A DNA stretch of 64,000 nucleotides, from IMG/VR virus record IMGVR_UViG_3300044951_001136. The stretch is one strand, 5' to 3'. The translations under genes and the position numbers were made by a program. Source of the stretch: a virus. Its lineage: Duplodnaviria; Heunggongvirae; Uroviricota; Caudoviricetes. The notes below the pieces were generated by a model, which made no database searches, was not told the origin of the DNA, and saw nothing but the letters and a program-made list of their open reading frames with translations. Positions 1 through 64,000 of the stretch are shown here, piece after piece; the first letter of the stretch is position 1; the number at the start of each line of letters is the position of its first letter.

Positions 1-201
1 TATACTCTTAATCAGATTAATTTCAATATAGATAGATTTACAGTAGATAAGAGTACTACTTATAATTGGGAAAATGATTTTAATCCACCTGCATGGTCTA
101 GTTTACCTAGTGCTACTCCAGTACCAAACCCAATCAATAGTCAAGATTTCTTTGTATTGTTCCCTCGTGCAACTATTTTACCAGATGAAACTCAATACTA
201 A
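1..201 (+). CDS. 3' end of a gene that starts upstream of the window; Ser/Thr/Asn/Pro-rich, probably structural
   Basis: Open frame from position 1 (frame 1) to TAA at 199..201; composition similar to downstream fibre-like gene. Confidence 0.4.
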   Translation, partial: YTLNQINFNIDRFTVDKSTTYNWENDFNPPAWSSLPSATPVPNPINSQDFFVLFPRATILPDETQY

Positions 202-223
202 ATATATATAACGGAATAAAACA

Positions 224-1495
224 ATGAGTACAATCAACACAAATCCAATTAATGTAAATTATCCTGTCCCGGGTGTTAACAACAACAGTCAAGGATTCAG
301 AGATAATTTTGCATCTATTGTAACCAATCTTAATGCTGCCGGAACAGAAATAACTGACCTGCAAAATAAAGTAGTAGTTAAGCAGGCTTTAATAGGTACT
401 ACTATTAACAATGATATGGCCAACACGCTTATCAGCAACGCAAGTACACGCAGTTTCAGAGCAACCACTTATAATTTAGGCAACGCATTATCAGGTACTG
501 TTCTAGTAAATACTTCATTAGCAGATGTTCAGTATGGAACAATAGCAGCAAATACTACAATCAATTTTGGTAGTTGGGCACCAGCCGGCACGCAAAGTAA
601 TGTTCAATTAAATCTATCAATATCTAATACCCTTTCTACTATTACTTTCCCGTCAAATGTAACATTGGGAGCAACTACACTTGAAAATTATTCAAATATA
701 AATGGAAATACATCGGTCACTGTTCCATATGGGGTAACTCAACTTAATTATTTAATAAGTACAGTTGATTGTGGTACTACATTGTCTATTTCCGCAACTA
801 ATAGACCAATTCAGTCTACACAAATTCAACAACGTCTTGTTCCTCCTACTGGATTTCAAGGTGACGTAAACGGAGATATTGCAGTTGGTTCTTCGGTTAA
901 TCAATTAACTATCACTGGGGCTAATACAGACCCGTATCTTACGACTTCCGGGAACACTACACAACTTTATACTGATTTGCCAATCGTATTCACCGGTACT
1001 TCACTTGCAGGTAATATAGTGGTGGGCACAACATATTATGTAAGAAATGTAGTGTCAAGCACTACATTTACAGTGTCATCATCTATTGGTGGTGCTAATA
1101 TTGCTATTGGAGCAAATGCATCTGGTACTTCAATGCTTGCTAACCCAACATCATACGTTTATATAGCAACTGACACATATAATTCTACTGCGTGTGCAAC
1201 TAGTGTAACAAACACATTTTCGAGTGGCAATGTGATTACACTGTCGGGTAATTTGTCAAGTATAACTAGTGCAGTAAACTCACCAATTATCTTTACTGCT
1301 AATATGGGTGGATTGATTTCTAATACAGTATATTATATCAAAACTGTTGCTAGCCCAAATATCACAGTAAGTCAATCTAGGACAAACGGTGTGGCGGGAA
1401 CAGTAGTTGCATTAACTTCAAATATAGTAGCAACTAGTGCTACTTATTATGTTGGTAATGATATTTGGAAAAAAATTGTACTGTCGCCGTGGTAA
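224..1495 (+). CDS. tail-fibre-like or other structural protein (Thr/Ser/Asn/Gly/Val-rich, 423 aa)
   Basis: Long ORF; low-complexity T/S/N/G-rich composition typical of fibre/adhesin proteins; no enzymatic motif. Confidence 0.5.
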   Translation: MSTINTNPINVNYPVPGVNNNSQGFRDNFASIVTNLNAAGTEITDLQNKVVVKQALIGTTINNDMANTLISNASTRSFRATTYNLGNALSGTVLVNTSLADVQYGTIAANTTINFGSWAPAGTQSNVQLNLSISNTLSTITFPSNVTLGATTLENYSNINGNTSVTVPYGVTQLNYLISTVDCGTTLSISATNRPIQSTQIQQRLVPPTGFQGDVNGDIAVGSSVNQLTITGANTDPYLTTSGNTTQLYTDLPIVFTGTSLAGNIVVGTTYYVRNVVSSTTFTVSSSIGGANIAIGANASGTSMLANPTSYVYIATDTYNSTACATSVTNTFSSGNVITLSGNLSSITSAVNSPIIFTANMGGLISNTVYYIKTVASPNITVSQSRTNGVAGTVVALTSNIVATSATYYVGNDIWKKIVLSPW

Positions 1496-1506
1496 TAAAT
1501 ATTTGA

Positions 1507-1764
1507 ATGGAACATCCATTCTTAGATAGAAAAACACTGTCTGAAAAGACACTAGAGGAAATTCAAGCTACCCTAACCGGGCTGATGAATAAACTTACTT
1601 TTGCTCACCGAATGGGTAATAGACCACTAATCAATCAACTTGAAATGGTGGTTGAAAGTTATCGCAACGAAGCAAATAAAAAACTTGATGAGGTAATGAA
1701 AAAACAAAACCTGCATAATCAAGTTTCTATTCAGAAAGAGGGCGAAATTGGCAACAAGAATTGA
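1507..1764 (+). CDS. hypothetical protein (85 aa, Lys/Glu-rich)
   Basis: ORF track; overlaps next gene by 17 nt. Confidence 0.35.
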   Translation: MEHPFLDRKTLSEKTLEEIQATLTGLMNKLTFAHRMGNRPLINQLEMVVESYRNEANKKLDEVMKKQNLHNQVSIQKEGEIGNKN

Positions 1765-2350
1765 ACGTGAATTTGCATTCCAAGCTGCTGTTTATTTTGA
1801 AGGGGAGTTCTTAATGAACATATATGAACTTTCATTGAGCATGGAAGTTGATACAGCATCTATTAAAGAACAAAATATAGCAATGGACCGGATACATTAC
1901 TTCTTACATAACTGTTTGGGCAATAGTATTTTTGTGCAAGATTCAGAAAAAAAAGCGATTGAGAAGTATCTACAAGCTGATATCAAAGTTTGTACTCTTC
2001 CGGACGAGCCGTATGATCAGATCATAACCATTCTGCTATTGTTGAAACTAAACGCCATAACAGAAGGTAAATTACATATAACTGATATATCACTTATTTC
2101 TGGATTAAGTGATGATGTTAAATTTATTTATGATGTAGAAACTGTAGCTAATCACCCTTTTGGTAACAAGGGCTGGTGGGAATGTGCTTCCACTTCTATA
2201 TCTGATTTATCCAAATCTAATAAAAAAGATAAAATAGTTAGATTGATAAAACATCATAATGATTGGGCCGGAGTTAGTTTGGATTGGGAACAAAAAGAAC
2301 ATACCTCTACTGAAATTATTTTCAACAATGACTACCATAAACAACCATAA
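1748..2350 (+). CDS. DnaE (Pol III alpha)-like N-terminal fragment, degenerate PHP-like region without catalytic His
   Basis: FLMNIYELSLSMEVD aligns with the DnaE PHP start FVHLRVHSDYSMIDG; AITEGKLHITDISLISGL...KF aligns with DnaE AITDFTNLCGLVKF; stops at 2350. Confidence 0.4.
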   Translation: MATRIEREFAFQAAVYFEGEFLMNIYELSLSMEVDTASIKEQNIAMDRIHYFLHNCLGNSIFVQDSEKKAIEKYLQADIKVCTLPDEPYDQIITILLLLKLNAITEGKLHITDISLISGLSDDVKFIYDVETVANHPFGNKGWWECASTSISDLSKSNKKDKIVRLIKHHNDWAGVSLDWEQKEHTSTEIIFNNDYHKQP

Positions 2351-2353
2351 GTG

Positions 2354-2382
2354 TTGATTTATCTATTGGTCTATGTTAAAAT
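2354..2382 (+). promoter_or_regulatory. sigma70-type promoter TTGATT-N17-TGtTAAAAT inside inverted repeat CTATG...CATAG; -10 ends 6 nt before ATG 2389 (leaderless)
   Basis: Read directly: ttgatt(2354-2359), 17-nt spacer, TGt+taaaat(2377-2382). Confidence 0.45.
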
Positions 2383-2388
2383 ACATAG

Positions 2389-2898
2389 ATGAGAACCGAC
2401 ATATACGATCAAATAATCCTCACAGAAAATGACCTGTGTGATTTGTATATGCGTGATTCTACCCGCACTATAAAAGATTGTTTGGTAGATGAAAAGATAA
2501 CTCTGGGTACCATATTTCTTTCAAATGAAAACTTACCCGTTCTAATAGAGTATGTTAAATCTAATTTATCAGTAAAAGAATTTGATAGTCAAAATCAATC
2601 ACAATGGCAAATGCCCAAAGAATATTATGAAATGGATATTGCTAAATGGGTATTAGCTCAATGCAAAACCGAAGAAGAACTGCAACGAGCAGGTGATGAA
2701 CTATTAAAATTCCATGATAGGAATATGTTTTCATTACTACAATACTTAAAATATCTTGTTGATACTATGCGTAGTAATAACATAGTTTGGGGAGTGGGCA
2801 GAGGTAGTAGTGTGGCTAGTTTTGTGTTGTTTTTGATAGGGATTCACAGAATTAACAGTCTTTTTTACCAATTATCAATTGATGAATTTCTAAGGTGA
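2389..2898 (+). CDS. DnaE-like fragment (end of PHP/start of palm) terminating just before the catalytic Asp pair
   Basis: VWGVGRGSSVASFVLFLIGI...SLFYQLSIDEFLR matches DnaE [20 protein letters not shown]...LLFERFLNPER; stop falls where DnaE PDFDVDF would follow. Confidence 0.55.
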   Translation: MRTDIYDQIILTENDLCDLYMRDSTRTIKDCLVDEKITLGTIFLSNENLPVLIEYVKSNLSVKEFDSQNQSQWQMPKEYYEMDIAKWVLAQCKTEEELQRAGDELLKFHDRNMFSLLQYLKYLVDTMRSNNIVWGVGRGSSVASFVLFLIGIHRINSLFYQLSIDEFLR

Positions 2899-2971
2899 GT
2901 AATTGGAATACTGAGTAAAAATTAAGGCATACTAGCAGAAGATTAAATATTACTAACTAAAAGGAGATAAA

Positions 2972-3343
2972 ATGGCCACATACAGATCCGCAATGGGTAA
3001 AACCGTTGACATGTCAGCTATTGTAGCAAAAAATGAAAAAGTCAGAGCCGTGGGGAATGTCAAAAATCTTAACGCACGAGGTGACACCATTGATTCAATG
3101 GGTAGAATAATTCAACCCGCAACTGCTAAAGTAAACAATGCTTATGCTAAAACAGTGGGAAATCGTTCAGCAAACGCAAGCAAGCCACAAAGTAGAATAC
3201 AACCGGATGTTCCCACACCAGCAAAAATAGCCGTTGCTGAACTCCACCCAGAAGAATTTGAGTTAGATGAATCAATTGAAGATGATTTGGCGATTGAAAA
3301 AATCAAAGAAGAAGAAATCAAGAAAGCAACAAAGAAGAAATAA
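2972..3343 (+). CDS. hypothetical protein (123 aa, acidic/Lys-rich C-terminus)
   Basis: ORF with AAGGAG SD 8 nt upstream. Confidence 0.5.
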   Translation: MATYRSAMGKTVDMSAIVAKNEKVRAVGNVKNLNARGDTIDSMGRIIQPATAKVNNAYAKTVGNRSANASKPQSRIQPDVPTPAKIAVAELHPEEFELDESIEDDLAIEKIKEEEIKKATKKK

Positions 3344-3344
3344 C

Positions 3345-3734
3345 ATGACACACACCGAACCAAAAAAATTAGCATTTGCTCCACATAAATTCAATAAAAG
3401 CCAGTTCAACCCAATTGGCGCACATATTATCGTATGTGATATGAGTTTTGACCAACGCATTACACATGGCGGTATTCTATTGCCCAATGATGATATGAAA
3501 AGTGCAGGTATCAGGCCTCGCTGGGGAAAGATATATGCTGTGGGTTCAGAAAACAAAGATACTGACATTGTTGAAGGTAAATGGGTTTGTGTCAGTCATG
3601 GACGCTGGACTCGTGGAATTGAGATAGAAGATGAAACGGGTAAGAAAACATTGCGTAGAGTTGACGCTGATGATATACTAATGATGTCAGATGAAGAAGT
3701 ATCGGATTCAACATTAAGCGAAATGGTGTACTAA
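3345..3734 (+). CDS. GroES / T4 gp31-like co-chaperonin
   Basis: GAHIIVCDMSF...THGGILLPND...GKIYAVGSEN resembles GroES IRPLHDRVIV...AGGIVLP...GEVVAVGPG; start moved to ATG 3345 immediately after upstream TAA. Confidence 0.6.
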   Translation: MTHTEPKKLAFAPHKFNKSQFNPIGAHIIVCDMSFDQRITHGGILLPNDDMKSAGIRPRWGKIYAVGSENKDTDIVEGKWVCVSHGRWTRGIEIEDETGKKTLRRVDADDILMMSDEEVSDSTLSEMVY

Positions 3735-4018
3735 TGATAAAATGGTTTAAGAAAAAGATTCACAACTGGGCCAGTGAAGATTGGGAAAATGCTTCTAGAG
3801 TGGAAGAATCGACGGTCGGCTCAGTTAGAAGGCGTAGATTTGACCGAAATGGAATGAACTTTACTATCTACTCTGCTAACGGAGGATATGTAATGGAATA
3901 TGTTTCGTATAATGACAGAACCGAAGAACGCGATTCCACATTACATATCATTCCCAGTGAACAAGACTTGGGTCAAAGTATCGCCCACATCATAACACTT
4001 GAGATGCTTAGAAAATGA
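3734..4018 (+). CDS. hypothetical protein (94 aa)
   Basis: ORF, ATGA overlap with upstream stop. Confidence 0.4.
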   Translation: MIKWFKKKIHNWASEDWENASRVEESTVGSVRRRRFDRNGMNFTIYSANGGYVMEYVSYNDRTEERDSTLHIIPSEQDLGQSIAHIITLEMLRK

Positions 4019-4941
4019 AAAATCAACTTTGGGTTGAGCGTTATCGTCCCAAATCTGTTAAAGATTATGTTTTTGTGGATGAACGACAAAAACAACAGGT
4101 AGAAGGTTGGATAGCTAATGGTAGCATTCCGCATCTATTGTTAAGCGGCGACCCGGGTACTGGTAAGACTACTCTTGCTAAAGTATTGATCCATGAACTT
4201 GGTGTGGAAGATTATGATGTAATGGAAATCAATGCTAGTCGTGAAAATGGCGTAGCAATCGTGCGTGATAAGATTAATGGATTTGCACAAACCATGCCAT
4301 TCGGTAAGTTTAAGGTAATCCTACTTGATGAGGCCGATTACACTAGCCCAGAGTTTCAAGCAGCATTGCGTAACGATATGGAAGCATATGCTGATACAGT
4401 GAGATTTATTCTTACTTGTAACTATGAACACAAAATCATTCCAGCATTGCGTGAAAGTCGTTGCCATAAGTTTCATATTGCTAAACCCGATCGTACAGAA
4501 TATACAGCAAGGGCAGCAACTGTTTTATTGACAGAAGGTATTGAGTTTGATTTAGATACATTGGACAGTTATGTTCGTGTAGCATACCCAGACTTGCGTA
4601 AATGTTTGAATCAACTACAAGTTAATTCAAGCACCGGTAAACTATTGCCTCCGCAATCACAGGGTAATAGCGAACATGAGCTTCTAATAGAAGCAACTAC
4701 ATTGTTCAAAGCTGGCAAGATTCTTGAGGGTCGTCAGCAACTTATGCAGTACACTGCATTGTACCCGACCCGAGTTGAAGAAATTTATACTTGGGCTTAC
4801 TCTAACTTAGATTTGTGGGGAAAGACACAAGAAAAGCGTGATGCAAGTATCATTATCATTCGCAATGGTTTGGCAACATTGCCCTTAGTAGGGATTCCTG
4901 AAATAGCAATAGCGGCCTCAATTGTGGAGTTGACGGCATGA
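4015..4941 (+). CDS. clamp-loader ATPase (RFC small-subunit / T4 gp44-like)
   Basis: LLLSGDPGTGKTT Walker A, ILLDEAD Walker B, TCNY and SRC-like segment typical of RFC/gp44. Confidence 0.8.
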   Translation: MKNQLWVERYRPKSVKDYVFVDERQKQQVEGWIANGSIPHLLLSGDPGTGKTTLAKVLIHELGVEDYDVMEINASRENGVAIVRDKINGFAQTMPFGKFKVILLDEADYTSPEFQAALRNDMEAYADTVRFILTCNYEHKIIPALRESRCHKFHIAKPDRTEYTARAATVLLTEGIEFDLDTLDSYVRVAYPDLRKCLNQLQVNSSTGKLLPPQSQGNSEHELLIEATTLFKAGKILEGRQQLMQYTALYPTRVEEIYTWAYSNLDLWGKTQEKRDASIIIIRNGLATLPLVGIPEIAIAASIVELTA

Positions 4942-5207
4942 AATATTTACTTATCCAATTCTTGAGGAAACCTAATGGCCAAATTGACGAACAGGTGTCT
5001 ATTAGCAAACGCTTGCGACCAGCAGACATTCAAACATGTAATGTCATTATGGATTTTGGTAAGAAGAAAGTTGAAAAATGCGTAGTTGAAGGAAAGACTG
5101 TGGATACAGACTGGAATAAACTAAATGAATACTATAAGCGTATTTACCCGGCATTAGTTGATCAATTAGAAAAGAATAATACTGAAAGCGAAGTTAAGAA
5201 GAAATAA
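4938..5207 (+). CDS. hypothetical protein, possibly clamp-loader small subunit (gp62-like position)
   Basis: ATGA-coupled directly downstream of clamp loader; no motif. Confidence 0.35.
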   Translation: MKYLLIQFLRKPNGQIDEQVSISKRLRPADIQTCNVIMDFGKKKVEKCVVEGKTVDTDWNKLNEYYKRIYPALVDQLEKNNTESEVKKK

Positions 5208-5231
5208 AAAGAGGGCTTAAGCCCTCTTTTT
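5206..5231. terminator. bidirectional intrinsic terminator between convergent genes
   Basis: aaaaagagggc-ttaa-gccctctttttt perfect hairpin flanked by A-run and T-run. Confidence 0.7.
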
Positions 5232-6019
5232 TAACTATACAGTTTGAGTACTTGCTCAATTATCCGGTGTCGCTGTACATCTTTTACTTCAAATTTACAT
5301 GACACAATACCGGAGACAGGGTGCTGACCAAGTCTTGTGACTAAATCGAGAAGACCATTGTTTTCTTTTCGCTGGTCTGTCTGCTCGGTATCACCCGTCA
5401 GGATAATTTTACTTCCTGACCCTATCCGGGTCATTAACATTTTTAACTGGCCTGGACGACTGTTTTGGCCCTCATCCAGAATGATGATAGAGTCCTTGAA
5501 TGTGCGGCCACGCATAAAGCCCAACGGAGAGAATTCAATGACTTGTTCAGCTATCATCTCCGCAAGCTCCTTCACCGTGTAATACTCATGCAGAATATCC
5601 ACCATTGGTCTTACCCAAGGGGCCAGTTTCTCATTCAAATCACCGGGCAAGAATCCATGATCCTCATCCTCCACGGCTACCGCAGGCCTGGTAAGAACGA
5701 TTCGTTTACATTCGCCGGCACGAAGTGCTTTAACTGCTGCCAAGATTGCAAGATATGTTTTTCCAGTACCGGCAGGGCCAGAGACGACAACAATATCTGT
5801 GTTTTCATCTAGTAATGCGATAATATAATTTTCTTGATTTAGCGATTTGGGGATCAACTGCACGGGTCTTTTATTAACCCTAGTAGTTCTTTGTGCTTGT
5901 GAGAAATCTATTGTTTTGGATTCTTTCATATAAAAAGTTTGATTTGTTTGTTTTTTGCTAGTTAAATAGCGTGAATCTTCTTGCGTTGTGCGTAAAGCAC
6001 TAGTTTTCCGTTTGCTCAA
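5231..6019 (-). CDS. phoH: PhoH-like ATPase
   Basis: VVVSGPAGTGKTYLA Walker A, IILDEGQN Walker B; whole-length PhoH-like pattern. Confidence 0.85.
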   Translation of the reverse strand: MSKRKTSALRTTQEDSRYLTSKKQTNQTFYMKESKTIDFSQAQRTTRVNKRPVQLIPKSLNQENYIIALLDENTDIVVVSGPAGTGKTYLAILAAVKALRAGECKRIVLTRPAVAVEDEDHGFLPGDLNEKLAPWVRPMVDILHEYYTVKELAEMIAEQVIEFSPLGFMRGRTFKDSIIILDEGQNSRPGQLKMLMTRIGSGSKIILTGDTEQTDQRKENNGLLDLVTRLGQHPVSGIVSCKFEVKDVQRHRIIEQVLKLYS

Positions 6020-6184
6020 TGTAAATTCTCCTTTATAAGAGCGTGAGTTCTCATAATACTCATAGTTATTTACAACTGGTTAAATAGACTAATGTAGTAG
6101 ACTTTTAACACAAATTTCTAGACTAAATATAAGGCTAAGGGTTCAACTATTGTAATTTCTTATTAGTGCTATTAATCAATAAAA

Positions 6185-6192
6185 GATAAATA
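6185..6192 (+). promoter_or_regulatory. GATAAATA motif (T4-late-promoter-like), 5 nt upstream of ATG 6198
   Basis: Motif read in sequence; recurs at 11841, 17015, 18374, 24761, 32916, 53029. Confidence 0.4.
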
Positions 6193-6197
6193 TATTA

Positions 6198-6809
6198 ATG
6201 AAGCACGAAGCCGCAGACAATTTTTTTAATGGTGTTGATTATGTCAGCATCATAGACACCGTAAAAGGTATATTTACTAGTGATGGTTCAATGAATACCT
6301 TATTGGACTTTGAACGAGTACTAGACGAATCTGACCTATACGCCTACCGTAACTGGGAACTAGGTGAATTAGTTCAAGGTCCTGACATAAAACGCTATAC
6401 AGTTAGTTGCATATTCATGTGGCCATACAAACTAATGCCCAATCCAAAAGGTGCCAGACGATTAGTAGCAATTGGATGTAAAGTTAAATTTGCTAAAAGC
6501 AAAATTGAAGTTCCAGTAGAAGTCAAAGATTACGAAGATTATGTTGCAGGGACAAGATATCCAAAGATGGCACCTAAACAAGTTTGGTTTGTTTTCATAG
6601 AGATTCCCAAAGACTTGCTGGACGATATTAAAGAAGGTTCTATTGACTTGGCAGGACAAACAATTGATCTGGAAGAACTAGATGATTCATACGATGAAGA
6701 TTTAGATAAAGACAATGGTGAGGGCGAGGAAGAAAATCCGCAACAACCAGTTGATATGGGAATGGGCGGCATGCCACCTCCGGCAGCTCCTGGTGCCCCT
6801 CCAATGTAA
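6198..6809 (+). CDS. hypothetical protein with very acidic C-terminal half and Gly/Met/Pro-rich tail (scaffold-like?)
   Basis: ORF; composition only. Confidence 0.5.
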   Translation: MKHEAADNFFNGVDYVSIIDTVKGIFTSDGSMNTLLDFERVLDESDLYAYRNWELGELVQGPDIKRYTVSCIFMWPYKLMPNPKGARRLVAIGCKVKFAKSKIEVPVEVKDYEDYVAGTRYPKMAPKQVWFVFIEIPKDLLDDIKEGSIDLAGQTIDLEELDDSYDEDLDKDNGEGEEENPQQPVDMGMGGMPPPAAPGAPPM

Positions 6810-6817
6810 GGTGTAAT

Positions 6818-7363
6818 ATGACAAGAATCATTAATGAAGGTTTAGATTATATGGATATGGAACATCAAATTGAACCAAATGTATCCATTGATGAATATTC
6901 TGCCAAGATGGGCAAGGATAGTGATATTGTTACACTTGCATTTATTGTCAAGAGCGAAGCAGCAGGTAATGATTTAGTTGATTGGTTTGAGCGAGGATAT
7001 GACTGGATACTTGATGCCAGCTTGAGTGATGGTGAATTAAGCCCTGGTAGATATTTAGTATTTGTTGAAATGAAACGCAGAACAAAAATACCGGAACGAG
7101 TTGTAGAATTGCTTGATGATTTAGAAACACTTACAGGAATGACAGTGGATGAATGGGAGGTGACTATTGATGAAAAAGATTACTCGGCAGATACAGAAAT
7201 ATTGAAAGAATTGATACCTATCAGCCCACATGAATATCGTGAAGAAAACGAAGATGAAAAAGAATTAAATGAAATGCGTCATCGTGCAGGATTAGACACA
7301 GTAAATTTACACGGTGAACCGGATAGTGAATTAAAAGCATTTATATCAATGGCAGGTTTATAA
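6818..7363 (+). CDS. hypothetical acidic protein (181 aa)
   Basis: ORF. Confidence 0.5.
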   Translation: MTRIINEGLDYMDMEHQIEPNVSIDEYSAKMGKDSDIVTLAFIVKSEAAGNDLVDWFERGYDWILDASLSDGELSPGRYLVFVEMKRRTKIPERVVELLDDLETLTGMTVDEWEVTIDEKDYSADTEILKELIPISPHEYREENEDEKELNEMRHRAGLDTVNLHGEPDSELKAFISMAGL

Positions 7364-7364
7364 A

Positions 7365-7988
7365 ATGGCAACAACAATATTAGCAAAGAAAGCAACAACT
7401 GATACCCCAATAGCAAAAAGTGATGACCAGCATACTCAACTAGCAGCAGATCCAACTATACCTCAATTTCCACAAGAAAGTAGTTATGGCACAACAACAC
7501 CAAACACAACCTTATCAGCAAGCAGTACTTCAGCATTTAGCACACCTTCGTCAGGAGGATTCGGGTTACCCGGTTCGTTTGGTGCACCAGCAGCCGTGGG
7601 CAACGGTTCGCCAGCATCAACAAGCAACATGGGATCAATCGGATCAAGTAACATGAATGTAAGTCTGGGTAATCAACCCGTATTAACAGGTGCCGGAGTA
7701 AATGCTGCCCAAGATGCCAGTATCTTAATTAAGAACACCAACGACGATTTCATAAATAAAAAATGGCGACCACTAATGGCATTTGTTTATATGCTTACTT
7801 GTACATGTGACTTTGTTATATTCCCTATATTATGGAGTTTATTACAAGCAATGAGCAAAGGTAGCGTCACTATGCAATGGCAACCTCTAACACTGCAAGG
7901 TGCTGGTCTTTACCATATCGCTATGGGTGCTGTATTGGGTGTGGCCGCATACGGCAGAACTAAAGAAAAACTAGAAAATAAAGCCTAA
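7365..7988 (+). CDS. membrane protein, low-complexity N-terminal half and 2-3 C-terminal TM helices (holin-like?)
   Basis: Hydrophobic stretches WRPLMAFVYMLTCTCDFVIFPILWSLL and AGLYHIAMGAVLGVAAYG. Confidence 0.45.
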   Translation: MATTILAKKATTDTPIAKSDDQHTQLAADPTIPQFPQESSYGTTTPNTTLSASSTSAFSTPSSGGFGLPGSFGAPAAVGNGSPASTSNMGSIGSSNMNVSLGNQPVLTGAGVNAAQDASILIKNTNDDFINKKWRPLMAFVYMLTCTCDFVIFPILWSLLQAMSKGSVTMQWQPLTLQGAGLYHIAMGAVLGVAAYGRTKEKLENKA

Positions 7989-7994
7989 CTACTA

Positions 7995-8023
7995 TTGACA
8001 ATAGCAGATTATTTTGCTACAAT
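7995..8023 (+). promoter_or_regulatory. sigma70 consensus promoter TTGACA-N17-TACAAT, -10 ends 6 nt before ATG 8030
   Basis: ttgaca 7995-8000, 17-nt spacer, tacaat 8018-8023. Confidence 0.6.
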
Positions 8024-8029
8024 AATAAG

Positions 8030-8845
8030 ATGGATTATTATGAAATTTTAGGTGTTACTAAAACCGCCTCACAAGAGGATATCAAAGGGGCCTGGCGAAG
8101 ATTGGCTAGTCAGCATCATCCCGATAAGGGAGGGGATAAAGTCAAATTTCAGGAAACACAAGCTGCGTATGAAACATTAAGTGATGCAAATAAACGCCAG
8201 CAATATGATAATCCCATGCCACAAGGATTTCCGCAGCAAGGTGGAATACCCCCAGGGTTTGAACATATATTTGGTCAAATGTTTGGTCAAAATAATCCTT
8301 TTGACATATTCAGTCAACAACGTAGACAACAACAACCTCAACAACAATTATTTAGAACAACAATAAATATATCATTAGAACAAGCATATAACGGCGGTGA
8401 ACAAATATTAAAACTACAAACACCCACGAATGTACATGCCATAACCATTCAGATTCCTAAAGGGATTCAAAATGATAATCAAATGCGTATAGATAAAGTC
8501 ATAGATGGTGCTAGTTTAATAGTAGATTTTCGGGTTGAACCCCATCTCAAATATGATAGACAAGGTAATGATTTAATTTGCAACCATCCAATTTCCGTGT
8601 TAGATTTGATTATTGGCACAAGTTTTGAATTTGTTACTCTATCAGGAAAAACGCTGGATGTAACAATTAAACCTAAAACTCAACCCTATATTCAATTAAA
8701 ATTAGCGGGACAAGGCATGCCTATACTAAATGCTACTAGCTACGGTGACCAAATTATATTGTTAAAAGCATTCATCCCTGATATAATAGGAGAACAAGTT
8801 ATCAATAGCATTACGGCTTATAAACAACAAAGGAATCAAGCATGA
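8030..8845 (+). CDS. DnaJ-family co-chaperone (J domain + divergent C-terminus)
   Basis: MDYYEILGV...HHPDKGGD J-domain with HPD motif. Confidence 0.8.
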   Translation: MDYYEILGVTKTASQEDIKGAWRRLASQHHPDKGGDKVKFQETQAAYETLSDANKRQQYDNPMPQGFPQQGGIPPGFEHIFGQMFGQNNPFDIFSQQRRQQQPQQQLFRTTINISLEQAYNGGEQILKLQTPTNVHAITIQIPKGIQNDNQMRIDKVIDGASLIVDFRVEPHLKYDRQGNDLICNHPISVLDLIIGTSFEFVTLSGKTLDVTIKPKTQPYIQLKLAGQGMPILNATSYGDQIILLKAFIPDIIGEQVINSITAYKQQRNQA

Positions 8846-11103
8846 ACCATTCACCCGAAATTGATAGCATTATTGAACAAGCGATTCATCATGCTAAAGA
8901 AAGAAAACATCAATATGTAACCGTAGAACATTTACTTCTTGGTTTGATAAATCACAGTGCATTCAAAAAATGCTTGCATAGTTTTGGTGCAGATATTGAA
9001 ACAATGGATCAAGAGATTAAGGCATACTTAGACAGTTTACATGCCATTGTAAGCAAAGAGGATGAAGTAGTACCTCGTAAAACAAATAGTTTAGAACGAG
9101 TTATGAATCGTTCTGTAACACAAGTGTTATTCACCGGTCGTAGGCAAGTAACAACTATTGACTTGTATCTTAGCATTGCGGCAGAAGGGAATAGTCATGC
9201 TCATTATTTCTTGTTGAAATACGGAATCAACAAAAATGAATTTGTAGCACATTGGCAGAAAAATTATAAGCACAACGAAGTGGGTAATCTCACCGAGAAT
9301 CAAGCCGACGAAATTCTAGAAGAATATACCATCAACTTAACACAATTAGCGGCACAAGGTAAACTTGAACCAATGATTGGTCGCGGCAAAGAACTTGACG
9401 ATATCATTAATGTACTTGCTAAACGATTCAAGAGTAATGTATTGATGGTAGGTGACCCTGGGGTTGGTAAAACAGCAATCGCCGAAGGTCTAGCACAGAT
9501 GATGATCAACAAAGAAGTACCTGAATTCTTGCATGATCATCAAATATATAGCTTGGAGATTGGCTCATTGCTTGCAGGAAGTAAATATCGCGGGGACTTT
9601 GAAGAAAAAGTCAAAGCAGTACTGGATGCGTTAAACACAAAGAAAAAGACTATCCTTTTCATTGACGAGGCACATACTATGCAGGGTTCAGGGGGTTCAT
9701 CTACTGGTTCAGTGGACTTCAGTAACATGATTAAACCCGCAATTACTAAAGGTACTCTTAAAGTTATTGCTAGCACAACTTGGGAAGAATACTACGAAAG
9801 TTTTGAAAAGGACCGTGCATTGATGCGTAGATTCTATCGTGTGTCAGTTGATGAACCTAATCACGACACAACTATTCGTATATTGAATGGATTAAGTGCT
9901 AGACTTAATGATTTTCACAATGTTGAAATTACAGATGAGGCAATCAAAGCAGCAGTTGAAAGTGCTGATCGGTATATTCATGACCGAAAGAACCCAGACA
10001 AATCTATTGATTTACTTGATGCTGCTTGCGCTAAACAACGAGTAGCAGAGAACAAAGGGGCAATCATTACCAAAGACCTTGTATTTGATCAAGTTGAACG
10101 ATTCACCGGAGTCCCTGCTGACAAGATGAAGGGTGACAACTTTGATTTGATTCATAATTTAGAATCAAATATCAAGGACAAACTATATGGTCAAGATGAA
10201 ACTGTACAAAAAGTACTTGAACGAATTTATGTTAACTTTGCTGGTATTGGTAATGATAGTAAACCAACAGGTAGTTTCTTATTCTTAGGCCCTACTGGAA
10301 CTGGTAAAACAGAATTTGCCAAACTACTTAGCAAGAACTTGGATATGCCGCTACTTAAGTATGACATGAGTGAGTATTCAGAGAAGCATAGTGTTTCAAG
10401 TTTGATTGGACCTCCTCCGGGCTATGTTGGATTCGGTGATAGTCAAGTGTCGGGTGGTAGATTGATTAATGACTTGAGCAAGAACCCACATAGTATTATG
10501 CTATTTGATGAGGTTGAAAAAGCACATCCAGAAATCTTTAATATCTTTCTACAGATGTTAGATGAAGGGCATCTTACCGGTAGTAATGGCAAGCAAGTTA
10601 ACTGTAAAAACAGTATTATCATTATGACTAGTAACTTGGGTTCTAGTGATAGCGAACGCAACAACATTGGATTTGGCACACAAGAAAAGACCGGTGAAGA
10701 TGACAAAGCATTGAAAGAATTCTTCAAGCCTGAGTTCCGTAATCGTGTTGATTTGATTTGCAAGTTTAACAAGTTGGATACACTTGCTATTAAGAAGATT
10801 GTTATCAAGTTTACCGATGACTTGAAAAAGAGTTTGTTAGACAAACATGAAATTGTAATGAATCTAAGTGAGCCAGTGGTAGAATACTTAGCAGAGCAAG
10901 GATATGATAAGAAAATGGGCGCACGACCATTAAGTCGTAAGATTGATGAATTGATTCGGGTACCTCTAAGTAAGAAAGTCTTGTTTGAGCGCATTAAATC
11001 TGCAACAATCAATGTTGTAATGTCAGCCGGAGCAATTGATTTTGTAGTAACACACAAACTAACAGCAATGGTTGATGACAATGGATTAATTATTGTTAAC
11101 TAA
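8842..11103 (+). CDS. ClpA/Hsp100-family AAA+ unfoldase (two AAA modules, Clp N-domain)
   Basis: Clp_N-like VTVEHLLLGLI; D1 Walker A GDPGVGKTA, Walker B ILFIDEAH; D2 Walker A GPTGTGKTE, Walker B IMLFDEVEKAH; 753 aa like ClpA. Confidence 0.85.
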   Translation: MNHSPEIDSIIEQAIHHAKERKHQYVTVEHLLLGLINHSAFKKCLHSFGADIETMDQEIKAYLDSLHAIVSKEDEVVPRKTNSLERVMNRSVTQVLFTGRRQVTTIDLYLSIAAEGNSHAHYFLLKYGINKNEFVAHWQKNYKHNEVGNLTENQADEILEEYTINLTQLAAQGKLEPMIGRGKELDDIINVLAKRFKSNVLMVGDPGVGKTAIAEGLAQMMINKEVPEFLHDHQIYSLEIGSLLAGSKYRGDFEEKVKAVLDALNTKKKTILFIDEAHTMQGSGGSSTGSVDFSNMIKPAITKGTLKVIASTTWEEYYESFEKDRALMRRFYRVSVDEPNHDTTIRILNGLSARLNDFHNVEITDEAIKAAVESADRYIHDRKNPDKSIDLLDAACAKQRVAENKGAIITKDLVFDQVERFTGVPADKMKGDNFDLIHNLESNIKDKLYGQDETVQKVLERIYVNFAGIGNDSKPTGSFLFLGPTGTGKTEFAKLLSKNLDMPLLKYDMSEYSEKHSVSSLIGPPPGYVGFGDSQVSGGRLINDLSKNPHSIMLFDEVEKAHPEIFNIFLQMLDEGHLTGSNGKQVNCKNSIIIMTSNLGSSDSERNNIGFGTQEKTGEDDKALKEFFKPEFRNRVDLICKFNKLDTLAIKKIVIKFTDDLKKSLLDKHEIVMNLSEPVVEYLAEQGYDKKMGARPLSRKIDELIRVPLSKKVLFERIKSATINVVMSAGAIDFVVTHKLTAMVDDNGLIIVN

Positions 11104-11111
11104 GGAACATA

Positions 11112-11837
11112 ATGGGCTTGATAAGATCAATTAAAGACATTCCCGATATTGATTATTATGAATATCGGGATAGTAAGTTTTATAACAAATATAGATATCG
11201 TGCTAAACTAAATATCCCGGGGTTGAATTTTACTTATTATATTAAAACTCCAGAAGAATTGGTGAATAGAGTGAATGCAATCGGATATAGACGTATTCAC
11301 GCCAATAGGAAATCCGAGATTATGCCAAATTTACAAAGACTTTGTGCATTTGTTGATTGGCGTAATACTCACAAAACTCGCAAAAAGACGGGTGAGATGA
11401 CCAGTAGAATTGAGCAGGATAGTGCCGCAATCTTTAGTAATGATTTAGAGTTGTTACTAACATTGAAAGAAGTTTGTAATGATATTAAAATCACTGAAGC
11501 ACAGGTGGAGGAATTTTCAGGTATAAAATACTATGTTAATGAGCCAAAGCATAAGTACAGAATTTATCTAAAATCTGCTCATATTAAGGATAAAAACTTT
11601 ATCAACGATTTAGCTGTTACACTTAAGAAAAACCAAGACTTAGTTGCTAGTAAATCGTTAATCTCTTGGTTAAAAGAGTATTCCTTATTTAATCCCTTCA
11701 AGTGGAGATATAATTACACCCATAGTAGTCATTCTATTGATTACGATAATGAAAGTACACTAAGCTATTTGATGCTAATGTATGGTGACATGCTTGGAAA
11801 ACGATATAAATTAGAGAAGTGTATAATACCTATCTAA
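11112..11837 (+). CDS. hypothetical protein (241 aa)
   Basis: ORF. Confidence 0.5.
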   Translation: MGLIRSIKDIPDIDYYEYRDSKFYNKYRYRAKLNIPGLNFTYYIKTPEELVNRVNAIGYRRIHANRKSEIMPNLQRLCAFVDWRNTHKTRKKTGEMTSRIEQDSAAIFSNDLELLLTLKEVCNDIKITEAQVEEFSGIKYYVNEPKHKYRIYLKSAHIKDKNFINDLAVTLKKNQDLVASKSLISWLKEYSLFNPFKWRYNYTHSSHSIDYDNESTLSYLMLMYGDMLGKRYKLEKCIIPI

Positions 11838-11840
11838 AAT

Positions 11841-11857
11841 GATAAATACTCTATAAT
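11841..11857 (+). promoter_or_regulatory. GATAAATACTCTATAAT motif (T4-late-like); the 17-mer TGATAAATACTCTATAA is identical to the one at 18373
   Basis: Read in sequence upstream of small ORF 11870. Confidence 0.4.
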
Positions 11858-11869
11858 GGGGTATTTTTC

Positions 11870-12037
11870 ATGGCAAAAATCGTAACAGAATCGGTTGTAA
11901 TAACCTTTAGTAAAATTGTTAAGGATGGCGAATCAGATAATGCTGATATCGTTGGGGCTGACGTTCAGCAAGCATTGGAGCAAGTTGCCCAGGAACTTGT
12001 AGGCAGAGGCGTAGTAGTTGAAGTGGTAAAAGCATAA
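11870..12037 (+). CDS. small hypothetical protein (55 aa), TAATG-coupled to next gene
   Basis: ORF below the track cutoff; ends TAA overlapping ATG 12037. Confidence 0.3.
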   Translation: MAKIVTESVVITFSKIVKDGESDNADIVGADVQQALEQVAQELVGRGVVVEVVKA

Positions 12038-12396
12038 TGAGTCAATCTACCACACTTATTCTATTACCGCAAACTACCTATCAAAATCCAGGTAACGGGG
12101 CACCCTACACAGTTGTAGGGAATGCTCAACCTGCTGCTGCGTATTACTTGGGTAATAGAGATTTACAAACAGTTAACTTTAATGTATCTAATATTATTGG
12201 TAATATCGTTATTCAAGCTACACTAGCAAATCCAGCGACAGTTGACAATCAATGGTTTGATGTATATGAGTATGATGGAAGTGCTAATCCAAACGCCAAT
12301 GTATATACTAATGTTACTGGTAACTTTGTTTACATGAGAGCAAAAGTAGCAGACTTCCAACAAGGTATTGTTGGGTACATTAAACTAAGTTATTAA
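12037..12396 (+). CDS. hypothetical protein (119 aa), probably a late/structural gene
   Basis: ORF downstream of late-like motif. Confidence 0.5.
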   Translation: MSQSTTLILLPQTTYQNPGNGAPYTVVGNAQPAAAYYLGNRDLQTVNFNVSNIIGNIVIQATLANPATVDNQWFDVYEYDGSANPNANVYTNVTGNFVYMRAKVADFQQGIVGYIKLSY

Positions 12397-12406
12397 AGGA
12401 AATAAA

Positions 12407-12937
12407 ATGAGTACAGCACTTTTTAGAAAATATATTGATATGATAAATGAGGCACAAGAAGGTGGCCCTGCTGACATACAACAAATAGCAGCAGGTATGG
12501 AATTCTTACCTACACATAAGCAACCAAAACAATACAAATATGTAGATGGTGGTATGCCAGGTAAGATGCCAGCAATGACATATACTGTAGCAACACAACA
12601 AATGCCAGTTGTTACTATTACTAGTGATGGTAAAGAAACACAAAATGTTGCTGAACCAAATGATATAATTATGTCTGGCCCAAGCAGAGAAAATTATGTT
12701 GTTAAGTCAGCAAAATTTCCTAAATTATATCAAGGTAAACTAGGTGAAGTTGTTGTGCCCGAACAGGGTCCTAGAATGGTAGCATTGTATACTGGTCAAC
12801 AACCAATCACATTTACTGCGTCATGGGGTGAGCAAATGGTATTAAAGCCAGGGGATTACCTAGTCAAAGACGGTGATAACTACTATCGTATTGCTAAAGT
12901 AGAATACGAACAAACATATAACCCACCGGGTAAATAA
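12407..12937 (+). CDS. hypothetical protein (176 aa)
   Basis: ORF with AAAGGAAATAAAATG SD. Confidence 0.5.
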   Translation: MSTALFRKYIDMINEAQEGGPADIQQIAAGMEFLPTHKQPKQYKYVDGGMPGKMPAMTYTVATQQMPVVTITSDGKETQNVAEPNDIIMSGPSRENYVVKSAKFPKLYQGKLGEVVVPEQGPRMVALYTGQQPITFTASWGEQMVLKPGDYLVKDGDNYYRIAKVEYEQTYNPPGK

Positions 12938-15900
12938 TGAAAATCAGTGCCCTACTTGAAGGTCGTACACACCTAGACGAAGGTGGCAATCTATCTATTA
13001 ACGGAAAAGAAGCACAGCATTTAGATTTAAAGGTAACTAAGCGTAGTTACATGGTTCCTAAATTAAATGAACTACTTTACGCAATTAATTCTGCTTATTT
13101 TAAAATGTATAAGCAAGGATTATGGAGTAATGAACTCTTAACAAGTGGTAAGTTCTTAAGTGGAAGTTCATTGCATTTCTTTAATGTTAAGGGTATCTCT
13201 GATGAGGTATTTACAGAAAAGAAACCAACTGTTGGTGATATTGACACCATGGTTGACAAAACAAAAGAACCTAACTTACAACAATTCTTGACAGCATACA
13301 CTAACAAACAAATAGGTGCTGCGACATTTTTAGGATTTCAAAGAGGCAATGAACAATTCTCTGGATTGTTTGAATTGCAAGACCCACCTGTTAAAGTACA
13401 GATTGATTTTGAATTTGTAGAATTTGAAAAAGACAATCCAACTGATTGGGCTAGATTTAGTCATAGTAGCGCATGGGAGGATTTGCAAGCAGGAGTTAAA
13501 GGTGTATTCCATAAATGGTTGATACAAGCATTTACAGCACTAACTCGCAAAGACTTCATATTACGAAAATTGGTTGGTAGAGGTAAATTAAGACAAGAAC
13601 AAGATGTTCCTACCACAGATAACATGTATTCTTTTGCAGTATCTAGCAAAGAAGGTGGCGGACTACGAGCAAAGTATGAACCGGTATTAGATGATAATGG
13701 AAAACCGTTAGTTAGTAAAGGTTTACCTGTAATGCGGGAAGCACCTACATCAGGATATAATCAAGACATTGGACAAATCTTTTCAACGATTTTAGACCAA
13801 CGATTAAATCCTAAACAAGCAAAAGCATTGCAAAAACAATTCTGGTCATTCACTGGCTTATTACAAGTAATGAATTCTTTGATGAGTCCTGAAGAAAAAG
13901 AACAAGTAATGCAGGGGTTCTTGCAAAAGACAATAGGGCCAGGTGCACAGGGTATGTACAAAAATAACCCTGATAAAGATATTGCAGAGAAAATGGTAGC
14001 GATCAACACCTTACTAGACACATTAAAACTATCTAAGTCCGCTGAATTAGACCAACTACTTGCTGCATACCGTAAATCATTCAAATATACATCAGCTGGT
14101 GCTGAAGAAAAAGCAGGAGCTGATGCCGATGTTGTAAAATCAATGGCAAAGAATACATTAGCCGAAGCAGTTCCTAGCTATAAGCGTAAGGGTATTCAAC
14201 ATATATACAATCCTGGTTCATCTACTGAGATGAAGGATGCAGATTTTATCAATTTTTGTAAAGAGATAGCACAAGATGGTGGCAATTTTGCAAATGTTCC
14301 TATTAACTTGAAAGTAGATGGTGCTGGCATAAGATTTGGCAGAACACAAAATGGTGAACCATTCTTTATGACTAGTAGAGTTGAAACTCCCATGACTAAA
14401 GCCAACATTGGTGATTTTGAGAAGTATGGAAGAAGTCAAGGTCAATCTGATGAGCAACTGACAAGAACACAAAATTATGATAAAGTATTAAGTATAATTG
14501 TTAATGCTAAATTTATGAAAGATATTCCACCTGATACAATTGTCAATGCTGAAATGTTATTCAATCCAATGGCACAACAAGATAGTGGTGGTTTTAAGTT
14601 TGTTAACATCCCATATGATCCTAAGAAATTAGGTAAGGTAATGACTCTTGTTCCAATTACTGTTAAGCAATACAGTACGGGTGAACAAAGTCCTGATGCT
14701 GATGAGATTAAAGAAGCATTAATTAAAGATAGCACCCCTGATATCAAAATGATTAATAATACATTGAGCCATAAAGGCATTGATGTTAGTAAAATTGTTA
14801 ATCCTATCGTAAAGAACTCAGCAGCATTATTGAATGCGGTGTCTCAGAGAGGGGATTCACCTGACAAACAAAAAGCAAAAGCAATATTATCTGCTGCAAG
14901 ACAAGCATTAAGCAAGGTGATTATTAACAGTCCTATACCAGGGAAAGATCAACTTGGTGATATGATTGAAGGTCTTGTTATTAATATGCCAAGCGGTACT
15001 CTTGCTAAAGTAACAAGTCCTGACATGCAGCAAAAGATGGCTGACAAACAAGCCATGAACAAGAAGCCAACTGAAGGTGGAAATCGCACAACCACCGCAG
15101 TAATCACTTATGGTTCATTTGTGGGTCATAAAGGACATGAACAGTTAATTGATGAAACAATTGCTATAGCAAAACAAGTGGGTGGAGTACCATTCATATA
15201 TGTAAGTCCAGTTGTTGGTCCAGATGATCCTATTCCACCAGCAGACAAAGTTAAAACATTGCAGAAGTTGTATCCACAATATGCAAACAACATTCAAGTT
15301 TGGGATGCAGGCGGAACTGCAATGAAGAAGATTGAAAAAGAACTTGTTCTTCCGGCTAATAGTAAATACAATAAAATTATAGTTGTAGTAGGTGCGGATA
15401 GAAAAGACAGTACAGAGTCGTGGTTAAATAGTTTAGAAAAGCGCATGAAAGATCCAGTTGCATTAGCCAAGTATGGTGGGACACAAAATCAAGTTGAATT
15501 TCAAACAATTGGTACAGAGCGTGATCCTGAAAAAGGTGGAACTGGAATAAGTTTTACTCAATTGCGTGATATCTTAAAAAATCCTAATGCAAGTGAACAA
15601 GACAAATTAAACGTTTGGATGCAGGCATTTGATTCACAAAAGCTAGGAGTAGCGTGGATAAAGCATTTAATGGATACTACTGCAAAATATTCAAACAATC
15701 AACCGCAAGCTATTAAAGAGTATATTAAAAAGATTAAGCCAATGCTTGAGTATGCTACTCCTATTCAGAAAGTTAAAATATACAATCAATTGTTAGAAGC
15801 AAAACAACATCTAGATGAGATGGGTGCTACCATTGAACCTATAGAAGAAGAAGAGGTGATGGCTCATATGGCAAACGCCTTAATCAAAGGTGCACCTATT

Positions 15901-16002
15901 GCCAAACTAAGAGCAGCAAGAGATCAAGAACGGATGAAAAAACGTGAACAAGATTATGGTCGTCCGCAAGCTCCTAAATTTGATTATCTAGACGAAAAAT
16001 AA
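12937..16002 (+). CDS. large multidomain protein (1021 aa): N-terminal Pol-beta-like nucleotidyltransferase motif, central KxDG ligase-like motif, C-terminal HxGH cytidylyltransferase-fold domain
   Basis: LSGSSLHF...GDIDTMV; NLKVDGAGIRFGRT; C-terminal ITYGSFVGHKGHEQL ... GGTGISFTQLRDIL (NMNAT/TagD-like HxGH and ISxTxIR motifs). Confidence 0.55.
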   Translation: MKISALLEGRTHLDEGGNLSINGKEAQHLDLKVTKRSYMVPKLNELLYAINSAYFKMYKQGLWSNELLTSGKFLSGSSLHFFNVKGISDEVFTEKKPTVGDIDTMVDKTKEPNLQQFLTAYTNKQIGAATFLGFQRGNEQFSGLFELQDPPVKVQIDFEFVEFEKDNPTDWARFSHSSAWEDLQAGVKGVFHKWLIQAFTALTRKDFILRKLVGRGKLRQEQDVPTTDNMYSFAVSSKEGGGLRAKYEPVLDDNGKPLVSKGLPVMREAPTSGYNQDIGQIFSTILDQRLNPKQAKALQKQFWSFTGLLQVMNSLMSPEEKEQVMQGFLQKTIGPGAQGMYKNNPDKDIAEKMVAINTLLDTLKLSKSAELDQLLAAYRKSFKYTSAGAEEKAGADADVVKSMAKNTLAEAVPSYKRKGIQHIYNPGSSTEMKDADFINFCKEIAQDGGNFANVPINLKVDGAGIRFGRTQNGEPFFMTSRVETPMTKANIGDFEKYGRSQGQSDEQLTRTQNYDKVLSIIVNAKFMKDIPPDTIVNAEMLFNPMAQQDSGGFKFVNIPYDPKKLGKVMTLVPITVKQYSTGEQSPDADEIKEALIKDSTPDIKMINNTLSHKGIDVSKIVNPIVKNSAALLNAVSQRGDSPDKQKAKAILSAARQALSKVIINSPIPGKDQLGDMIEGLVINMPSGTLAKVTSPDMQQKMADKQAMNKKPTEGGNRTTTAVITYGSFVGHKGHEQLIDETIAIAKQVGGVPFIYVSPVVGPDDPIPPADKVKTLQKLYPQYANNIQVWDAGGTAMKKIEKELVLPANSKYNKIIVVVGADRKDSTESWLNSLEKRMKDPVALAKYGGTQNQVEFQTIGTERDPEKGGTGISFTQLRDILKNPNASEQDKLNVWMQAFDSQKLGVAWIKHLMDTTAKYSNNQPQAIKEYIKKIKPMLEYATPIQKVKIYNQLLEAKQHLDEMGATIEPIEEEEVMAHMANALIKGAPIAKLRAARDQERMKKREQDYGRPQAPKFDYLDEK

Positions 16003-16058
16003 AAATATTTCGTACCCCTCTGCCTGATGTAAATAATTACATCATTTAAGAGGACCTT

Positions 16059-16988
16059 ATGGCAACAAGAAAACCCAAAGAAGCAGCAGAAGAAAAATCA
16101 GTACCAGTAGAAATGGTACAAGAAATTGCTGCACAAGCAGCAGAGGAACAAGCAGAAAAAGCAGCAGATGCTCCTGCTGAAGCACCCGCTGCAGGACAAG
16201 TACAAGTTAATGTAGACTTTCTGCGTACAACCAAAGTGCATATTTCTATGCCTTGCTATGGAGGTATGTTGACTGAATCAACATTTATGAGTTTCATCAA
16301 GTGGGCTAACACCGCCCGTCAATTAAACATTGACTGGACATTGGAAACAATGGTCAACGAATCACTAATCAGTCGTGCCCGTAATACACTAACTGCTAAG
16401 TTCTTAGACATGCCTGACGCAACACACTTATTCTTTGTTGATGCTGACATTGGTTGGGAACCATGGCATTTGTTGGTATTGTTAAATCGGGATGTAGATG
16501 TTATCGGTGGATTGTATCCCATGAAGACTATGCCTATCAAGTGGGTAGTTAACGGATTTGACGGTGCTGAAGAAGGAACAGACGGATTACAAGAAGTATC
16601 TAAAGCAGGCACTGGCTTCTTACTAATGAAGAAACATGTATTTGAGAAATTGAAATCTCATCCAGCAGTCAAGCAATACAAGAATGACATTGGATTAGAT
16701 CCAAAGTATGATCAACACTTGAAAACATATTTTGACACTGCGGTGCGTCAGAATCGTTACTATAGCGAAGATTGGACTTTCTGTGAAAACTGGCGGGATA
16801 TCGGTGGTAAGATTTGGGTGGATAAGCGTGTTCTATTGCGTCATTCAGGTAGTTATGTGTTCTGTCAGGAAAATCAAGAACATCTAATTAACACAGTTGG
16901 ACCAATGTTCATGGAAAGACAACAAAGTCTGGGATTGAAACTAGTTGACAAAGACGGCAACGAAGTCAAATCAATTAAAGCAGCATAA
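16059..16988 (+). CDS. putative GT-A-like glycosyltransferase
   Basis: ISMPCYGG ... LFFVDADIGW (DxD-like) pattern; AAGAGGA SD. Confidence 0.45.
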   Translation: MATRKPKEAAEEKSVPVEMVQEIAAQAAEEQAEKAADAPAEAPAAGQVQVNVDFLRTTKVHISMPCYGGMLTESTFMSFIKWANTARQLNIDWTLETMVNESLISRARNTLTAKFLDMPDATHLFFVDADIGWEPWHLLVLLNRDVDVIGGLYPMKTMPIKWVVNGFDGAEEGTDGLQEVSKAGTGFLLMKKHVFEKLKSHPAVKQYKNDIGLDPKYDQHLKTYFDTAVRQNRYYSEDWTFCENWRDIGGKIWVDKRVLLRHSGSYVFCQENQEHLINTVGPMFMERQQSLGLKLVDKDGNEVKSIKAA

Positions 16989-16990
16989 GA

Positions 16991-17014
16991 AGGCCCCGAA
17001 AGGGGCTTTTTTTT
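16991..17014 (+). terminator. intrinsic terminator
   Basis: aggcccc-gaaa-ggggct followed by tttttttt. Confidence 0.7.
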
Positions 17015-17022
17015 GATAAATA
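17015..17022 (+). promoter_or_regulatory. GATAAATA late-like motif 4 nt upstream of ATG 17027
   Basis: ttttgataaataactaATG. Confidence 0.4.
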
Positions 17023-17026
17023 ACTA

Positions 17027-18352
17027 ATGAACCTAAAAGAATTAAACAGTTTTAAACTAAGTGATGCAGTTACATTCCACGACAAACTTAATCCAAAGTT
17101 ATGGAACGGTACTAAACTACGGTCAGAAGTTAGAGAACAACTTATAAAGATAGCACAAGACTTTTTATCGGAATTAGGGGTACATGATTTAGATGTAAAA
17201 GACATCACCATATCAGGCAGTAATGCTGCATTTAGTTACACAAAGCACAGTGATTTAGATTTGCATATATTAGTAGACATGGGCAATTTGCCTATAGATG
17301 AAGTATATAAAGAGTTATTCAATGCAAAGAAAACAATTTACAATGATTCCCATGATATAACAATTCATAAAATTCCAGTAGAATTGTATGTACAAGACAG
17401 TAGAGAACCTGTAGTAAGTTTAGGTGAATATAGTATAATTAATGACCAGTGGATAAGAATACCCACTAAGCGTAGAAGTGATTTTGACCAAACTGCCACT
17501 AAAAGTAAGTATGAAAAGTTATTAGCTGTAATGGAGATTGCCCTCAAATCAAGAAAGTACAGCAGAGTAAAACATATATTAGATACAATCAAAAGATATA
17601 GACAAGCAGGGTTAGATAAAGGGGGTGAATTTTCACCTGAGAATTTAGCATTTAAGATGTTGCGTAGCCAGGGATATATTACAAAGTTGTATGATTTAAG
17701 AAACAAGTTACATAGTGAGAAGTTATCGTTTGAAACTATGTATCGTAATGTCACAGACGAAGATTATGATCCAAATGGTCCTCCTCCTGGACCAGAGTTT
17801 AAACCAACGATGCCCGCAGGTACTGTTAAAGTAGATGTTAGTGATGTATATGATTGGTATAAGTTAGGTCAACATATTAGCAATCTTAAAGGATTAGGAA
17901 AGCATGATTTTGGTAAAGGACCACCTAGTACCATACTGGCGTTTGGAAGTGAAGATGAAGAACATAAGTATATTGATGCACTAAAAAAGACTGGATTAAC
18001 AACAACAGATATTGATCCAGTTGATCCAAAACAACCTAAAGGTATGCCTAGACAGAAAGTTGATCCTACATATAATGTCGGTGAAAATTACACTATGCAA
18101 TTTGCCAGTGAAAAGACTTCAGCAATAAATCCATACGGTGGGCGTAAAGACAATCAATATCGTGGTGGAATAAGTGAAGCAAGTGGTTACATTCCTTCCG
18201 AGTCAGAAAAAAATGATCCACGATTTAAGACCGCACTAACCGTGGATGTGAATCCGTATAGCATTCAGGACAACTCTACGAGACTAGGGTTAGGTAAAAT
18301 AAAAAGAAGCGGTGTACCAAAAACTGCCCCTACAAACGGAAAAATCTCTTAA
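17027..18352 (+). CDS. Pol-beta-superfamily nucleotidyltransferase-domain protein (441 aa)
   Basis: ITISGSNAAFSYTKHSDLDLHILVD fits the hG[GS]x9-13DhDh minimal NTase motif. Confidence 0.55.
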   Translation: MNLKELNSFKLSDAVTFHDKLNPKLWNGTKLRSEVREQLIKIAQDFLSELGVHDLDVKDITISGSNAAFSYTKHSDLDLHILVDMGNLPIDEVYKELFNAKKTIYNDSHDITIHKIPVELYVQDSREPVVSLGEYSIINDQWIRIPTKRRSDFDQTATKSKYEKLLAVMEIALKSRKYSRVKHILDTIKRYRQAGLDKGGEFSPENLAFKMLRSQGYITKLYDLRNKLHSEKLSFETMYRNVTDEDYDPNGPPPGPEFKPTMPAGTVKVDVSDVYDWYKLGQHISNLKGLGKHDFGKGPPSTILAFGSEDEEHKYIDALKKTGLTTTDIDPVDPKQPKGMPRQKVDPTYNVGENYTMQFASEKTSAINPYGGRKDNQYRGGISEASGYIPSESEKNDPRFKTALTVDVNPYSIQDNSTRLGLGKIKRSGVPKTAPTNGKIS

Positions 18353-18373
18353 GTTTCCATATTATGGTATTTT

Positions 18374-18390
18374 GATAAATACTCTATAAC
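18374..18390 (+). promoter_or_regulatory. GATAAATACTCTATAAC late-like motif upstream of 18405
   Basis: Read in sequence. Confidence 0.4.
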
Positions 18391-18404
18391 TTTGGGAAAC
18401 CAGC

Positions 18405-20774
18405 ATGAGATTTAATCAAATAGTAGAAAATACAACAGCAGGATCGGTTGCCACCGTAGCACAGCCTATGATGACTCAAACCCGCGAAAATACTAATGTT
18501 CGTGGACTAAAACCAGTACAACAATTAATAAAGGGCAAATCTAAAAAGAAAGGTCCTTACGCTAATAGCATTGTAGAAAGCAAAGTCACTGAAGATGATC
18601 TTTCAGAACAAGACTTAATTGTTGTTCCTGGACAAGGCAGATTAAAAAGAACCGGATTTGTTAAACATGATTTAGATCAAGGTGAACATGAAGGCCACAC
18701 ATTAAAGAACAGTTTACACACTATCGCCCGTGCTGCCAGTGATTTAGACGAGAGATTATCTGTTCAATCTGAATTCCCAGAGTGGGTATCAGAGAAGATT
18801 GGCGCAGCAAAAAGCATGATGGTTAGTGTTATGGATTATCTAATCAGCAGCCAAGAGATGCAAGGTGTCGCGGAGGTTAGTGATGCTACTAAAGCAAGTT
18901 ATTTAGAAAAAGCAAAAGCACAAGTTAAAGGACTTACCCCAGATGCTAAAAAAGGTGAATATAAAGACATTGCTCAACGCATGATTTCACGGAGAGAAAA
19001 AGGTATCGATAGAGTAACACCAAAAGATGTGGAGGAAGGCTCCAAGTATCCTTGGTTAGATAATCCCAGAAAGAACCCCAACCCCAAACCAACAGAACCA
19101 GAGAAAGGTGTGTCAGAAGGCTCCAAGTATCCTTGGTTAGATAGTCCCAGAAAGAAACCAGAACCAGAGAAAGATGTGGCGGAAGGTTACGATCCCGGTG
19201 ATAAGATTACTTGGTATCACAGCAATCATTATCCTGAAATTGAAGGCACCATAGTTGGTTGGAAAGACGGGCATCTTATTGTTAAATCAGTTGATCCAAG
19301 CCCAAGAAACACCGAAAAGACTGTGGCAAAATATCGTGTTCCTAAAAATAATATTTTAAGTCATACAGAGCAAGGTGTGGCGGAAGGCTTTAATGAATCA
19401 TTAGATGATTTGAAATCAAAATATCAACATCACACTTACTTGTCAAGAACATATCTAAAGAGAGGTAACAAAGAAAAGGCTCAGCAGCATCACACTAAAG
19501 CATATGATATCAATCAACAGATAATGAAGCATCCTGATTACGAATTAAAGTTCATTGACGATCCGCGGACAAATGATGCACTTGCAATGAAACATGATAC
19601 AAGATTTAATGAGCAAGGTGTGGCGAAAGGCTCGAAAGGATTGAACGAGTTAGCACCACCTGAGCGTAAAGACGGTCAGGGAGATAGATTTTTCTTTCAG
19701 GAAGACTTTGAAAGCGACGACGGAAAATACATTATTGAAATTTATGCCGTGGCCGACAGTAACTCCTATGCAGTGTCGTTTCATCGTGGAGATAAACAAT
19801 ATGTAATGTATCCAATTGATGGACTTGATGCCGGTGATCTGTCAGAAGGTGCCGATCGGTATGTACAAGAAATTAAACAAAATGCGGCACACGGAAGTCA
19901 AAACGATTTTATAGGATTTTCTAGTATGGATTTGGAAGACTTTATACCTCCGGAGCAAGGTGTGTCAGAAGGCCAGTTAGATGAATTGAATAGAGACACT
20001 GTTACTTCTTACTATGACAAAGCGGAGAAAGATCAAGATAAACAATTTACCACTATTGGTAAAGGTATAAGAGACAATGACCCAAAATCTGCAAATAAAG
20101 CAGGTCATAAATTTTCAATGAGAAGTGTTGGATTGAATCGTGCAGAAAAACGGTTACAAGATAAAAATATAGCAGAAGGTGCTATGCCAGCATCAGTAAT
20201 TCGTGTCAAAGAAAAAATTCGCCTGATGACCGATGCTGAAAAGAAAGAATACTTCAAAGGCAAGACCCAAGCGCAATTACAACAAATGGCTAGGAGACAT
20301 GGCTATGGTGAAAATAGCAAGGTGTACGCCAAGTATGCAACACAAGATGTAGCGGAAGGCTCCAAGTATCCTTGGTTAGATAGTCCCAGAAAGAAACCCA
20401 AACCAACAGAACCAGAGAAAGATGTGGCGGAAGGCAGCTCTCCAAGTCCCTATATGTCAGACAAACAAGCTAACGCAGAGATGAAATTATGCCGTAAAGG
20501 ATACACACCTTCCACCCGCTGGTCCAGATATCCAAATTTCGACAAGGACGAAATTGCTGATATTGGCGCCGGTGGTAAAGAATACAATGTAAAGACTGAT
20601 GCTGCATGGGATGCTGCTAAGAAAAAAGTTAGTGAAGGTGCCAAAGTAGATCGTATGGTTAGTCATATTGAAAAGAGTGAAGAAAAGGCAGGCAAGTCAA
20701 AGAAAGTCGCTAAGAACATTGCTTGGGCAACTGCTAACAAACGCGGCATGTTAGATAACAAGAATAAGAAATAA
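18405..20774 (+). CDS. large charged repetitive protein (789 aa), putative packaged internal virion protein
   Basis: N-term MRFNQIVEN shared with 22370/38916/41464 proteins; about 9 copies of (E/K)QGV(A/S)EG-type motif; SKYPWLDxPRK segment three times. Confidence 0.6.
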   Translation: MRFNQIVENTTAGSVATVAQPMMTQTRENTNVRGLKPVQQLIKGKSKKKGPYANSIVESKVTEDDLSEQDLIVVPGQGRLKRTGFVKHDLDQGEHEGHTLKNSLHTIARAASDLDERLSVQSEFPEWVSEKIGAAKSMMVSVMDYLISSQEMQGVAEVSDATKASYLEKAKAQVKGLTPDAKKGEYKDIAQRMISRREKGIDRVTPKDVEEGSKYPWLDNPRKNPNPKPTEPEKGVSEGSKYPWLDSPRKKPEPEKDVAEGYDPGDKITWYHSNHYPEIEGTIVGWKDGHLIVKSVDPSPRNTEKTVAKYRVPKNNILSHTEQGVAEGFNESLDDLKSKYQHHTYLSRTYLKRGNKEKAQQHHTKAYDINQQIMKHPDYELKFIDDPRTNDALAMKHDTRFNEQGVAKGSKGLNELAPPERKDGQGDRFFFQEDFESDDGKYIIEIYAVADSNSYAVSFHRGDKQYVMYPIDGLDAGDLSEGADRYVQEIKQNAAHGSQNDFIGFSSMDLEDFIPPEQGVSEGQLDELNRDTVTSYYDKAEKDQDKQFTTIGKGIRDNDPKSANKAGHKFSMRSVGLNRAEKRLQDKNIAEGAMPASVIRVKEKIRLMTDAEKKEYFKGKTQAQLQQMARRHGYGENSKVYAKYATQDVAEGSKYPWLDSPRKKPKPTEPEKDVAEGSSPSPYMSDKQANAEMKLCRKGYTPSTRWSRYPNFDKDEIADIGAGGKEYNVKTDAAWDAAKKKVSEGAKVDRMVSHIEKSEEKAGKSKKVAKNIAWATANKRGMLDNKNKK
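19035..19066 (+). repeat. intragenic direct repeat copy 1 (GAAGGCTCCAAGTATCCTTGGTTAGATA...), approximate bounds
   Basis: Same about 30-45 bp DNA string at 19035, 19116 and 20355. Confidence 0.6.
19116..19196 (+). repeat. intragenic direct repeat copy 2, approximate bounds
   Basis: gaaggctccaagtatccttggttagatagtcccagaaagaaacc...gaaccagagaaagatgtggcggaagg shared with copy 3. Confidence 0.6.
20355..20435 (+). repeat. intragenic direct repeat copy 3, approximate bounds
   Basis: As copy 2. Confidence 0.6.
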
Positions 20775-20775
20775 T

Positions 20776-21927
20776 ATGAAACCATCAGATTTTTTAACAG
20801 AACTATCTAACGAAAAGTTAGCACAATACAAAACTGCTGCCGCAGCCGATGCCAGTAAAGCAGATAAAGAAAAAGATTTTGCTCGTGGCAACAAGCGTTT
20901 TAGTGGCATTGTAAAAGCAACTAATAAACAATTTGCAAATGATGTTAAGAAAGAATCAGTTGGTATACCTTATCCAGGAACATATGAAGAAACAAATGAT
21001 ATGTTCAAAGGTTCCGGACAAAGACGCACTGGTACACTAACAACCGAACAAGGTGTGTCGGAGGACAAGTTAAATGAATTAGATATCTTTGCTCCAGTGA
21101 CCACTTATGTTAGATTAGCCAATGGCACATACGTTGCAGCCAGTTGGCGCCGCAACCAAAATTTATCTACTGCAAGTAACTCAGCATCATTTATTGACAT
21201 AAAACCAGTGGCTCCTAATGTTGCTAAACAATTGGGATTAGATCAAAGACTAAATGATCCAGAAAAAAAATACACAGGTGCCGCAACGATTGCATCAGGT
21301 GGCCCTATTCAATCAAGCGGTCCACTTGCTGATAGAACTATTAACGTAGTTGATATTAGCGATCCAAAGGCTGCTACAGACCTCGGTGTTCCTGATACAC
21401 TCTTTGGAAAAATTGCTCAATGGGCGCAACAGCAAGGTCAAAAAGAACAAGGTGTGGCGGAGGAACAACATAGTTGCCCACACTGTAATGGACCAATGTT
21501 CAGTGAAATGATAATGAATGAAAAGAAAGATGCTTGCTACTATAAAGTAAAAAGCCGTTATAAAGTATGGCCAAGTGCCTATGCTAGCGGTGCATTAGTC
21601 AAATGTCGTAAAAAAGGTGCAAGTAATTGGGGTAATAGTAGTAAGAATGAAAGTTCTATACTAGAAGGCATAAATCAAACGGATGAAAGTTTACATGATT
21701 GGTTTAATAAAGAAAAGTGGGTTCGCATGGATACCAAAGGTAATATCAAGGGTCCATGTGCAAGAGAGCCGGGAGAAGGTAAACCAAAATGTTTGCCTCA
21801 AAGTAAAGCACACAGTTTAGGTAAAAAGGGTCGTGCAAGTGCAGCAGCAAGAAAACGCAGAGAAGATCCCAATCCAGAGCGTAGTGGTAAAGCCATCAAT
21901 GTCAACACAAAGAAAACTAAAGGATAA
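20776..21927 (+). CDS. putative internal virion / DNA-binding protein with strongly basic C-terminal tail and Cys cluster
   Basis: EQGVSED and EQGVAEE motifs; CPHCNGP...CYYK; C-term KGRASAAARKRREDPNPERSGKAINVNTKKTKG. Confidence 0.55.
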   Translation: MKPSDFLTELSNEKLAQYKTAAAADASKADKEKDFARGNKRFSGIVKATNKQFANDVKKESVGIPYPGTYEETNDMFKGSGQRRTGTLTTEQGVSEDKLNELDIFAPVTTYVRLANGTYVAASWRRNQNLSTASNSASFIDIKPVAPNVAKQLGLDQRLNDPEKKYTGAATIASGGPIQSSGPLADRTINVVDISDPKAATDLGVPDTLFGKIAQWAQQQGQKEQGVAEEQHSCPHCNGPMFSEMIMNEKKDACYYKVKSRYKVWPSAYASGALVKCRKKGASNWGNSSKNESSILEGINQTDESLHDWFNKEKWVRMDTKGNIKGPCAREPGEGKPKCLPQSKAHSLGKKGRASAAARKRREDPNPERSGKAINVNTKKTKG

Positions 21928-21929
21928 TA

Positions 21930-22370
21930 ATGTTATCAGATAACTTAAAAACACTATTGGGCAGTACATTTGTACTGTATACAAAAACTCACGGATTTCA
22001 CTGGAATATCGAAGGAAGCAATTTCCCGCAATATCATAAATTTTTAAATAAAATGTATGATGAAATCTATGGAACTATTGATACTATTGCCGAATATATC
22101 AGAACTTTAGGCAGTTATTCTCCAGGCAGCTTAGGCAGAATGCTTGAATTGAGTATCATTGAAGAACAACATAAAATTCCTCGTGCTGAATTAATGCTTG
22201 AAGAACTACTAGTTGATTGTGAAAAAATGATTAAGTTAGTAACTGAATTATTTGACATTGCAACAGAAGAAAAAGCACAGGGAATTGCCAATTATCTAGC
22301 TGAACTACAAGACTTATATGCCAAGAAAGCATGGATGATTCGTGCTACACTTAAAAAAGCCCGTGAGTAA
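21930..22370 (+). CDS. Dps/ferritin-like protein
   Basis: STFVLYTKTHGFHWNIEGSNFPQYHKFLNKMYDEI matches the Dps ferroxidase-site region (HWNV.G..F..H..). Confidence 0.7.
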   Translation: MLSDNLKTLLGSTFVLYTKTHGFHWNIEGSNFPQYHKFLNKMYDEIYGTIDTIAEYIRTLGSYSPGSLGRMLELSIIEEQHKIPRAELMLEELLVDCEKMIKLVTELFDIATEEKAQGIANYLAELQDLYAKKAWMIRATLKKARE

Positions 22371-23746
22371 TGAGAGCAATTGAATTTATTAATGAGACTG
22401 CCTCATATCAACCGCCCAAGTTATCAGTTGGTGATAAAATCCTCAAGGGTAAATTTAAGAATAGTCCAGCAGAGATTAAAGGCTTTACTAAAGACAAGCA
22501 CAATCAACCTGTACTAAAAACTAACAAAGGTGAAGTACAGTTATTCAAGCCTCGCATTAGTAAATTAATGAAGGAAGATGAACCAATCAAAATAAGCAAC
22601 AACGATGCCGCAAAGGCTTGGATTGAAAAGGTCTATCAAAAGTATCCAACTATCTTTAAAAATAATCATGTAATGATGTGGGGCGAAGGTGACACTCAGC
22701 AGCTTGCAATGTTTGAACTAACCCCAAGTTTCAGCAAACGAGGTGCAGTAGAAGTAAAATGGTTTCAAGCATATCCACTACGTCAAGGGGTCGGCTCACG
22801 CGCAATGAAAGAATTGCAAGCCATGGCACAAGCAGATGGAATTGCACTAACATTGTTCCCTTGGCAACACGGTCAAGTAAGTCAAAGTAAACTAACAAAG
22901 TTCTACAAGGGGCAAGGCTTCGCTCCTATACACAAGGGTAGTAAGAGCATGAAGTGGGATCCAGCAGTCGGCGAAGCAATGGATCAGGGTTCAAGATGGA
23001 CCGGTGATGAGCCATATAGACAATTAGTTGAACTAGATGATTTAGAAGAAGATTGGAAGAACTGGGTCGCTGGTGGTGCTATGGCATTGGGAGCATTAGG
23101 TGCTGCTAATCAATATAATTCTCCGGTAGAACCAGTTAGAACAGCTAAAATATCTAAAATAACTCAACCCGATGCTGCTCCTGAAGTACAAGTTAAAGCA
23201 GCAACACCCGTAGTTAAAGCAGCATCTCCCACAGTAGATACACAAGCAGAAAATGTTTTATATCAAACTGCAAAAAAAGAAGGAATGAAGGGATCAGAAT
23301 TAGCACAATTTTTAGCTCAGACGAAACATGAAACTTGGAATTTTAGTAGGTTACAAGAAAAGCCACAACCAAAGGTAAAAGATTATTTTGCTAAAAAATA
23401 CGATGTTAAACATTCACCCAGAACTGCTAAGATACTTGGTAATAAACAAGTGGGAGATGGTGCTAGATATCACGGCAGAGGATATATTCAATTGACCGGT
23501 CGTGACAACTATCGTATGGCAGGTGACGCCTTGAAGATAAACTTACTCAAACAACCTGAACTTGCAGCAAGGCCTGACATAGCGTTAAAGGTAGCACTGT
23601 GGTATTGGAACACAAGAGTTAAACCGGGGATAAATAACTTTGATGATACTGCCGCAGTTACTAAGAAAATTAATTCTTCACTATCAGGATTAGAAGATAG
23701 ACACGCAAACTTTATAGATTACAAGAAACGCATTAAATCAACATGA
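22370..23746 (+). CDS. multidomain lysozyme: N-terminal domain + internal hydrophobic segment + GH19-type catalytic domain
   Basis: GRGYIQLTGRDNYRMAG ... WYWNTRV GH19 signature; hydrophobic WVAGGAMALGALGAA; N-term MRAIEFINE shared with other putative virion proteins. Confidence 0.7.
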   Translation: MRAIEFINETASYQPPKLSVGDKILKGKFKNSPAEIKGFTKDKHNQPVLKTNKGEVQLFKPRISKLMKEDEPIKISNNDAAKAWIEKVYQKYPTIFKNNHVMMWGEGDTQQLAMFELTPSFSKRGAVEVKWFQAYPLRQGVGSRAMKELQAMAQADGIALTLFPWQHGQVSQSKLTKFYKGQGFAPIHKGSKSMKWDPAVGEAMDQGSRWTGDEPYRQLVELDDLEEDWKNWVAGGAMALGALGAANQYNSPVEPVRTAKISKITQPDAAPEVQVKAATPVVKAASPTVDTQAENVLYQTAKKEGMKGSELAQFLAQTKHETWNFSRLQEKPQPKVKDYFAKKYDVKHSPRTAKILGNKQVGDGARYHGRGYIQLTGRDNYRMAGDALKINLLKQPELAARPDIALKVALWYWNTRVKPGINNFDDTAAVTKKINSSLSGLEDRHANFIDYKKRIKST

Positions 23747-24183
23747 AAAAAATAATAATATTATTAGCATTGACAATACTATCTAGTGTTGTATTAGCAC
23801 AAAAACAAAAAGAAGGTGTAACATATGATGCTGTAATAACTAGGGTTATTGATGGTGATACGGTAGCCTTTCACGCACCGTTCTTACCTGATCCATTAAA
23901 GAAAGAATTAAGTATTCGTGTGTTTGGTGTTGATACACCGGAAAAAGGTTTCAGGGCAAAATGTCCTAGTGAGGAGCAACGAGGTCAAGCAGCAACTGCC
24001 TTCACTAAACATGCAATTGAAGTAGCAACTAAAAGACAAATTGTTCTCATGGATTGGGACAAGTATGGCGGGCGTGTGTTGGGTGATGTAATATTAAATG
24101 GACAAAGTCTTAGACAAATGTTAATTAGTCAAGGTTTTGCCCGAGAATACTATGGTGAAGCTAAAACTAGTTGGTGTAATTAA
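23743..24183 (+). CDS. secreted staphylococcal-nuclease-like (SNase/thermonuclease) protein
   Basis: Signal peptide MKKIIILLALTILSSVVLAQ; VIDGDTV and GVDTPE SNase motifs. Confidence 0.7.
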   Translation: MKKIIILLALTILSSVVLAQKQKEGVTYDAVITRVIDGDTVAFHAPFLPDPLKKELSIRVFGVDTPEKGFRAKCPSEEQRGQAATAFTKHAIEVATKRQIVLMDWDKYGGRVLGDVILNGQSLRQMLISQGFAREYYGEAKTSWCN

Positions 24184-24223
24184 GGTTTAATATTAACATT
24201 AATAGTTCACACTAAATATCAGT

Positions 24224-24676
24224 ATGAACATCACAAAATTAGGTACATTTATCGGTGATTGGAGTAATATCAATGATACTTTACTTCAACAACTAAGCAA
24301 TCTAATCAAACTTAGAAATTGCAATATTAATTTAGATAGACAAAAGCCAAATCAAGTCTCTACTTTTATTAAAGATAATTTAGAACATTATAATTTGGAT
24401 CAACCTTTCACTGTTAAAAGAATCTGTATTCATTTAACAGATTGGGTACCAGGGCATTTTTATTGCTTTGATGATGTTAATCATACCAACTGGAAAGCAG
24501 GGGAAGTGTATGGAATTGATTGGCATAATACTTCTTATGCTAGTGCAAACGCAGGAAATAGTGACAGAATTATATTACAACTTACTGGAATATCAACAGA
24601 AGAATCTAATGAATTCTTGGCCAGATTAAAACGATTTGATAAATATACACTAGAACTTAAAGAAAGTTCTTGGTAA
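24224..24676 (+). CDS. hypothetical protein (150 aa)
   Basis: ORF. Confidence 0.5.
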   Translation: MNITKLGTFIGDWSNINDTLLQQLSNLIKLRNCNINLDRQKPNQVSTFIKDNLEHYNLDQPFTVKRICIHLTDWVPGHFYCFDDVNHTNWKAGEVYGIDWHNTSYASANAGNSDRIILQLTGISTEESNEFLARLKRFDKYTLELKESSW

Positions 24677-24760
24677 GAACACCCTTAGGGCCGTGTGGCC
24701 GGCTGCTGGCCAACGAATAGGAATCGCTACCCATTTAGTTCGTTAAAGTGAGCACCTTTT

Positions 24761-24768
24761 GATAAATA
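24761..24768 (+). promoter_or_regulatory. GATAAATA late-like motif 4 nt upstream of ATG 24773
   Basis: ttttgataaatacataATG. Confidence 0.4.
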
Positions 24769-24772
24769 CATA

Positions 24773-25357
24773 ATGCTCACTGAACACATTATTATTGAAT
24801 CCGCTACAAATGAATTGGCAAAACGCTTGCCGTCATTGCAAAAACATGACTACACAACGATTGACAAATTAATGCGTCAAGTTGCTAGTAGACATAGTAT
24901 TACTAGCAAAGCACTACATGACCTATTTGTGCGGAAATTCAAACGATCACCGGATAACTGGGTTAAGGGCAAGCTAGATGAAGAAAATGACGAACCAGAC
25001 TTTTTAGCAGATAACCCAATAATGCAGAAATTCATTCAATTTGCAGCACAAAAACTTAATCTACAATCAGTACCCGAAATTGAATTCAGCTACGATACTG
25101 AAGAAGCACAAGAAGGTCATCATACTGGTCGCCATAGTACAAATGATAATAATGTTTGGGTATATGTTGCTAATCGTAATATGGTTGATATTATGCGTAC
25201 GGTCCTGCATGAACTTACTCATGTCCGTCAAGGTGAATTGGATATGATTAAACCAGGTGATAGTTACCCAGGTAGTCCAATTGAAATGCTAGCTGATATG
25301 AGTGCCGGAAAATATATGAAAGTATTTGGCAAAGATCACCCGGAAATCTTTCAATAA
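24773..25357 (+). CDS. putative zinc metallopeptidase-like protein
   Basis: HELTHVRQGE HExxH motif near C-terminus. Confidence 0.45.
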   Translation: MLTEHIIIESATNELAKRLPSLQKHDYTTIDKLMRQVASRHSITSKALHDLFVRKFKRSPDNWVKGKLDEENDEPDFLADNPIMQKFIQFAAQKLNLQSVPEIEFSYDTEEAQEGHHTGRHSTNDNNVWVYVANRNMVDIMRTVLHELTHVRQGELDMIKPGDSYPGSPIEMLADMSAGKYMKVFGKDHPEIFQ

Positions 25358-25377
25358 AATCATTTCTATGCTATAAT
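25349..25377 (+). promoter_or_regulatory. extended -10 promoter (TTTCAA-N17-TGcTATAAT); -10 ends 6 nt before ATG 25384 (leaderless); TCTATGCTATAATGCATA shared with 44221
   Basis: Read in sequence. Confidence 0.45.
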
Positions 25378-25383
25378 GCATAG

Positions 25384-25992
25384 ATGCTTAAACTACTCTT
25401 TCCGTTGCCAAAAGAAGTTGTTGTCGCACTAAGCGGCGGGGTTGACTCTGTTGCTATTACAGATTTCCTTTCCCGTAAACATAAAGTAACTTGCGCTTTC
25501 TTCCATCATGGAACAGAGAATAGTGAACGGGCATTTGAATTTGTTGCTAAATTCTGCACTGAACGAAATCTTCCACTTATGGTTGGCCTGATTAAGAATG
25601 ATAAACCTAAAGTACTTAGTACAGAAGAACACTGGCGCAACGAACGCTATGACTTCTTGGACAGCTTTGGTGATTCATTGGGTCCAATTATTACCGGTCA
25701 TCACTTAGATGACTGCGTAGAAACATATCTTTGGTCATCAATGCATGGCCAGGCAAAAGTTATCCCAGCAAAAAGAAACAATGTAGTACGCCCATTTCTA
25801 ACAACAACTAAAACCGAATTCACAAATTGGTGTAAACAGAAATCTATTGATTGGTGTCACGATAATAGTAATGATGACACCAAATATATGCGTAACTATG
25901 TCAGACAACATATTATACCACACGCATTCCATATTAACCCCGGGCTAAGAACGGTGGTAAAAAAGATTGTAGAAAATCAGCAAAATGTTTGA
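25384..25992 (+). CDS. PP-loop ATP pyrophosphatase, TilS-like N-terminal domain (possibly a QueC-type role)
   Basis: VALSGGVDS PP-loop; ITGHHLDDCVETYLW and VVRPFL resemble TilS GHHxDDQAET / iRPLL; lacks the QueC Cys cluster; 202 aa. Confidence 0.65.
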   Translation: MLKLLFPLPKEVVVALSGGVDSVAITDFLSRKHKVTCAFFHHGTENSERAFEFVAKFCTERNLPLMVGLIKNDKPKVLSTEEHWRNERYDFLDSFGDSLGPIITGHHLDDCVETYLWSSMHGQAKVIPAKRNNVVRPFLTTTKTEFTNWCKQKSIDWCHDNSNDDTKYMRNYVRQHIIPHAFHINPGLRTVVKKIVENQQNV

Positions 25993-26038
25993 CTTTTCTA
26001 CACAAAGCCTGTATACTATATTTTTATAAGGAGTTTTT

Positions 26039-26299
26039 ATGTCAGCAAAAATGTTTACAGGTGAGCAAAAAATTAAGTTAACCCAATTGGTGAATGAAGG
26101 AATGGTAGTCCTACATGAGATTGATACCCTTCGTGAGGGACTATCCGATACTATTAAGGCTATTGGTGAAGAACTAGAAGTTAAGCCTAGTATACTTAAG
26201 AAAGCAATCTCTGTGGCACACAAAGCAAGTCTTGGCCAAACCACTGCTGACCACGAAGAACTTGTGACAATTTTGGAAACTGTGGGAAAAACTTTATAA
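26039..26299 (+). CDS. hypothetical protein (86 aa)
   Basis: ORF, TAATG-coupled to DNA polymerase. Confidence 0.45.
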   Translation: MSAKMFTGEQKIKLTQLVNEGMVVLHEIDTLREGLSDTIKAIGEELEVKPSILKKAISVAHKASLGQTTADHEELVTILETVGKTL

Positions 26300-29004
26300 T
26301 GTCATATGTGGATGCAATACATTCCAGAGATGAAGATAAAATTTTTGTAGTAGAACGGGATAAGAATGGCAAGCGTCAATACAAAGAATATTCCACAAAC
26401 TATGTACTGTATTATCCTGATCGTAAGGGCAAGTATCGCAGTATATACGGTGACCCCGTAAATCGTTTCAGCACACGCAAACGACAAGAGTTTGAAAAAG
26501 AAAGACGCATCCATTCAGGTAAGAAATTATTTGAAAGTGATGTACCAGTGGTGTTTCGTTGCCTTAGTGAAAACTATCTTAAGGCAGATGTTCCCAATCT
26601 GCATACTTGCTTCTTTGACATTGAAACTGATTTTGATCCGATTAAGGGGTTTAGTCCAACAACCGATCCGTTCAATCCAGTAACCGCTATCAGTTGTTAT
26701 CTAGATTGGCTGGATCAATTGGTTACATTGGTCATTGCTCCCAAGCATATGAGTAAAGAAACAGCACAGGAAATTTGTAATGAGTTTGAAAACTGTTTAC
26801 TTTTTGCCAATGAGAAGGATATGTTTGATGTTTTCTTTCAACTCATTGAAGATGCTGATGTATTGACTGGTTGGAACTCAGAAGGATATGACATACCTTA
26901 CATGGTTAATCGGGTTACCCGAGTAATGAGTAAAGATGATACACGCAAGTTTTGTTTGATGGGTCAACTGCCTAAACCACGCACATATGAACGGTTTGGT
27001 AAAGAAGAACAAACATACGACTTAGTTGGTCGTATTCATTTGGACTACTTACAACTCTACAAGAAATACAACTATGAATCCCGTCACAGCTACAAGTTAG
27101 ATGCGATTGGTGAAATGGAAGTAGGAGAAAACAAAACTCAATACGAAGGTACGCTAGATCAATTGTATAACAAAGACTTTAAAAAGTTTATTGAATACAA
27201 CAGACAAGATACTATGTTGTTGGTGAAGATTCACAACAAACTTAAGTTTTTAGAACTTGCTAATCAATTGGCGCACGAGAACACTGTACTGCTTCCAACA
27301 GTCATGGGTTCAGTAGCAATGGTTGAGATGGCAATTTTTAATGAAGCCCACGAACGTGGATTGGTAGTGCCAGACAAAAAACGAAAGATTGAAAATGCAG
27401 AAGAAACAACGACAGCAGCAGGTGCCTTCGTTGCTACGCCGAAAAGAGGCATGCACGAATATGTCGGAGCAGTTGACATCAACTCGCTCTATCCCTCGGT
27501 TATTCGTGCCCTCAACATGGCAGGAGAAACCATCATCGGTCAAGTCCGACAGACATTAACTGACAAGTATATGGACGACAAAGGCAAGCAACTTGCTAGC
27601 GTTAAGAAACGATTCAAAGAGGGTGACGAGGACGTTACTGGTGCTATTCTTTGGGAAAACTTGTTTAGCGTATTAGAATATACTGCTATTATGAATCAAG
27701 AACGCGGAACAATACTGACATTAGACTACGAAGATGGCAGGTCAGTAGAGATGAGTGCAGCCGAGATTTGGAAGATGATTTTTGATAGCAATCGCCCATG
27801 GATGTTGTCAGCTAATGCTACTATCTTTACTTACGAAAAAGAGGGTGTAGTCCCTGGACTACTTACTCGCTGGTATAGTGAGCGTAAAGAAATGCAAGCT
27901 AAAGCTAAATCAGCTTATGGCACTGATCAATATGAATATTTTGATAAGCGTCAGCTTGTTCGTAAAATTTTGTTGAACTCAGCATATGGTGCGTTGTTGA
28001 ATGAGCATTGCAGATTCTATGATAAGCGCATCGGTCAAAGTGTTACCTTGAGTGGTCGTCAGATTGTTAAGCATATGATGAGTACAATCAATGAAACAAT
28101 CGCAGGTGAATATTCACATGATGGTCAAGCTATTGTGTATGGAGATACTGACTCATGTTATTTTACTGCATATCCTATTCTCAAAACACAAATAGCAAGT
28201 GGTGAACTAGAGTGGAACAAAGAAACTTGTATCGGCTTGTATGATAGTATAGCTGATCAAGCAAATGAATCATTCCCTGCATTCATGGAAAAGGCATTTC
28301 ATGCCCCAAGAAAGAACGGTGAAATCATCAAAGCTGGTCGTGAATTGATTGGTGATCGTGCTATCTTCATCACAAAGAAACGCTATGCCATCAATATCTT
28401 TGATAAAGAAGGCAAGCGTAAAGATATCAATGGTAAGAATGGTGATATCAAAGCGACGGGCCTTGACTTAAAGCGTGCCGATACCCCAAAGTATATACAA
28501 GAATTCTTAATGACGGTGCTTACAAAGGTCCTTGCTGGTGAGCAGCGGGACAAAGTTATTGAAATGGTTAAAGAATTCAAAAACAAGTTGTCTGAACAAG
28601 ATAGCTGGACAAAGGGATCACCAAAGAGTGTTAACAATCTAACTAAACATACTATTGAGTTTGAAAAGTCGGGCAAGTGTGGTGTTGGTCATGCCCGAGC
28701 AGCAATTAACTGGAACTATCTACGCAGAGTATACGGGGATAATTACAGTCAAAAGATTATAGATGGTATGAAGATTGTTGTATGTAAACTCAAAGATAAT
28801 GCATTGGGATTCACTAGTATTGCATATCCGGTTGATGAATTAAGATTACCACAATGGTTCAAAGACTTGCCATTTGATGATTTACTAATGGAATCAACAC
28901 TAGTAGATGAGAAGATAGACAACTTACTTGGTGTATTGGATTGGGATATCAGAAGTAATACTGATGTTAACTCAACATTTGATGATTTGTTCAGCTTCGG
29001 GTAA
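26299..29004 (+). CDS. family-B DNA polymerase (T4 gp43-like) with 3'-5' exonuclease domain
   Basis: FFDIETD exo I; DINSLYPSV motif A; NSAYGAL motif B region; VYGDTDSCYF motif C. Confidence 0.9.
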   Translation: MSYVDAIHSRDEDKIFVVERDKNGKRQYKEYSTNYVLYYPDRKGKYRSIYGDPVNRFSTRKRQEFEKERRIHSGKKLFESDVPVVFRCLSENYLKADVPNLHTCFFDIETDFDPIKGFSPTTDPFNPVTAISCYLDWLDQLVTLVIAPKHMSKETAQEICNEFENCLLFANEKDMFDVFFQLIEDADVLTGWNSEGYDIPYMVNRVTRVMSKDDTRKFCLMGQLPKPRTYERFGKEEQTYDLVGRIHLDYLQLYKKYNYESRHSYKLDAIGEMEVGENKTQYEGTLDQLYNKDFKKFIEYNRQDTMLLVKIHNKLKFLELANQLAHENTVLLPTVMGSVAMVEMAIFNEAHERGLVVPDKKRKIENAEETTTAAGAFVATPKRGMHEYVGAVDINSLYPSVIRALNMAGETIIGQVRQTLTDKYMDDKGKQLASVKKRFKEGDEDVTGAILWENLFSVLEYTAIMNQERGTILTLDYEDGRSVEMSAAEIWKMIFDSNRPWMLSANATIFTYEKEGVVPGLLTRWYSERKEMQAKAKSAYGTDQYEYFDKRQLVRKILLNSAYGALLNEHCRFYDKRIGQSVTLSGRQIVKHMMSTINETIAGEYSHDGQAIVYGDTDSCYFTAYPILKTQIASGELEWNKETCIGLYDSIADQANESFPAFMEKAFHAPRKNGEIIKAGRELIGDRAIFITKKRYAINIFDKEGKRKDINGKNGDIKATGLDLKRADTPKYIQEFLMTVLTKVLAGEQRDKVIEMVKEFKNKLSEQDSWTKGSPKSVNNLTKHTIEFEKSGKCGVGHARAAINWNYLRRVYGDNYSQKIIDGMKIVVCKLKDNALGFTSIAYPVDELRLPQWFKDLPFDDLLMESTLVDEKIDNLLGVLDWDIRSNTDVNSTFDDLFSFG

Positions 29005-29011
29005 ACTGCTA

Positions 29012-29040
29012 TTGCTTTTAGTAAAATATTCCGTTATAAT
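29012..29040 (+). promoter_or_regulatory. sigma70-like promoter TTGCTT-N17-TATAAT upstream of 29070
   Basis: Read in sequence. Confidence 0.4.
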
Positions 29041-29069
29041 ACGCAACAGGGACATTTAAATATATTATT

Positions 29070-29636
29070 ATGATACAACAAATTGAATTTACTAGAAATA
29101 ATAGTTTCCCAATAAAATTATTTAAAAAAGAAAAAGCATTAAGTTTTGATATTTGCCATTCACTACGAGAGTTTGCATTAAGCAGTGAATCAGGCTGGCA
29201 TCGTTCTGTTAATCGTACTCCCAAACATTGGGACATTGAATGCCATACTTGTAGAGTACCTTTAAATTGGAATGACAATAAATTACACGAAATATTGTCT
29301 CCTATTTGGGAAGAAGCGTTTAACTATTATGGTTTTCATGTAACTCATGTAGAACAATATGAGATAAAAAGATATAGCGAAGGAGATTACGTCACAGAAC
29401 ATGTTGACCAATATTATGGCACAGCAGGTACTGAACGAAAATTAACAATGCTATTGCAATTAACTGATGGATCAGAATATCAGGGAGGCAATCTTCATGT
29501 AATTAGGAATGCGGTAAGTAAAACAATAGGATCATTGACCATTTTACCTGCATTCTATTTACATGAAGTAAAACCAATAACAGCAGGTGAACGATGGTCA
29601 CTGAATTGTTGGGCATGGGGCCCATATTGGAAGTGA
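29070..29636 (+). CDS. 2OG-Fe(II) oxygenase (prolyl-4-hydroxylase-like)
   Basis: TEHVDQ (HxD), LHEVKPI (distal His), RWSL (RxS) in the expected order. Confidence 0.75.
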   Translation: MIQQIEFTRNNSFPIKLFKKEKALSFDICHSLREFALSSESGWHRSVNRTPKHWDIECHTCRVPLNWNDNKLHEILSPIWEEAFNYYGFHVTHVEQYEIKRYSEGDYVTEHVDQYYGTAGTERKLTMLLQLTDGSEYQGGNLHVIRNAVSKTIGSLTILPAFYLHEVKPITAGERWSLNCWAWGPYWK

Positions 29637-29695
29637 ACATATTAAATGCATATTTTATTAAAAACGTGTACAATTTAACATACAAAGGAAACAAA

Positions 29696-30427
29696 ATGAA
29701 AGATTTTTTAAAAGACTTAATTGATCATACTCTTGGTCTTGGTACAATTGAACTGATTAAAGTTACAGGTACTGATACTGAAACAGTAATCAATGCGGTA
29801 GCAGAAAACAAAAGCGTAATTATTAGTGGTACATTCAAAGATCCGATTGCCGACTTTATTGGTGTATTCGGAATGCCCAACTTGAATAAACTCAAGACAA
29901 TTATTGGGTTTGATGAATATGACGGAACATCTAAAATTAATGTTGTTCGTACTCAACGTGACGGGGTAGATGTACCTTCTACTATTCACTTTGAAACAAA
30001 GAGTGGTGACTTTGTTAATGATTATCGTCTTATGCTTAAAAGTGTAGTTGACGAGAAAGTTAAAAGTGTATCCTTTAAGGGTGCTAAGTGGAATGTTGAA
30101 TTTGAACCTACAATTGCTGGTATTCAACGACTTAAGAAGCAATCACAAGCAAATAGCGAAGAAGATCATTTTGTATTCAAAACTGATGGAAGTGATTTGA
30201 AAGTATACTTTGGTGACGCATCAACACATAGCGGTAACTTTGTATTCAATACTCCAGTTACCGGAACACTAGCTGGTACACATAAGTGGCCCGTTAAAGA
30301 ATTCTTGAGTATCATGGATTTAGTCGGGGACAAGACAGTTAAGATTAGTGAACAAGGTGCAACGGAAATCACAGTTGATAGTGGTATAGCAATTTATGTT
30401 TACTTGTTGCCAGCTAATAAGAAATGA
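29696..30427 (+). CDS. hypothetical protein; size, position and composition compatible with a gp45-like sliding clamp
   Basis: Start moved to ATG 29696 (ORF-track frame 29594 overlaps the previous gene); about 244 aa; weak similarity only. Confidence 0.4.
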   Translation: MKDFLKDLIDHTLGLGTIELIKVTGTDTETVINAVAENKSVIISGTFKDPIADFIGVFGMPNLNKLKTIIGFDEYDGTSKINVVRTQRDGVDVPSTIHFETKSGDFVNDYRLMLKSVVDEKVKSVSFKGAKWNVEFEPTIAGIQRLKKQSQANSEEDHFVFKTDGSDLKVYFGDASTHSGNFVFNTPVTGTLAGTHKWPVKEFLSIMDLVGDKTVKISEQGATEITVDSGIAIYVYLLPANKK

Positions 30428-31982
30428 TCAAGAGTATCAATTGAAACAAGATAATCTATCAGCGAAGCATAACCCAGATTGGGCATTGTTCTTACCCGCA
30501 GTCAGTAGTTTTTATATTGCTGGCTTGGGTAAGCAACGTAAGGGTGAAAACTATTTTGACCAAGCACGTATCCCTGCCAGTTTCAAAGGTGATGTAGAGA
30601 AACTAAACTTTCTTAACAGCAAAGAAGGTCTTTACTACTACAAGTGGGGACTATACAGTGCTGGTCACGCTAATTTGGATACTACCAAAGATGATTCAAG
30701 TGAATCAATCATCCGTGAACGTGAAGAAGGTACATTCATATTGGGCGATAGTGGTGGCTTTCAGATTTTAAAAGGTCAATGGCCAGCTGATTGGAAGGAT
30801 CCCAACTGTCCACGGGCTATGGTAAAGCGTAAAGCAGTATTGAATTGGATGGACACATACATGGATTATGGTATGTGTTTAGATATTCCAAGTCAATCAT
30901 TGACTACATTTGGAATGAAAGATAAGAACGGCAACAGTTTACACGGTATCAGTACTATTGAAGAAGCCATTGCAGCTACACATATTAATAACGAATACTT
31001 TATAAATAATCGCTCAGGGAAATGCAAGTTATTAAATGTATTACAGGGTCGCAATCATACTCAATCAGATGATTGGTATGAAGAAATGAAAAAGTATTGC
31101 GATACTAACATCTTTCCAGATAATCATTTCAATGGCTGGGCATTCGGTGGACAGAACAAGATTGATATACATTTAATGCTACGTAGATTAGTTGGTATTA
31201 TCCATGATGGATTGTTAGTTGAAGGTAAGCATGATTTGATTCATTGCTTGGGAACAAGTATCTTGGAATATGCTGTGTTGTTTACTGATATACAGAAGGC
31301 AATACGAAAGTATCATAATCCAAAACTACAAATTACATTTGACTGTGCCAGCCCATTCTTTAGTGCTGCTAAAGGATTGGCATATTTCAATACTAATATC
31401 CAGCATAATAAAAAATGGTCTTACAGCATGGAAAAGACTGCTGAAAAGAAAAGTTATGCCAATGATAATCGCAAGTATCGTGATGCTGTATTAGCTGATG
31501 GTATACATAAATTATTTACAGATAGTCCAGTAACTGATGCATTAGTTATGAAAGATTTATGTTATCGTGGTGTAGGTTTCTTGGGACAGCACGGTAAAGA
31601 AACTAAAACAAGTTGGGATACATTAAGTTATACACTGTTACAAAGTCACAATGTTTGGATGCATATGAATGCAGTTCAAGAGGCTAATCGTCAGTATGAA
31701 CAAGGTGTAGTTCCAAAGATGTTAGTACATAAGTTTGAAGGTGATAGGTTCTTTACTCAATTAGTTGATGAAATCTTTGCAAAGAAAACTAAACAAGAAT
31801 CACTAGATTTGATTGATTTTCATAATAGTTATTGGAAACAATTCCAATCAGGTAGTCAGGGTATTAGTGGTAAGAAAACTGTTAATGCTATGAGTATGTT
31901 TGATGAATTGTTTTCAGTAGATGAAGAACCGTTAGAAGAACTAGAAGATAGTGATGATGCTATCGCATTAGTTTTGGAGTAA
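30396..31982 (+). CDS. tRNA-guanine-transglycosylase-like protein, candidate DpdA (7-deazaguanine DNA transglycosylase)
   Basis: FILGDSGGFQIL matches the TGT catalytic-Asp motif (DSGGFQ); TIM-barrel-sized; clustered with FolE/QueD/QueE. Confidence 0.7.
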   Translation: MFTCCQLIRNDQEYQLKQDNLSAKHNPDWALFLPAVSSFYIAGLGKQRKGENYFDQARIPASFKGDVEKLNFLNSKEGLYYYKWGLYSAGHANLDTTKDDSSESIIREREEGTFILGDSGGFQILKGQWPADWKDPNCPRAMVKRKAVLNWMDTYMDYGMCLDIPSQSLTTFGMKDKNGNSLHGISTIEEAIAATHINNEYFINNRSGKCKLLNVLQGRNHTQSDDWYEEMKKYCDTNIFPDNHFNGWAFGGQNKIDIHLMLRRLVGIIHDGLLVEGKHDLIHCLGTSILEYAVLFTDIQKAIRKYHNPKLQITFDCASPFFSAAKGLAYFNTNIQHNKKWSYSMEKTAEKKSYANDNRKYRDAVLADGIHKLFTDSPVTDALVMKDLCYRGVGFLGQHGKETKTSWDTLSYTLLQSHNVWMHMNAVQEANRQYEQGVVPKMLVHKFEGDRFFTQLVDEIFAKKTKQESLDLIDFHNSYWKQFQSGSQGISGKKTVNAMSMFDELFSVDEEPLEELEDSDDAIALVLE

Positions 31983-32150
31983 TATGTATAGCCAACAAAT
32001 TGCAATAGAAAAAAAGGTTGATAACTTTGACAAAGATTCCCGTAAAGCTATGCAATCACAACATAGTATGATATACTATAACATACAGCGACTTAATAAG
32101 TTGCAGTGGGCAAGTATACGTGATACATATGATTACAAAAGGGATAGATA

Positions 32151-32603
32151 ATGGAACAGATGATACAAGCACAAGCAGAAAAGCGGCAGCGCATTAAAGA
32201 AAAAGCAATTCGTACAATTTTTGTACGTTTTCAGAAAGAGGGTATTCATTGTTACCCGGCAGCAGCAACAGACCCAGCACTTGCTACAGGTGATGAGTAT
32301 GATGTTAGCTTTTTAGGAACTTTGCATCGTCACATCTTTCATTTTGAAGTGACTATGGAAGTATTTCACAACGACCGTGATTTGGAATTTATTCAAGTAA
32401 AACGCTGGTTAGAAAATCTCTATGCCGGTAATATTCTTGAATTGAACCATAAAAGTTGTGAAATGATTAGTGATGATCTTTATGAGGTTATTGCAACTCG
32501 GTATCCAAATCGTAATATCACTATCACAGTCTCAGAGGACAATGAGAATGGTGCTACGATTTTTTATAGTAAAACTCACCCGTATCAATCACTCGCTATT
32601 TAA
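32151..32603 (+). CDS. hypothetical protein, possible divergent T-fold (QueD-like) paralog
   Basis: IHCYP...LHRHIFHFEVTMEV loosely resembles PTPS/QueD CxxxHGHSFxVxxEI. Confidence 0.35.
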   Translation: MEQMIQAQAEKRQRIKEKAIRTIFVRFQKEGIHCYPAAATDPALATGDEYDVSFLGTLHRHIFHFEVTMEVFHNDRDLEFIQVKRWLENLYAGNILELNHKSCEMISDDLYEVIATRYPNRNITITVSEDNENGATIFYSKTHPYQSLAI

Positions 32604-32615
32604 AAGGAATATAAC

Positions 32616-32822
32616 ATGGCAAAACAAACTTTTCAATCAAACCCACGTGTTACTCAAATCTTTGAGGACCTAGAGAAATATCTAACATTCTGTGTGGATT
32701 TTGGTTATAAGTACAACGAAGCAGAACTCTACGACCAACGTAGTTATGTGTATCGTCAGTATACAAAACTTGCATCTGGTAAAGTTGCAAGAGATCAGTG
32801 GCAGGAAACGGTTCGTCCATGA
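32616..32822 (+). CDS. small hypothetical protein (68 aa); overlapping +1-frame ORF 32692..32910 also present
   Basis: ORF track; see frameshift note. Confidence 0.3.
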   Translation: MAKQTFQSNPRVTQIFEDLEKYLTFCVDFGYKYNEAELYDQRSYVYRQYTKLASGKVARDQWQETVRP

Positions 32823-32915
32823 GGTATTGGGTGAACTAGCTAAAGCGGTTAAGGATCGCCGTAACGAAATTACCGCTGAAAAAGCAGCAAGAAAAGAAGC
32901 TAAGGCTTAATCTGT

Positions 32916-32923
32916 GATAAATA
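32916..32923 (+). promoter_or_regulatory. GATAAATA late-like motif upstream of folE
   Basis: Read in sequence. Confidence 0.35.
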
Positions 32924-32988
32924 AAATGTAAGATACACAACGGTAGTTTACATTTCAAAACAAAAACCATCACAAAGGAAGGTTATCT

Positions 32989-33663
32989 ATGGCGTATAAT
33001 AAGCAAAAAACAGACCCAGAGTTGGGTCAACGAGTACACGAACATTTAGTTAAGATGGGAGTTGAAACTCCTACTATCCCAAACAACTACGACCGTAAAG
33101 AAAAGATAGACCATATTGAAGCGCACTTTGCACATATTATGCGTATCTTAGGTCTTGACTTATCAGACGATAGTTTAATGGATACCCCAAAGCGTGTAGC
33201 AAAAATGTATGTCAACGAAATCTTTTGGGGTCTTGATTACGAAGCATTCCCTAAATGTACCGCAGTTGATAACAAAATGAAGTACAATGAAATGGTATGT
33301 GAACGCAATATTAATGTACAAAGTAATTGTGAACATCATTTAGTGATTATCTCCGGTCTAGCAACTGTCGCATATGTGCCTAAACAAAAGGTACTTGGAT
33401 TGAGTAAAATCAATCGTATCGTAGAATACTTTAGCAAGCGACCACAAATCCAAGAACGATTAACAGAACAAGTCTTTCACGCATTACAATACATACTTGA
33501 AACAGAAGATGTTGCGGTTATGGTTGACGCACAACATTACTGTGTGAAAAGCAGGGGAGTTGAGGATACGGGTAGTAGTACTGTAACAAGTAGATTAGGT
33601 GGTGGGTTTAAAACTGATCCAGCAGCTAGAGCAGAATTCTATCAATTAGCAAGGGGACGATAA
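32989..33663 (+). CDS. folE: GTP cyclohydrolase I
   Basis: NCEHHLVIISG ... LGLSKINRIVEYFSKRPQIQERLT ... DAQHYCVKSRG conserved FolE core. Confidence 0.9.
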   Translation: MAYNKQKTDPELGQRVHEHLVKMGVETPTIPNNYDRKEKIDHIEAHFAHIMRILGLDLSDDSLMDTPKRVAKMYVNEIFWGLDYEAFPKCTAVDNKMKYNEMVCERNINVQSNCEHHLVIISGLATVAYVPKQKVLGLSKINRIVEYFSKRPQIQERLTEQVFHALQYILETEDVAVMVDAQHYCVKSRGVEDTGSSTVTSRLGGGFKTDPAARAEFYQLARGR

Positions 33664-33845
33664 TGAACTGGATCAATATAGACAATTTGATGATGGGAAT
33701 TATAATTGGATATATACTAAATCCACTGCTAGCAGCATTTATATCAATATTTACTAATGCTTGGAAAAGTACAAACTCGGTATGTACCGGAAATTGTAAT
33801 CAAGGTCGTAACTGTACATGCAGAGGAAAAAATGGGATTTCGTAA
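33663..33845 (+). CDS. small membrane protein with Cys-rich tail (60 aa)
   Basis: TAATG-coupled to folE; one TM helix. Confidence 0.3.
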   Translation: MNWINIDNLMMGIIIGYILNPLLAAFISIFTNAWKSTNSVCTGNCNQGRNCTCRGKNGIS

Positions 33846-34068
33846 ACCAATGGACTATACCGGTGTTCATCATCAAATTTACACAGCTGGAATAGAATTG
33901 CATAGCAACTACAACGATGGTTTCAATCAGTTTGAAATCAAAAAAGACTTACATCGTATCAAGTGGTTGCTTGATGAGATTATGGCTGATTCACCTACAT
34001 TCGCCGGCGAAGAAGAATTTCTTGATGAACATTCTAAAATAAAGATGTGGAGAACATTAAAAAAATGA
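33832..34068 (+). CDS. hypothetical protein (78 aa)
   Basis: Start moved to ATG 33832 after GAGGAAAA SD. Confidence 0.35.
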   Translation: MGFRKPMDYTGVHHQIYTAGIELHSNYNDGFNQFEIKKDLHRIKWLLDEIMADSPTFAGEEEFLDEHSKIKMWRTLKK

Positions 34069-34526
34069 TATTCAACAGAATCAAAGAACTAAAACAACAA
34101 GGGCTTAAGATAGGTATCGTATTCTCCCAATTTGATATTCTACATGCCGGGCATATTGCAATGCTTAGTGAAGCTAAAAATCATTGCGACTATCTTATTG
34201 CTGGTTTGCAGAATAACGCACAATGGGATAGAGCGGAGAAGAATGCTCCTATTCAAAGTATTGTTGAGAGGCAGATTAGTTTAAGTGCTGTCCGTTTTGT
34301 AGATGAAATTGTTGTTTACAATACTGAGAAGGACTTGGAAGATATTCTACTCATACTACCTATTGATGTTCGTATCTTGGGTGTAGAATACAAAGATAAG
34401 GATTTTACGGGTAGCGATATTTGTCAAACTCGCAGAATTGAAATAGTATTTAATGAGCGTGATCACAGTTTCAGTAGTTCAAGTCTACGTAAACGAGTTG
34501 CGGACGCACATCAAAAAGATAAGTAA
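34047..34526 (+). CDS. cytidylyltransferase-fold nucleotidyltransferase, TagD / RfaE-domain-II-like
   Basis: GIVFSQFDILHAGHIAML (HxGH), DYLIAGL, C-terminal DHSFSSSSLRKRV (ISxTxIR-like) parallel B. subtilis TagD; alternative start ATG 34065. Confidence 0.7.
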   Translation: MENIKKMIFNRIKELKQQGLKIGIVFSQFDILHAGHIAMLSEAKNHCDYLIAGLQNNAQWDRAEKNAPIQSIVERQISLSAVRFVDEIVVYNTEKDLEDILLILPIDVRILGVEYKDKDFTGSDICQTRRIEIVFNERDHSFSSSSLRKRVADAHQKDK

Positions 34527-34527
34527 A

Positions 34528-35031
34528 ATGACACAACTACCAGTAACATATAAGTGGACTTCCACAAAAGAGTATCACGATGCGTTCCCCTGTGCTTATA
34601 GACAGTACAAAGCCGACAGCCATTGCCAGTTTTTACATGGTTATAGCTTCTCAATGAAGTTCTATTTTGGAACAAACGACTTAGATGCGCGCCGATGGGC
34701 TGCGGATTATGGCGGCTTGAAAGAACTAAAGCAAACATTAGAGAGTCAATTTGACCATACAACATTAGTGGCTGAATCAGATCCACATCTAGACTGGTAT
34801 GTGCAGGCGGAACATCGTGGCATTATGAAATTAACTATTCTCCCCAACTTAGGATGTGAAAGTCTTGCAGATATGCTATACAAGTATGTTAACGGGGTTT
34901 ACATTCCTGATATGTGGGGTGAAAGTGAAGCAAAGCGTTTGTGGTGCTATCGGGTTGAAGTACGTGAAACACAGGCAAATATGGCTTTTAGAGAGGGGCA
35001 TCGTGAATGGAATGAGGATTTGTTTGAATGA
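34528..35031 (+). CDS. queD: 6-carboxy-5,6,7,8-tetrahydropterin synthase (QueD / PTPS family)
   Basis: SHCQFLHGYSFSM (Cx3HGx) and EHRG T-fold motifs; start moved to ATG 34528 after upstream TAA. Confidence 0.75.
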   Translation: MTQLPVTYKWTSTKEYHDAFPCAYRQYKADSHCQFLHGYSFSMKFYFGTNDLDARRWAADYGGLKELKQTLESQFDHTTLVAESDPHLDWYVQAEHRGIMKLTILPNLGCESLADMLYKYVNGVYIPDMWGESEAKRLWCYRVEVRETQANMAFREGHREWNEDLFE

Positions 35032-35246
35032 GTTCTGATTCAGACTTTAAAATGTTTAAATGGGTACCTGATGGTACTTATGATTACAGTGACTTTCTTA
35101 CACGATATGTTATAGTCAATGGTAATCCAACTGTTGTTATCAATCGTGCGTGGGTAAATAGTGGAGGACCAGAAGGAGTTTCAGCCGAATTGAAACAAGC
35201 ATGGGGTTCATTTCCTGATATGCCTCTAAAGCCATTAAAGAAATAA
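35028..35246 (+). CDS. hypothetical protein (72 aa)
   Basis: ATGA-coupled ORF. Confidence 0.4.
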   Translation: MSSDSDFKMFKWVPDGTYDYSDFLTRYVIVNGNPTVVINRAWVNSGGPEGVSAELKQAWGSFPDMPLKPLKK

Positions 35247-35401
35247 TGAAGATATTTTGGAGAATATGGGCAAAATCCCTAGGTGAGAAAGCGGGCACAA
35301 CCGATACAGAATCTGACCGTATTGCGTGTATTAGAACTTGTATTGTGTTATGCTATGTCATTACAAACTTGTTTATCATAGCAGGTGCAATTAGTTAGAT
35401 T
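35246..35401 (+). CDS. small hydrophobic protein (51 aa)
   Basis: TAATG-coupled ORF below track cutoff; C-terminal TM helix. Confidence 0.25.
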
Positions 35402-35413
35402 AAGGATCAAAAA

Positions 35414-36262
35414 ATGAGCAAATTAAAAATTAGTGAACTATTTTATAGTATTCAAGGAGAAGGCCGATATATCGGAGTACCAAGTATTTTCCTACGAACA
35501 TTTGGTTGCAACTTCAAATGTGCAGGGTTTGGTATGCCAAGGGGCGAAATAAGTAGTGAAGTAGAAGATATCGCAGCCCGTGTGCATTACTACACGGCTT
35601 ACACCCAACTACCATTAGTTAGTACAGGTTGCGATAGTTATGCAAGTTGGGATCCTCGTTTCAAAGATTTCAGTCCAATACGTACTACTGATAGTATTGT
35701 TGAAAGTATTATGACAATGCTTCCGCACAAGCGTTGGATGGAAGAACATCTTGTTATTACAGGGGGTGAACCTTTGCTAGGTTGGCAACGCAGTTATATT
35801 GATTTACTTTCACATGAAAACATGACGGGTTTACAAGAACTAACATTTGAAACAAATGGCACTCAACCGTTGCAACATCAATTGAAAACCTACTTGCATC
35901 AATGGGCCATCAATCGTTCTAGAGGTGCAATAACATTTAGTGTTAGTCCTAAACTTGGTATCAGTGGCGAGAAGTGGGAAGAAGCAATATGTCCTGAAAT
36001 TATTGATGAATATAGTCAAGTAGGTCATACATATCTGAAGTTTGTTGTGGCCAATAGACAAGATGTAGAAGAAGCACAAGAAGCAGTTAATCAATATCGT
36101 ACTCACGGATTTAGGGGTAATGCTTACTTGATGCCATGTGGCGGAGTTGAAAGTGTATATAACATGAATGCCAAAACAGTTGCACTTGAAGCAATGCGGT
36201 TAGGCTGGCGTTATAGTGATAGACTTCAGGTGCCACTCTTTAAAAACGCATGGAATACCTAA
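35414..36262 (+). CDS. queE: 7-carboxy-7-deazaguanine synthase (QueE, radical SAM) with atypical Cys motif
   Basis: ISELFYSIQGEGRYIGVPSIFLRTFGCNFKC parallels E. coli QueE MFQTLQGEG...GCPVGCAWC; third Cys is replaced (CAGF). Confidence 0.75.
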   Translation: MSKLKISELFYSIQGEGRYIGVPSIFLRTFGCNFKCAGFGMPRGEISSEVEDIAARVHYYTAYTQLPLVSTGCDSYASWDPRFKDFSPIRTTDSIVESIMTMLPHKRWMEEHLVITGGEPLLGWQRSYIDLLSHENMTGLQELTFETNGTQPLQHQLKTYLHQWAINRSRGAITFSVSPKLGISGEKWEEAICPEIIDEYSQVGHTYLKFVVANRQDVEEAQEAVNQYRTHGFRGNAYLMPCGGVESVYNMNAKTVALEAMRLGWRYSDRLQVPLFKNAWNT

Positions 36263-36362
36263 TGGATTTCTTTTGGGGATTTTTACTTGGGTATATAGTA
36301 GGGGTTTTCTATATGTGCTATCGTTCAAATGAAAATGACAGAGACTATACTGGAATTAAATA

Positions 36363-36587
36363 GTGTACAGTCCTATACCTAATGACTACTTCATGGACCA
36401 TGTTGTGGGCAGACAATTGAAGGTTGCACTTATGCCTAGACATTGCCATATAACAAATCGTCTACTATGGTTAGAGTACGCATATTGTATTACCGCAATG
36501 TATACAGGTCCCGGTGAGCCTATATTTGAATATCGCTGGTATGATAAAAATGAATATTTAATAGCAAGATTAAAGGATTTAATATGA
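36363..36587 (+). CDS. hypothetical protein (GTG start in track; alternative ATG 36393)
   Basis: ORF. Confidence 0.3.
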   Translation: MYSPIPNDYFMDHVVGRQLKVALMPRHCHITNRLLWLEYAYCITAMYTGPGEPIFEYRWYDKNEYLIARLKDLI

Positions 36588-36778
36588 ATTTAGAAATGCG
36601 CTGGCTTATAACAGCTGGTTGGGACGGCCCTGAAAAAATACTACAATATCGCTTTGAAAGAGAAACACCGGATTACTGTATACTAAATCCAAAAACAGGT
36701 GAAATTACAAAACAAAATGAGTTAACTGATTGGATTACTGTTCCAACGGTAGATGAGGTTAAGAATGCGAACATATAA
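36584..36778 (+). CDS. hypothetical protein (64 aa)
   Basis: ATGA-coupled ORF. Confidence 0.35.
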   Translation: MNLEMRWLITAGWDGPEKILQYRFERETPDYCILNPKTGEITKQNELTDWITVPTVDEVKNANI

Positions 36779-38096
36779 CAAACGAATTGGATTTCTAATT
36801 AGCTACCAGTATCTTATTCCGCATGGTGGAATAGGACAGTTTGCTAAGAGTTTTTGTGAATTGATGGATATTCATAATATTAAAGTTGATATTATCACAG
36901 ATAAAAAACCACAAGATAGTGAGTTTGTTAAATCTCTCAAAGCTAATATTGTTTGTCCAAATGAATCATTAAAGTACACTGACCACAGTAATATCTTTAT
37001 GTTCGGGGATACATTTTGTTATGAACGCATGGCTAACTTTCGCAATAGTATCATTGAAGCATTAGAGCATAATATATACGATGCATTAGTATGCAATACA
37101 TATGAAACTGTACAAGTTGCAAGTACAATGGGTCTAGAGGATGTTATACAGATAATTGCTTATACTCATTTAGAAAGTCAAATCTTCAGAGATACCAGTA
37201 ATCCTTTTTTGCATAACACAAATGAGTTGATGCGTCAACAGCTTACTACTACTGGTATATTTATTGGTACACAGAGTAAATTCAATCAATTAGAGATTGA
37301 TGATTCATATCATTTACCAATTCCAATCACCGAACAAGGTTTGTTAGAAGAACATCACCATCCGCGTGATGGTGTATTGTTTGTTGGCAGATGGGAAGAA
37401 GGTAAGAACCCGGAACTTTACTTGGAACTAATTGAACAAACTAAATTACCTGCACGAGTTATGACTAATACAAACGGTGCTAAGAAGTTTGAAGAACGAT
37501 TTAAGAAGATGGGAATAACTGACTATAAGATTGGTGTTAGTATCATTGGGCAAACGAAAGTAGACTTCATCACCAGTTGCAGAGTTGCTTTTAACCCAAG
37601 TAATGTAGAGAGTTATGGTATGGCTTTTTATGAGCAACATATTCAGTTGCCTACACTAGTATTAGAGAATCAACGCTGGACTAATAATTTCAACGAGAAT
37701 TTTTTCTATAAATGTACTAAGAAAAATATGGCTGAACGAGCAAAACAGTTGTATGATTCGTTTGAACACGCCGCAACTTGGTACAACTTAGATTCATTAA
37801 CACATGCACGACAAGTGGAAGCCACTGTATTTCACAAGTGGAATACCTGCTTCAATGAATTTGAAGGCAAGAAGTCTAATAGCAACACTGCAAAGATATG
37901 CGAAGAACCCACAATTAAATTGAGTGATTTTAATACACAGTTAGGTCGTAGCTTGTTATGCATTGATGATATCAAATCAGTATTGACAAACAAGCATAAG
38001 TTTCGTATACTATACACGGACGATGATACTTACTTGAGTAAGGACCCGTCGTTTGAACCAGAGGAAGAAGGCGAGAGTCTTTTTAGTTTTGAATGA
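36765..38096 (+). CDS. GT-B-fold glycosyltransferase (GT4-like)
   Basis: N-terminal HGGIGQF; VLFVGRWEEGKNPELYLELI GT4-type motif; start set to ATG 36765 after GAGGT. Confidence 0.55.
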   Translation: MRTYNKRIGFLISYQYLIPHGGIGQFAKSFCELMDIHNIKVDIITDKKPQDSEFVKSLKANIVCPNESLKYTDHSNIFMFGDTFCYERMANFRNSIIEALEHNIYDALVCNTYETVQVASTMGLEDVIQIIAYTHLESQIFRDTSNPFLHNTNELMRQQLTTTGIFIGTQSKFNQLEIDDSYHLPIPITEQGLLEEHHHPRDGVLFVGRWEEGKNPELYLELIEQTKLPARVMTNTNGAKKFEERFKKMGITDYKIGVSIIGQTKVDFITSCRVAFNPSNVESYGMAFYEQHIQLPTLVLENQRWTNNFNENFFYKCTKKNMAERAKQLYDSFEHAATWYNLDSLTHARQVEATVFHKWNTCFNEFEGKKSNSNTAKICEEPTIKLSDFNTQLGRSLLCIDDIKSVLTNKHKFRILYTDDDTYLSKDPSFEPEEEGESLFSFE

Positions 38097-38926
38097 AAAA
38101 AATATTAATTACAGGTTGTTCGGGTTACATTGGTAGTCATCTAGTTAAGATGCTAGCAAATGACTACGAGGTACACGGCCTAGATATCAATGTTCCGCAA
38201 GCTGACGGATTACAAGAATTCTATCAAGTTGATATTCGTAGACTATTTGAATTACCAACCGAGTTTGATGCAACGATTCACTTGGCAGCACTAGTCAATG
38301 TGGGTGAAAGTGAGCGTATCCCACTAAGTTATTACATCACTAATTTGAATGGTACAATGAATGTTATCAATAAGGTACGGACAAAGAACTTTATATTTGC
38401 CAGCACTGGAGCAGCAGTGGGATGTGCTAGTGCGTATGGCATTAGTAAACGAGCAGCAGAGGATGTGGTGCGTGAGTATTTTACTCAGCATAATCCTAAA
38501 CCTTATACAATATTTAGATTCTACAATGTTATTGGTAGTGATGGGTTTGATCCAACCAATCCTGATGGATTAATGTATAATCTAATGAAGGCTAAGGAAA
38601 GAGGCGAGTTTACCATCTTTGGCAATGATTATGATACACGAGATGGAACCTGCATTCGTGATTATGTTCATGTTAACGAGATATGTGACGCATTATGTAC
38701 TGCTATTGAGAAGCCAAGTAATCAAATAGAATGTTTAGGGCATGGGGTAGGTTATACTGTTGCCGAGATAGTTAATAAGTTCAAAGAAGTAAATAATATA
38801 CCTAATATTAATTTGCTTACAAAGATAGGCCCAAGAAGAAAGGGTGACTTAGCAATATCTGTATTAGATAATGTGTCACCCTATATGAAAGAGGTATACT
38901 CTTTGGAAGATTTGCTTAAGATTTAA
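38093..38926 (+). CDS. NAD-dependent epimerase/dehydratase (extended SDR, GalE-like but shorter)
   Basis: ILITGCSGYIGSHL Rossmann; YGISKRAAE YxxxK catalytic motif. Confidence 0.75.
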   Translation: MKKILITGCSGYIGSHLVKMLANDYEVHGLDINVPQADGLQEFYQVDIRRLFELPTEFDATIHLAALVNVGESERIPLSYYITNLNGTMNVINKVRTKNFIFASTGAAVGCASAYGISKRAAEDVVREYFTQHNPKPYTIFRFYNVIGSDGFDPTNPDGLMYNLMKAKERGEFTIFGNDYDTRDGTCIRDYVHVNEICDALCTAIEKPSNQIECLGHGVGYTVAEIVNKFKEVNNIPNINLLTKIGPRRKGDLAISVLDNVSPYMKEVYSLEDLLKI

Positions 38927-39812
38927 TTTTAACCCATTTATCAACTAGCATATTTTTAAGTGCTACTGTATCTGGTAACTTATTCTTACGCATAAAATCA
39001 TTTAATTTAACAGCAGTTGGATAATCAGTAGAATTAGGTTTACGAGCATTGCTCATATCTACACCAAGATTACTATCGGAATCTGGACGTCTACTGCCAT
39101 AGTAGACTAATTCATATCGCAACTTTTCAGCACGGCTAGTTAAATCTGATTTTTTGTTTTTATATATTAGTTCTACCCACGGTTCAAGGTACATTGTCGG
39201 CGGACGACTTGGTGTGTAACCTTTTGGTTGTTGTCCTTTAAGCAATTTAGCAGCGTCACCGGGAGTAACTGCTTTGCGGGTATCTTGTAAACGCCATGCC
39301 TTCTCATCTGTGTATAAGTAAGCTGATATACCTTGCTTCTTGGCAGTGATTAAAATTGTTCTAACTTCGGGGCTACGATTTTCGCTCTGTTCTTTGAGCA
39401 AAACATGAACAGCAATTACTCCGTTAATTGGAATTTCAGGTGTCTTTGAAAATACTCTATCTTCGCTTTCACTGGTACGAGTACCGTTACTATGTTGCCA
39501 AGACCTTTCCCAATAATCAATTGCTTTTGTTTTGTAATGCCGATTTAACCAGTTCCCATCAATTACAAACATAGCGGCGCTGCTACCAGTATATCGGTGA
39601 TAGTCTCCCACTTTGCTGCGAGTTGTGCTTAGAAAGTAAAGATATCCCGGCGGTGCATATTGTTCTTCACTAGAGTTACCTGTGACACTACTTAATTGAA
39701 AAACTCCAGTAGTTAGAATTTTTGCAGCAGCAGATACACCGGCATAATGGTAGACAATAGCAGTAGCTGCTTCATCTAGTATTGCTTCTGCGATAAATTC
39801 AGTTGCTCTCAT
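38916..39812 (-). CDS. putative packaged virion protein (298 aa)
   Basis: N-term MRATEFIAEA matches MRAIEFINE (22370) and MRFNEIISEA (41464-) class. Confidence 0.5.
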   Translation of the reverse strand: MRATEFIAEAILDEAATAIVYHYAGVSAAAKILTTGVFQLSSVTGNSSEEQYAPPGYLYFLSTTRSKVGDYHRYTGSSAAMFVIDGNWLNRHYKTKAIDYWERSWQHSNGTRTSESEDRVFSKTPEIPINGVIAVHVLLKEQSENRSPEVRTILITAKKQGISAYLYTDEKAWRLQDTRKAVTPGDAAKLLKGQQPKGYTPSRPPTMYLEPWVELIYKNKKSDLTSRAEKLRYELVYYGSRRPDSDSNLGVDMSNARKPNSTDYPTAVKLNDFMRKNKLPDTVALKNMLVDKWVKIKS

Positions 39813-41467
39813 TAATGTCTTAACAATAGGGTACTCAATACACCAGGATCATTCGCACTAACATCACCTTCACCCGGTGCAACGATAACATTGTACTTCA
39901 TTCCAGCTGGAATTGAATTTCTCTTAGACATATATTCATTATAACTTAAAATACTTGAAGAACTAATGCCGTATTCGTTAGCAATTCGTTGTTTCATTTG
40001 TTTAAGTGCTGCGTCATCAGCAGGTTGCCATGCTCCGTCATCCGTCTTTTTCAAGTTACCCTTCTCATCCTTGGCCAATAAGTCATAGAATAGTTTCTCT
40101 GGAACAATACGACTGTTCTTTGTCTTATCTAATTTAGGATCCTGAGCCTTTACTTGTTTCTCTTGCTCGGTGTTAGCACCTTCACTCCAATTGATGATGA
40201 AGTTATCTGGCTTCTTAGCTAATGCTGCTCCTGCCATCTTAGTGTACGCATAGAATCTAACATCAGGATGTTTAGCAGCCATTTTTAATGCCATATCCAA
40301 GTATTCTGGACTGAAGAAGTCGCCGGCATCATGCCAACGAACCGTTACTTTCCATCCATTGGGGAATTTCTTATCGCCTGCAGCACCCTCTTGTGATTCA
40401 GCAGAGATTTCATTGCTTAGTTGATTAAAGAAACCATCTGGATCATTCAACAGATATGTAAGTATTCTGCCGTCACTTTGCCATGCAGCCTTAAATTGAA
40501 TCTTGCCGCCCTTCATGGCGAAACAATCAACTTTACAAGAGCCGGCGCCTGGACATGTGTTAACAACAATTAGATTATTTGTTTGTTCATCTAATGCAAT
40601 ACCTACCAATGCCGCGAACCCAACATTAAAGAATTGTTCAAACTCACCATTGCTGTGCTTCATCTTTTCGTTTTGTTTAAGTAATGCTTTGGGACGAATT
40701 GCTAATGTTTGTTTAACAGCATCTTCATCGTATGTTTTACCATCTGGACTTAAGTATGTAACTACACTACTACGATGGATGTAAGGCATCTTGTACTTGT
40801 CACCTTTAGTTTTACCAGTTGTATATTTTTCATTGCCCTTTTTATCTACTTTAACATTGCCTGCTTTATCTACATCGGGAGTACCAACGATTCGTTTCAT
40901 GTAATCTTGAAACTCTTGACCCTTTAAGTCACGAGTTTGTGCTGGTAGTTTAGTTGCTTCATCTAGTCCAGATAGACTACGAATTCTTGCTAGATGTTCT
41001 TCACCTTCCGCTAAACTTTGCTCATCATAACCATAGTCACCGGTTTTCATATCATCAATGTAAGCATACTCATCTTCATAACCATTCTTTTTAGCTGCTG
41101 CGCGAATATCATCATATGTTATCCCATGTTTGCGGGCATACTTTGGCAAGTAGTCAGCTGGATCACCATCTGGGAAAATGTTGCTGATGATCTGAGTAAC
41201 ATCAAACCAAATCTTATCTAAATCTAATTTAGGTTCTGGTGCAGACATTCTTGATAATTTAGGCATAGCTGGCTTTGCTACCTTGGGATTACCCTGGCGA
41301 TCAAGTGGAACGCCACCTGGACCATGTGTAAATCTGCCTTCATCTACTTCTTCATCTGGCATATCACCAGCACTAGCAACAAATTGCTGAGGTGTCATAA
41401 TTGAGATACCCTTTGGGGCGCCCGGCAACTTTGGCTCTGCGCCTTCTAATAATTCTTTGAAGTTCAT
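39812..41467 (-). CDS. putative packaged virion protein (551 aa), Cys-cluster domain of unknown function
   Basis: N-term MNFKELLEG; EQSLAEGEE motif; NTCPGAGSCKVDC...WHDAGDFF. Confidence 0.5.
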   Translation of the reverse strand: MNFKELLEGAEPKLPGAPKGISIMTPQQFVASAGDMPDEEVDEGRFTHGPGGVPLDRQGNPKVAKPAMPKLSRMSAPEPKLDLDKIWFDVTQIISNIFPDGDPADYLPKYARKHGITYDDIRAAAKKNGYEDEYAYIDDMKTGDYGYDEQSLAEGEEHLARIRSLSGLDEATKLPAQTRDLKGQEFQDYMKRIVGTPDVDKAGNVKVDKKGNEKYTTGKTKGDKYKMPYIHRSSVVTYLSPDGKTYDEDAVKQTLAIRPKALLKQNEKMKHSNGEFEQFFNVGFAALVGIALDEQTNNLIVVNTCPGAGSCKVDCFAMKGGKIQFKAAWQSDGRILTYLLNDPDGFFNQLSNEISAESQEGAAGDKKFPNGWKVTVRWHDAGDFFSPEYLDMALKMAAKHPDVRFYAYTKMAGAALAKKPDNFIINWSEGANTEQEKQVKAQDPKLDKTKNSRIVPEKLFYDLLAKDEKGNLKKTDDGAWQPADDAALKQMKQRIANEYGISSSSILSYNEYMSKRNSIPAGMKYNVIVAPGEGDVSANDPGVLSTLLLRH

Positions 41468-42654
41468 TTCTTGTTATTCCTAATAAATTGTTCAGCAAGC
41501 ATTACTAATTCATGTAGTTCTTCAATGCTTTCGCAATGCCATCTACGCAAACTTTTATTTATATTGCTATTTGGATCTCTTGCTGTTTTTGCACCAGTAC
41601 GATGTTTCTTCATTCCACGCATTCTGGCACAAAAGCTAGCTCTACGCTTTGCTGCCTTGCTACCTTTTTTAAGTTTGCTTGGCTTAGTTGTTACCGCTGT
41701 TTGAATCTTGCTACCAGGATGACTGCGGCGATAGCTACTAACAGACTTTTTACTCATCCCACCTGCTCTTGGGTTGTTATGCTTTGACCAAGTTTCGCCT
41801 TCATCAACTTCTTGTGAACTGAGGAAATTACCTAATTCTTCAGCACCAGTACCACGTTGACCATCTTGATGTTTCCAATTAGAACCTTGACGAACAATCT
41901 TATCACCGTCATCATTTGCATAAACACTACTGTTGTCAGAGTAATATCCGAAAGAATTCAGTGTGGATACTAGATTATCACTTGCCTCAGAGCCTTCCGG
42001 CAGCCATTTCGCAAAGGCTTTTCTAAGGGTTGGTTTATCTACAACATGAGTTGTATCATCCATTGGAACATAAGCTGTGTTAGTATTTTTCCCCGTTGCG
42101 TCGGTTTGCTGTCTGACAGTTGCTGCACCAAGATCATATGATTTATCAGCCGCTACTTGCTTACCGGTAGCATCGGTAGTTTGTTTAATCTTCAATGGTC
42201 CTGCATTGTAATTTTGCGTAATTTGATTAGTAGTTAAGTCGATGGTTTGGCCAGATCCATTAAAGTTAGGACTACTATATGTTATAGCCTTACCCTGAGC
42301 ATTGTATGTAAATGAACCAAACCCGCCAGAATAAGTTCTAGTACCATCTTTGTTTGTTGTTACTCTATTGCCATTACCTAGATCACCGTCTCGTGCGGGT
42401 AACTGTGGCACAGGCGGCACTTTAACCTGTGCCCTTGGAGCAGTAGGTGACCCTAGAGCAGCCATTGCATTATTAGTCGCACCTGCCACAGTGGCCGCAC
42501 CCAAGCCTCTTAAGAATCCTCTGCGGTCAATTTCTTCTAGGTTGCCTTCCGCCACACCTTGCTTTGGCTTCTTTCCAGCTTTTTTCATGGCAATTGCAAT
42601 TGCTGCTTGTTGGGCAGGACTACCTGCTTCGGATATAATTTCATTAAATCTCAT
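41464..42654 (-). CDS. putative internal virion protein with Tat-like RRGFLRG segment after a QGVAEG motif and a very basic C-terminus
   Basis: MRFNEIISEAG...KQGVAEGNLEEIDRRGFLRGLGAATVAGATNNAMAALG; C-term KKGSKAAKRRASFCARMRGMKKHRTGAK. Confidence 0.55.
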   Translation of the reverse strand: MRFNEIISEAGSPAQQAAIAIAMKKAGKKPKQGVAEGNLEEIDRRGFLRGLGAATVAGATNNAMAALGSPTAPRAQVKVPPVPQLPARDGDLGNGNRVTTNKDGTRTYSGGFGSFTYNAQGKAITYSSPNFNGSGQTIDLTTNQITQNYNAGPLKIKQTTDATGKQVAADKSYDLGAATVRQQTDATGKNTNTAYVPMDDTTHVVDKPTLRKAFAKWLPEGSEASDNLVSTLNSFGYYSDNSSVYANDDGDKIVRQGSNWKHQDGQRGTGAEELGNFLSSQEVDEGETWSKHNNPRAGGMSKKSVSSYRRSHPGSKIQTAVTTKPSKLKKGSKAAKRRASFCARMRGMKKHRTGAKTARDPNSNINKSLRRWHCESIEELHELVMLAEQFIRNNKK

Positions 42655-42691
42655 GTTGTTGCCCGTAAATAGTTGACTTTATTGTGCAATT

Positions 42692-43759
42692 ATGCGACAA
42701 TACATATCTTATTTATCGCTTTGGGCTTTTATCTTGACAAATAATAATATCAAACGGATTGGATTTGCTTGCAAATTTTCAGAACTAAACAAGAAGGGTG
42801 AGATTACCAGCATACCTGAATTGAATACAGGCGGTACTACTCTGGCTTGGGCCGCAAGGCAAAAGCGTAGTGTAGCAGAAGAAAAGGTAATTGAAGTTGC
42901 CAAACGCAACATTCTACATACTCATAATCTAGTCAAAAAGGTAGCAACACTACAACCCGAACTACGCATGGTTCGTCTGACTAGTGACATGCTGAGTTTT
43001 TACACCCATGATGACTGGAAAGACTTCTGGCAAGATAGTGATATTCAAAACAAACTAGCACACTGGATGGCACCAATTGGTGAAACAGCTAGAGCCAATG
43101 ATGTTCGTCTTAGTATGCACCCCGGACAATTTACAGTTTTAGCGAGTGACCGTGAAGAAGTAGTAAATAAGAGTATAGAAGAATTTGAATATCATTGTGA
43201 CATGGTTCGTTGGATGGGCTATGGCAAATCATTTCAAGACTTCAAAGTTAATGTACACATTTCTGGTAGAAAAGGGCCTCAGGGTATCAGAGATGTTTAT
43301 GGTCGTTTGTCCCCAGAAGCCCGAAACACACTTACACTAGAAAATGAGGAATACACACATGGACTATCTGACTGCTTATCGTTATCTGACCTCGTGCCTA
43401 CGGTACTCGATATCCATCACAACTGGATTCGTGAAGGTGAATATATTCAATCTACTGATACGCTTGTACAACGGGTTATTGATAGTTGGCGTGGTGTTCG
43501 CCCTACTATGCATTACAGTGTTAGCCGCGAAAATGTACTCACAGATCATTCCACTACACAATTACCCGATCATGGTGCGTTGATTAATGCAGGGTATAAT
43601 AAACAGAAACTTCGGGCACATAGCGACCACTATTGGAATACTGCGGTTAACGATTGGGCATTGACATTTCTTGACAATTTTGATATAATGACCGAGAGTA
43701 AAGGAAAAAACCTAGCTAGTTTTAAATTATTTGAAAGATATAAAAATGGGATTATTTGA
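42692..43759 (+). CDS. uvdE: UV-damage endonuclease
   Basis: RLSMHPGQFTVLAS, VNVHISGRKG, LTLENEEYTH, VLDIHHNW align with B. subtilis UvsE (RTSFHPNQFTLFTS, INIHIGGAYG, MTLENDDKTY, VFDFHHF). Confidence 0.8.
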   Translation: MRQYISYLSLWAFILTNNNIKRIGFACKFSELNKKGEITSIPELNTGGTTLAWAARQKRSVAEEKVIEVAKRNILHTHNLVKKVATLQPELRMVRLTSDMLSFYTHDDWKDFWQDSDIQNKLAHWMAPIGETARANDVRLSMHPGQFTVLASDREEVVNKSIEEFEYHCDMVRWMGYGKSFQDFKVNVHISGRKGPQGIRDVYGRLSPEARNTLTLENEEYTHGLSDCLSLSDLVPTVLDIHHNWIREGEYIQSTDTLVQRVIDSWRGVRPTMHYSVSRENVLTDHSTTQLPDHGALINAGYNKQKLRAHSDHYWNTAVNDWALTFLDNFDIMTESKGKNLASFKLFERYKNGII

Positions 43760-44201
43760 TAAACTATTTGGCAAAAAGCCAGAGCCAGAGCCAGAACCAG
43801 TAGCAGAGGTGCCAAAGACTACTAAGGAAAAGAAACCACGCAAACCTAAGGAAAAGAAAGAAGCACCTATTATATCTGACAAGGCAAAAGCAGATAGTGA
43901 GGGTCTTCCCTATGTTAATATTTTAAAGATGGAAATTGATCCGTACGATATTAACAGCGGTGCGTTTGAACTTGATTTTAATGACAAATTTGTATTAAAT
44001 TTAATTCGTGCAGGGTATAAGATGCGTGATGATGATAGTGATACTATCATAGTCGATCGGTGGTTTCAGACGGTTTGCCGCAATGTGGCATTAGAGCTAT
44101 ATGAACAGCAGCAAGCCGATCCCGAGAATCGGGCACAAGCTACTGATATGAGAGTGGTCCGTGCTAAGGATTTGGGTGACGGGCGTACAGAAGTCAGCTA
44201 A
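43731..44201 (+). CDS. hypothetical protein with PEPEPEP/Lys-rich linker (alternative start ATG 43746)
   Basis: ORF. Confidence 0.45.
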   Translation: MKDIKMGLFDKLFGKKPEPEPEPVAEVPKTTKEKKPRKPKEKKEAPIISDKAKADSEGLPYVNILKMEIDPYDINSGAFELDFNDKFVLNLIRAGYKMRDDDSDTIIVDRWFQTVCRNVALELYEQQQADPENRAQATDMRVVRAKDLGDGRTEVS

Positions 44202-44204
44202 AGG

Positions 44205-44233
44205 TTGACGATAAATGAATTCTATGCTATAAT
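44205..44233 (+). promoter_or_regulatory. sigma70 promoter TTGACG-N17-TGcTATAAT upstream of 44292
   Basis: ttgacg 44205-44210, 17-nt spacer, TGc + tataat 44228-44233. Confidence 0.6.
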
Positions 44234-44291
44234 GCATATTGAATATGAATAGCAGTGTTTATACTTTATTTTTAAACTGTAGGAAAATTAT

Positions 44292-46268
44292 ATGAGCCAT
44301 TTGTTTCCAAACACAAACACAAATACAAACATAATCAAATTGTCAACTGCAACAAAGAAGATTGATTTAGATTTTATGCGGCCGCTGCAAAAGAAATATT
44401 TGCACGACAATCTTTTTACTTCTATTGCCGATTCTGAACTAGCTAACGACAATCGTATTACAATCATACCTGCAGGGACTAACGCAGGCAAATCTACTGT
44501 GATTACTAAAATCACAATCCCATCTGTGATCCAGCGTGATTCGTCAGTGAAAACTATCGTGTTCACATCACCTGATAGTGGGTGTGTATCTGGTCCTTAC
44601 CATAAGTTTCACGCAGAGTGGAATGAAAGGCGTATTCAGTGTGATGATGGTAAAATCAAAACGATTCGTGCCCGCTGCAAGGATGAAATTAAAAAGTCAT
44701 GGGAACTACATGAACTAACACCGGAAAATGTAGTTGATGTTTGGTTTGTGTCTACTCAGTGGCTCGGCCGTATCTGGGGAAGCTATCGTGATCCGGCTAT
44801 TCCTAAAAATATAGGAGTCCCTCAATATATTTTTGTTGATGAAATTCACTTTGGTATGGGTACAATTGATGCTACTACAATCTTTTATGATCAAGGTCGT
44901 AATAACAAAAACTTTGACCCCAAGTGGTTGCCTACTATAAATGGTATGGCAGTTGCCGGATCGCGTGTCTTAGGTTATACCGGTACTGCTACTGTAAGTC
45001 AGCAAGGCGGAACTACATTGGGTGCTAAGGTGTTTAAATCGTTGTCCCCTATGCCTGAGTATAAAAATACTAGTGTGTTTGCAGAAATGACACCTATTAA
45101 ACCATATGTCAATTCATCTACTTACCGGAGTGAATTGTTGAATACATATGAATTGTCAAAGTTGACTTATGAAGTGACTGTTGAAAAGTGTGATAAATTT
45201 TTCAATGACATTGATGTAGAAACTTGGAAAAAGGCAATGGAAATTGACATTGTTCAAATTATTCCCGGTGCGTTTTTTAAATTTGGGCGTTATGATGCCG
45301 GTAAGTCTATTCCATTGTATAAAACTCGTGGTCGGAAGAATAATTTCATAAATTTTGCTAAATCATTGCAAGCAGATATTGGTATTGTTACATCAGACGA
45401 AAAAGTGTATTTTAAAACAAGCCATAATCAATATAATAACTGCAATGATGCGTATGACATTATTGATTTGGCTAATAACAAATCTAATATTATAGATCCG
45501 TTTTTGCTAGGTGTGGTTATGCAAGGTAATATGGGTTGGGATATACCTAGACTGAAACAAATTTCATTCTTGGGTTATCCTAGCGCAAAGAATGTTTGCT
45601 TGATGCAATTGCAAACAATGGCAAGAGCAAAGCGTTTATTGTGCGGAGTATATGATCACACCGACAAAGCACGACAAATTGCTGAATTGGAGGTGTCACT
45701 TGAACAAAAAATTCTGTTGGCAAAGTATGTAGTGTTTGTTAATACTGTTAAAATTGTCATTCCCAATGATTCATCATTGCTAGATGTTGCGTTTGATCAG
45801 TTCCGGCAAAACATGCACACCCCTAATGAAGGGTTAGACTTGTATCTGAACATCATTCGCACTCATGTGCCCGTTGAAAAGAATAATGTAACTAAAGTGA
45901 TTAAGCCTCACTTTGATCAGGGTTACGATCCGGGTTCACAAAATCAAATGAACAAGAAAGACTATTGCCAACATTGCACCGACTTGGGATTAGTTGATGC
46001 TAAGGGAGTTACCTTCTGTAAACGTACTGGGAGCGTACAAGCAGATGATCTGGCGCTGCATAAATTGAAGCGTAAATTGACTGATGATGAATTCAATATG
46101 CATTGGAAAAGACAGTTGAAATGTGATCATCTTAACGGTGACCGAACTGACAATAGACCAGAAAATTTATATACCCGGTGTGCAAGCAGCGATGCGTTGA
46201 AAACCTCAATCAATGAGGATTACCTAAATAAATATGATCAAAATGGTAAGCGGGTAAACGGTGATTAA
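44292..46268 (+). CDS. DEAH-box helicase fused to C-terminal HNH endonuclease
   Basis: IPAGTNAGKST Walker A; IFVDEIHFG DEIH box; C-term CQHC...CDHLNGDRTDNRPENL HNH motif. Confidence 0.7.
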   Translation: MSHLFPNTNTNTNIIKLSTATKKIDLDFMRPLQKKYLHDNLFTSIADSELANDNRITIIPAGTNAGKSTVITKITIPSVIQRDSSVKTIVFTSPDSGCVSGPYHKFHAEWNERRIQCDDGKIKTIRARCKDEIKKSWELHELTPENVVDVWFVSTQWLGRIWGSYRDPAIPKNIGVPQYIFVDEIHFGMGTIDATTIFYDQGRNNKNFDPKWLPTINGMAVAGSRVLGYTGTATVSQQGGTTLGAKVFKSLSPMPEYKNTSVFAEMTPIKPYVNSSTYRSELLNTYELSKLTYEVTVEKCDKFFNDIDVETWKKAMEIDIVQIIPGAFFKFGRYDAGKSIPLYKTRGRKNNFINFAKSLQADIGIVTSDEKVYFKTSHNQYNNCNDAYDIIDLANNKSNIIDPFLLGVVMQGNMGWDIPRLKQISFLGYPSAKNVCLMQLQTMARAKRLLCGVYDHTDKARQIAELEVSLEQKILLAKYVVFVNTVKIVIPNDSSLLDVAFDQFRQNMHTPNEGLDLYLNIIRTHVPVEKNNVTKVIKPHFDQGYDPGSQNQMNKKDYCQHCTDLGLVDAKGVTFCKRTGSVQADDLALHKLKRKLTDDEFNMHWKRQLKCDHLNGDRTDNRPENLYTRCASSDALKTSINEDYLNKYDQNGKRVNGD

Positions 46269-46274
46269 TATAGT

Positions 46275-46303
46275 TTGACAATATCTACATAGTAATATAT
46301 AAT
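46275..46303 (+). promoter_or_regulatory. perfect sigma70 consensus promoter TTGACA-N17-TATAAT; -10 ends 8 nt before ATG 46312
   Basis: Read in sequence. Confidence 0.65.
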
Positions 46304-46311
46304 ACACACAT

Positions 46312-47307
46312 ATGAAATACGCCCTGATCGATACCGCAAATACATTTTTTCGTGCCCGGCACATTGCATCACGCAGTAGTACAGTTGAGGAGAAAATAGG
46401 AATGGCCCTACATCTTACCTTGGCTAGCACAAATCAAATTGTGCGTAAGTTTGGGGTGGATCATGTGGTCTTCTGCTTGGAGGGGAAAAGCTGGCGCAAA
46501 AACTTCTATGCTCCGTACAAGAAGAACCGCGTAGTAGATACCTTGTCTCAAACAGTAGCTGAGGCCGATGAGAACACCCTGTTTTGGACCACGTATGAGA
46601 CATTTTGCACATATCTTAAAGACCGCACAAACTGTAGTGTCCTGCGTGATCCAAAAGCTGAGGCTGATGACTTGATTGCACGATTCATTCACTTGCATCC
46701 CGATGATGAACATTTTATTATCAGTAGCGATACTGATTATTTGCAACTTATCACTCCCAAGGTAAAACAGTATAACGGTGTCGCTGGGCATCTAATCACA
46801 CTTGAAGGATATTTTGATGACAAGGGTAAACCTGTAAAGGACAAAGAAAAGAATATTAAACTACTAGAGGATCCACAATATCTGCTGTTCAAGAAGACCA
46901 TGAGGGGTGATGCCACTGACAATGTGTTTTCGGCTTATCCGGGTGTAAGAGAAAAAGGTACACAAAAGAAAGCTGGATTGATTGAGGCATACGCTGATAG
47001 AACTAAGCAAGGCTATGCGTGGAACAATCTGATGTTGCAACATTGGCAGGACCACAATGGTGTGGAACATCGTGTGCGTGATGATTATGAACGCAATCGG
47101 GTACTCATAGACTTGACAGCCCAGCCCGATGATGTTAAACTGTCAGTAGACACACATATTCGTGAGGGTGTTCGTACAACTACTATTCCGCAAGTTGGTA
47201 TTCACTTTCTGAAGTTTTGTGGTAAATACGATTTGGCTAAAATTAGTACAAATGCTGAGACTTATGCAAAATGGCTTAACAGTCCTTATGAGGGTATTTT
47301 GAAATGA
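46312..47307 (+). CDS. 5'-3' exonuclease / flap endonuclease (T4 RNase H-like)
   Basis: MKYALIDTANTFFRA N-term; AEADDLIA; conserved acidic clusters typical of the FEN family. Confidence 0.85.
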   Translation: MKYALIDTANTFFRARHIASRSSTVEEKIGMALHLTLASTNQIVRKFGVDHVVFCLEGKSWRKNFYAPYKKNRVVDTLSQTVAEADENTLFWTTYETFCTYLKDRTNCSVLRDPKAEADDLIARFIHLHPDDEHFIISSDTDYLQLITPKVKQYNGVAGHLITLEGYFDDKGKPVKDKEKNIKLLEDPQYLLFKKTMRGDATDNVFSAYPGVREKGTQKKAGLIEAYADRTKQGYAWNNLMLQHWQDHNGVEHRVRDDYERNRVLIDLTAQPDDVKLSVDTHIREGVRTTTIPQVGIHFLKFCGKYDLAKISTNAETYAKWLNSPYEGILK

Positions 47308-47537
47308 AGGTAACTGAATCATCTTTTCGCATTAAGACAATACGATGCGGTGATCCAGAGTTTACTATGATTGATAAAAAGGGTTTTGTTAATATTCCTA
47401 GGGCTAGTTTTGAAATTAACAGAGAATGTCCTGAAAATTATAAGCAAATTATATCTGACTGCATTAGTAATGGATGGTTGAAACCAGTAGCACACATGAA
47501 AGAGTCTGAATGGGTATGGGAAAAACTAGGAGAATAA
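47304..47537 (+). CDS. hypothetical protein (77 aa)
   Basis: ATGA-coupled ORF. Confidence 0.4.
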   Translation: MKVTESSFRIKTIRCGDPEFTMIDKKGFVNIPRASFEINRECPENYKQIISDCISNGWLKPVAHMKESEWVWEKLGE

Positions 47538-48377
47538 ATGGCACAGCACACACACTATTGGTCTTGCGGTCCACTCGCTGATTGGATTCGAGGCACTAAC
47601 AAACTTAAAGCAGGCACAGCCGAAGAATGGAATGAATGGACAACTCGGGCTCAAATGAAACATAACTTCCGCTATTGGGTAGCTGAAGAAGCCCTTGGTG
47701 ATATCCAAGATTTTGTCACTTGGCCTATTAGAAGTTTATACAGCATCAAGTATTACATCAATAATCGCTGGGTTAGTCGTACTCACAGTCTTACTGCCCA
47801 TGCGCGTGATATTAAGCCTGGTGATTGGTGCGATGTTGGTAATCGGTTTCTTCCTTGCTTGTTTAACGAACTGGTAGACTTTGTTGAAATTGAACAAGCA
47901 TGGTCACACATTGCCTGGGGTGATAAAACAGCCCGCGCTAAGTACAATCCTCCATTCTGGGCCAGTGGTTGGTGGCGTTGGAGGGTGTGGCGCTGTCCAC
48001 AGGCTGGGCTAGATCATCTTGATTGGGAAATGACACTTACCAATGAAGAATTCTTGGATGAAGATAAGAAAGGTGAGGCAGTACTTACTAGTCAAGCAAT
48101 TAGGGCCAAGGAACTCAAAGAACTTTATACTTGGTGGACAGTTACCTATCGCAATCGTCCCGATCCACATGATGCAAGTGGGTGGAGTGCTTACTGCGAT
48201 AGTTTGCGGAATGAACATGGTGATCACTGGATTGGGATGAATTCAAAAGATACTGCTAGTAAAAAAGCAAGCAACAAGGCCATGAAACTGTTATCCAAGA
48301 TTGAAAAAGCCTACGAAAAAGAAGATACAGAAATGCTGATTCGTTTAATTAAGATCAGGCAGAGTTTGTGGACATGA
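47538..48377 (+). CDS. hypothetical Trp-rich protein (279 aa)
   Basis: ORF. Confidence 0.5.
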   Translation: MAQHTHYWSCGPLADWIRGTNKLKAGTAEEWNEWTTRAQMKHNFRYWVAEEALGDIQDFVTWPIRSLYSIKYYINNRWVSRTHSLTAHARDIKPGDWCDVGNRFLPCLFNELVDFVEIEQAWSHIAWGDKTARAKYNPPFWASGWWRWRVWRCPQAGLDHLDWEMTLTNEEFLDEDKKGEAVLTSQAIRAKELKELYTWWTVTYRNRPDPHDASGWSAYCDSLRNEHGDHWIGMNSKDTASKKASNKAMKLLSKIEKAYEKEDTEMLIRLIKIRQSLWT

Positions 48378-48378
48378 T

Positions 48379-48843
48379 ATGAAAAAGATTTACTACGAAA
48401 AACTACTATCTAATGCAGGTAGGGTAATTTATAAACCTGTTGCAGAATATGACAGTGAATACATTGATAGTTTTCCAAAAGGTAATCATCTTGTGATGTG
48501 CTATCCGGGAGGGCAGAGTCGCAGGTACAACATCGATCCTAACTATGCAGCAATGATTGCAGCAGGCCGCGTAGCAGAGGATGCGATTACTCATGCTATA
48601 CGTGTGGCCAGTGAAATGCGTCCACAACAAACTCCTGTTACCAAAGGACAACAACGAGCATGGAAGAAATTGGCCAAAGAGTTTGGTGATGAACTTTGCT
48701 CATTGAGCCATTCAAGCGCACATGATATTGCCCAAGTAGCTATAAAGGCTTTACAAAAGGAAGCAGATGTGTTATACTCTAATCCAGCAGTTAAGAAAGC
48801 ATACGATCATTTCTTATTAGTTGCTGAATTAACAAAGGATTGA
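48379..48843 (+). CDS. hypothetical protein (154 aa)
   Basis: ORF. Confidence 0.5.
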   Translation: MKKIYYEKLLSNAGRVIYKPVAEYDSEYIDSFPKGNHLVMCYPGGQSRRYNIDPNYAAMIAAGRVAEDAITHAIRVASEMRPQQTPVTKGQQRAWKKLAKEFGDELCSLSHSSAHDIAQVAIKALQKEADVLYSNPAVKKAYDHFLLVAELTKD

Positions 48844-48961
48844 TCATGCAAAAGTGTATAACCAACAAATTCAATAGTGTATTTCTTCCTTATGAAGAAG
48901 GTATGATTGAATGGCTTATGAAGAATTACCCGCACAGTCAATATCGTGTAGTGGAGGTGGT

Positions 48962-49210
48962 ATGAACAACCAAATTAAATTACCAGCGCAAGAATGGTTA
49001 GGGTATGATCCTGAACAAGGAGATATGCACGGGTATACTTTTGATCAAATGAGAGAGTTCACCAAGTTGATTGTAGGTGAATGTTGTGCCATTCTGAATG
49101 AAATGCACTCGTGGCAGACTATGAATAATCAAGAATACTCAAGTACTTGGCATGATGCTGTAGATCAAGGTATTGATCAAATTAAAGAACATTTTGGAGT
49201 TGAAGAATGA
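48962..49210 (+). CDS. small protein, paralog of 49794..50003 (MNxQIKL ... FGVEE)
   Basis: Start moved to ATG 48962 after GGAGGTGG; shares N-term MNNQIKL and C-term EHFGVEE with the paralog. Confidence 0.45.
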   Translation: MNNQIKLPAQEWLGYDPEQGDMHGYTFDQMREFTKLIVGECCAILNEMHSWQTMNNQEYSSTWHDAVDQGIDQIKEHFGVEE

Positions 49211-49761
49211 AACAAGAATTAGATACGCTATTATGCGAGAAGTATCCAAAGATGATGGTCAACCGCAATAAATCTCCAATGGAGACTTGCATGTGTTGGG
49301 GTTTTTCATGCGGTGAAGGATGGTTCAATATATTGGATCAACTTATGGGCAATATCCAACATCATCTTGATTGGCAAGAGAAACAGCGTAAGTGGGCCAT
49401 AGATTATAACAATATGGCTACACAAGCCAGAGGGGGCAATTTTGATCTGTTTGAAGAAGAAATGAAAAGTGTTATCAATCCAGAGTACAAAGAAAAACGG
49501 CTTGCGGAAATTATTGCCGGAGACAGTAGACAAGTGCCTGAACCGATTCCACAAGTTACACTAGATCAAGTTAAAGAAAAGTTTGGCACACTACGCTTCT
49601 ACTACACAGGTGGCGATGATATTATTGACGGAATGGTCCGTATGGCAGAAAGCATGAGTGGGGTTACTTGTGAAGAATGCGGAGCTCCCGGTGAGCAAAC
49701 TAGTGGCGGTTGGATTAAAACAGTATGTGCAGCCCATAGTAACGAAAAAGAAAATGAATAA
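49207..49761 (+). CDS. hypothetical protein with C-terminal Cys4 zinc-ribbon-like motif
   Basis: CEECGAPG...CAAH. Confidence 0.5.
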   Translation: MKQELDTLLCEKYPKMMVNRNKSPMETCMCWGFSCGEGWFNILDQLMGNIQHHLDWQEKQRKWAIDYNNMATQARGGNFDLFEEEMKSVINPEYKEKRLAEIIAGDSRQVPEPIPQVTLDQVKEKFGTLRFYYTGGDDIIDGMVRMAESMSGVTCEECGAPGEQTSGGWIKTVCAAHSNEKENE

Positions 49762-49793
49762 ACGACTTTACTAAACATCCTAGCAGATATAAC

Positions 49794-50003
49794 ATGAACG
49801 AACAAATTAAACTGCTTGCTGAAGAAGCAACTAGAAAATACGACAGGCTAGGTAATGAAATCCCGTTTCCACAACCAGACTTAGAGGTGTTCGCCCGGTT
49901 GATTGTTATTAAATGCCTCGACATTGTTGATAAAAAAGTATCAGGCATGGTAGGAGTCGCTGCGATGAAAGAGATAGAAGAATATTTCGGAGTTGAAGAA
50001 TGA
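49794..50003 (+). CDS. small protein, paralog of 48962..49210
   Basis: MNEQIKL...EYFGVEE. Confidence 0.45.
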   Translation: MNEQIKLLAEEATRKYDRLGNEIPFPQPDLEVFARLIVIKCLDIVDKKVSGMVGVAAMKEIEEYFGVEE

Positions 50004-50263
50004 TCAATATAAATTTTTCTATTGACTATCCCTTCAGCACCCGCTTTGAAATATTAACAGGTACTAGCAAGCTACTCACTAAGAATAAAGCAGTTGAAGC
50101 CAATATTTACTGTACAGCAAATATTGTTAAATTAGCATTAGCATATTCAATTAGACAAGATCATGCTGGACTACGCATGGAATTTGGACTGTTTGGTTAC
50201 GAATGTGAATTGTACCTGTACGATACTCGTCACTGGAATGACAAAACACATCAATGGGAATAG
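50000..50263 (+). CDS. hypothetical protein (87 aa)
   Basis: ATGA-coupled ORF. Confidence 0.4.
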   Translation: MININFSIDYPFSTRFEILTGTSKLLTKNKAVEANIYCTANIVKLALAYSIRQDHAGLRMEFGLFGYECELYLYDTRHWNDKTHQWE

Positions 50264-50264
50264 T

Positions 50265-50558
50265 ATGGTAAGTCTAGCTGATTATTTTGCTAAGAATAGG
50301 CACAAGGCTAAATATGCATTTGGTCAACGAGTCTTTGGATATTGGAACAAAATTCCGTTTGTGGGTGCGATTGGACTTGATACTGTAATCAATGATACAA
50401 TTGGTCCGCAGTTTGTCATTCATTTAGATTTGCCAATTCGCTTTGCAGATGTAACCTATAATGTTATAGTAGACAAACAAAGTAATTTTAAAAAGATTAC
50501 AAAATTAATAGAAATGAAAGAAGATGACAAAACCACTAATCGCAAAACCCGTCGTTAA
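50265..50558 (+). CDS. hypothetical protein (97 aa)
   Basis: In-frame ATG 50265 chosen over 50163 to avoid a 100-nt overlap. Confidence 0.35.
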   Translation: MVSLADYFAKNRHKAKYAFGQRVFGYWNKIPFVGAIGLDTVINDTIGPQFVIHLDLPIRFADVTYNVIVDKQSNFKKITKLIEMKEDDKTTNRKTRR

Positions 50559-50982
50559 GAATCAATTTTGGATTGTTACTGATGGTACTGAAAAGGTAGG
50601 AAATGTTATTGCTGATGGGTCCGGCTTTGAGGTAAAACTTAACGGCAGTAAAACTCATTTTAAAAATACTAATAGTATTCAAAAGCAAACCAATATAGAG
50701 TTTCAAACCATTAAGCTAGATAAAACAAAAAAAGAAGTTCCTTTCAACGATTATCCCACTACCAAGAAGGCATATAACTCTATACTTGATATCAAGCGCA
50801 AGATACATGTTTTTACAAAAACACTGAAAAGCAAGTGCTTTCATGCCGCGGGTTGGTATGTTTTGTATCAAGGTGAAGAACCAAATATCATTTTTTGTCC
50901 TAAATACATCTTTATCCAGCGTTATGAGTATATGGGTCCTTATAAAACTGAGGACGAAGCAAAAACTCAGATAAATATCTAA
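50524..50982 (+). CDS. hypothetical protein (152 aa)
   Basis: ORF. Confidence 0.45.
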   Translation: MTKPLIAKPVVKNQFWIVTDGTEKVGNVIADGSGFEVKLNGSKTHFKNTNSIQKQTNIEFQTIKLDKTKKEVPFNDYPTTKKAYNSILDIKRKIHVFTKTLKSKCFHAAGWYVLYQGEEPNIIFCPKYIFIQRYEYMGPYKTEDEAKTQINI

Positions 50983-51179
50983 TGCATATTAAACGATTTA
51001 TTGATAGAGTAACTAATATTGAAAGTAGACAGGGTAAGGATGTGGTTATCCCATTATCCGATGCGCGTGGTCTGCGTGATGAATTAGCTAAATTGTTGGT
51101 AGATCACTATGAGGTTACTGAGGGAAAGAAAAACACTTCCGAAGTTATTCAACTTGAAATAGTCGGAGGTAAATTTTAA
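50982..51179 (+). CDS. hypothetical protein (65 aa)
   Basis: TAATG-coupled. Confidence 0.35.
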   Translation: MHIKRFIDRVTNIESRQGKDVVIPLSDARGLRDELAKLLVDHYEVTEGKKNTSEVIQLEIVGGKF

Positions 51180-51472
51180 TGGCAAGAATGCAACCAAAAG
51201 TATTATTAGAATTTGTAGATAAAGTAACATACAAGTCTGATCAAATCGTAGAAGCTGCAGGTATATGGGCTGTATTCTATGATGGTCAACCTATCAATTT
51301 AAAGTCACAGCACTATCAAGATCCGGATGCTACTCCCAAGTATAAGAAAACAAGTTTCAGTAATCCTGGACATGCACGGAATCTTTGTCGCAAACTAAAC
51401 ATACAATTTAAAACAGCTTTGTTCACTGTGGTGTTTATGAATACCGGTACCACAGTGTACCCAGATGAATGA
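51179..51472 (+). CDS. hypothetical protein (97 aa)
   Basis: TAATG-coupled. Confidence 0.4.
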   Translation: MARMQPKVLLEFVDKVTYKSDQIVEAAGIWAVFYDGQPINLKSQHYQDPDATPKYKKTSFSNPGHARNLCRKLNIQFKTALFTVVFMNTGTTVYPDE

Positions 51473-51854
51473 TAGACGAAAAGTAAAATACACAATCACT
51501 AGAGCAGTTATGGATCAACTGCCTAGTAATAACATCCCAATTGAAACAGTTATAAGTGATTGGTGGTTCACCAAATCAGGTGATAGTCTACGCCTCACCC
51601 CACAAGGTGATCTAATGTTTAGACAAGCAGAAATTGAATATTTTGACTTACCGGTTAAGATTAAACTTAACCATTGGTATAAGTTTCTAACTGAATGTAA
51701 TAAGAAAATTAAATGTCCATATTACTTTAGCGTAAATAAAACCATAGAAGCAAAAGAACCGTTTATAAGACTATATGATAGTAAGATAGCAATGATGCTA
51801 GCACTATATGGTGATATAGAAAGTTATTTAGAATCAGTTAGGGTGCGACAATAA
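51465..51854 (+). CDS. hypothetical protein (129 aa)
   Basis: ORF. Confidence 0.45.
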   Translation: MNDRRKVKYTITRAVMDQLPSNNIPIETVISDWWFTKSGDSLRLTPQGDLMFRQAEIEYFDLPVKIKLNHWYKFLTECNKKIKCPYYFSVNKTIEAKEPFIRLYDSKIAMMLALYGDIESYLESVRVRQ

Positions 51855-51870
51855 CTGAAGGAAAATCCAG

Positions 51871-52365
51871 TTAATACCACACACCTTCATTACGCATTCG
51901 TTTAATAAAAGACAAATAATTACTACATACACCGAAACATCGTAGGTGTACTGTACTGAACATTCCTCTATCCTGTATCTCAGGAAGAAATATAACACTG
52001 GTATTGTTTACAGGAACAGTACCGGGAGTAATAATTTTTCCATTACTTGCGGTTACCGGTGTACTTTCGGTAGCAGTGGGGAACCAGAAGTAGTTTGGGT
52101 AAAGATTGCTTGGTTGAGTTACAATCCAATTCTGCATATCACTATTCATGGCATTTAGCCAAAATCTAGGTCCTTGCAGATATTTCTCAGTCACTTCAGT
52201 AATTGGTTGATTAACACCCAAATAAAGTTTCCCACTATCGCGCCAGACATTCACCATGGTACTAAATCCATGATTCATGGATTTGGTTATTTGTTTAGGT
52301 AAGGCAGCATCCTCAAAATTAGTTCCATCGTAGATGCCCTGATAAGAAATGTATTGTAATTGCAT
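51871..52365 (-). CDS. hypothetical protein (164 aa)
   Basis: Only sizeable minus-strand ORF in this + strand block. Confidence 0.45.
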   Translation of the reverse strand: MQLQYISYQGIYDGTNFEDAALPKQITKSMNHGFSTMVNVWRDSGKLYLGVNQPITEVTEKYLQGPRFWLNAMNSDMQNWIVTQPSNLYPNYFWFPTATESTPVTASNGKIITPGTVPVNNTSVIFLPEIQDRGMFSTVHLRCFGVCSNYLSFIKRMRNEGVWY

Positions 52366-52467
52366 TTAGTATTTAGTCTTGTCAACGGTTCCGTGGGCTG
52401 CCACGTTATATATATGTAGACACAATAATGTTGCTACCAACTTTCATACTTTAAAAGGAAACCACAA

Positions 52468-52827
52468 ATGAAGAAAATCGTCACTGTTATCGCTACTTTA
52501 TTGGCCACTGCCGCCTTGGCTGCTGAGCCAGCCAAGACTACAGCACCCGCTGTTGCTGCACCCGCTGCGGCCCCGTCCAAGAAAGAAGAAGCTAAAAAGA
52601 CTCCAGCTGACAAAGTTGAAGCCGCGGCACCAGCCGCGGCTAAACCAGTAGCAGCACCTGCTAAGGCTACAGCACCAGCCAAAGAAGAACTTAAATTGGC
52701 TAAGAAAAAGGAAGACAAAAAAGTGGATGCCACTAAAAGTGATAAACCTGTCAAGGACAAAAAAGCTACAGATAAAGCTGCTCCAGCAGCACCGGCAGTC
52801 AAGCCAGCAACTCCTGCTTCTAAGTAA
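52468..52827 (+). CDS. secreted Ala/Pro/Lys-rich low-complexity protein (histone-H1/AlgP-like composition)
   Basis: Signal peptide MKKIVTVIATLLATAALAA; KPAAPA/AKK repeats; AAAGGAAACCACAAATG SD; locally GC-rich. Confidence 0.55.
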   Translation: MKKIVTVIATLLATAALAAEPAKTTAPAVAAPAAAPSKKEEAKKTPADKVEAAAPAAAKPVAAPAKATAPAKEELKLAKKKEDKKVDATKSDKPVKDKKATDKAAPAAPAVKPATPASK

Positions 52828-53028
52828 TCTAACAATAGACGACAATAATAGGGACGATGATGGCCCAGAAGATTTGGACTGTCATCGTGCATACAGTCGT
52901 CCTAAAGTCTACGAAGTAGACATAAAGGTTATAGATTTAGATGATGAACCATTATCTGATTATGTAATCGTAAGATTAGCAGTTGCCAGAGCAAAAGCTA
53001 TGCAGAAGTATAGAGAAACCTATATTGA

Positions 53029-53036
53029 AGTATAAA
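53029..53036 (+). promoter_or_regulatory. TATAAATA (exact T4 late -10 consensus) upstream of 53086
   Basis: agTATAAATAcag. Confidence 0.4.
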
Positions 53037-53085
53037 TACAGTTATGAGTTCTGTAAAAACTCATTACACACACAAAGGAAATATT

Positions 53086-53292
53086 ATGTTTACACCTGAA
53101 TTTTATATTGATCTGATTCAATCCTCAAAAAGGATGGCAACTAATCAAATTTACAAAGACGAGAGATTAAATAAAGTTGCCAATGACTTTATAGATGCCC
53201 AAACAGTCTTTGCAAAGATGCTAGCAAAGAATACAATAGAGATGTTGTCTTATGCTGCTGACAGTATCAGTAAAAACAAGTTATCCTCATAA
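53086..53292 (+). CDS. hypothetical protein (68 aa)
   Basis: Start moved to ATG 53086 after AAAGGAAAT SD. Confidence 0.4.
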   Translation: MFTPEFYIDLIQSSKRMATNQIYKDERLNKVANDFIDAQTVFAKMLAKNTIEMLSYAADSISKNKLSS

Positions 53293-53369
53293 TGAGGGTG
53301 AAATAGTCAAGGCAAAGACTGATAAAATAAGCCATTCACACACCGACATTAACACATAAGGAGATTAAT

Positions 53370-53639
53370 ATGTCAGAAAATACTTTTCCCAAGATGCCCG
53401 AAATTCGGGTATCAAAAAACGGTTACGAGATTCGTACCGAGATTCTTAAACAAGCACAGCACCTTACTAGCCAAGAGTTTTCATACAAATGGCAAGGCTG
53501 GGAAATGGCTCAATCAAAAGCCCAAGACGGTAGCATCTTAACCAAATTTGGTATGCCAGAGTTCCCGGGACTTGACAAAGTATTGGAAACTGCTGAAAAG
53601 ATGTATGCTTTCGTAAACCAAAACACACCTAAGAAGTAA
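53370..53639 (+). CDS. hypothetical protein (89 aa)
   Basis: TAAGGAG SD. Confidence 0.5.
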   Translation: MSENTFPKMPEIRVSKNGYEIRTEILKQAQHLTSQEFSYKWQGWEMAQSKAQDGSILTKFGMPEFPGLDKVLETAEKMYAFVNQNTPKK

Positions 53640-53654
53640 TTCTTACCCAAATAA

Positions 53655-53680
53655 TGCCCCTTAATTGGGGCGTTTCTGCC
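53655..53680 (+). terminator. probable intrinsic terminator
   Basis: gcccc-ttaatt-ggggcg followed by tttctgcc (weak U-tract). Confidence 0.4.
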
Positions 53681-53709
53681 TTGACATTAAATGAATTTGG
53701 GTATATAAT
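53681..53709 (+). promoter_or_regulatory. perfect sigma70 consensus promoter TTGACA-N17-TATAAT
   Basis: ttgaca 53681-86, 17-nt spacer, tataat 53704-09. Confidence 0.7.
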
Positions 53710-53744
53710 ACAATCTTAGACAGTTAATTAAAGGACTCAAAATG
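53681..53744 (+). repeat. 64-bp perfect direct repeat copy 1 carrying sigma70 consensus promoter + 5'UTR + SD + ATG
   Basis: Identical to 54068..54131 base for base. Confidence 0.85.
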
Positions 53745-54071
53745 ATTTTATCTGACTATGCTGAATTCTCTAAAAATGCTGAATACAAACTTGTTGAAGG
53801 TGTTGTAGGACCTACTAGTGTATATAAACTCAAACGCATTGTCTCTAATGGTATTGGCGTTGATTTGACACATAGTAACTATTACTTTTCCAAGCAATTG
53901 AATACATTGATTTCTATGGGTCGCGGTGGAATTGGCACTAAAGGTAAGACACTGACATTGGACAAATATCGCAAATACAACCTGCGTGAAAAGTTCAAAA
54001 ACACTGTTTATAGTCGCAGTATCAAAGTTGATAGTGCTGAGATTCGGGTGTCCGCAATTAACCAAATTTGA
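53742..54071 (+). CDS. hypothetical protein (109 aa)
   Basis: ORF driven by repeat-borne promoter. Confidence 0.5.
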   Translation: MILSDYAEFSKNAEYKLVEGVVGPTSVYKLKRIVSNGIGVDLTHSNYYFSKQLNTLISMGRGGIGTKGKTLTLDKYRKYNLREKFKNTVYSRSIKVDSAEIRVSAINQI

Positions 54072-54096
54072 CATTAAATGAATTTGGGTATATAAT
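54068..54096 (+). promoter_or_regulatory. perfect sigma70 consensus promoter TTGACA-N17-TATAAT
   Basis: Read in sequence. Confidence 0.7.
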
Positions 54097-54131
54097 ACAA
54101 TCTTAGACAGTTAATTAAAGGACTCAAAATG
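54068..54131 (+). repeat. 64-bp perfect direct repeat copy 2; its TTGACA contains the TGA stop of the upstream gene
   Basis: Identical to 53681..53744. Confidence 0.85.
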
Positions 54132-54770
54132 GCTAACTATCACAAACCTGCTCTCCTGAATATCAACGCTGATGACGCATGGGCTGCGGCCTGTCAAGCA
54201 CAACGCCTCAATCAAGGTTATATCAAGGTTGATGCAGATGCTCCCGCTGGTCAAACTAATCGCCGATTGGTACTGAATTTGCTTGCTGAACCCAGTATGA
54301 TTACCGCAGAAGATGTTGAGCAAGGTAAATTGGTTCGACAGTTCTATCAAGCATTCACATTCAAAATCCTTAAAGGTATCAAGTTGTCGGAGTTTGACAA
54401 CACTGCAATGCTACTTGCCAATCGTGAAACTATTGAAACTAATTATGATATCGCAGTACTCACTAGTTTGCCTTCATGCTACGAGCGTGGCATGAAACGA
54501 CAAACTGTGGACCAGCGAGTTGCGTTTGCTACCGGTGGATTCATTGGCCAACTGACTGATAAAGTCTCGGTCAGGATTGAAGTTCTCAAAACTTTCTATT
54601 CGCAACAATGGGACACCAACTATGTCACTGGCATCACCAGTGATGACCAAGTGTTGTTCTTTGCATTCAAACATCAACTAGAAGTGGGTATGATGGTTGA
54701 CCTGCAGGGCACTGTCAAAGCACACCGTGACAATGTTACTCAATTGAATCGGGTAAAGGTAATCGCATGA
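54129..54770 (+). CDS. hypothetical protein (213 aa)
   Basis: ORF. Confidence 0.5.
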   Translation: MANYHKPALLNINADDAWAAACQAQRLNQGYIKVDADAPAGQTNRRLVLNLLAEPSMITAEDVEQGKLVRQFYQAFTFKILKGIKLSEFDNTAMLLANRETIETNYDIAVLTSLPSCYERGMKRQTVDQRVAFATGGFIGQLTDKVSVRIEVLKTFYSQQWDTNYVTGITSDDQVLFFAFKHQLEVGMMVDLQGTVKAHRDNVTQLNRVKVIA

Positions 54771-54892
54771 AAACGATATTGGGTATATTGCTATTGACTT
54801 TTATCTCAGGATGCAGTACAATAGCGGGAGCAGTCAAGGGAGTCGGTGAAGATGTAAAACACGGGACTAATGTTATTTTTGAATTAGCATGA
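54767..54892 (+). CDS. entericidin-like small lipoprotein (41 aa), not in ORF track
   Basis: MKTILGILLLTFISGCSTIAGAVKGVGEDVKHGTNVIFELA: lipobox ISGC plus GxGEDxKHxGN core resembling EcnA/EcnB; ATGA-coupled on both sides. Confidence 0.55.
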   Translation: MKTILGILLLTFISGCSTIAGAVKGVGEDVKHGTNVIFELA

Positions 54893-55251
54893 CTAAAAAA
54901 TTATCACTGGTTTCAAAACAGAAAGAAAGTCGTCGATTGGGTGAGTTAGCTTTTCCTGAGCATACAATGGAAGCATTGGACAATTATTTCCTTAAAGGTT
55001 ACCCGCCTGGTGGTTTTCTCACAAGCATACTTACTAATAATTTGTATGGAGCCGTATCAAGCGCAGACAATGCCAACAAGCATGTTATCTTTGAGATTGT
55101 CAAATGGTTAACTACTGAATCAAGACTCCCGCCAACTAGCTGGGGATGTAATGAAAATGTAATAGCTTGGTTGCATGATGAAGGTGGTATCAGAACCAAG
55201 TGGGTTGAAAAGATGGAAAAAGAATATATTTGGGAAACATTGAAAGCATAA
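54889..55251 (+). CDS. hypothetical protein (120 aa)
   Basis: ORF. Confidence 0.45.
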   Translation: MTKKLSLVSKQKESRRLGELAFPEHTMEALDNYFLKGYPPGGFLTSILTNNLYGAVSSADNANKHVIFEIVKWLTTESRLPPTSWGCNENVIAWLHDEGGIRTKWVEKMEKEYIWETLKA

Positions 55252-55252
55252 T

Positions 55253-55600
55253 ATGTTAGGCTGGGTTACAATTCAAAAAATTCGCAAGTTAGAAGAAATG
55301 ACCGATCAGATCGGAATGAAGTTTGCCTCAAATAAATACGATAATACTTATGGTGAAACTATAGCATTGGTTCCCAAAGATAAAGATTCATTGCCTATCT
55401 ATTGTCGTGATGCTGTCTTATTTGTTGGATCATTGGAAGAGGCTGGCAAGTTTATGCAAGGTGTAGTGTGGGCGCGTGATTATGATCAAATGCTAAAGAT
55501 TAGCGATGTCAAAAAGCGTGAACGCAAAGAACAAGATGAACGCAATCGTCAGTTGGTCAACATCTTGAAAAATGAAAAGAATAGTTTAGTGATAACATGA
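55253..55600 (+). CDS. hypothetical protein (115 aa)
   Basis: ORF. Confidence 0.45.
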   Translation: MLGWVTIQKIRKLEEMTDQIGMKFASNKYDNTYGETIALVPKDKDSLPIYCRDAVLFVGSLEEAGKFMQGVVWARDYDQMLKISDVKKRERKEQDERNRQLVNILKNEKNSLVIT

Positions 55601-55815
55601 CAAAAAATATTACAATTGGGGGACTTCTCCTCATAACACTGATGCTTGCGCTACGACCGGATCCTGAGAATTTGTGTACAGATGATCCCAACACTGTTGT
55701 CATTGAATATGAGTGTAACAATCTAGCTGATTATGAAAATGTACCCCCAGAAGTAACTGCTGAATGTCGTGCCCGTGCAGTAGCGGCTACTACCCGTAAC
55801 AAAACAAAAATTTAA
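55597..55815 (+). CDS. small secreted/membrane-anchored Cys-containing protein (72 aa)
   Basis: N-terminal hydrophobic segment GGLLLITLMLAL. Confidence 0.4.
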   Translation: MTKNITIGGLLLITLMLALRPDPENLCTDDPNTVVIEYECNNLADYENVPPEVTAECRARAVAATTRNKTKI

Positions 55816-55827
55816 ATAGGAAAAACA

Positions 55828-57174
55828 ATGTCAGCTTCATGGATAACAAAATTAAATCTATCAAATAGTCGCCTTCACAAAGAAGATGTAGTATTGCAAG
55901 CATTAGAGGCGAGTGTCCTGGGTAGTACAAATGCTCAAAATTTTTTGAAATTTGCAAAAGCCTGCTATAACCCGTACTTGGTTTTTGGTGTTAAACAGAT
56001 TCCCGATACTGCGGGAATCGTTGACGCAGAAAATCCCTGGGATGATTTTAATCAACTACTGACCGATCTTAGTCAACGAAAATTGACCGGTCATGCTGCA
56101 CGAGATGCGGTACACAGTTTAGCTGAACGGTTTGATAGTAATGAATGGAATACTTTCTTAGCACCAGTGTTACGCAGAGACCTTCGTGTGGGTATCTCAT
56201 CAACTACTATCAACAAAATCTGTAAAAAGACTGAATACGAAATCCCAATCTTTAGCTGTCAACTAGCAGCCAATGGTGAAGGTCGTCCTGAAATGAAGGG
56301 TACAAAACGGCTTGAACCCAAACTAGATGGGGTTCGGGCATTGTTCACGGTTATCCCTAGCGACTTTGGCATCACTGTAGTTTGCTATAGCCGCAATGGT
56401 AAAGTGTTTGAGAACTTTGGTCATATTGAAGAACAGATTCATGCTAATTGGACCCTAATGGTTCGTGCATGTGCAGGTGTAGATCAAGGTCGTAGTCTGG
56501 TTAATGGTTTTGTACTTGACGGTGAAGTGATTGGCAACTCATTCCAAGAACTTATGCGACAAGCACGGCGTAAGGATAATGTACAAGCAGCAGATAGTGT
56601 GTTCAATGTGTTTGATATTATCCCACTACAAGATTTCCGTAAAGGACAGTGGAATGCTCCTTTGAGTAAGCGTATTGAATTGCTTGATGCAATGCGTCCT
56701 GTAATTGAAGCAATGACCAATATGGAATTGCTACCCCATATTATGGTTGATCTTGACACCGCAGCAGGTAAGGATCAGTTTAGTAGATATTGTACAGATA
56801 TGGTAAACGCTGGCTTTGAGGGCGTTATGATAAAATCAGTAGATGCACCTTACGAATGCAAGAGGTCAACTAGTTGGATGAAATATAAACCGGTGTATGA
56901 CTATGATTTAACCGTTATTGCGATTGAAGAAGGTACTGGTAAGAATGTAGGTCGTATGGGCGCTCTTGTTTGCGAAGGAATTGATGATGGTAAGCACATT
57001 GTAGTTAATGTGGGTAGTGGGTACACCGATGAAGAACGACAAGCATACTGGAATGATGGATATTCAGTTATTGGTCAAACTATTGTAGTAATGGCTGATG
57101 CTATTACTCAGAATCAGGATGGATCATACAGTCTCCGGTTTCCCAGATTCAAGACATTCCGCACTGACAAATAA
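55828..57174 (+). CDS. ATP-dependent DNA ligase (T4 gp30-like)
   Basis: KLTGHAARDAV ~ T4 ligase KLTGNAAIEEL; motif I EPKLDGVRAL (KxDG). Confidence 0.85.
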   Translation: MSASWITKLNLSNSRLHKEDVVLQALEASVLGSTNAQNFLKFAKACYNPYLVFGVKQIPDTAGIVDAENPWDDFNQLLTDLSQRKLTGHAARDAVHSLAERFDSNEWNTFLAPVLRRDLRVGISSTTINKICKKTEYEIPIFSCQLAANGEGRPEMKGTKRLEPKLDGVRALFTVIPSDFGITVVCYSRNGKVFENFGHIEEQIHANWTLMVRACAGVDQGRSLVNGFVLDGEVIGNSFQELMRQARRKDNVQAADSVFNVFDIIPLQDFRKGQWNAPLSKRIELLDAMRPVIEAMTNMELLPHIMVDLDTAAGKDQFSRYCTDMVNAGFEGVMIKSVDAPYECKRSTSWMKYKPVYDYDLTVIAIEEGTGKNVGRMGALVCEGIDDGKHIVVNVGSGYTDEERQAYWNDGYSVIGQTIVVMADAITQNQDGSYSLRFPRFKTFRTDK

Positions 57175-57214
57175 CAGTTGACCTTTTATTACTGCTTGAA
57201 CATTTTGGAGTTGA

Positions 57215-57394
57215 ATGATGATTAAACTTTGGTTGGCATTTATTATCTTTGCAGCATTGATTCATTTTGGTATTACTGTCTGGCGAAAGATGGAAAGAAA
57301 AGAGCGTTGGTCATTGACAAAAACTGCTGTCTATAGTATACTTGTCTCATTGCTAGCTGTTCTAGTAATAACTGTAATTGTAATTTTATTTTAA
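57215..57394 (+). CDS. small two-TM membrane protein (59 aa), not in ORF track; possible NfeD-like partner of SPFH protein
   Basis: MMIKLWLAFIIFAALIHFGITVW...ILVSLLAVLVITVIVILF. Confidence 0.4.
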   Translation: MMIKLWLAFIIFAALIHFGITVWRKMERKERWSLTKTAVYSILVSLLAVLVITVIVILF

Positions 57395-57403
57395 GGAAAA
57401 AAC

Positions 57404-58198
57404 ATGAAGCGTATTTTAACTCTCTCCGTTCTTGCTGCGGCAGTATTGGCAACAGGTTGCACTCGTATTGAAACCGGTGAGGTGGGTGTGCGTGTGGGAT
57501 TTGACAAGCAGGTACAAAGTGGTGAACTCTTGCCCGGCTCGTTCAATCAAGTATTGATCGGAGATGTACTTACATTCCCGATTAAAGATGTCAATGTCCC
57601 GTTGAATGATATGACTCCCGTTGCCAAAGACAACTCAACAATGAAAGACTTTGATGCTGTGGTTGTCTATAACATCAACCCTGCACAAGTAGCAGAGCTA
57701 TATTCTACTAAGAACAAGAGCTTCCACACTGAATTCAAGGGTGATACTTATGTGATGTACAATTACATTGTGCAAAATGCTCGTAATGCCATCTACAAGG
57801 CAGCCCGTAAGTACGAGGCCCTGGACATGGCAGATGCTCGTAGCGATATGGAAAACTTCATCAAGGAAGAAATTGTTCGCAATCTTACTGAAGAAAAGCT
57901 GGATGGTAGCATTATGATCAGTCAAGTGTTGATTCGTAATGTAGTACCAGCAGATTCAGTTGTGGCAAGTGCTAATGAATTAGTCAAAGCCAAGAACGAA
58001 CTCAAGCAGAAAGAAGTTGAAGTTAAGACTGCTGAGGCTGAAAGCCGTCGTATGGCAGCATTGGCTAACAACAGCGGTAGTTCAATTGCATTCATGCAGG
58101 CACAGGCCATGTTGAACATTAGTGAAGGTATCAAGAATGGCAAAGTGCAGACAATTGTTGTTCCTTCAAACTTTAACGCATTGATGATGACCAAATGA
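57404..58198 (+). CDS. SPFH/Band-7 (stomatin/prohibitin-like) lipoprotein
   Basis: Lipobox LATGC; IETGEVGVRVGFDKQVQSGELLPG SPFH N-terminal signature; coiled-coil C-terminus. Confidence 0.75.
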   Translation: MKRILTLSVLAAAVLATGCTRIETGEVGVRVGFDKQVQSGELLPGSFNQVLIGDVLTFPIKDVNVPLNDMTPVAKDNSTMKDFDAVVVYNINPAQVAELYSTKNKSFHTEFKGDTYVMYNYIVQNARNAIYKAARKYEALDMADARSDMENFIKEEIVRNLTEEKLDGSIMISQVLIRNVVPADSVVASANELVKAKNELKQKEVEVKTAEAESRRMAALANNSGSSIAFMQAQAMLNISEGIKNGKVQTIVVPSNFNALMMTK

Positions 58199-58215
58199 CA
58201 TTGAATGAATAAATC

Positions 58216-58440
58216 ATGGCATTATTTTACAAAGAAGTTGAAGTTGAAATTGAAGTTGACTTGAGCGAGTTTGAGACCAAGGAGCTAGTTGAAGAATTAG
58301 CAAGTCGTGGATCAGCAGGAGAAGATGATACTGCTAAAGAATTGCTAGAAGCGATCTGGTTAAAGCGTAGGATTAAAAATGACAACTATCAAGAAGAATT
58401 GGATCAGTTGATTTATCAGATGCTTGGCCACGTTGTATGA
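58216..58440 (+). CDS. hypothetical acidic protein (74 aa)
   Basis: ORF. Confidence 0.35.
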   Translation: MALFYKEVEVEIEVDLSEFETKELVEELASRGSAGEDDTAKELLEAIWLKRRIKNDNYQEELDQLIYQMLGHVV

Positions 58441-58634
58441 CACATCCTTTAGTAGGTAAATCATATACCTTTGAGGATGGCAATAGGATGGAGATAATCC
58501 AAGTAAGAGAACAAGATGAACTGCGCGGCGGTGCTAGTGTTACTTATTTGGCTTATCAAGGTCCTGGTATTCCACAGAAATTAATATTAAATTTAGATCA
58601 ATTCATTGAAATCTACGGACAGTTATTTGAATGA
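58437..58634 (+). CDS. hypothetical protein (65 aa)
   Basis: ATGA-coupled ORF. Confidence 0.35.
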   Translation: MTHPLVGKSYTFEDGNRMEIIQVREQDELRGGASVTYLAYQGPGIPQKLILNLDQFIEIYGQLFE

Positions 58635-58668
58635 CTATTTAGGTAGTCTATTACAGACTAAATAAACA

Positions 58669-60357
58669 ATGCTCAAAAGAATATTCAGTTTTTCCAATTT
58701 CACACTATTAGTAGCATTAATCCTTAGTACTATCGCCGCATGGTATAGTATTATTGGGTTAACTACTATTTTTGCCGGGGCAGTGATTCCAGTAATCATC
58801 ATGGGTTCAGTACTTGAACTTGCAAAGATAACCACAACAGTTTGGCTGCGTAAGTATTGGAATCGTGCCGGTTGGTTAATTAAACTGTACTTAGTGCCTG
58901 CTGTAATAGCTATTGCATTGATTACCAGTATGGGTATTTTTGGCTTTTTAAGTAAAGCACACATGGATCAAGGTGTTACCTCAGGTGATGTGCAAGCCAA
59001 GATAGCAATTTATGATGAGAAGATTAAAACAGAAAAAGAGAATATTGAAGCAAATCGTAAGGCACTAAAACAAATGGATGAGGGAGTGGATCAAGTTTTA
59101 GGCCGATCAACCGATGAAAAAGGTGCCGAGAAAGCTGTGGTTATGCGTAAGTCTCAGCAGAAAGAACGGATCAGACTTCAAAATGAAATACTACAGTCGC
59201 AGAAGTCTATCGCGGTACTTAACGATGCCCGCGCGCCTATTGCTGCTGAGGTTAGAAAAGTAGAAGCAGAGGTTGGTCCGATCAAATACATAGCAGCATT
59301 GCTATACGGCGATGATCCTGATCAAAATCTTTTAGAAAAAGCAGTACGATGGGTTATTATATTACTTGTTATCGTATTTGATCCACTTGCTATTGCACTT
59401 GTTCTAGCTGCTAATGCAAGCAAAGACTGGGACAATGAAGAACTTGAATCAGAGATTGATCACCAAGAGCGCACAGATGATCTACTAGAAACAGTTGATG
59501 AACCTAAATCCAAAATTGAAGAAGAACCTGTAAAAGAATTTGATATTAAAGATCATCCATATTTGTTTAAACCTGCAGGCAGTCATACCCCACCTGGAAT
59601 AGAACCTGCTCCGATTCAAGTATACAACCCAGAACCAAGCTATGATACATTAGAGCCTTGTTATAAGTGCGGTACACCATTAGTTGATGCTCCTGGAATT
59701 GGTCCGTTCTGCCCAAATAAAAAGTGTGATGTATTTGATGGACCTTATTTAAAAGATAAAGAACCAATTGAAATTACTTATATTCCGTTTGGATCGTTAT
59801 CAATAGAATCTGTAGATGAAAAAGAAATGACTAGAGATTCTACTGAGAAAATTGTTGATCAAGATCCAAACTTTGAAGGTATAAAAGTTGATGGTGAATG
59901 GATACAAACAGGTCCTGCTTTTAAAGAAATACCTAAAACTGAATTAGCTGATAAAATCGTAGCCAATACTATTTCTTTTGAAAATTTAGAAGGCGGATAT
60001 GTAATGTTTGACGGTAAGCACATGCATAAAGATGTGTTATTGGGTAAGCATCCAGATATGTTGAAATTATTCACTGATACAGGAAGAGAGAGCAAAACTA
60101 GTTTTGGCACTACATTTCCATCTGTATCCACAAAAGGTGATACCTTTGTACGAGTAGATGCCTTACCAAATAAGGTTTACAAATTTGACGGAAACAGATG
60201 GATCATTATTAATAAAGACCAATCAACTAGCTACTTGCATGACCAAGAATATATCAAGTATTTGATCAAAAAGATTGAAGCGGGCGAGTATGATATTGAA
60301 TTGTTGTCTGATATTGAAAGACAGCAAATTGAAGAATATTTGACCAAACGCGATTGA
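58669..60357 (+). CDS. membrane protein with 3-4 N-terminal TM helices, long coiled-coil and C-terminal globular region with a Cys4 motif (562 aa)
   Basis: Hydrophobic N-terminus; coiled-coil EKIKTEKENIEANRKALKQMDEG; CYKCG...CPNKKC. Confidence 0.55.
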   Translation: MLKRIFSFSNFTLLVALILSTIAAWYSIIGLTTIFAGAVIPVIIMGSVLELAKITTTVWLRKYWNRAGWLIKLYLVPAVIAIALITSMGIFGFLSKAHMDQGVTSGDVQAKIAIYDEKIKTEKENIEANRKALKQMDEGVDQVLGRSTDEKGAEKAVVMRKSQQKERIRLQNEILQSQKSIAVLNDARAPIAAEVRKVEAEVGPIKYIAALLYGDDPDQNLLEKAVRWVIILLVIVFDPLAIALVLAANASKDWDNEELESEIDHQERTDDLLETVDEPKSKIEEEPVKEFDIKDHPYLFKPAGSHTPPGIEPAPIQVYNPEPSYDTLEPCYKCGTPLVDAPGIGPFCPNKKCDVFDGPYLKDKEPIEITYIPFGSLSIESVDEKEMTRDSTEKIVDQDPNFEGIKVDGEWIQTGPAFKEIPKTELADKIVANTISFENLEGGYVMFDGKHMHKDVLLGKHPDMLKLFTDTGRESKTSFGTTFPSVSTKGDTFVRVDALPNKVYKFDGNRWIIINKDQSTSYLHDQEYIKYLIKKIEAGEYDIELLSDIERQQIEEYLTKRD

Positions 60358-60418
60358 TCTTTAATCCAATATAGTCTATAATACTATTATCTTTAACTAA
60401 CTCGTATAGGAGACAACT

Positions 60419-61501
60419 TTGAAATCAACAATATGGATATTCTCGCTGGAGCCTATTGAGACTCGCTATACAGCACAGTGGCACAGTCATGTGCCCGCTC
60501 TACTCAAGAACAAGTTAGGCGACCGTTTTAATGTGGTTCAAGTAGATGGTGTTCAGAAGAACAGCCAACTGACTCCGGGTGCGTTCTTAAACTTCTCCGA
60601 TACTAACTATTGGAAGAGTGCTCAAATGTGTGCGTTCTTAGAACAGCACAATCAAGGCAAGACTGGCCCCGACGATCACTTTATCTTTACAGATGCGTGG
60701 AACCCCACAGTGATCCAACTGAAATATATGTCAGACCTATTAGGCTTCAACTGGACTATACACGGATTATGGCATGCTGGCAGTTATGACCCTCAAGACT
60801 TCTTGGGACGAATTATCGGTGATGCTAAATGGGTCAGACATGCAGAATGTAGTTTCTTTGAAGCTATTAATCATAATTACTTTGCAACAGACTTTCATAT
60901 ACAATTATGGAGTGATTGCTTTTTGCTTCCGGAAGCAAAGAAATCATTGATAATGTCTAAGAAAATTGTAAAGACTGGCTGGCCAATGGAGTATCTTAAA
61001 GATACGCTAGTGACATATAGCAATTTAGAAAAAGAAAACATCATTTTGTTTCCACATCGTATTGCTCCTGAAAAGCAACTTGATATCTTTAGGGACTTGG
61101 CAGAAGCATTACCAGAATATAAATTTGTTATTGCACAGGATCAACACCTATCTAAACATGAATATCATACATTGTTAGGTAAAAGTAAAATTGTGTTTAG
61201 TGCAAACTTACAAGAAACATTAGGTATCAGTTGCTTTGAAGCATTATGTGTTAATGCATTTCCATTAGTTCCTAATAGACTAAGTTATACAGAAATGTAT
61301 CCAAGTGCATTTAAATATGATTCTAGATGGTCAGATAGCTTTAATAGTTACTTACAATTTAAAGATAGGTTAGTTGAGCATATACGTACTATAATGACAG
61401 AGATGGATGGTTCATTGCATTTTGAGAAAATAATTCAAACCCGAGAACTTATGCATCATAACTTTTTTAGTGCAACAAACTTACTGGAAAACATTACATG
61501 A
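60419..61501 (+). CDS. putative GT-B-fold glycosyltransferase (TTG start)
   Basis: FPHRIAPEKQLDIF ... GISCFEALCVNAFPLVP resembles the GT1/GT4 C-terminal domain; AGGAGA SD. Confidence 0.45.
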   Translation: MKSTIWIFSLEPIETRYTAQWHSHVPALLKNKLGDRFNVVQVDGVQKNSQLTPGAFLNFSDTNYWKSAQMCAFLEQHNQGKTGPDDHFIFTDAWNPTVIQLKYMSDLLGFNWTIHGLWHAGSYDPQDFLGRIIGDAKWVRHAECSFFEAINHNYFATDFHIQLWSDCFLLPEAKKSLIMSKKIVKTGWPMEYLKDTLVTYSNLEKENIILFPHRIAPEKQLDIFRDLAEALPEYKFVIAQDQHLSKHEYHTLLGKSKIVFSANLQETLGISCFEALCVNAFPLVPNRLSYTEMYPSAFKYDSRWSDSFNSYLQFKDRLVEHIRTIMTEMDGSLHFEKIIQTRELMHHNFFSATNLLENIT

Positions 61502-61556
61502 TCTTTAGCAAAGTAAGAGGACTCAAAGACAAATTGCAAAAAGGTAAAATTACTAT

Positions 61557-62759
61557 ATGACTTCAGAAAATAAACTAATACATTGTTCTTTTTGTAACAC
61601 CCACAAAGATAAAGTTAAAAAACTTATCGTAAGTGAAGATGTTGCAATTTGCAGCGATTGTATTGTATTATGTAATAACTTGGTTGAAGATGATAGTTTA
61701 GTAGTTGATACTCAATCCAAAGAAGAAGTTAAATACGATCCTTCTGATATCAAGGAATACTTAGATGAGCATGTTATCGGTCAAGATAATGCTAAAATGG
61801 TATTGAGTGTTGCTATTGCTAATCATTACAAACGCATTACCTATCCGCCAAAAGACTTAGAAATTCAAAAGGGCAATGTGTTACTGATCGGGCCCACGGG
61901 ATCAGGTAAAACTTTGCTGGCAAAGACAGTGGCAAAATATCTTAAAGTTCCTTTTGTTGTAACTGATGCTACTAGTTTGACAGAAGCTGGTTATGTGGGT
62001 GATGATGTTGAATCAATGATTAGTATGTTAGTTAATGCTGCTGGTGGAGATCCTAGACTGGCGGAACGCGGCATTGTGTTTGTTGATGAAATTGACAAGA
62101 TTGCCCGCAAGAGTGAAAGTGCAAGTATTACCCGTGATGTGTCGGGTGAGGGTGTTCAACAAGCATTGCTTAAATTAGTAGAAGGTACAATTTGTCGTAT
62201 CCCAGCAGCAGGTGGTAGAAAGCATCCTGGTGGTGATATGTTAGAAATTGATACAAAAAACATCCTATTCATAGCAGGAGGTGCATTTGTCGGGTTGAAA
62301 GACTTGATCAGTGATCGTAAAAATGGTTCTAATATTGGATTTAGTGCAGATATCAAAGATAAAAAGGCAGAGGGTGATCTTAAAGAAGTTACCCCAGATG
62401 ATTTGACCAAATATGGAATGATTCCCGAATTTATCGGTCGTTTCACTACTACAGTTAGTATTGGTGAATTAAACAAAGAGGAATTACTCAAAGTTCTTAC
62501 TGAAGTTAAAAACAACTATATTGAACAGTACAAATATCTGTTGAGTATTGATAATATTAAGTTGACATTTTCTCCAAGTGCATTGGATCAAATAGTTGAA
62601 AACTGCTTAAAGCTCAAGACAGGGGCACGTGGATTACACACTGAAATAGAAAAAGTTTTGATGCCGGCAATGTTTAATACGAAGAAATACAGAGAAAATA
62701 ACATTACCAAGATAGATATATCAAGAGAGCAAGTTTTAGAACCAAAATCAATGATTTAA
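61557..62759 (+). CDS. clpX: ClpX ATP-dependent unfoldase
   Basis: Zn-binding N-domain [32 protein letters not shown]; Walker [15 protein letters not shown]; VFVDEIDKI; ClpX-like length. Confidence 0.9.
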
Positions 62760-62859
62760 TCTAAATAGTATAATTTTTTGCGTATTGCTGATACACTAAA
62801 TATATGTGAGTGCCGATAGTCGGGCTCACACAGTCATATTTGCTTATAGGAGAAATAAC

Positions 62860-63312
62860 ATGACAAAAACATTAACCCTTCGTTCCCTTGACATTCCGCA
62901 ACTTCACAAATTTGGTATCGGTTTTGATACTATTTTTGATGATTTACATAGGATGCATTCCCAACAATCTAACACAAACTATCCCCCATACAATGTCGTC
63001 CAAATTACTGAGGACGAATATATGATTAGTATAGCAGTAGCTGGATTTGGTTTTGATAACCTTTCAGTAACAAAAGATAAAAACTTTTTGATTATTGAAG
63101 GTAAAAATACTATCAATGAAGAAGACTTACCTGAGATTAACTATCTACACAAGGGTATCAGTAATAGAGATTTTCGCAGAGAATTCAAACTTGCTGATCA
63201 TGTTGAGATAGTAAATGCACATCTTGAATTGGGTATTCTTAGTGTTCATCTAAAGCGTGAAGTACCTGAAGAACAAAAGCCCAGATCAATTGTAATATCC
63301 CATACTAAATAG
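62860..63312 (+). CDS. small heat-shock protein (IbpA/Hsp20 family)
   Basis: YPPYNVVQITEDEYMISIAVAGFGFDNLSV...LHKGISNRDFRREFKLADHVEI parallels E. coli IbpA; start set to ATG 62860 after AGGAGA. Confidence 0.85.
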   Translation: MTKTLTLRSLDIPQLHKFGIGFDTIFDDLHRMHSQQSNTNYPPYNVVQITEDEYMISIAVAGFGFDNLSVTKDKNFLIIEGKNTINEEDLPEINYLHKGISNRDFRREFKLADHVEIVNAHLELGILSVHLKREVPEEQKPRSIVISHTK

Positions 63313-63322
63313 TATAATAGCA

Positions 63323-63350
63323 GTGTGCAGTTGAAAAGCTGCACATTTTT
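63323..63350 (+). terminator. intrinsic terminator after the sHSP gene
   Basis: gtgcag-ttgaaaag-ctgcac + attttt. Confidence 0.6.
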
Positions 63351-63373
63351 ATAAATTATAACCGGTAACTAAT

Positions 63374-63679
63374 ATGTCTAAAACAGAAACAAAAATCAAG
63401 ATTAAACCTAACCTCGCATTAGTTGAACCACCGTTGTTCAAAATCATTTATATTAATGACAATGTTACTAGTATGGAATTTGTAGTGAGTAGTTTGATTG
63501 ATTACTTTAATTATAACCAAGATACAGCGAAAACAATTACTCATAATATCCATGAAGAGGGTAGTGCGGTAGTTGCTGTTTTACCCTACGAGATTGCTGA
63601 ACAACGAGGTATTGAAGTTACACTTGATGCGCGAAGTCAAGGTTTTCCGTTGCAGATTAAAGTAGAGGCTGATGCTTAA
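63374..63679 (+). CDS. clpS: ClpS adaptor protein
   Basis: PPLFKIIYINDNVTSMEFVVSSLIDYF matches E. coli ClpS [27 protein letters not shown]. Confidence 0.8.
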   Translation: MSKTETKIKIKPNLALVEPPLFKIIYINDNVTSMEFVVSSLIDYFNYNQDTAKTITHNIHEEGSAVVAVLPYEIAEQRGIEVTLDARSQGFPLQIKVEADA

Positions 63680-63996
63680 ATAGAAATTTCTATTCGCCTA
63701 GACCAATAGGGGTTTCTTTTGAAACTGCTATTGTTAATGTAGTTGATATCGTTTATATTGGTGTCAACTACTTTTTCATATGTACCATATAACCAATGTG
63801 AAATTTTGCTTTCGGTGTCAGCAACTAAAGCGATATTTAAATTAAGTTGCTTATCTATAGTGCTGGGATGTTCTCCAAAGTATAACTCTATACTGGGAAC
63901 TGAGTTAGTGACCACTATAATCTTTTTAACATCTAGGTGTTTTTGCAGTCGTTCTATTGTATTTCTGAGGTATAATATATCTGCATTACGATGCAC
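63676..63996 (-). CDS. hypothetical protein, 5' end probably beyond the window edge
   Basis: ORF runs to within 4 nt of the window end (first codon in track is GTG). Confidence 0.3.
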   Translation of the reverse strand: MHRNADILYLRNTIERLQKHLDVKKIIVVTNSVPSIELYFGEHPSTIDKQLNLNIALVADTESKISHWLYGTYEKVVDTNINDINYINNSSFKRNPYWSRRIEISI

Positions 63997-64000
63997 TTCA

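Follow-up and report, generated by a model that had tools for sequence, protein, structure and literature searches.

Genes and features of the locus

The DNA that we analyzed (the window, 64,000 nucleotides) is from an uncultured T4-superfamily jumbo phage. Its DNA polymerase is nearest to those of jumbo phages Phosso, Atu_ph07, and XaC1 and of the RaK2 group (43 to 48% identity). The window contains a plus-strand block and a set of minus-strand genes in which we found a short N-terminal tag and a recurring linker motif (Table 1).

Table 1. Positions of genes, tags, linkers, and other segments in the window (arrows mark putative cleavage positions)
Feature	Position	Strand	Remarks
1021-aa protein, variant tag MKISALLE↓G	12937-16002	+	Nucleotidyltransferase-like N-domain, cytidylyltransferase-like C-domain
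441-aa protein (MNLKELNSF...)	17027-18352	+	Nucleotidyltransferase "carrier" domain; first gene of apparent operon
Second linker type, RGGISE↓ASGYIPSE	18161-18202		In 441-aa gene
789-aa polyprotein	18405-20774	+	Conserved N-terminal carrier (residues 1-157), ~9 cargo cassettes, conserved basic tail
Tag MRFNQIVE↓N	18405-18428	+	I-V-E site; E8 nearly invariant
NSIVE58↓S	18564-18578	+	E58 is the family's only invariant column; module junction, insertions in homologs
Linker MQGVAE↓V (E157)	18858-18878	+	
Linker PKDVEE↓G (E211)	19020-19040	+	
Linker EKGVSE↓G (E238)	19101-19121	+	
Linker EKDVAE↓G (E260)	19167-19187	+	
Canonical linker EQGVAE↓G (E327)	19368-19388	+	Exact 18-mer
Decayed linker EQGVAK↓G	19611-19631	+	One-base change, Glu to Lys
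Linker EQGVSE↓G (E522)	19953-19973	+	
Linker DKNIAE↓G (E591)	20160-20180	+	Other codons used
Linker TQDVAE↓G (E651)	20340-20360	+	
Linker EKDVAE↓G (E676)	20415-20435	+	
Site KKKVSE↓G (E744)	20619-20639	+	Sole site within a confidently predicted helix
383-aa protein (MKPSDFLTE↓L)	20776-21927	+	Conserved carrier N-domain, basic DUF5872-type C-terminal modules
Linker EQGVSE↓D, 383-aa protein	21046-21066	+	
Linker EQGVAE↓E, 383-aa protein	21445-21465	+	
Dps/ferritin-like protein	21930-22370	+	No tag; island's conserved anchor across clade
458-aa protein	22370-23746	+	Tag, GNAT-like region, degenerate site plus signal-like segment, GH19
Tag MRAIEFINE↓T, 458-aa protein	22370-22396	+	
Degenerate site LDDLEE↓DWKNWVAGGAMALGALGAAN, 458-aa protein	23033-23110	+	With Gly/Ala-rich signal-like segment
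GH19 domain, 458-aa protein	about 23264-23626	+	
Staphylococcal-nuclease-like protein	23743-24183	+	Classic N-terminal signal peptide; block's last gene
194-aa protein (MLTEHIIIE↓S)	24773-25357	+	Invariant HExxH, minigluzincin-like fold
298-aa protein	38916-39812	-	Tag MRATEFIAE↓A (39786-39812), nearest to T4 CTS
551-aa protein	39812-41467	-	Variant tag MNFKELLE↓G, GP88 domain
396-aa protein	41464-42654	-	Tag MRFNEIISE↓A (42628-42654)
Site SQEVDE↓G, 396-aa protein	41797-41817	-	
Basic DUF6321 module, 396-aa protein	about 41539-41769	-	
Tat-type signal RRGFLRGLGAATVAGATNNAMA, 396-aa protein	42460-42525	-	
Canonical linker KQGVAE↓G, 396-aa protein	42544-42564	-	

The motif (Q/K)(G/D)V(A/S)E-G occurs 10 times in the 789-aa protein (Glu 157, 211, 238, 260, 327, 522, 591, 651, 676, and 744), which also has a decayed copy, QGVAK, at residue 408. 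We found two more copies in the 383-aa protein and one in the 396-aa protein; the remaining genes and frames of the whole window have none. In the 789-aa protein, 10 of 11 sites lie in low-confidence, predicted disordered linkers between confident modules. Three short GSKYPWLD...EPEKDVAE units in this protein are evident local duplications. The L011 ortholog of the 441-aa protein has grown to 1151 aa by QGVAEG-bounded cassettes, and the L010 ortholog of the 458-aa protein has one more GNAT-like domain. We found no known domain in the body of the 298-aa protein.

The original prediction had described a family of paralogs at 18405 to 23746, at least five of them with a near-identical N-terminus and three with a periodic motif. 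We confirmed the five N-termini and added three weaker variants, but only two of the five lie at those positions; the other three are elsewhere, on the minus strand. The motif is indeed present in three proteins, with 10 copies in the 789-aa protein where about 9 had been counted. It is not periodic, since the spacing ranges from 22 to 114 aa. Nor are the proteins a family, as all-versus-all BLASTP found no similarity beyond short common motifs. The high charge of the 789-aa protein (32%; 130 K plus R, 124 D plus E), the Lys/Arg-rich tails, and the Dps/ferritin and GH19 assignments all held.

A tag resembling the T4 capsid-targeting sequence

Between five and eight of these unrelated proteins open with M-(R/K)-x-x-(E/Q)-Φ-Φ-x-E; in its wider form, M-(R/K/N)-x-x-(E/Q/D)-Φ-Φ-x-E, the tag is 8 or 9 residues long. 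The five are MRFNQIVEN, MRAIEFINE, MRATEFIAE, MNFKELLEG, and MRFNEIISEA; MKISALLEG (1021 aa), MKPSDFLTEL (383 aa), and MLTEHIIIES (194 aa) are weaker variants. In related loci, the strict tag opens 76 of 949 ORFs versus 2 of 6,799 internal Met positions, an approximately 270-fold enrichment at true N-termini. The tagged cargo varies between phages with 91 to 97% identical polymerases. The tag codons are free to vary, which indicates maintenance at the protein level and not the DNA level; thus, selection acts on the peptide. In some proteins the tag is joined straight to the linker (MRATEFIIEGVAEG and MRINEILVEQGVAE).

The tag ends in Φ-x-E, the T4 prohead protease motif; the motif of the T4 protease gp21 is L/I-X-E (PMC9026906). 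The T4 capsid-targeting sequence (CTS) residues needed for targeting and processing are known (PMC9026906; PMC3012670). MRATEFIAE↓A is closely like the T4 CTS MKTYQEFIAE↓A, and its last five tag residues are near-identical to those of the IPIII CTS. As in T4 IPI, IPII, IPIII, and Alt, a short N-terminal propeptide ending in a gp21-type motif would precede unrelated cargo; in T-even phages, too, the cargo varies among close relatives and is encoded outside the head gene cluster. Unlike the T4 CTS, the tag here is one residue shorter and a putative packaging signal, the phage is a jumbo phage far from T4 within the superfamily, and the cargo comprises large enzymes (nucleotidyltransferases, GNAT, GH19, ParB-like) and multicassette polyproteins. 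By analogy with T4, the reading of the tag as a capsid-targeting propeptide is well supported, albeit indirectly.

The protease and capsid genes of this phage lie outside the window, elsewhere on the 234.5-kb contig; S77 proteases were seen in related phages. Head genes of T4 type are present in the clade: Atu_ph07 encodes such a portal and scaffold along with a major capsid protein and an S77 protease, and its scaffold begins METGFEKLLE↓G. A 374-kb viral contig (L079) with an exact in-frame linker also encodes Portal_T4, Peptidase_S77 (3.6e-25), and Gp23 (L193). Capsid proteins of the clade have ...PLME↓TATAG where T4 gp23 is cut, with a predicted site of L-M/A-E↓T/N. The 789-aa family starts QIVE↓TTTAG. 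In the 789-aa protein itself, NTTAGSVATVAQP follows the tag and is similar to the N-terminus predicted for the mature major capsid protein of the clade. Core head-gene loci (857 kb surrounding clade capsid genes) have hardly any GVAE, and few of their ORFs bear the strict tag (3 of 1,013). The linker is therefore not a general maturation site.

The linker as a putative cleavage site and as DNA

Among 67,224 aa of homologs we found 176 GV[AST]E. P1 was E in 250 cases, K in 4, G in 3, and N in 1, never D or Q, and P3 was exclusively hydrophobic. Divergent copies have changed codons and keep Φ-x-E plus a small residue. We also found that 40 of 58 signal-like hydrophobic segments begin 4 to 5 or 13 to 15 residues past a site (random expectation, 13%), although these examples are not fully independent because they come from only three or four homologous families. 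They are Sec- or Tat-type signal peptides in fixed register after the linker, which argues for cleavage. The sequence is thus consistent with, and lends new support to, (Q/K)(G/D)V(A/S)E↓G as a protease cut site. The position of E744 within a confident helix speaks against this.

The canonical linker is conserved as an 18-base DNA element, CAAGGTGTGGCGGAAGGC, with the rare codons GTG, GCG, and GGC. It has 11 matches at ≤3 mismatches versus 0.01 expected; this and the tag counts exclude chance. We found 153 exact copies, all in frame, across at least 119 viral contig stretches from phages whose DNA polymerases are 55 to 92% identical to the window's. The conserved stretch is only about 20 bases long and lies in 138 distinct unrelated contexts. 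The same 12 bases encode 244 of 301 GVAE sites. The exact copies bound shuffled cassettes: the points at which similarity between homologs breaks off show an approximately 5-fold enrichment at the motif, and the same cassettes recur in different genes and orders among close relatives. This DNA-level conservation and shuffling, both of which the original prediction had overlooked, are more than a protease site by itself accounts for. The linker has the look of a recombination joint as well as of a protease cut site.

It could instead be a mere flexible in-frame joint, with Φ-x-E incidental and the proteins uncut "polyvalent" effectors, packaged or not. The shuffled cassettes and the conservation of linker DNA and rare codons in hundreds of contexts fit this, as do the core head proteins, which lack the canonical motif. 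Polyvalent proteins packaged uncut are known, such as the N4 virion RNA polymerase (PMC5512222). We nevertheless consider a joint alone unlikely: divergent copies alter codons yet retain the protein-level site, P1 is never Asp or Gln, the tags end in the same Φ-x-E, and without a cut the Sec/Tat signals would be buried 30 to 500 residues deep. It is very improbable that the repeats are only a structural or binding motif (for DNA or the capsid interior) or a by-product of recent tandem duplication. The three duplicated units of the 789-aa protein suggest such an origin, but the flanks of most copies are unrelated, the copies lie in predicted disordered stretches, and proteins with no relation to one another carry the motif in phages whose polymerases are only 55 to 60% identical.

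Cleavage might also occur in the cytoplasm of the infected cell and not in the capsid. The enzyme would be the 194-aa minigluzincin-like protein, a candidate alternative processing protease, or one supplied by the host. Released cassettes would work in that same cell or leave it via their signal peptides (GH19 as lysis enzyme, periplasmic modules), and the tag would serve another purpose, such as recognition by phage ClpX, ClpA, or ClpS. The fold of the 194-aa protein is like those of abylysin, jannalysin, selecase, IrrE, and CapP (Foldseek probability, 0.9 to 1.0); it has 1,157 homologs, keeps its HExxH, and is conserved in the island. The phage carries DnaJ, ClpA/B, ClpX, ClpS, and ClpP, the genes lie amid replication genes, and signal peptides, which are unexpected on capsid-internal proteins, fit better if made and exported in one cell. 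If secreted, the GH19 protein might just as well serve in lysis. We consider this scheme quite unlikely, however. The fold-search E values are weak (0.06 to 0.4), and the Pfam zincin (WLM) match is under threshold. Strict P1 Glu with hydrophobic P3 is the signature of gp21/S77 and not of zincins (PMC9026906), and the tag is near the CTS of T4, which has no Clp genes. The zincin's own tag-like start, in which E9 is invariant, suggests that it may be cargo and not the processing enzyme.

Proposed packaging, processing, and exchange

On balance, it is probable that the block and the three minus-strand genes at 38.9 to 42.7 kb code for the precursors of ejection proteins housed in the capsid, targeted by the tag, cut by an S77 protease, and recombined through the 18-mer. 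The original reading of the tag and cleavage stands in part: the tag is supported indirectly and the motif is consistent with cleavage.

A virion link comes from the cyanophage-only T4-GC119 protein (P-SSM2 PSSM2_123, S-B68 QBP06184), which is annotated as structural and shares basic DUF5872 and DUF6321 modules with the C termini of the 383- and 396-aa proteins. Between these modules it has V-E-E↓G, V-N-E↓G, V-T-E↓A, and V-H-E↓G, but it lacks a CTS-like tag, the canonical QGVAEG linker, and variable cassettes. The 1021-aa protein is a candidate packaged enzyme; a cyanophage cytidylyltransferase (T4-GC190) was detected in virions by mass spectrometry (PMC3037559).

Several short Glu motifs per polypeptide also occur in T4 gp22, gp67, and gp68 and in the ejection or inner-body proteins of phiKZ, 201phi2-1, and SPN3US, where a gp21-family protease cuts after Glu during head maturation. 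In contrast, the window has one highly stereotyped heptapeptide, exactly between independently folded cassettes and conserved at the DNA level. Sites of the phiKZ type read S/A/G-x-E, and T4 core fragments are mostly discarded and not delivered. Polyvalent proteins, which occur in phages and conjugative elements, likewise combine many effector domains, are predicted to travel with DNA, and share a vocabulary with these genes (ParB-like, lysozyme, GNAT, nucleotide-modifying enzymes, zincin peptidase). They have no defined linker, and processing by their own zincin (MPTase) domain was proposed (Iyer et al. 2017, PMC5512222). In the window, a uniform linker joins small cassettes, most of them unannotated, and the zincin has a gene of its own.

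According to the model, the tag would dock unrelated cargo on the prohead scaffolding core, as the T4 CTS does. A gp21-type S77 prohead protease, cutting after Φ-x-Glu, would then remove the tag and cut carrier-plus-cassette proteins at each (Q/K)(G/D)(V/I)(A/S)E↓G linker. About 11 small proteins or peptides would result from the 789-aa protein, stay with the DNA, and enter the next host by ejection. Cleavage would unmask the Sec/Tat signal peptides with which some of the cassettes start.

In the T-even gp38 adhesin, glycine-rich motifs are short conserved stretches that flank variable segments and permit modular swapping. T4-type mobile regulatory cassettes are described as recombining via short conserved sequences (PMC2839356). 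Unlike either, the element here is 18 bases, within coding sequence, always in frame, and a putative protease site. Its conserved DNA may provide in-frame microhomology for cassette swaps between genes and phages. If so, each newly gained cassette would bring its own release site.

An N-terminal tag on unrelated proteins

The original prediction described near-identical N-termini on at least five large proteins, and we found all five as described (see the table); three of them fall outside 18405-23746, where they had been placed. Looser variants of this tag (M-R/K-x-x-E/Q-Φ-Φ-x-E) occur on the 1021-aa, 383-aa, and 194-aa proteins. The prediction had also called the tagged proteins paralogs. 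Because all-versus-all BLASTP detected no similarity among them beyond short shared motifs, we concluded that they are not paralogs. We compared 949 ORFs (≥100 aa) taken from the window and from related loci; the strict tag M[KRN]xx[EDQ]ΦΦxE was present at 76 of their N-termini, versus 2 of 6799 internal Met positions, most commonly in the form MRAxEF(I/L/V)xE. The codons of the tag (28 GAA and 17 GAG; 33 TTT and 12 TTC; 29 GCA, 7 GCC, 7 GCT, and 2 GCG) vary as genome usage predicts, and the tag is therefore maintained as a peptide and not as DNA.

In T4, the first 10 residues of the internal head protein IPIII form a capsid-targeting sequence (CTS). Positions 4 and 7 are important for targeting and positions 8 and 10 for processing, and the gp21 prohead protease cleaves after L/I-X-E (PMC9026906; PMC3012670). 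The IPIII N-terminus, MKTYQEFIAE, and the window tag MRATEFIAE↓A (↓, putative cut) have EFIAE in common, with one residue deleted in the window tag. In T4, a short propeptide (about 10 aa) precedes otherwise unrelated proteins, as the tag does in the window. The T4 propeptide ends at the L/I-x-E protease site, and likewise every window tag ends in Φ-x-E (I-A-E, I-N-E, I-S-E, I-V-E, or L-L-E). The cargo is also polymorphic among close relatives in both systems. In locus L010 (polymerase 97% identical), an additional gene encodes an MRAIEFLSE protein, and the GH19 protein carries a second GNAT-like domain. L011 (polymerase 91% identical) has in place of these extras a different secreted nuclease and an MRAREFLSE protein with a candidate ParB-like motif, read by eye. 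By analogy, the tag most plausibly belongs to the T4 CTS system as a distant member. The proposal that it is a capsid-targeting propeptide is thus supported by its T4-like sequence, its Φ-x-E end, and its unrelated, variable cargo, and the tagged proteins would on this analogy be packaged.

A partial link to virions is suggested by the DUF5872 and DUF6321 modules. Both are also present in a cyanophage protein whose gene lies between gp15 and gp16 in P-SSM2 and which carries a structural annotation in phage S-B68. In this protein, VEE↓G, VNE↓G, VTE↓A, and VHE↓G stand between the modules. The 1021-aa protein has a cytidylyltransferase domain, and a cyanophage cytidylyltransferase has been detected in virions (PMC3037559). 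A tblastn search with the 551-aa protein gave only four matches and was uninformative.

Coordinates of the features discussed (window positions unless another stretch is named)
Feature	Location	Strand	Detail
789-aa protein	18405	+	MRFNQIVEN
458-aa protein	22370	+	MRAIEFINE
298-aa protein	38916-39812	minus	MRATEFIAE
551-aa protein	39812-41467	minus	MNFKELLEG
396-aa protein	41464-42654	minus	MRFNEIISEA
Linker sites of 789-aa protein	residues 157, 211, 238, 260, 327, 522, 591, 651, 676, 744		Glu of each site
Start of 789-aa gene	18405-18470		compared with capsid proteins P0121-P0240
Second linker, 441-aa family	18161-18202
1151-aa ortholog	L011 6493-9948		second linker three times
Staphylococcal-nuclease-like protein	23743-24183		end of block
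Endonuclease_NS protein	L011 15244-16059		end of block
194-aa protein	24773-25357		HExxH
Family-B DNA polymerase	26299-29004
DnaJ, ClpA/B-like, ClpX, HSP20, ClpS	8030-11103 and 61557-63679
ClpP	L268 15529-16101		immediately beyond window
(G/C)(A/T)TAAATA box	upstream of ATGs at 17027, 24773, 6198, 24224, 53044, 58669
(G/C)(A/T)TAAATA box	gene 51871-52365	minus
Very large ORFs	L267 1-10000		upstream of window
Acidic 351-aa protein	L193 6895-7950		between portal and S77 protease (L193 7963-8601)

Linker sites and the case for cleavage

About nine copies of a periodic (E/K)QGV(A/S)EG motif had been reported in the 789-aa protein. We found 10 sites plus a decayed one (QGVAK), along with two sites in the 383-aa protein and one in the 396-aa protein, and a six-frame scan confined the motif to these three genes of the window. 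The spacing ranges from 22 to 114 aa, and the motif is therefore not periodic. The 789-aa protein is highly charged, as had been noted (32% charged residues), and has more than 180 metagenomic homologs; its residues 1 to 157 match 739 cluster representatives. Throughout this family the N-terminal carrier and the basic tail are conserved, and the center consists of changing cassettes parted by QGVAEG. The motif itself recurs in homologs, with 176 GV[AST]E in 67,224 aa.

The AlphaFold model of the 789-aa protein predicts confident modules at residues 90-200, 333-375, 429-495, 596-645, and 729-779, and 10 of the 11 sites lie in low-pLDDT linkers bordering modules; only E744 is inside a helix. Foldseek of this model against the PDB gave no significant match (the best was to PUR repeats, E = 0.3). 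At canonical sites, P1 is nearly always Glu (E 250, K 4, G 3, N 1, D 0, Q 0) and, apart from a single A, P3 is always V, M, L, or I; P5 and P1' are tolerant.

We also found that 40 of 58 signal-like hydrophobic segments in 252 proteins begin at most 25 residues after a site, versus 13% expected at random, with examples that come from only three to four homologous families and are not fully independent. The register after the site is fixed, as E↓GWKSKLGAAALAGAAALGGGSAQA (Sec-like) or E↓GSLEEVDRRGFLKGLGAA...AQA (Tat-like). The 396-aa protein has the arrangement KQGVAE↓GNLEEIDRRGFLRGLGAATVAGATNNAMA, with a subthreshold match to Pfam TAT_signal, and the 458-aa GH19 protein has a degenerate version, LEE↓DWKNWVAGGAMALGALGAAN. 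Candidate export signals after linkers include GWKSKLGAAALAG... and RRGFLKGLGAA.... Signals in this position are understandable only if a new N-terminus arises at the site, which argues for cleavage. The linker position, the near invariance of P1 Glu, and the signal register thus favor the motif as a putative cleavage site, as the original prediction had it apart from the periodicity.

The Dps-like and GH19 assignments in the block were confirmed. The GH19 protein could instead be a secreted lysis enzyme and not capsid cargo, on which signal peptides would be odd. A secreted or SAR-type GH19 endolysin has its N-terminal signal or SAR directly before the muralytic domain, and the 458-aa protein does not fit this pattern. 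Its Gly/Ala-rich segment (residues 229 to 247) lies behind the tag and a roughly 220-aa region with a weak GNAT-like match, and would become N-terminal only after a cut at LEE↓D. The block ends with a secreted staphylococcal-nuclease-like protein with a classic N-terminal signal peptide; at this position L011 encodes an Endonuclease_NS protein.

Conservation of the linker DNA and exchange of cassettes

The linker is also conserved as DNA, which the original prediction had missed. Its canonical form is CAA GGT GTG GCG GAA GGC. Three of these codons are rare in the genome: GTG (15% of Val codons), GCG (8% for Ala), and GGC (16% for Gly). Allowing up to three mismatches, we found 11 matches to this 18-mer in the window, versus 0.01 expected, all on the coding strand and in frame. 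The exact 18-mer occurs in at least 119 viral contig stretches; among the matches listed, every one of the 153 copies is in frame, and the 122 long ORFs that contain them differ widely at their N-termini. The conserved stretch spans only about 20 bases, with unrelated flanks in 138 distinct contexts, and 244 of 301 GVAE sites have the identical 12 bases. Recent common descent was considered as the cause of the conserved codons and rejected, because the polymerases of the linker-carrying phages are only 55-92% identical to that of the window, mostly 55-62%, and because the tag in the same genes varies synonymously. In 596 Gb of bacterial genomes, we found only 56 stretches with the 18-mer, nearly all single matches, many in high-GC genomes. 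We judged these to be at about chance level, and the element is therefore phage specific. A MAG contig binned as Bacteroidetes (CAILDT010000116.1, 8.9 kb) has three exact copies and is probably a misbinned fragment of one of these phages.

Cassettes move between proteins. The DUF6321 tail of the 396-aa protein is nearly unchanged on a 789-type carrier in the protein P0060, the VSDATK... cassette is first in the 789-aa protein and near the end in L010, and the GLNE(L/F)APPER... cassette is bounded by two linkers in proteins whose N-termini are unrelated. Single-linkage clustering of homologs split at the motif collapsed into one big cluster and was uninformative, and breakpoint statistics were used in its place; 31-41% of similarity breakpoints between homologs fall at Φ-x-E↓small sites, versus 6% at random. 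A second repeated linker, NPYGGxKDNQYRGGISE↓ASGYIPSE, lies between cassettes of the 441-aa family; the 1151-aa L011 ortholog contains three copies and has also gained a dCMP deaminase domain.

The linker could be a recombination joint only, in "polyvalent" proteins that stay intact (PMC5512222). Polyvalent proteins carry 2-15 effector domains per polypeptide (Iyer et al. 2017), among which a zincin (MPTase), ParB-like, ART, or lysozyme domain is usual. Pfam and PHROGs gave nothing for the 789-aa protein (or for the 298-aa protein), the 458-aa protein combines GH19 with a weak GNAT-like match, the 1151-aa L011 protein combines a nucleotidyltransferase with dCMP deaminase, and the zincin-like 194-aa protein has a gene of its own. 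The linker copies that diverge (NIAE, VSEG, VTEV, and VEEG) use other codons and keep Φ-x-E, so that the peptide is under selection along with the DNA. In the literature searched, we found no mention of QGVAEG, DUF6321, or a DNA-conserved linker bounding shuffled cassettes.

Head machinery of the clade and a proposed route to the host

The window belongs to a metagenomic contig of 234.5 kb (JGI Ga0485158_0000001), and its polymerase is nearest to those of Phosso, Vibrio phage 2.275.O, Atu_ph07, XaC1, and the RaK2 group (43-48% identity), jumbo phages with T4-like core genes. The proteostasis genes (see the table) fit "group 2.2" jumbo phages (PMC7824862). Against cultured phages, megablast of the block gave no DNA-level match and tblastn of the 789-aa protein gave no match. 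Rfam found no family in the window, and the T4 late promoter TATAAATA occurs only three times, never ahead of tagged genes. A promoter-like (G/C)(A/T)TAAATA box lies 4-7 bases 5' of the start codon in several genes; so near the start, it could give very short or leaderless transcripts. Very large ORFs upstream (982+, 1725, and 825 aa, the last with a weak He_PIG Ig-like match) are probably tail-fiber genes.

Atu_ph07 encodes the portal, an S77 "prohead core protein," the scaffold, and the major capsid protein within 13 kb, and its scaffold begins with METGFEKLLE↓G. The 120 clade capsid proteins examined are about 70% identical, and in the alignment most have ...PLME↓TATAGATSSGNVATL where T4 gp23 is cleaved (LTE↓A). 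The 789-aa family N-terminus, QIVE↓TTTAGSVATVAQP, resembles this site and the residues after it; judged by sequence, TTTAGSVATVAQP could mimic the maturation site, with TATAGATSSGNVATL as the predicted mature capsid N-terminus. A 374-kb viral contig with an exact in-frame linker (stretch L079) also encodes Portal_T4, Peptidase_S77 (E = 3.6e-25), a scaffold protein, and a Gp23 with ...MLAE↓NASGG (stretch L193). A candidate for the prohead protease called for by the original prediction was found as S77 in Atu_ph07 and on the linker-bearing 374-kb contig (L193), and none was found in the 10-kb flanks of the window, which on both sides have no head genes, tags, or linkers. When the phage's own capsid protein was sought through Atu_ph07 homologs, 0 of 120 listed proteins came from the 234.5-kb contig. 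L193 also encodes an acidic 351-aa protein with a tag-like start (MNKFEKLIEY...), in a position matching that of the T4 prohead core proteins gp67/gp68.

The processing protease could instead be the 194-aa protein. Its HExxH motif is invariant, and the protein is conserved in the island, with 1157 homologs, and occurs in most linker-bearing loci. By Foldseek, the C-terminal half of its model (pLDDT 82) is similar to minigluzincins, IrrE, and CapP, with probabilities of 0.9-1.0 and E values of 0.06-0.4; phmmer against the PDB gave nothing. However, the strict P1 Glu suits S77 better than a zincin, and the 194-aa protein has its own tag-like start, with E9 invariant.

T4 gp22/67/68 and phiKZ-type ejection proteins have several accessible P1-Glu sites, and the 789-aa protein has several candidate sites of this kind. 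In those phages the same site type occurs in core head proteins, which is not so in the window clade: GVAE occurs only once in 857 kb of capsid-gene loci, tags are rare there, and the predicted capsid-protein site has only the generic Φ-x-E in common with the linker. These observations speak against the mechanism proposed here. The linker belongs to a variable island beside the Dps and polymerase genes and not to general head maturation.

Our direct observations are the anatomy and statistics of tag and linker, conservation of the linker as DNA, shuffling of the cassettes, and an S77 gene in a phage that carries the linker. By analogy with T4, the most likely reading is that the tagged proteins are precursors of capsid-internal proteins. 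Like the T4 CTS, the tag would attach them to the prohead core, and an S77 protease would remove the tag and cut the carrier-plus-cassette proteins at each linker. The released pieces would be ejected with the DNA, and the 18-base linker may double as in-frame microhomology for cassette exchange. A more extended reading is possible but rather doubtful: the linker would act both as DNA microhomology by which the clade trades in-frame cassettes and as a prohead-protease site that frees cassettes in the capsid, unmasking Sec/Tat signals for periplasmic re-export in the newly infected cell.

The observation is real and of more interest than first described. If the mechanism is true, T4 capsid-targeting and prohead-protease logic would reach a large uncultured jumbo-phage group, and the grammar of tag, carrier, linker, and cassette would predict injected phage proteins from sequence alone. 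The linker would then be a rare short sequence selected both at the DNA level, for cassette exchange, and at the protein level, for release. It offers a handle for cataloguing hundreds of unknown candidate anti-defense or host-takeover cassettes, for asking if proteins that were injected can be rerouted to the periplasm, and for engineering cargo delivery, which the T4 CTS already allows.

Follow-up and report, generated by a model that had tools for sequence, protein, structure and literature searches.

A large jumbo-phage family of stand-alone TilS catalytic domains, most likely minimal tRNA(Ile2) lysidine synthetases

The window analysed here, a 64,000-nucleotide stretch of a Caudoviricetes virus (IMG/VR record IMGVR_UViG_3300044951_001136), contains 7-deazaguanine genes without a recognisable QueC, together with a small PP-loop protein, and the question raised by this locus is what that protein does. 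The preliminary description had implied three biosynthesis genes with QueC as the expected fourth, and had offered three options for the missing QueC: that the PP-loop protein is a minimal lysidine-synthetase-like tRNA modifier, that it replaces QueC, or that the phage stops at CDG. FolE, QueD and a QueE-like protein are present in the window, and a recognisable QueC is lacking there. All on the plus strand, FolE lies at 32989..33663, a CTP_transf_like protein at 34047..34526, QueD/PTPS at 34453..35031 (34528..35031 in the JGI call) and the QueE-like radical SAM protein at 35414..36262. A probable DpdA/TGT-like transglycosylase with the motif GDSGGFQ is encoded at 30396..31982, also on the plus strand; like the other four it is a context gene, apart from the function of the PP-loop protein. 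The two supports for this 528-aa DpdA-like protein are the GDSGGFQ motif and an hhalign match of 93% to a weak phage TGT-domain protein; it gave no match in PDB sequences, Pfam or PHROGs, and its AF2 model (pLDDT 49.6) was too poor for a fold search.

The PP-loop protein, called mini-TilS below, is encoded on the plus strand at 25384..25992, from an ATG at 25384 to a TGA at 25990-25992. An earlier start is ruled out because an in-frame TAG (25381-25383) lies directly 5' of the ATG. The sole early alternative, a TTG at codon 8, was rejected, as it has no Shine-Dalgarno sequence and would clip the conserved N-terminus. The six-frame scan located the ATP-binding PP-loop motif SGGVDS at residues 17-22 (25432..25449, plus strand) and found no second SGGxDS ORF in the 64-kb window, which, with the ORF check, agreed with the earlier statement that this 202-aa product is the only PP-loop protein there. 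More than 1000 metagenomic homologues argue that it is not a chance ORF; the 120 listed among them were mostly 196-207 aa long and 65-97% identical.

The preliminary description had also assigned a TilS-type signature to this protein. The motifs in question are present, namely GHHLDDCVETYLW at residues 105-117 (25696..25734, plus strand), which is general to the PF01171 family, and RPFL at residues 136-139. However, HHxDDxET and RPL are also common to TtcA and TtuA and hence are not specific to TilS. The evidence that does point specifically to TilS consists of the TIGR02432 score and a C-terminal D-x-S-N...R-N-x-x-R motif, which in this protein is D160-N-S-N163...R170-N-Y-V-R174 (25861..25905, plus strand).

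Profile, sequence and structure searches all placed the protein with TilS. TIGR02432 (lysidine_TilS_N) scored 129 bits against a trusted cut-off of 93.6 and was aligned over profile positions 2-189 of 189, and Pfam returned PF01171 at 5e-36. In contrast, the QueC model PF06508, which detected the QueC of Vibrio phage 2.275.O at 1.6e-50 as a positive control, gave no match to mini-TilS at E<=0.01; the comparison of TilS_N with QueC models proposed earlier thus pointed to TilS. The PDB sequence matches were TilS proteins exclusively, at 1e-14 to 1e-21. The AF2 model of mini-TilS had a pLDDT of 92.6, and its best PDB fold was Aquifex TilS (2E21, TM about 0.86); 2E21, 1WY5 and 2E89 (TM 0.83-0.87) were followed by 1NI5 (0.78), TtuA matched at TM 0.73-0.79, and no QueC structure was among the best 50 fold matches. 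Identity with TtcA, TtuA or MnmA was rejected, since the scores were far under the cut-offs (NCBIfam scores against cut-offs of 24 against 272 for TtcA, 20 against 500 for NcsA and 17.5 against 450 for TtuA) and the Fe-S cysteines are lacking. The tRNA thiolases TtcA, TtuA and NcsA (PF01171) share HxDDxxET, RPL and the core fold with mini-TilS, but mini-TilS is without their Fe-S/Zn cysteine motifs and has the TilS-specific C-terminal motif instead.

The family comprised 158 clusters (50% identity, E<1e-30), and almost all members among the 150 clusters listed had lengths of 180-230 aa. In an alignment of 152 members, 29 columns were at least 85% conserved, and 18 of these 29 carried the same residue in the TilS proteins of Aquifex, Geobacillus and E. 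coli. Residues H42, R85, R88, D110, E113, G122, R136, P137, D160, N163, R170, R174 and P179 were identical in these three crystallised enzymes and conserved in at least 85% of the 152 members; for D160, N163, R170 and R174 conservation in the family was at least 95%. The SGGVDS positions were kept in 92-96% of the members and in all three crystallised proteins. The family-specific residue is Cys111 within GHHLDDCVETYLW, which is Gln in Geobacillus and E. coli TilS (DDQxET) and Leu in Aquifex. Mini-TilS is thus a large jumbo-phage family of stand-alone TilS catalytic domains of about 200 aa, with the catalytic residues conserved.

Bacterial TilS proteins of type I (E. coli, Geobacillus; NTD, CTD1 and CTD2) and type II (Aquifex; NTD and CTD1) have the catalytic NTD in common with mini-TilS, including the PP-loop, the conserved Arg, Asp, Glu, Asn and His residues, the D-x-S-N...R-N-x-x-R subdomain and the fold, but their C-terminal domains are missing from it. 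The ORF at 25384..25992 encodes the N-terminal catalytic domain alone, with neither CTD1 nor CTD2: the protein aligned to residues 21-227 of the 317 of Aquifex TilS, ending where the linker to CTD1 begins, and the full-length TilS equivalog NF007942 scored 75 against a cut-off of 606. The earlier observation that the C-terminal tRNA-binding domains are absent was therefore upheld. No Pfam match to a TilS C-terminal domain was found in the neighbouring ORFs, and no conserved neighbour gene able to supply the missing domain in trans was common across lineages. The TilS literature describes all TilS proteins as carrying one or more appended domains, with CTD1 as the minimum (PMC11947777, PMC12514573), and deletion of CTD2 alone causes a sharp loss of activity (PMC11947777). 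Because CTD1 is universal in described TilS and the CTD2 deletion has this effect, an enzyme consisting of the NTD only may have low activity, lack specificity or need a partner.

The genomic surroundings of the family in other phages were then compared. In the complete megaphage genome LR745206 (634,780 bp), mini-TilS is the sole SGGxDS ORF and is flanked by two tRNA arrays, with 59 tRNAs genome-wide. Among 25 IMG/VR loci of other lineages, 18 had tRNAs within 10 kb (1-28 each, on the same strand as mini-TilS); a tRNA lay 15-45 nt from the mini-TilS ORF in five of these loci, and an elongator-type CAU tRNA lay 70-517 nt from it in four. No que genes were found near mini-TilS in the 25 loci. 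In the complete genome of PA5oct, mini-TilS lies downstream of a cluster of 12 tRNAs, at a distance of about 6-10 kb; the cluster includes two CAU tRNAs with identical bodies that differ in the acceptor stem alone. One of them was compared by BLAST and matched E. coli genes annotated as tRNA-Ile along its whole length at 87% identity, and no tRNA-Ile besides the CAU tRNAs was found in PA5oct. Judging from this similarity, at least one of the two CAU tRNAs is of the Ile2 type. Across lineages the family is thus associated with tRNA arrays.

The locus of the window differs in this respect. The search for tRNA genes gave none in the 64-kb window or in flanks of 10 kb on either side, which together cover about 84 kb of the 234.5-kb source contig, none in two related short contigs, and none in about 215 loci belonging to its clade (135 around mini-TilS and 80 at relatives of a gene 9 kb past the end of the window). 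This absence of tRNAs from the window, its flanks and the clade loci leaves a phage-encoded substrate tRNA hypothetical here and weighs against a lysidine synthetase; a host tRNA-Ile2 is presumably present as a possible substrate. A scan of IMG/VR with the tRNA-Ile2 anticodon-arm pattern GCGACTCATAATCGC gave at least 120 matches, and those listed were on unrelated contigs.

Codon usage was also determined. The frequency of AUA was 42 per 1000 codons in PA5oct and 46 per 1000 in megaphage LR745206; in P. aeruginosa it was 0.9 per 1000, so that PA5oct uses AUA about 47 times more than its host. The TilS of P. aeruginosa was among the least active of those tested (PMC12514573). In the 64-kb window AUA amounted to 13.6-15.5 per 1000 codons, or 21-24% of the Ile codons. 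In megaphage LR745206 two tRNA-Ile(UAU) genes were present; this pair could decode AUA without lysidine, which weighs against the reading as a lysidine synthetase.

Taken from the family, the fold and the tRNA-array linkage, the most probable reading is that mini-TilS is a tRNA(Ile2) lysidine synthetase reduced to a stand-alone catalytic domain, and we give this a probability of about 0.7. With TIGR02432, the fold and the tRNA arrays behind it, the first of the three original options has become the best supported. With ATP, mini-TilS would adenylate C2 of the wobble cytidine C34 in a CAU-anticodon tRNA, and transfer of lysine, the second presumed substrate, would then yield an isoleucine tRNA reading AUA. 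Such an activity would raise the AUA-decoding capacity of an AT-rich jumbo phage in an AUA-poor host. As both C-terminal tRNA-recognition domains are missing, the enzyme would have to read the anticodon arm alone or use a partner protein.

The same PP-loop chemistry might instead be directed to another target or nucleophile, such as C34 of several CAU tRNAs including the host elongator tRNA-Met, a non-lysine amine, or another RNA. In favour of this, the domains that tell tRNA-Ile2 from tRNA-Met are absent (PMC11947777), and the acceptor stem, where the two PA5oct CAU tRNAs differ, would be unreadable to an enzyme that has the NTD only; the lack of any phage tRNA in the clade and the family-specific Cys in the DDxxET motif are also consistent with it. 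However, the residues common to the crystallised TilS enzymes, including those of the C-terminal subdomain, are kept, which favours the canonical substrates, and positive evidence for an alternative target is absent. We consider a changed target unlikely.

The second of the original options was that mini-TilS is a non-orthologous QueC. It would then activate the CDG carboxylate by adenylation, whether CDG is free or in DNA, and amidate it with ammonia or another amine, so supplying the DpdA-like enzyme with ADG, preQ0 or a new amide of CDG. QueC belongs to the same PP-loop ATP pyrophosphatase superfamily as mini-TilS and shares its adenylation-amidation chemistry, and there is a weak alignment over about 50 N-terminal residues (PHROG 1550, residues 10-65). 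The distribution of genes in three genomes is also suggestive. PA5oct, like the window, has FolE, QueD, QueE and a DpdA-like gene, and no QueC was found in its complete genome, in which mini-TilS is the only PP-loop ORF. Vibrio phage 2.275.O, a syntenic relative, shows the complementary pattern, with a true QueC and QueF and without mini-TilS. In the clade of the window the DpdA-like gene follows mini-TilS about 4.4 kb downstream, and the DNA of PA5oct has a G modification that is as yet unidentified (PMC12191111).

The remaining data weigh against a QueC function. The preliminary description had reported that the QueC zinc cysteines are lacking, and this was found to be so: the cysteines of the 202-aa protein are at positions 37, 58, 111, 150 and 158, and it contains no CxxC, in contrast to the C-x2-C-x2-C zinc site of QueC (CGVCPSC in 2.275.O). 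The QueC of 2.275.O matched it in the PP-loop region only, at E>=0.23. Neither the profile search nor the fold search gave a QueC match. Megaphage LR745206 has mini-TilS and none of the pathway genes (FolE, QueD, QueE and DpdA-like, no match at E<=0.01), and in the other lineages mini-TilS is embedded in tRNA arrays without neighbouring que genes. In PA5oct mini-TilS adjoins the tRNA cluster, while QueE and the DpdA-like gene are 49-53 kb away and FolE and QueD more than 100 kb. Between the PolB/DpdA-like-adjacent clade and the lineages with tRNA arrays, 47 columns were at least 90% conserved in both, and 46 of them had the same residue in each; the TilS-specific residues were all kept. This identity argues against a functional shift in the copies adjoining que genes. 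Host QueC or end products derived from CDG moreover account for the known phages without QueC (PMC10516641). A replacement of QueC is therefore highly improbable, and mini-TilS is probably not a step of the 7-deazaguanine DNA-modification pathway. We give just as little weight to a recruitment limited to the PA5oct/freshwater lineage, in which a TilS without its CTDs would join CDG or dCDG with ammonia or an amino acid such as lysine, leading to QueC-free ADG or preQ0 or to an amide-linked hypermodified guanine; if true, it would account both for the G modification of PA5oct and for the complementary pattern of QueC and mini-TilS with respect to 2.275.O. Whether the pathway halts at CDG, the third original option, or borrows the host QueC is a separate question from the function of mini-TilS.

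TilS crystallises as a dimer, and the PDB TilS entries contain several chains per entry. With the truncated architecture and the lack of a conserved partner gene nearby, this would fit an accessory protein, for example a decoy that binds tRNA or ATP and protects CAU tRNAs against anticodon nucleases of the host, or a subunit pairing with host TilS, but the ATP-binding and catalytic residues are conserved over more than 150 divergent clusters, which argues for retained catalysis and makes a non-catalytic role the least probable of these readings.

Other viral TilS proteins can be set beside mini-TilS. The putative TilS of PA5oct and MIJ3 (Wroclawvirus; EST35_0433 and MIJ3 gp263) belongs to the same family of about 200 aa and was 41.7% identical over its full length. 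Phages of this type share homologous PolB, DpdA-like, QueE, FolE, QueD and Clp/DnaJ modules with the phage of the window, but the PA5oct gene is near a tRNA cluster and remote from PolB and the que genes, unlike the gene in the window. The MIJ3 paper describes gp263 simply as a host-like gene, unusual and of unknown role, and mentions neither the truncation nor Ile2-type tRNAs (PMC6892783). The TilS of the Ralstonia jumbo phage RsoM2USA (ORF84, 349 aa) is also encoded by a jumbo phage, alongside 44 tRNAs (PMC8504454), but it falls outside the family of about 200 aa: its length is like that of type II, which suggests that a C-terminal domain is kept, and its match to mini-TilS by tblastn was weak (27.5% identity, E 3e-4). 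For the putative TilS of chloroviruses, which infect eukaryotes as giant viruses, the likeness is in the proposed logic.

Discrimination of tRNA-Ile2 from tRNA-Met is regarded as the central problem of TilS, for which an appended tRNA-binding domain is taken to be universal (PMC11947777, PMC12514573). A family with the catalytic domain only is a natural experiment on the minimal protein for lysidine formation, and it raises the question of whether mini-TilS discriminates at all or turns any CAU tRNA into an AUA reader. A lysidine synthetase of this kind, if that is what it is, would explain how very AT-rich jumbo phages translate AUA in hosts nearly without AUA. For 7-deazaguanine biology the data call for caution, in that it would be wrong to take a mini-TilS PP-loop gene for the missing QueC.

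The promoter of the gene was also analyzed. The hexamer TATAAT at 25372..25377 lies exactly 6 nt before the ATG and is preceded by TG at 25369-25370, forming an extended -10 element (TGnTATAAT), and no Shine-Dalgarno sequence is present before the ATG. A weak -35-like sequence, TTTCAA (25349..25354, plus strand), lies 17 nt upstream of the -10 and overlaps the tail of the preceding ORF; relatives whose spacer is unoccupied have TTGACA or TTGACT (TTGACW) at the -35 position, 17 nt upstream. Among 78 distinct upstream sequences of relatives, TAnnnT was at exactly -12 to -7 from the ATG in 69 and the TG of the extended -10 was kept in 65. The earlier proposal of a promoter giving a leaderless mRNA was thereby strengthened, with the spacing of 6 nt confirmed, its register conserved and a Shine-Dalgarno lacking. 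PA5oct-type phages rely on the host RNA polymerase (PMC7318152), and mini-TilS would be transcribed from this host-type extended -10 promoter, with a predicted transcription start that puts the 5' end of the mRNA at or adjacent to the AUG. The PA5oct gene, in contrast, starts at a TTG behind a Shine-Dalgarno sequence and not at a leaderless palindrome such as the one described next.

The -10 hexamer is also the loop of a perfect 7+7 palindrome, TCTATGC-TATAAT-GCATAGA (25365..25384, not assigned to a strand), which ends on the A of the ATG and had been overlooked in the preliminary description. The palindrome arms covary across relatives. A role as a terminator was rejected, as the scan flagged the element on the minus strand only, where there is no gene to terminate. 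For leaderless expression in phages, a conserved palindromic promoter that runs into the start codon offers a minor lead of its own. A second copy of the element, tctatgt-TAAAAT-acataga, is located at 2370..2389 (likewise without strand), with TTGATT as its -35 sequence 17 nt upstream, and it ends in the ATG at 2389 of the ORF 2389..2898.

An ORF running from an ATG at 25384 to the end of its stop codon at 25992 (+ strand) encodes a 202-aa PP-loop protein, here called mini-TilS, with SGGVDS at residues 17-22, GHHLDDCVETYLW at residues 105-117 and RPFL at residues 136-139; the position, length and SGGVDS motif given in the preliminary description were reproduced exactly. An in-frame TAG lies directly 5' of the ATG, so no earlier start is possible. 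FolE, QueD/PTPS, a QueE-like radical SAM protein and a 528-aa TGT-like GDSGGFQ protein are encoded 4-11 kb downstream, and the remark that no recognizable queC accompanies these 7-deazaguanine genes holds within the 64-kb window, where a six-frame scan found no second SGGxDS ORF.

Mini-TilS matched PF01171 in Pfam (5e-36) and scored 129 bits against a cut-off of 93.6 with TIGR02432, the NCBIfam equivalog of the TilS N-terminal domain, while no QueC family was matched. The models of TtcA, TtuA, MnmA and GuaA scored far under their cut-offs, including the two (TtcA and MnmA) named beforehand as competing identities. PHROG 1550 ('QueC-like') covered just the PP-loop stretch, residues 10-65. The only strong PDB sequence matches were TilS proteins (Aquifex, 2e-21; Geobacillus, 1e-16; E. 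coli, 4e-14), and the alignment with Aquifex TilS ended at residue 227 of 317, at the start of the linker to CTD1. The AlphaFold2 model (pLDDT 92.6) was closest to Aquifex TilS (TM 0.83-0.87), followed by E. coli TilS (TM 0.78) and TtuA (TM 0.73-0.79), with no QueC structure among the top 50 matches. The evidence specific to TilS is the TIGR02432 score and the C-terminal subdomain, D-x-S-N...R-N-x-x-R, which is present in mini-TilS (D160, N163, R170, R174). The motifs originally cited as a TilS-type signature, HHxDDxET and RPL, are common to the whole PF01171 family.

Among 90%-identity clusters, 1048 relatives were found at E<=1e-5, and the 120 listed were mostly 196-207 aa long (range 189-238). 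In a representative library of 1.84 billion proteins, the hits at E<1e-30 formed 158 clusters (50% identity); of the 150 listed, almost all measured 180-230 aa. When 152 family members were aligned with three crystallised TilS N-terminal domains, 29 columns reached a conservation of 85% or more within the family, and at 18 of these the three bacterial TilS all have the family's residue. These 18 columns spanned the PP-loop, H42, R85, R88, D110, E113, G122, R136, P137, D160, N163, R170, R174 and P179. Because the family is large, uniform in length and conserved in TilS residues, it is, as judged from sequence, a distinct and strongly constrained clade of TilS proteins with the catalytic domain only. 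TilS enzymes are stated always to have at least one appended domain, CTD1, and deletion of CTD2 alone to cause a dramatic drop in activity (PMC11947777, PMC12514573). The catalytic-domain-only architecture is thus an uncharacterised form of this well-known enzyme. The protein itself adds to a phage family that already bears the TilS annotation: the member in Pseudomonas phage PA5oct is labelled 'tRNA(Ile)-lysidine synthetase', and that of MIJ3 was singled out as a peculiarity with no known role (PMC6892783).

An identical protein was found on freshwater metagenome contig JGI 3300044984 (234,546 bp) and on many shorter contigs. DNA polymerase B (PolB) places the window with Rak2/Atu_ph07/PA5oct-type jumbo phages, and gene content and order resemble those of PA5oct; the modules in common are DnaJ-ClpA, PolB followed by a structural protein and a DpdA-like gene, QueE, RNase H, ligase, and ClpX-HSP20-ClpS-ClpP. 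The PolB gene of the window (26299..29004, 901 aa) is intact; it is broken up by ORFs of 129 and 329 aa in two close relatives with identical mini-TilS (L003 and L006), and that of PA5oct is likewise split by a homing endonuclease. These interruptions look like a mobile intein or homing-endonuclease polymorphism. A 150-aa gene lies 46.5 kb downstream of mini-TilS in the source contig, and its homologue lies about 45 kb upstream in two relatives of more than 230 kb, 3300027733_001253 (L022/L320) and 3300027969_000039 (L023/L369), pointing either to a large rearrangement of modules in this clade or to a paralogue. Two large ORFs at 18405..21927 (789 and 383 aa) with the repeating modules EQGV(A/S)EG and GSKYPWLD(S/N)PRKKP(E/K)P received no family assignment.

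The genomic neighbourhood of mini-TilS was compared at 160 IMG/VR loci. At the 135 loci of the window's clade (at least 54% identity), the gene lies beside PolB and, where the contig is long enough, the DpdA-like gene, with no tRNA within 10 kb. At the 25 loci of other lineages (41-48% identity), PolB, DpdA-like and FolE genes were never nearby, and 18 had same-strand tRNAs (1-28) within 10 kb. In five of the 25 a tRNA lay 15-45 nt from the ORF, and in four an elongator-type CAU tRNA with C4-G69 lay 70-517 nt away, two of these also having C5-G68. Megaphage LR745206 (634,780 bp, 29% GC, 59 tRNAs) encodes a 195-aa, 42% identical mini-TilS, its only SGGxDS ORF, between two tRNA arrays; tblastn with window and PA5oct queries found no FolE, QueD, QueE or DpdA-like match at E<=0.01, so the family exists without the 7-deazaguanine pathway.

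In the complete PA5oct genome (286,783 bp), mini-TilS (EST35_0433, 41.7% identical) lies about 6-10 kb downstream of a 12-tRNA cluster and 49-53 kb from QueE and the DpdA-like gene. Two PA5oct genes annotated tRNA-Met(CAU), 267558-267634 and 268039-268115, have identical bodies and different acceptor stems (C3-G70 versus G3-C70). G3-C70 is diagnostic of tRNA-Ile(CAT) (PMC1635315), and the 268039-268115 gene, which carries it and was the one of the two tested by BLAST, matched E. coli genes with a tRNA-Ile annotation along its whole length at 87% identity. It at least is probably tRNA-Ile2, and would then fill the phage's otherwise missing Ile tRNA, since no other tRNA-Ile is encoded in the genome; the third 'tRNA-Met(CAU)' gene looks like an initiator. 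AUA makes up 42 per 1000 codons of PA5oct (56% of Ile codons). In P. aeruginosa the figure is 0.9 per 1000, and the TilS of this host ranked among the least active tested (PMC12514573).

Family-wide, mini-TilS is thus linked to tRNA arrays and very high AUA usage. Together with the TilS identity, the tRNA-linked relatives support the minimal lysidine-synthetase-like tRNA modifier first proposed, and we give lysidine synthetase activity a probability of roughly two in three. The enzyme would adenylate C2 of C34 in a CAU tRNA and then transfer lysine, yielding an AUA-specific tRNA-Ile2 and more AUA-decoding capacity during infection, a rationale also proposed for chlorovirus TilS (PMC7589089). 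Without CTDs it would have to read the anticodon arm only or need a partner, and no conserved neighbouring partner gene was found. AUA is moderately frequent in the window (13.6-15.5 per 1000 codons, 21-24% of Ile codons). The weak point for the window's phage is the substrate tRNA: neither the 84 kb read (window and flanks) nor about 215 loci of the clade yielded a tRNA gene, so the substrate may be host tRNA-Ile2 or a phage tRNA encoded elsewhere, or the enzyme may be less specific. Related chemistry with altered specificity is a rather unlikely alternative. Among the columns at least 90% conserved in both the window's clade and the tRNA-array lineages, 46 were identical and one differed (position 140, Thr versus Leu, with Leu in PA5oct), and the comparison gives no sign of functional divergence between que-linked and tRNA-linked proteins.

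Replacement of QueC by mini-TilS, also suggested initially, appears improbable. PA5oct encodes FolE, QueD, QueE and a DpdA-like homologue and lacks QueC, mini-TilS being its only SGGxDS ORF, and in the syntenic Vibrio phage 2.275.O a genuine QueC (PF06508, 1.6e-50) is present and mini-TilS absent. However, this complementarity rests on three genomes and is weak evidence; it is outweighed by LR745206, by the tRNA-rich loci of other lineages and by the same residue in 46 of 47 shared columns, which leave the replacement unsupported. As a tblastn query, the 2.275.O QueC matched just the PP-loop region of mini-TilS genes (E>=0.23) and nothing else in the window, flanks, PA5oct, megaphage or 245 loci. 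Nor does the missing queC need a replacement, since known phages with FolE, QueD, QueE and DpdA and without QueC either have CDG-derived end bases or can use host enzymes (PMC10516641); whether the phage stops at CDG is independent of mini-TilS. A non-catalytic role is the least probable of all; the ATP-binding and conserved TilS residues of the catalytic domain are intact.

The 2.275.O cluster (L313, 330216-344727) lies beside PolB and comprises a DpdA-like gene, a protein with a weak amidoligase-like match, QueF, YhhQ-type transporter, QueC, Gat-like amidotransferase, FolE, QueE and QueD. It predicts a preQ1-type or further modified base, whereas the window and PA5oct sets lack both QueC and QueF. 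Resistance of PA5oct DNA to several restriction enzymes follows a pattern that points to modified G (PMC12191111). The 528-aa ORF of the window (30396..31982) had no Pfam, PHROG or PDB sequence match and its AlphaFold2 model was poor (pLDDT 49.6). Its GDSGGFQILKG motif and an hhalign match (93%) to a weak TGT-domain protein from Vibrio phage GR7B make it a probable divergent DpdA-type transglycosylase. The family is very abundant, with 5958 relatives at E<=0.001; since most of the homologues measure 513-518 aa, translation probably begins 10-15 codons further downstream. PolB and the DpdA-like gene flank a 2OG-Fe(II) oxygenase gene (29070..29636), for which a counterpart was detected in only a minority of the loci of relatives. 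Genes for a glycosyltransferase-like protein and for an NAD-dependent epimerase/dehydratase (36753..38926) follow QueE. These are possible DNA-modification tailoring enzymes, or unrelated. A cytidylyltransferase-like ORF (34047..34526) between FolE and QueD overlaps the longest QueD ORF call. It may lie outside the pathway, since homologues (63-67% identical) occur in three other mini-TilS lineages (L269, L274, L288) with no que genes in readable flanks.

The -10 hexamer TATAAT was confirmed at 25372-25377, 6 nt before the ATG and preceded by TG (TGcTATAAT). On either side of this hexamer, 7-nt arms match perfectly, giving a 7+7 palindrome (TCTATGC-TATAAT-GCATAGA, 25365..25384) with the hexamer as its loop and the A of the start codon as its final base. 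Among 78 distinct upstream sequences of the window's clade, 69 had TAnnnT at exactly -12..-7 from the ATG (TATAAT 40, TATACT 13, TACAAT 7, TATCAT 6, TAGACT 2, TACACT 1) and 65 kept the extended -10 TG. A TTGACA/TTGACT box lay 17 nt upstream where the upstream ORF did not overlap, and no Shine-Dalgarno sequence was found upstream of the clade's mini-TilS. A sigma-70-type reading is reasonable because PA5oct depends on host RNA polymerase (PMC7318152). The leaderless mRNA proposed earlier is thus a well-founded prediction from sequence comparison. In contrast, the PA5oct homologue has a TTG start and a Shine-Dalgarno sequence and is not leaderless.

The palindrome arms covary (e.g. ctatgc/gcatag, ctgtgt/acacag, ttgtgc/gcacaa). 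In 47 distinct sequences, 82% of cells paired versus 74% in shuffles and both sides changed in 32 cells versus 13 expected, with neither value reached in 500 shuffles, although the sequences are related to each other and the test is indicative only. Slid registers scored far lower. The palindrome could be an operator, or a hairpin occluding the AUG in read-through transcripts. A second element, tctatgtTAAAATacataga (tctatgt-TAAAAT-acataga), at 2370..2389, has a -35 TTGATT 17 nt upstream and, at its end, the ATG of ORF 2389..2898 (169 aa); JGI called this ORF from 2449, 60 nt later (PF07733 DNA_pol3_alpha fragment). The recurrence suggests that one control element is common to a small class of leaderless genes. 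At 44223..44238, upstream of ORF 44292..46268, the motif occurs in a shortened form, tatgcTATAATgcata, out of register with any ATG.

Follow-up and report, generated by a model that had tools for sequence, protein, structure and literature searches.

A DpdL-type 7-deazaguanine DNA-modification module and a linked putative sugar line in a giant freshwater phage

The analyzed stretch of phage DNA (64,000 nt, hereafter the window) carries on its + strand a gene block, between positions 29070 and 38926, that had been read from the letters alone as a 7-deazaguanine DNA-modification locus interleaved with sugar genes. All open reading frames (ORFs) named in that sequence-only reading are found in the ORF list of the window where it had placed them. 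The gene identities and the DpdA-superfamily fold mark the block as a jumbo-phage module for DNA modification with 7-deazaguanine, of the DpdL type. The module identity and the linkage of sugar genes with dpdA were thus sustained, whereas the interpretation of the second T-fold, of the oxygenase and of the glycerol-phosphate chemistry had to be revised.

The block opens with a 2OG-Fe(II) oxygenase gene (29070..29636, +; PF13640, E 1e-12). In two close relatives, L003 and L004, the segment 28993-29682 is swapped for 85 nt, the flanks being ~95% identical on both sides, and homologues of the oxygenase (36-44% identity) have been found in few related loci only. The gene is probably a strain-specific insertion outside the pathway, and it has no part in the system proposed here. 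Since this indel is absent from 95%-identical relatives, the hydroxylated deazaguanine suggested earlier has no comparative support. The adjacent ORF (29696..30427, +; 243 aa, phrog_12062), unmentioned in the sequence-only reading, encodes a sliding-clamp homologue with 32% identity to a gene of phage Phosso annotated as sliding clamp beta and 31% to EST35_0314 of the Pseudomonas phage PA5oct. It sets a replication context directly upstream of the DpdA-like gene, in a conserved order.

The FolE, QueD-type T-fold and QueE radical-SAM assignments made earlier were upheld by PF01227, PF01242, phrog_2389 and phrog_2076. FolE, the GTP cyclohydrolase I (32989..33663, +; PF01227 3.6e-62), scores 324.8 bits with NF006824, above the cut-off of 202. 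The QueD-like 6-carboxytetrahydropterin synthase (34528..35031, +; PF01242 8e-15, phrog_2389 1e-35) belongs to a CxxxHGY variant common to the window, Cellulophaga phage phiST, Acidovorax phage ACP17, RHph_I1_18 and Synechococcus phage BUCT-ZZ01. The QueE-like radical-SAM 7-carboxy-7-deazaguanine synthase (35414..36262, +; phrog_2076 5e-50) gives partial matches, all under cut-off, to five NCBIfam QueE models and is 44% identical to QueE of BUCT-ZZ01. Together the three enzymes would convert GTP to 7-carboxy-7-deazaguanine (CDG). No QueC, QueF or Gat-QueC was detected among the ~50 larger window ORFs scanned, in agreement with the sequence-only reading for the latter two; because the window is without QueC, preQ0 would be out of the reach of the pathway. 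The PP-loop gene upstream of the block (25384-25992) was rejected as QueC, being TilS-like (PF01171 5e-36).

The ORF 32151..32603 (+; phrog_17812), previously regarded as a possible second T-fold paralog, was identified by motif and homologues as DpdL, a QueD-like T-fold protein proposed to be the decarboxylase of CDG (PMC10516641). Its LxxxHRHxF signature is present as L-GTL-HRH-I-F and fits the description in that paper. The window protein is 51-53% identical to DpdL of ACP17 (tblastn 51%, 7e-35; blastp 53%), 32% to CGPG_00067 of phiST (tblastn 2e-5; blastp 2e-11), 57% to a PA5oct protein and 66% to a Phosso protein, and would decarboxylate CDG to 7-deazaguanine. The DNA of phiST, a DpdL-bearing phage, carries plain 2'-deoxy-7-deazaguanosine (dDG) (PMC10516641). 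With the second T-fold identified as DpdL, the expected base is therefore 7-deazaguanine, a known modification, instead of the dPreQ0, dADG or dPreQ1 options considered before. The dDG pathway of phiST comprises FolE, QueD, QueE, DpdL and DpdA3 (Cui/Hutinet et al. 2023, PMC10516641). The window shares with it the biosynthetic set, the missing QueC, the homologous DpdL with the same signature and the CxxxHGY QueD; phiST differs in its short DpdA3 (259 aa), its MazG-like and kinase-like genes and the lack of the glycosyltransferase GT2, whereas the window adds GT2, a second glycosyltransferase (GT447), a nucleotidyltransferase and an SDR protein. It counts against the interpretation favored below that dpdA plus dpdL of ACP17 or of phiST, expressed in E. 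coli, yielded no dDG (PMC10516641).

The ORF encoding the TGT-like protein opens with ATG 30396 and ends at 31982 (+), with LGDSGGFQI at residues 116-124; the true start is likely TTG 30441, and the resulting product of 513 aa (30441..31982) matches its homologues in length. Its candidacy as DpdA was supported by the fold, which is that of a DpdA-superfamily enzyme. The protein does not match PF01702 of Pfam, has a helical C-terminal extension of ~130 residues, shares 13% identity with bacterial DpdA (the DNA preQ0 insertase, PDB 7ui4) and tRNA-guanine transglycosylases, and shows no detectable pairwise similarity to phiST DpdA3. No invariant Cys/His cluster for the TGT Zn site is seen in its family, a point against the favored interpretation. 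Three DpdA types were distinguished: A, the ACP17-type (ACP17, Xanthomonas phage X1 and BUCT-ZZ01; ~420 aa, DSGGLQ), tied to the window enzyme only at profile level; B, the window type; and C, the phiST-type DpdA3, whose loci carry an RH_073/Ah_681-type DpdA with a tie to phiST DpdA3 that is transitive only, via four loci matching both. This very divergent DpdA-fold transglycosylase between clamp and DpdL is a candidate for the exchange of guanine in DNA for the deazapurine, its predicted substrate being 7-deazaguanine or a derivative and not preQ0.

Comparison of loci links one glycosyltransferase to the pathway more closely than any other, and its gene lies outside the coordinates of the sequence-only reading. 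This GT4-like protein, GT2 (60419..61501, +), is 45% identical to PA5oct and Phosso genes and 38% to an ACP17 gene, all located between or beside dpdA and dpdL. In IMG/VR, GT2 adjoins DpdL in all 36 viral DpdL loci with type A or B DpdA and is found in none of the nine with type C; DpdL lies ~0.6 kb upstream in 62 of 64 GT2 loci. The linkage spans 24 DpdL clusters and 12 GT2 clusters, with direct adjacency in ~100 loci of many lineages and a conserved gene order, DpdA-GT2-DpdL or DpdA-DpdL-GT2. Among GenBank phages GT2 adjoins dpdA or dpdL in the annotated regions of PA5oct, ACP17, Phosso, X1 and BUCT-ZZ01 and, by match coordinates, lies ~2-3 kb from dpdL in BUDD and BCSR5. We infer that the GT2 family is an obligate partner of type A/B DpdL modules. 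R-x4-K and EX7E-type motifs are kept in both of its subtypes, and the family profile matches the GT4 enzyme WlaC/PglA in PDB (E 2e-4).

The strict occurrence of GT2 with DpdA types A and B, never type C, and the kept gene order would also suit an auxiliary or scaffold partner for base insertion (compare DpdB with bacterial DpdA, and QTRT2 with QTRT1), leaving the product unglycosylated. The ACP17 genes that gave no product in E. coli were supplied without the intervening GT gene, as this role would predict, but the phiST pair failed likewise although phiST has no GT (PMC10516641). Moreover, the GT4 donor-binding motifs (R-x4-K and the acidic EX7E region) persist across both GT2 subtypes, and a dedicated sugar-nucleotide line of phosphomannomutase (PMM), nucleotidyltransferase and SDR clusters with GT2 in several clades, so that we consider a scaffold role improbable. 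In the window GT2 stands among chaperone and membrane genes and not in the deazaguanine cluster. At a deletion junction within the cluster (32824..32826), blastn revealed 1,286 extra nt in L003 and L004 encoding a BUCT-ZZ01-type GT2 of 398 aa (in L003, ORF 3700-4896 with 65% identity to UTS52032 of BUCT-ZZ01). Having lost the in-cluster ZZ01-type gene, the window still carries the other GT2 subtype at a distant site, which would fit a need for the function to be retained.

GT447 (36753..38096, +) is a 447-aa GT4-like glycosyltransferase with a weak PF00534 match (E 0.0024); its sequence shows a GGIGQF loop and, as an EX7E motif, ESYGMAFYE. It is conserved across the clade of the window, and its best phage match, UTS52035 of BUCT-ZZ01 (37%, 9e-85), lies between FolE and DpdA in the deazaguanine cluster of this cyanophage, which holds both GT families. 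The HxGH nucleotidyltransferase of the cytidylyltransferase-like superfamily (34047..34526, +) has an HAGH motif and scores 36.8 bits with PF01467 (cut-off 21), remaining under the equivalog cut-offs of RfaE domain II (69 vs 181.5 bits) and TagD (54 vs 165). Homologues of 51-66% identity have been found in DpdL clusters of other lineages (L104, L120, L121, L145, L165), and the gene lies upstream of the TGT-like gene in 29 of 57 GT2 loci. In L217 it is flanked by PMM and SDR, and in a separate clade the three genes directly precede the clamp and DpdA-like genes; this neighborhood points to a sugar-1-phosphate substrate. The earlier description as TagD-like and linked to glycerol-phosphate is not supported, and we infer that the enzyme makes an NDP-sugar. 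Its family is present in 64 GenBank phage records, with no DpdL-match phage among the 40 records and genera listed, and also in DpdA3-type loci without GT2 (L120, L121), which weighs against a sugar-decorated base. At a second junction (34524..34535) relatives have ~800 extra nt encoding an APS-kinase-like domain fused to an HxGH nucleotidyltransferase, a gene found in 21 related loci and not in the window. The strain has thereby lost two sugar-related genes kept by its nearest relatives, again unfavorable to such decoration.

The short GalE-like SDR epimerase/dehydratase (38093..38926, +; PF01370 4e-32) has GxxGxxG and YxxxK motifs and reaches 164 bits with TIGR01179, below the cut-off of 262. 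Homologues recur in DpdL/GT2 clusters of other lineages (e.g. L101, L114, L115, L124, L161; 31 of 57 GT2 loci), and in PA5oct a 172-aa SDR-like gene adjoins DpdL. The confinement of GT447 and the epimerase to some clades argues against the favored interpretation, as does the auxiliary-gene-rich character of such regions, seen in L121, whose cluster is interleaved with peptide deformylase and 2OG oxygenase genes. The co-variation of sugar genes with dpdA is supported by the comparison of loci: genes for GT, nucleotidyltransferase and epimerase occur repeatedly within the deazaguanine clusters of phages from unrelated lineages.

From this co-variation GT2, GT447, the nucleotidyltransferase and the SDR most likely form a line of sugar-nucleotide supply and transfer, running from sugar-1-phosphate through NDP-sugar and modified NDP-sugar to transfer. 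By analogy with T4 hmC glucosylation it would further decorate the deazapurine, probably once in DNA. We give an even chance to this reading, in which the base of a DpdL-type module is further decorated by a linked sugar line; if true, the linkage in many unrelated phages points to an undescribed sugar-decorated DNA base. In T4 (glucosyl-hmC) and RB69-like phages (arabinosyl-hmC) a GT-B-type transferase, sometimes with sugar-nucleotide enzymes encoded by the phage, adds the sugar to a base that has been modified before, and mannosyl- and galactosyl-queuosine of eukaryotic tRNA are examples of a sugar borne by a 7-deazaguanine derivative. Those sugars, however, sit on a hydroxyl (the hydroxymethyl of hmC, the cyclopentenediol of Q), and none is predicted on the base of this phage: 7-deazaguanine offers only C7/C8-H, N2 and O6, and CDG a carboxylate. 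All DNA glycosylations known to us use a hydroxyl or amine side chain, which 7-deazaguanine lacks, and this counts against decoration.

The want of an obvious acceptor in dDG favors a simpler alternative, rather unlikely though to be taken seriously, in which the DNA contains only plain dDG (or dCDG) and the merely syntenic sugar genes serve another target, for example proteins of the virion or host, the polysaccharide of the host envelope or a different DNA base. TagD-like genes are widespread among phages without detected DpdL, auxiliary genes are interleaved in such regions, the oxygenase proved a simple indel, and the window GT2 lies outside the cluster. Plain dDG in the DpdL-bearing phiST (PMC10516641) agrees with this, but phiST belongs to the GT-less class, so its chemistry is uninformative for the GT-bearing one. 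Mere synteny also fits poorly with the adjacency of GT2 and DpdL across so many lineages and with the tracking of DpdA type (36/36 vs 0/9). In none of the loci examined are the sugar genes accompanied by genes for LPS, capsule or tail fibres, which speaks as well against the host LPS remodelling offered earlier as an alternative.

The same module has been found in the cultured phages PA5oct, ACP17, X1 and BUCT-ZZ01. The last three share DpdL (40-53% identity), GT2, FolE, QueD and QueE with the window, and BUCT-ZZ01 the in-cluster GT447 homologue as well; they differ in having type A DpdA and in being T4-like phages, not jumbo phages of the window's clade. Phosphoribosyltransferase (PRTase) and HIT protein genes in many related modules suggest nucleotide-level chemistry, and the transglycosylase could then act on tRNA or the nucleotide pool instead of DNA, in translation remodelling or towards a deazapurine nucleotide or metabolite. 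We regard this as very improbable: neither tRNA nor PRTase genes were found in the window, the DpdA-like gene lies within a replication module near polymerase and clamp, and all phages with a deazaguanine pathway and a DpdA-family gene whose DNA was analyzed in one study had the modification in DNA (PMC10516641). Also in favor of action on DNA, that of PA5oct, a Pseudomonas jumbo phage (Wroclawvirus), withstands digestion by several restriction enzymes, and its authors attribute the pattern to modified G (PMC12191111). Its region EST35_0311-0322 encodes DNA polymerase, clamp homologue, DpdA-like protein (32% identity to that of the window), GT2, DpdL, SDR-like protein and QueE in the order of the window. 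PA5oct differs in possessing a PRTase, in the absence of FolE, TagD-like and GT447 genes from the 19 kb examined and in a QueD encoded elsewhere in the genome. All genes of its module except QueE are annotated as hypothetical.

On the + strand, directly after the family-B DNA polymerase gene (26299-29004), lies a block at 29070-38926 in which every gene listed by the sequence-only reading is present. It encodes a 2OG-Fe(II) oxygenase (29070-29636; PF13640, 1e-12), a sliding-clamp homologue (29696-30427), a TGT-like protein with the LGDSGGFQI motif (30396-31982, an ORF of 528 aa, for which TTG at 30441 is the most likely start, matching the 513-aa homologues), DpdL (32151-32603, 150 aa), FolE (32989-33663; PF01227, 3.6e-62, exceeding the NCBIfam equivalog cut-off), an HxGH nucleotidyltransferase (34047-34526; PF01467), a QueD-like protein (34528-35031; PF01242, 8e-15), a QueE-like radical-SAM protein (35414-36262; phrog_2076, 5e-50), a GT4-like glycosyltransferase of 447 aa designated GT447 (36753-38096; weak PF00534) and an SDR epimerase of 277 aa (38093-38926; PF01370, 4e-32). 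A gene for GT2, the GT4-like family accompanying DpdL, is located outside this block on the same strand (60419-61501). No match to the block was found among GenBank phages by megablast; the window belongs to a jumbo phage without a close GenBank relative, whose IMG/VR relatives number in the hundreds, on contigs as long as 360 kb.

The gene at 32151-32603, formerly read as a possible second T-fold paralog, encodes DpdL, as judged by its LGTLHRHIF motif and by homology. DpdL has been defined by Cui, Hutinet and co-authors as a QueD paralogue in which LxxxHRHxF replaces CxxxHGH; it occurs in phages that encode a DpdA along with FolE, QueD and QueE and lack QueC, and has been proposed to decarboxylate 7-carboxy-7-deazaguanine (CDG), leading to the 2'-deoxy-7-deazaguanosine (dDG) of phiST, although dpdA and dpdL of ACP17 and of phiST yielded no dDG in E. 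coli (PMC10516641). The window protein is a QueD-like T-fold with this signature, shares 51-53% identity with DpdL of ACP17 (tblastn 7e-35; blastp 1.7e-43) and 32% with CGPG_00067 of phiST (tblastn 2e-5; blastp 2e-11), and the proteins of phiST, ACP17 and seven other sequences share the H, H, E and SCE residues without exception. Its context within the 64-kb window is also that described for DpdL: FolE, QueD, QueE and a DpdA-like protein are encoded, and a scan of the larger ORFs detected no QueC, QueF or Gat-QueC. A PP-loop gene just upstream of the DNA polymerase gene (25384-25992) was considered as a hidden QueC and rejected because it is TilS-like; this ATPase of 202 aa matches PF01171 (5e-36), has the N-terminal domain only and is kept in relatives at 53-100% identity. 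The QueD of the window shows the CxxxHGY variant common to phiST and ACP17 QueD. The identity of DpdL together with this shared variant argues that the core pathway is of the known DpdL/dDG kind, with 7-deazaguanine predicted as the base rather than preQ0, ADG or preQ1. CxxxHGY instead of the canonical CxxxHGH has been seen in all examined QueD proteins of DpdL-type phages, phiST included (window 34528-35031; L084:5442-5936 and L083:5802-6278 among the compared loci), so that one presumed Zn-ligand histidine is replaced.

The TGT-like protein, the DpdA candidate, gave no match in Pfam, PHROG, NCBIfam or, by phmmer, PDB sequences, and neither a 62-sequence profile of its family nor a profile of the ACP17-type DpdA (type A) found anything in the PDB. 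It lacks a PF01702 match, fits none of the described DpdA1-4 subfamilies by Pfam, NCBIfam, PHROG or BLAST and has no pairwise BLAST similarity to the DpdA or glycosyltransferase of ACP17 or to DpdA3 of phiST. The sole link to the DpdA proteins of ACP17, X1 and BUCT-ZZ01 was provided by hhalign (97.4% probability, E 1e-11), with the motifs DSGGFQ, LDxP, HxLG and SxD aligned to those of the ACP17-type DpdA. The family comprises 840 representatives at 50% identity and has nine invariant columns, among them D118 (DSGGFQ), D163, H283, G286 and D316; D118 (GDSGGFQ), D163 and D316 (FDC) do not vary across 66 sequences sharing 26-92% identity with the query. Both the Asp of DSGGFQ and the second Asp on a later strand, typical of the catalytic pair of the TGT family, are present, and by motif resemblance rather than superposition we infer that they correspond to Asp102 and Asp280 of TGT.

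AlphaFold2 run on a shallow alignment (82-92% identity) gave a useless model (pLDDT 50), whereas the diverse 66-sequence alignment gave pLDDT 90.6 and a (beta/alpha)8 barrel of the TGT type. This model scored 20.5 in comparison with the DNA preQ0 insertase DpdA (7ui4), 20.3 with QTRT2, 19.0 with bacterial TGT, 14.6 with Cap10, 14.2 with archaeosine TGT and 13.3 or lower with everything else. A Foldseek search of the PDB, with archaeosine TGT ranking first, agreed with these values, and a search of a viral library returned phage TGT/DpdA proteins, the ones from nt-1, Motura and phiST among them. The structural Zn site CxCxxC...H is a defining feature of TGTs; in the family alignment no Cys is invariant or nearly so, and of Zn-type residues only H283 and the frequent C389/H418 are conserved. 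Since there is neither an invariant Zn-site Cys cluster nor a PF01702 match, the protein has been designated type B and no described DpdA subfamily assigned to it. The model supports its interpretation as a divergent DpdA-fold protein, and type B is a new, very divergent subfamily of DpdA.

Orthologues of type B, both annotated as hypothetical, are encoded by PA5oct (32% identity) and Phosso (28%). The Phosso gene is located ~170 kb from a group in which a 177-aa 'glycosylase' (L086:9382-9915) directly precedes DpdL and GT2. PA5oct DNA resists several restriction enzymes, a pattern attributed by the authors to modified G, and the phage is targeted by nucleases sensing hypermodified DNA (PMC12191111). 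For the predicted base exchange in DNA by type B the hint is indirect: PA5oct has an orthologue and its DNA is reported to be G-modified (PMC12191111). Alternatively, the target of the module might be tRNA or the nucleotide pool. A phosphoribosyltransferase (PRTase) is frequent in DpdL modules (60 of 80 GT2 loci and most loci with the phiST-type DpdA3) and often accompanied by a HIT-family protein (PA5oct, L001:12925-13359; BUCT-ZZ01, L088:4084-4545; also L121:7907-8401, L217:7831-8388 and 8369-8719). Neither gene is found in the window; elsewhere the pair hints at a nucleotide-level deazapurine step beyond the published pathway schemes.

The main result concerns the sugar genes, for which a comparison with dpdA had been posed beforehand: they track the pathway. 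GT2 is placed between or beside dpdA and dpdL in PA5oct, ACP17, Phosso, X1 and BUCT-ZZ01, and the GT2 match is ~2-3 kb away from that of DpdL in BUDD and BCSR5; the GT2 of the window shares 45% identity with its PA5oct and Phosso counterparts. In a DpdL-centred set of 78 IMG/VR loci (24 DpdL clusters at 75% identity) GT2 was found at most ~2.5 kb from DpdL in all 36 type A or type B DpdA loci with enough flank, and in none of the nine loci where a DpdA of the RH_073/Ah_681 type, whose tie to DpdA3 of phiST is only a transitive one made by four loci matching both, comes after DpdL. Conversely, in a GT2-centred set of 80 loci (12 clusters at 70% identity) DpdL lies ~0.6 kb upstream of GT2 in 62 of the 64 loci with enough upstream sequence, and type B DpdA, PRTase, FolE and QueE are usually encoded as well. 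In a large clade (GT2 ~50% identical) the genes run from phosphomannomutase (PMM) through nucleotidyltransferase, SDR, clamp and DpdA-like to an unidentified gene, DpdL and GT2, and then over two more unidentified genes to PRTase, HIT, FolE and QueE, a layout that reads as a full predicted line from sugar-6-P through NDP-sugar to transfer, surrounding the genes of the deazaguanine pathway. The sugar genes of this PMM-bearing clade are not accompanied by LPS, capsule or tail genes. The connection proposed earlier between sugar genes and dpdA is real at the comparative level, and not previously described, with the proviso that it involves a glycosyltransferase outside the block (60419-61501) and does not involve the 2OG oxygenase. 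The comparative data define a distinct and widespread module of type A/B DpdA, DpdL and GT2, with nucleotidyltransferase, SDR, PMM and PRTase as frequent extras.

One rival explanation casts GT2 as a non-catalytic protein partnering DpdA of types A and B. For PF00534, the C-terminal domain of the GT1 group and GT4, the two glycosyltransferases GT2 and GT447 reach 22.8 and 17.8 bits, below the gathering score of 26.4; the GT2 family profile matches the GT4 enzyme WlaC/PglA (E 2e-4), and the donor motifs of GT4-type (GT-B, retaining) enzymes (R/K-x4-K, EX7E) are recognizable by eye as HRIAPEK and QETLGISCFE in GT2 and as ESYGMAFYE in GT447. A sequence search with GT447 drew no match from the PDB, and because BLAST detected no similarity to the PA5oct and ACP17 glycosyltransferases it is regarded as a family separate from GT2. 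Within the deazaguanine cluster of BUCT-ZZ01, between FolE and DpdA, lies the gene of its best phage relative (37%, 9e-85); both GT447 and the SDR are confined to some clades.

The loci L003 and L004, the nearest relatives with ~95% DNA identity, differ from the window by three indels. At 32825 (junction 32824-32826) the window lacks 1,286 nt that in the relatives encode a BUCT-ZZ01-type GT2 of 398 aa (L003:3700-4896), and at 34527 (junction 34524-34535) ~800 nt encoding a fusion protein of 264 aa that joins an APS-kinase-like domain to an HxGH nucleotidyltransferase (L003:6714-7508). The window's only GT2 is of another subtype and occupies a position matched by no other locus, so it looks as though one GT2 has been displaced by another, as would be expected if GT2 function were needed. 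The third indel is the gain of the 2OG oxygenase. The idea that this enzyme hydroxylates the base to create a sugar acceptor was dropped because of its strain-specific character, and the oxygenase is probably not a member of the pathway; peptide deformylase and 2OG oxygenase genes are auxiliary genes interleaved in such regions. Both deletions are clean, and at the second junction the leader of the lost fusion gene is joined in frame to QueD (ORF 34453-35031).

The TagD-like assignment of the nucleotidyltransferase held at the superfamily level (PF01467 and TIGR00125 above cut-offs, HAGH motif present), but the protein does not reach the TagD equivalog TIGR01518 (53.8 vs cut-off 165.4) or that of RfaE domain II, TIGR02199 (69.3 vs 181.5). 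Similarly, the epimerase belongs to the SDR superfamily (PF01370, GxxGxxG and YxxxK) and stays below the GalE equivalog TIGR01179 (164.2 vs 262.3; 277 aa vs 332 model positions). Each of the two genes is found again in DpdL or GT2 clusters from several lineages; the nucleotidyltransferase is also present in two DpdA3-type loci without GT2 (L120, L121) and in 64 GenBank phage records, with no DpdL-matching phage among the records listed. A tie through this gene to the hypermodification of phage S-B43 was discarded, the gene being absent from that paper's account. Its closest GenBank homologues (62% identity; Va1, L090 6989-7453) are in the Va1/phiKT1024 Vibrio phages; the surrounding Va1 genes are annotated by similarity to phi-Grn1, and no recognisable deazaguanine gene adjoins it in Va1. 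This group of phages presumably has deazaguanine-modified DNA. phi-ST2, a close relative of phi-Grn1, is said in the literature to carry a DpdM homologue.

In the pathway that we propose, GTP would be converted by FolE to H2NTP, by QueD to CPH4 and by QueE to CDG, steps established by homology; DpdL, whose homology is established here and whose reaction is that proposed in the literature, would yield 7-deazaguanine, and type B DpdA, judging from fold, motifs and context, would exchange G in DNA for it. Co-variation suggests that the nucleotidyltransferase and SDR make a modified NDP-sugar and that GT2, together with GT447 in the clade of the window, moves the sugar onto the deazapurine, most likely once this is already in DNA. 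The original interpretation is supported in part: the core deazaguanine module and, by comparison, the sugar-gene link have been retained, while the oxygenase has dropped out. Under another rival explanation the phage would make plain dDG and the glycosyltransferases would work on another target; 7-deazaguanine has, to our knowledge, no conventional sugar acceptor, and this stands beside the constant company of GT2 and DpdL in type A/B loci.

With rather less than even confidence we suggest that a large, environmentally abundant class of phages swaps guanine for a sugar-bearing 7-deazaguanine derivative by means of the new DpdA subfamily, DpdL and a dedicated GT4-like DNA glycosyltransferase with a phage-made sugar-nucleotide supply. 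Just as tentatively, freshwater and marine jumbo phages, PA5oct, ACP17, X1 and cyanophage BUCT-ZZ01 may all belong to it. We know of eight 7-deazaguanine DNA modifications, none of them sugar-bearing, and of DNA glycosylations on hydroxymethyl-pyrimidines exclusively; no report of glycosylated deazaguanine in DNA was found in the literature. If true, a glycosylated purine would be on record for DNA for the first time, perhaps as a C-glycoside of the pyrrole ring. It would suggest which modification protects PA5oct from restriction enzymes whose sites contain G and makes it a target of END nucleases, and would bear on the behaviour of such genomes in sequencing, restriction and CRISPR defence. 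Omission of the intervening glycosyltransferase gene is a possible reason for the failed ACP17 dpdA-dpdL reconstitution, yet that of GT-less phiST failed too. Because PA5oct, ACP17, X1, BUCT-ZZ01 and Phosso are cultured, the question is directly testable by nucleoside mass spectrometry.

Two other regions of the window deserve mention. The epimerase gene is followed by three convergent genes on the - strand (38916-42654), where the GC skew flips; one product combines a GP88 domain (PF17338) with a weak LysM match and another a TAT-like signal with DUF6321. Chaperone and proteostasis genes, encoding DnaJ-like, ClpB-like, ClpX-like, Hsp20 and SPFH/Band 7 proteins, are located at 8030-11103, 61557-63312 and 57404-58198.
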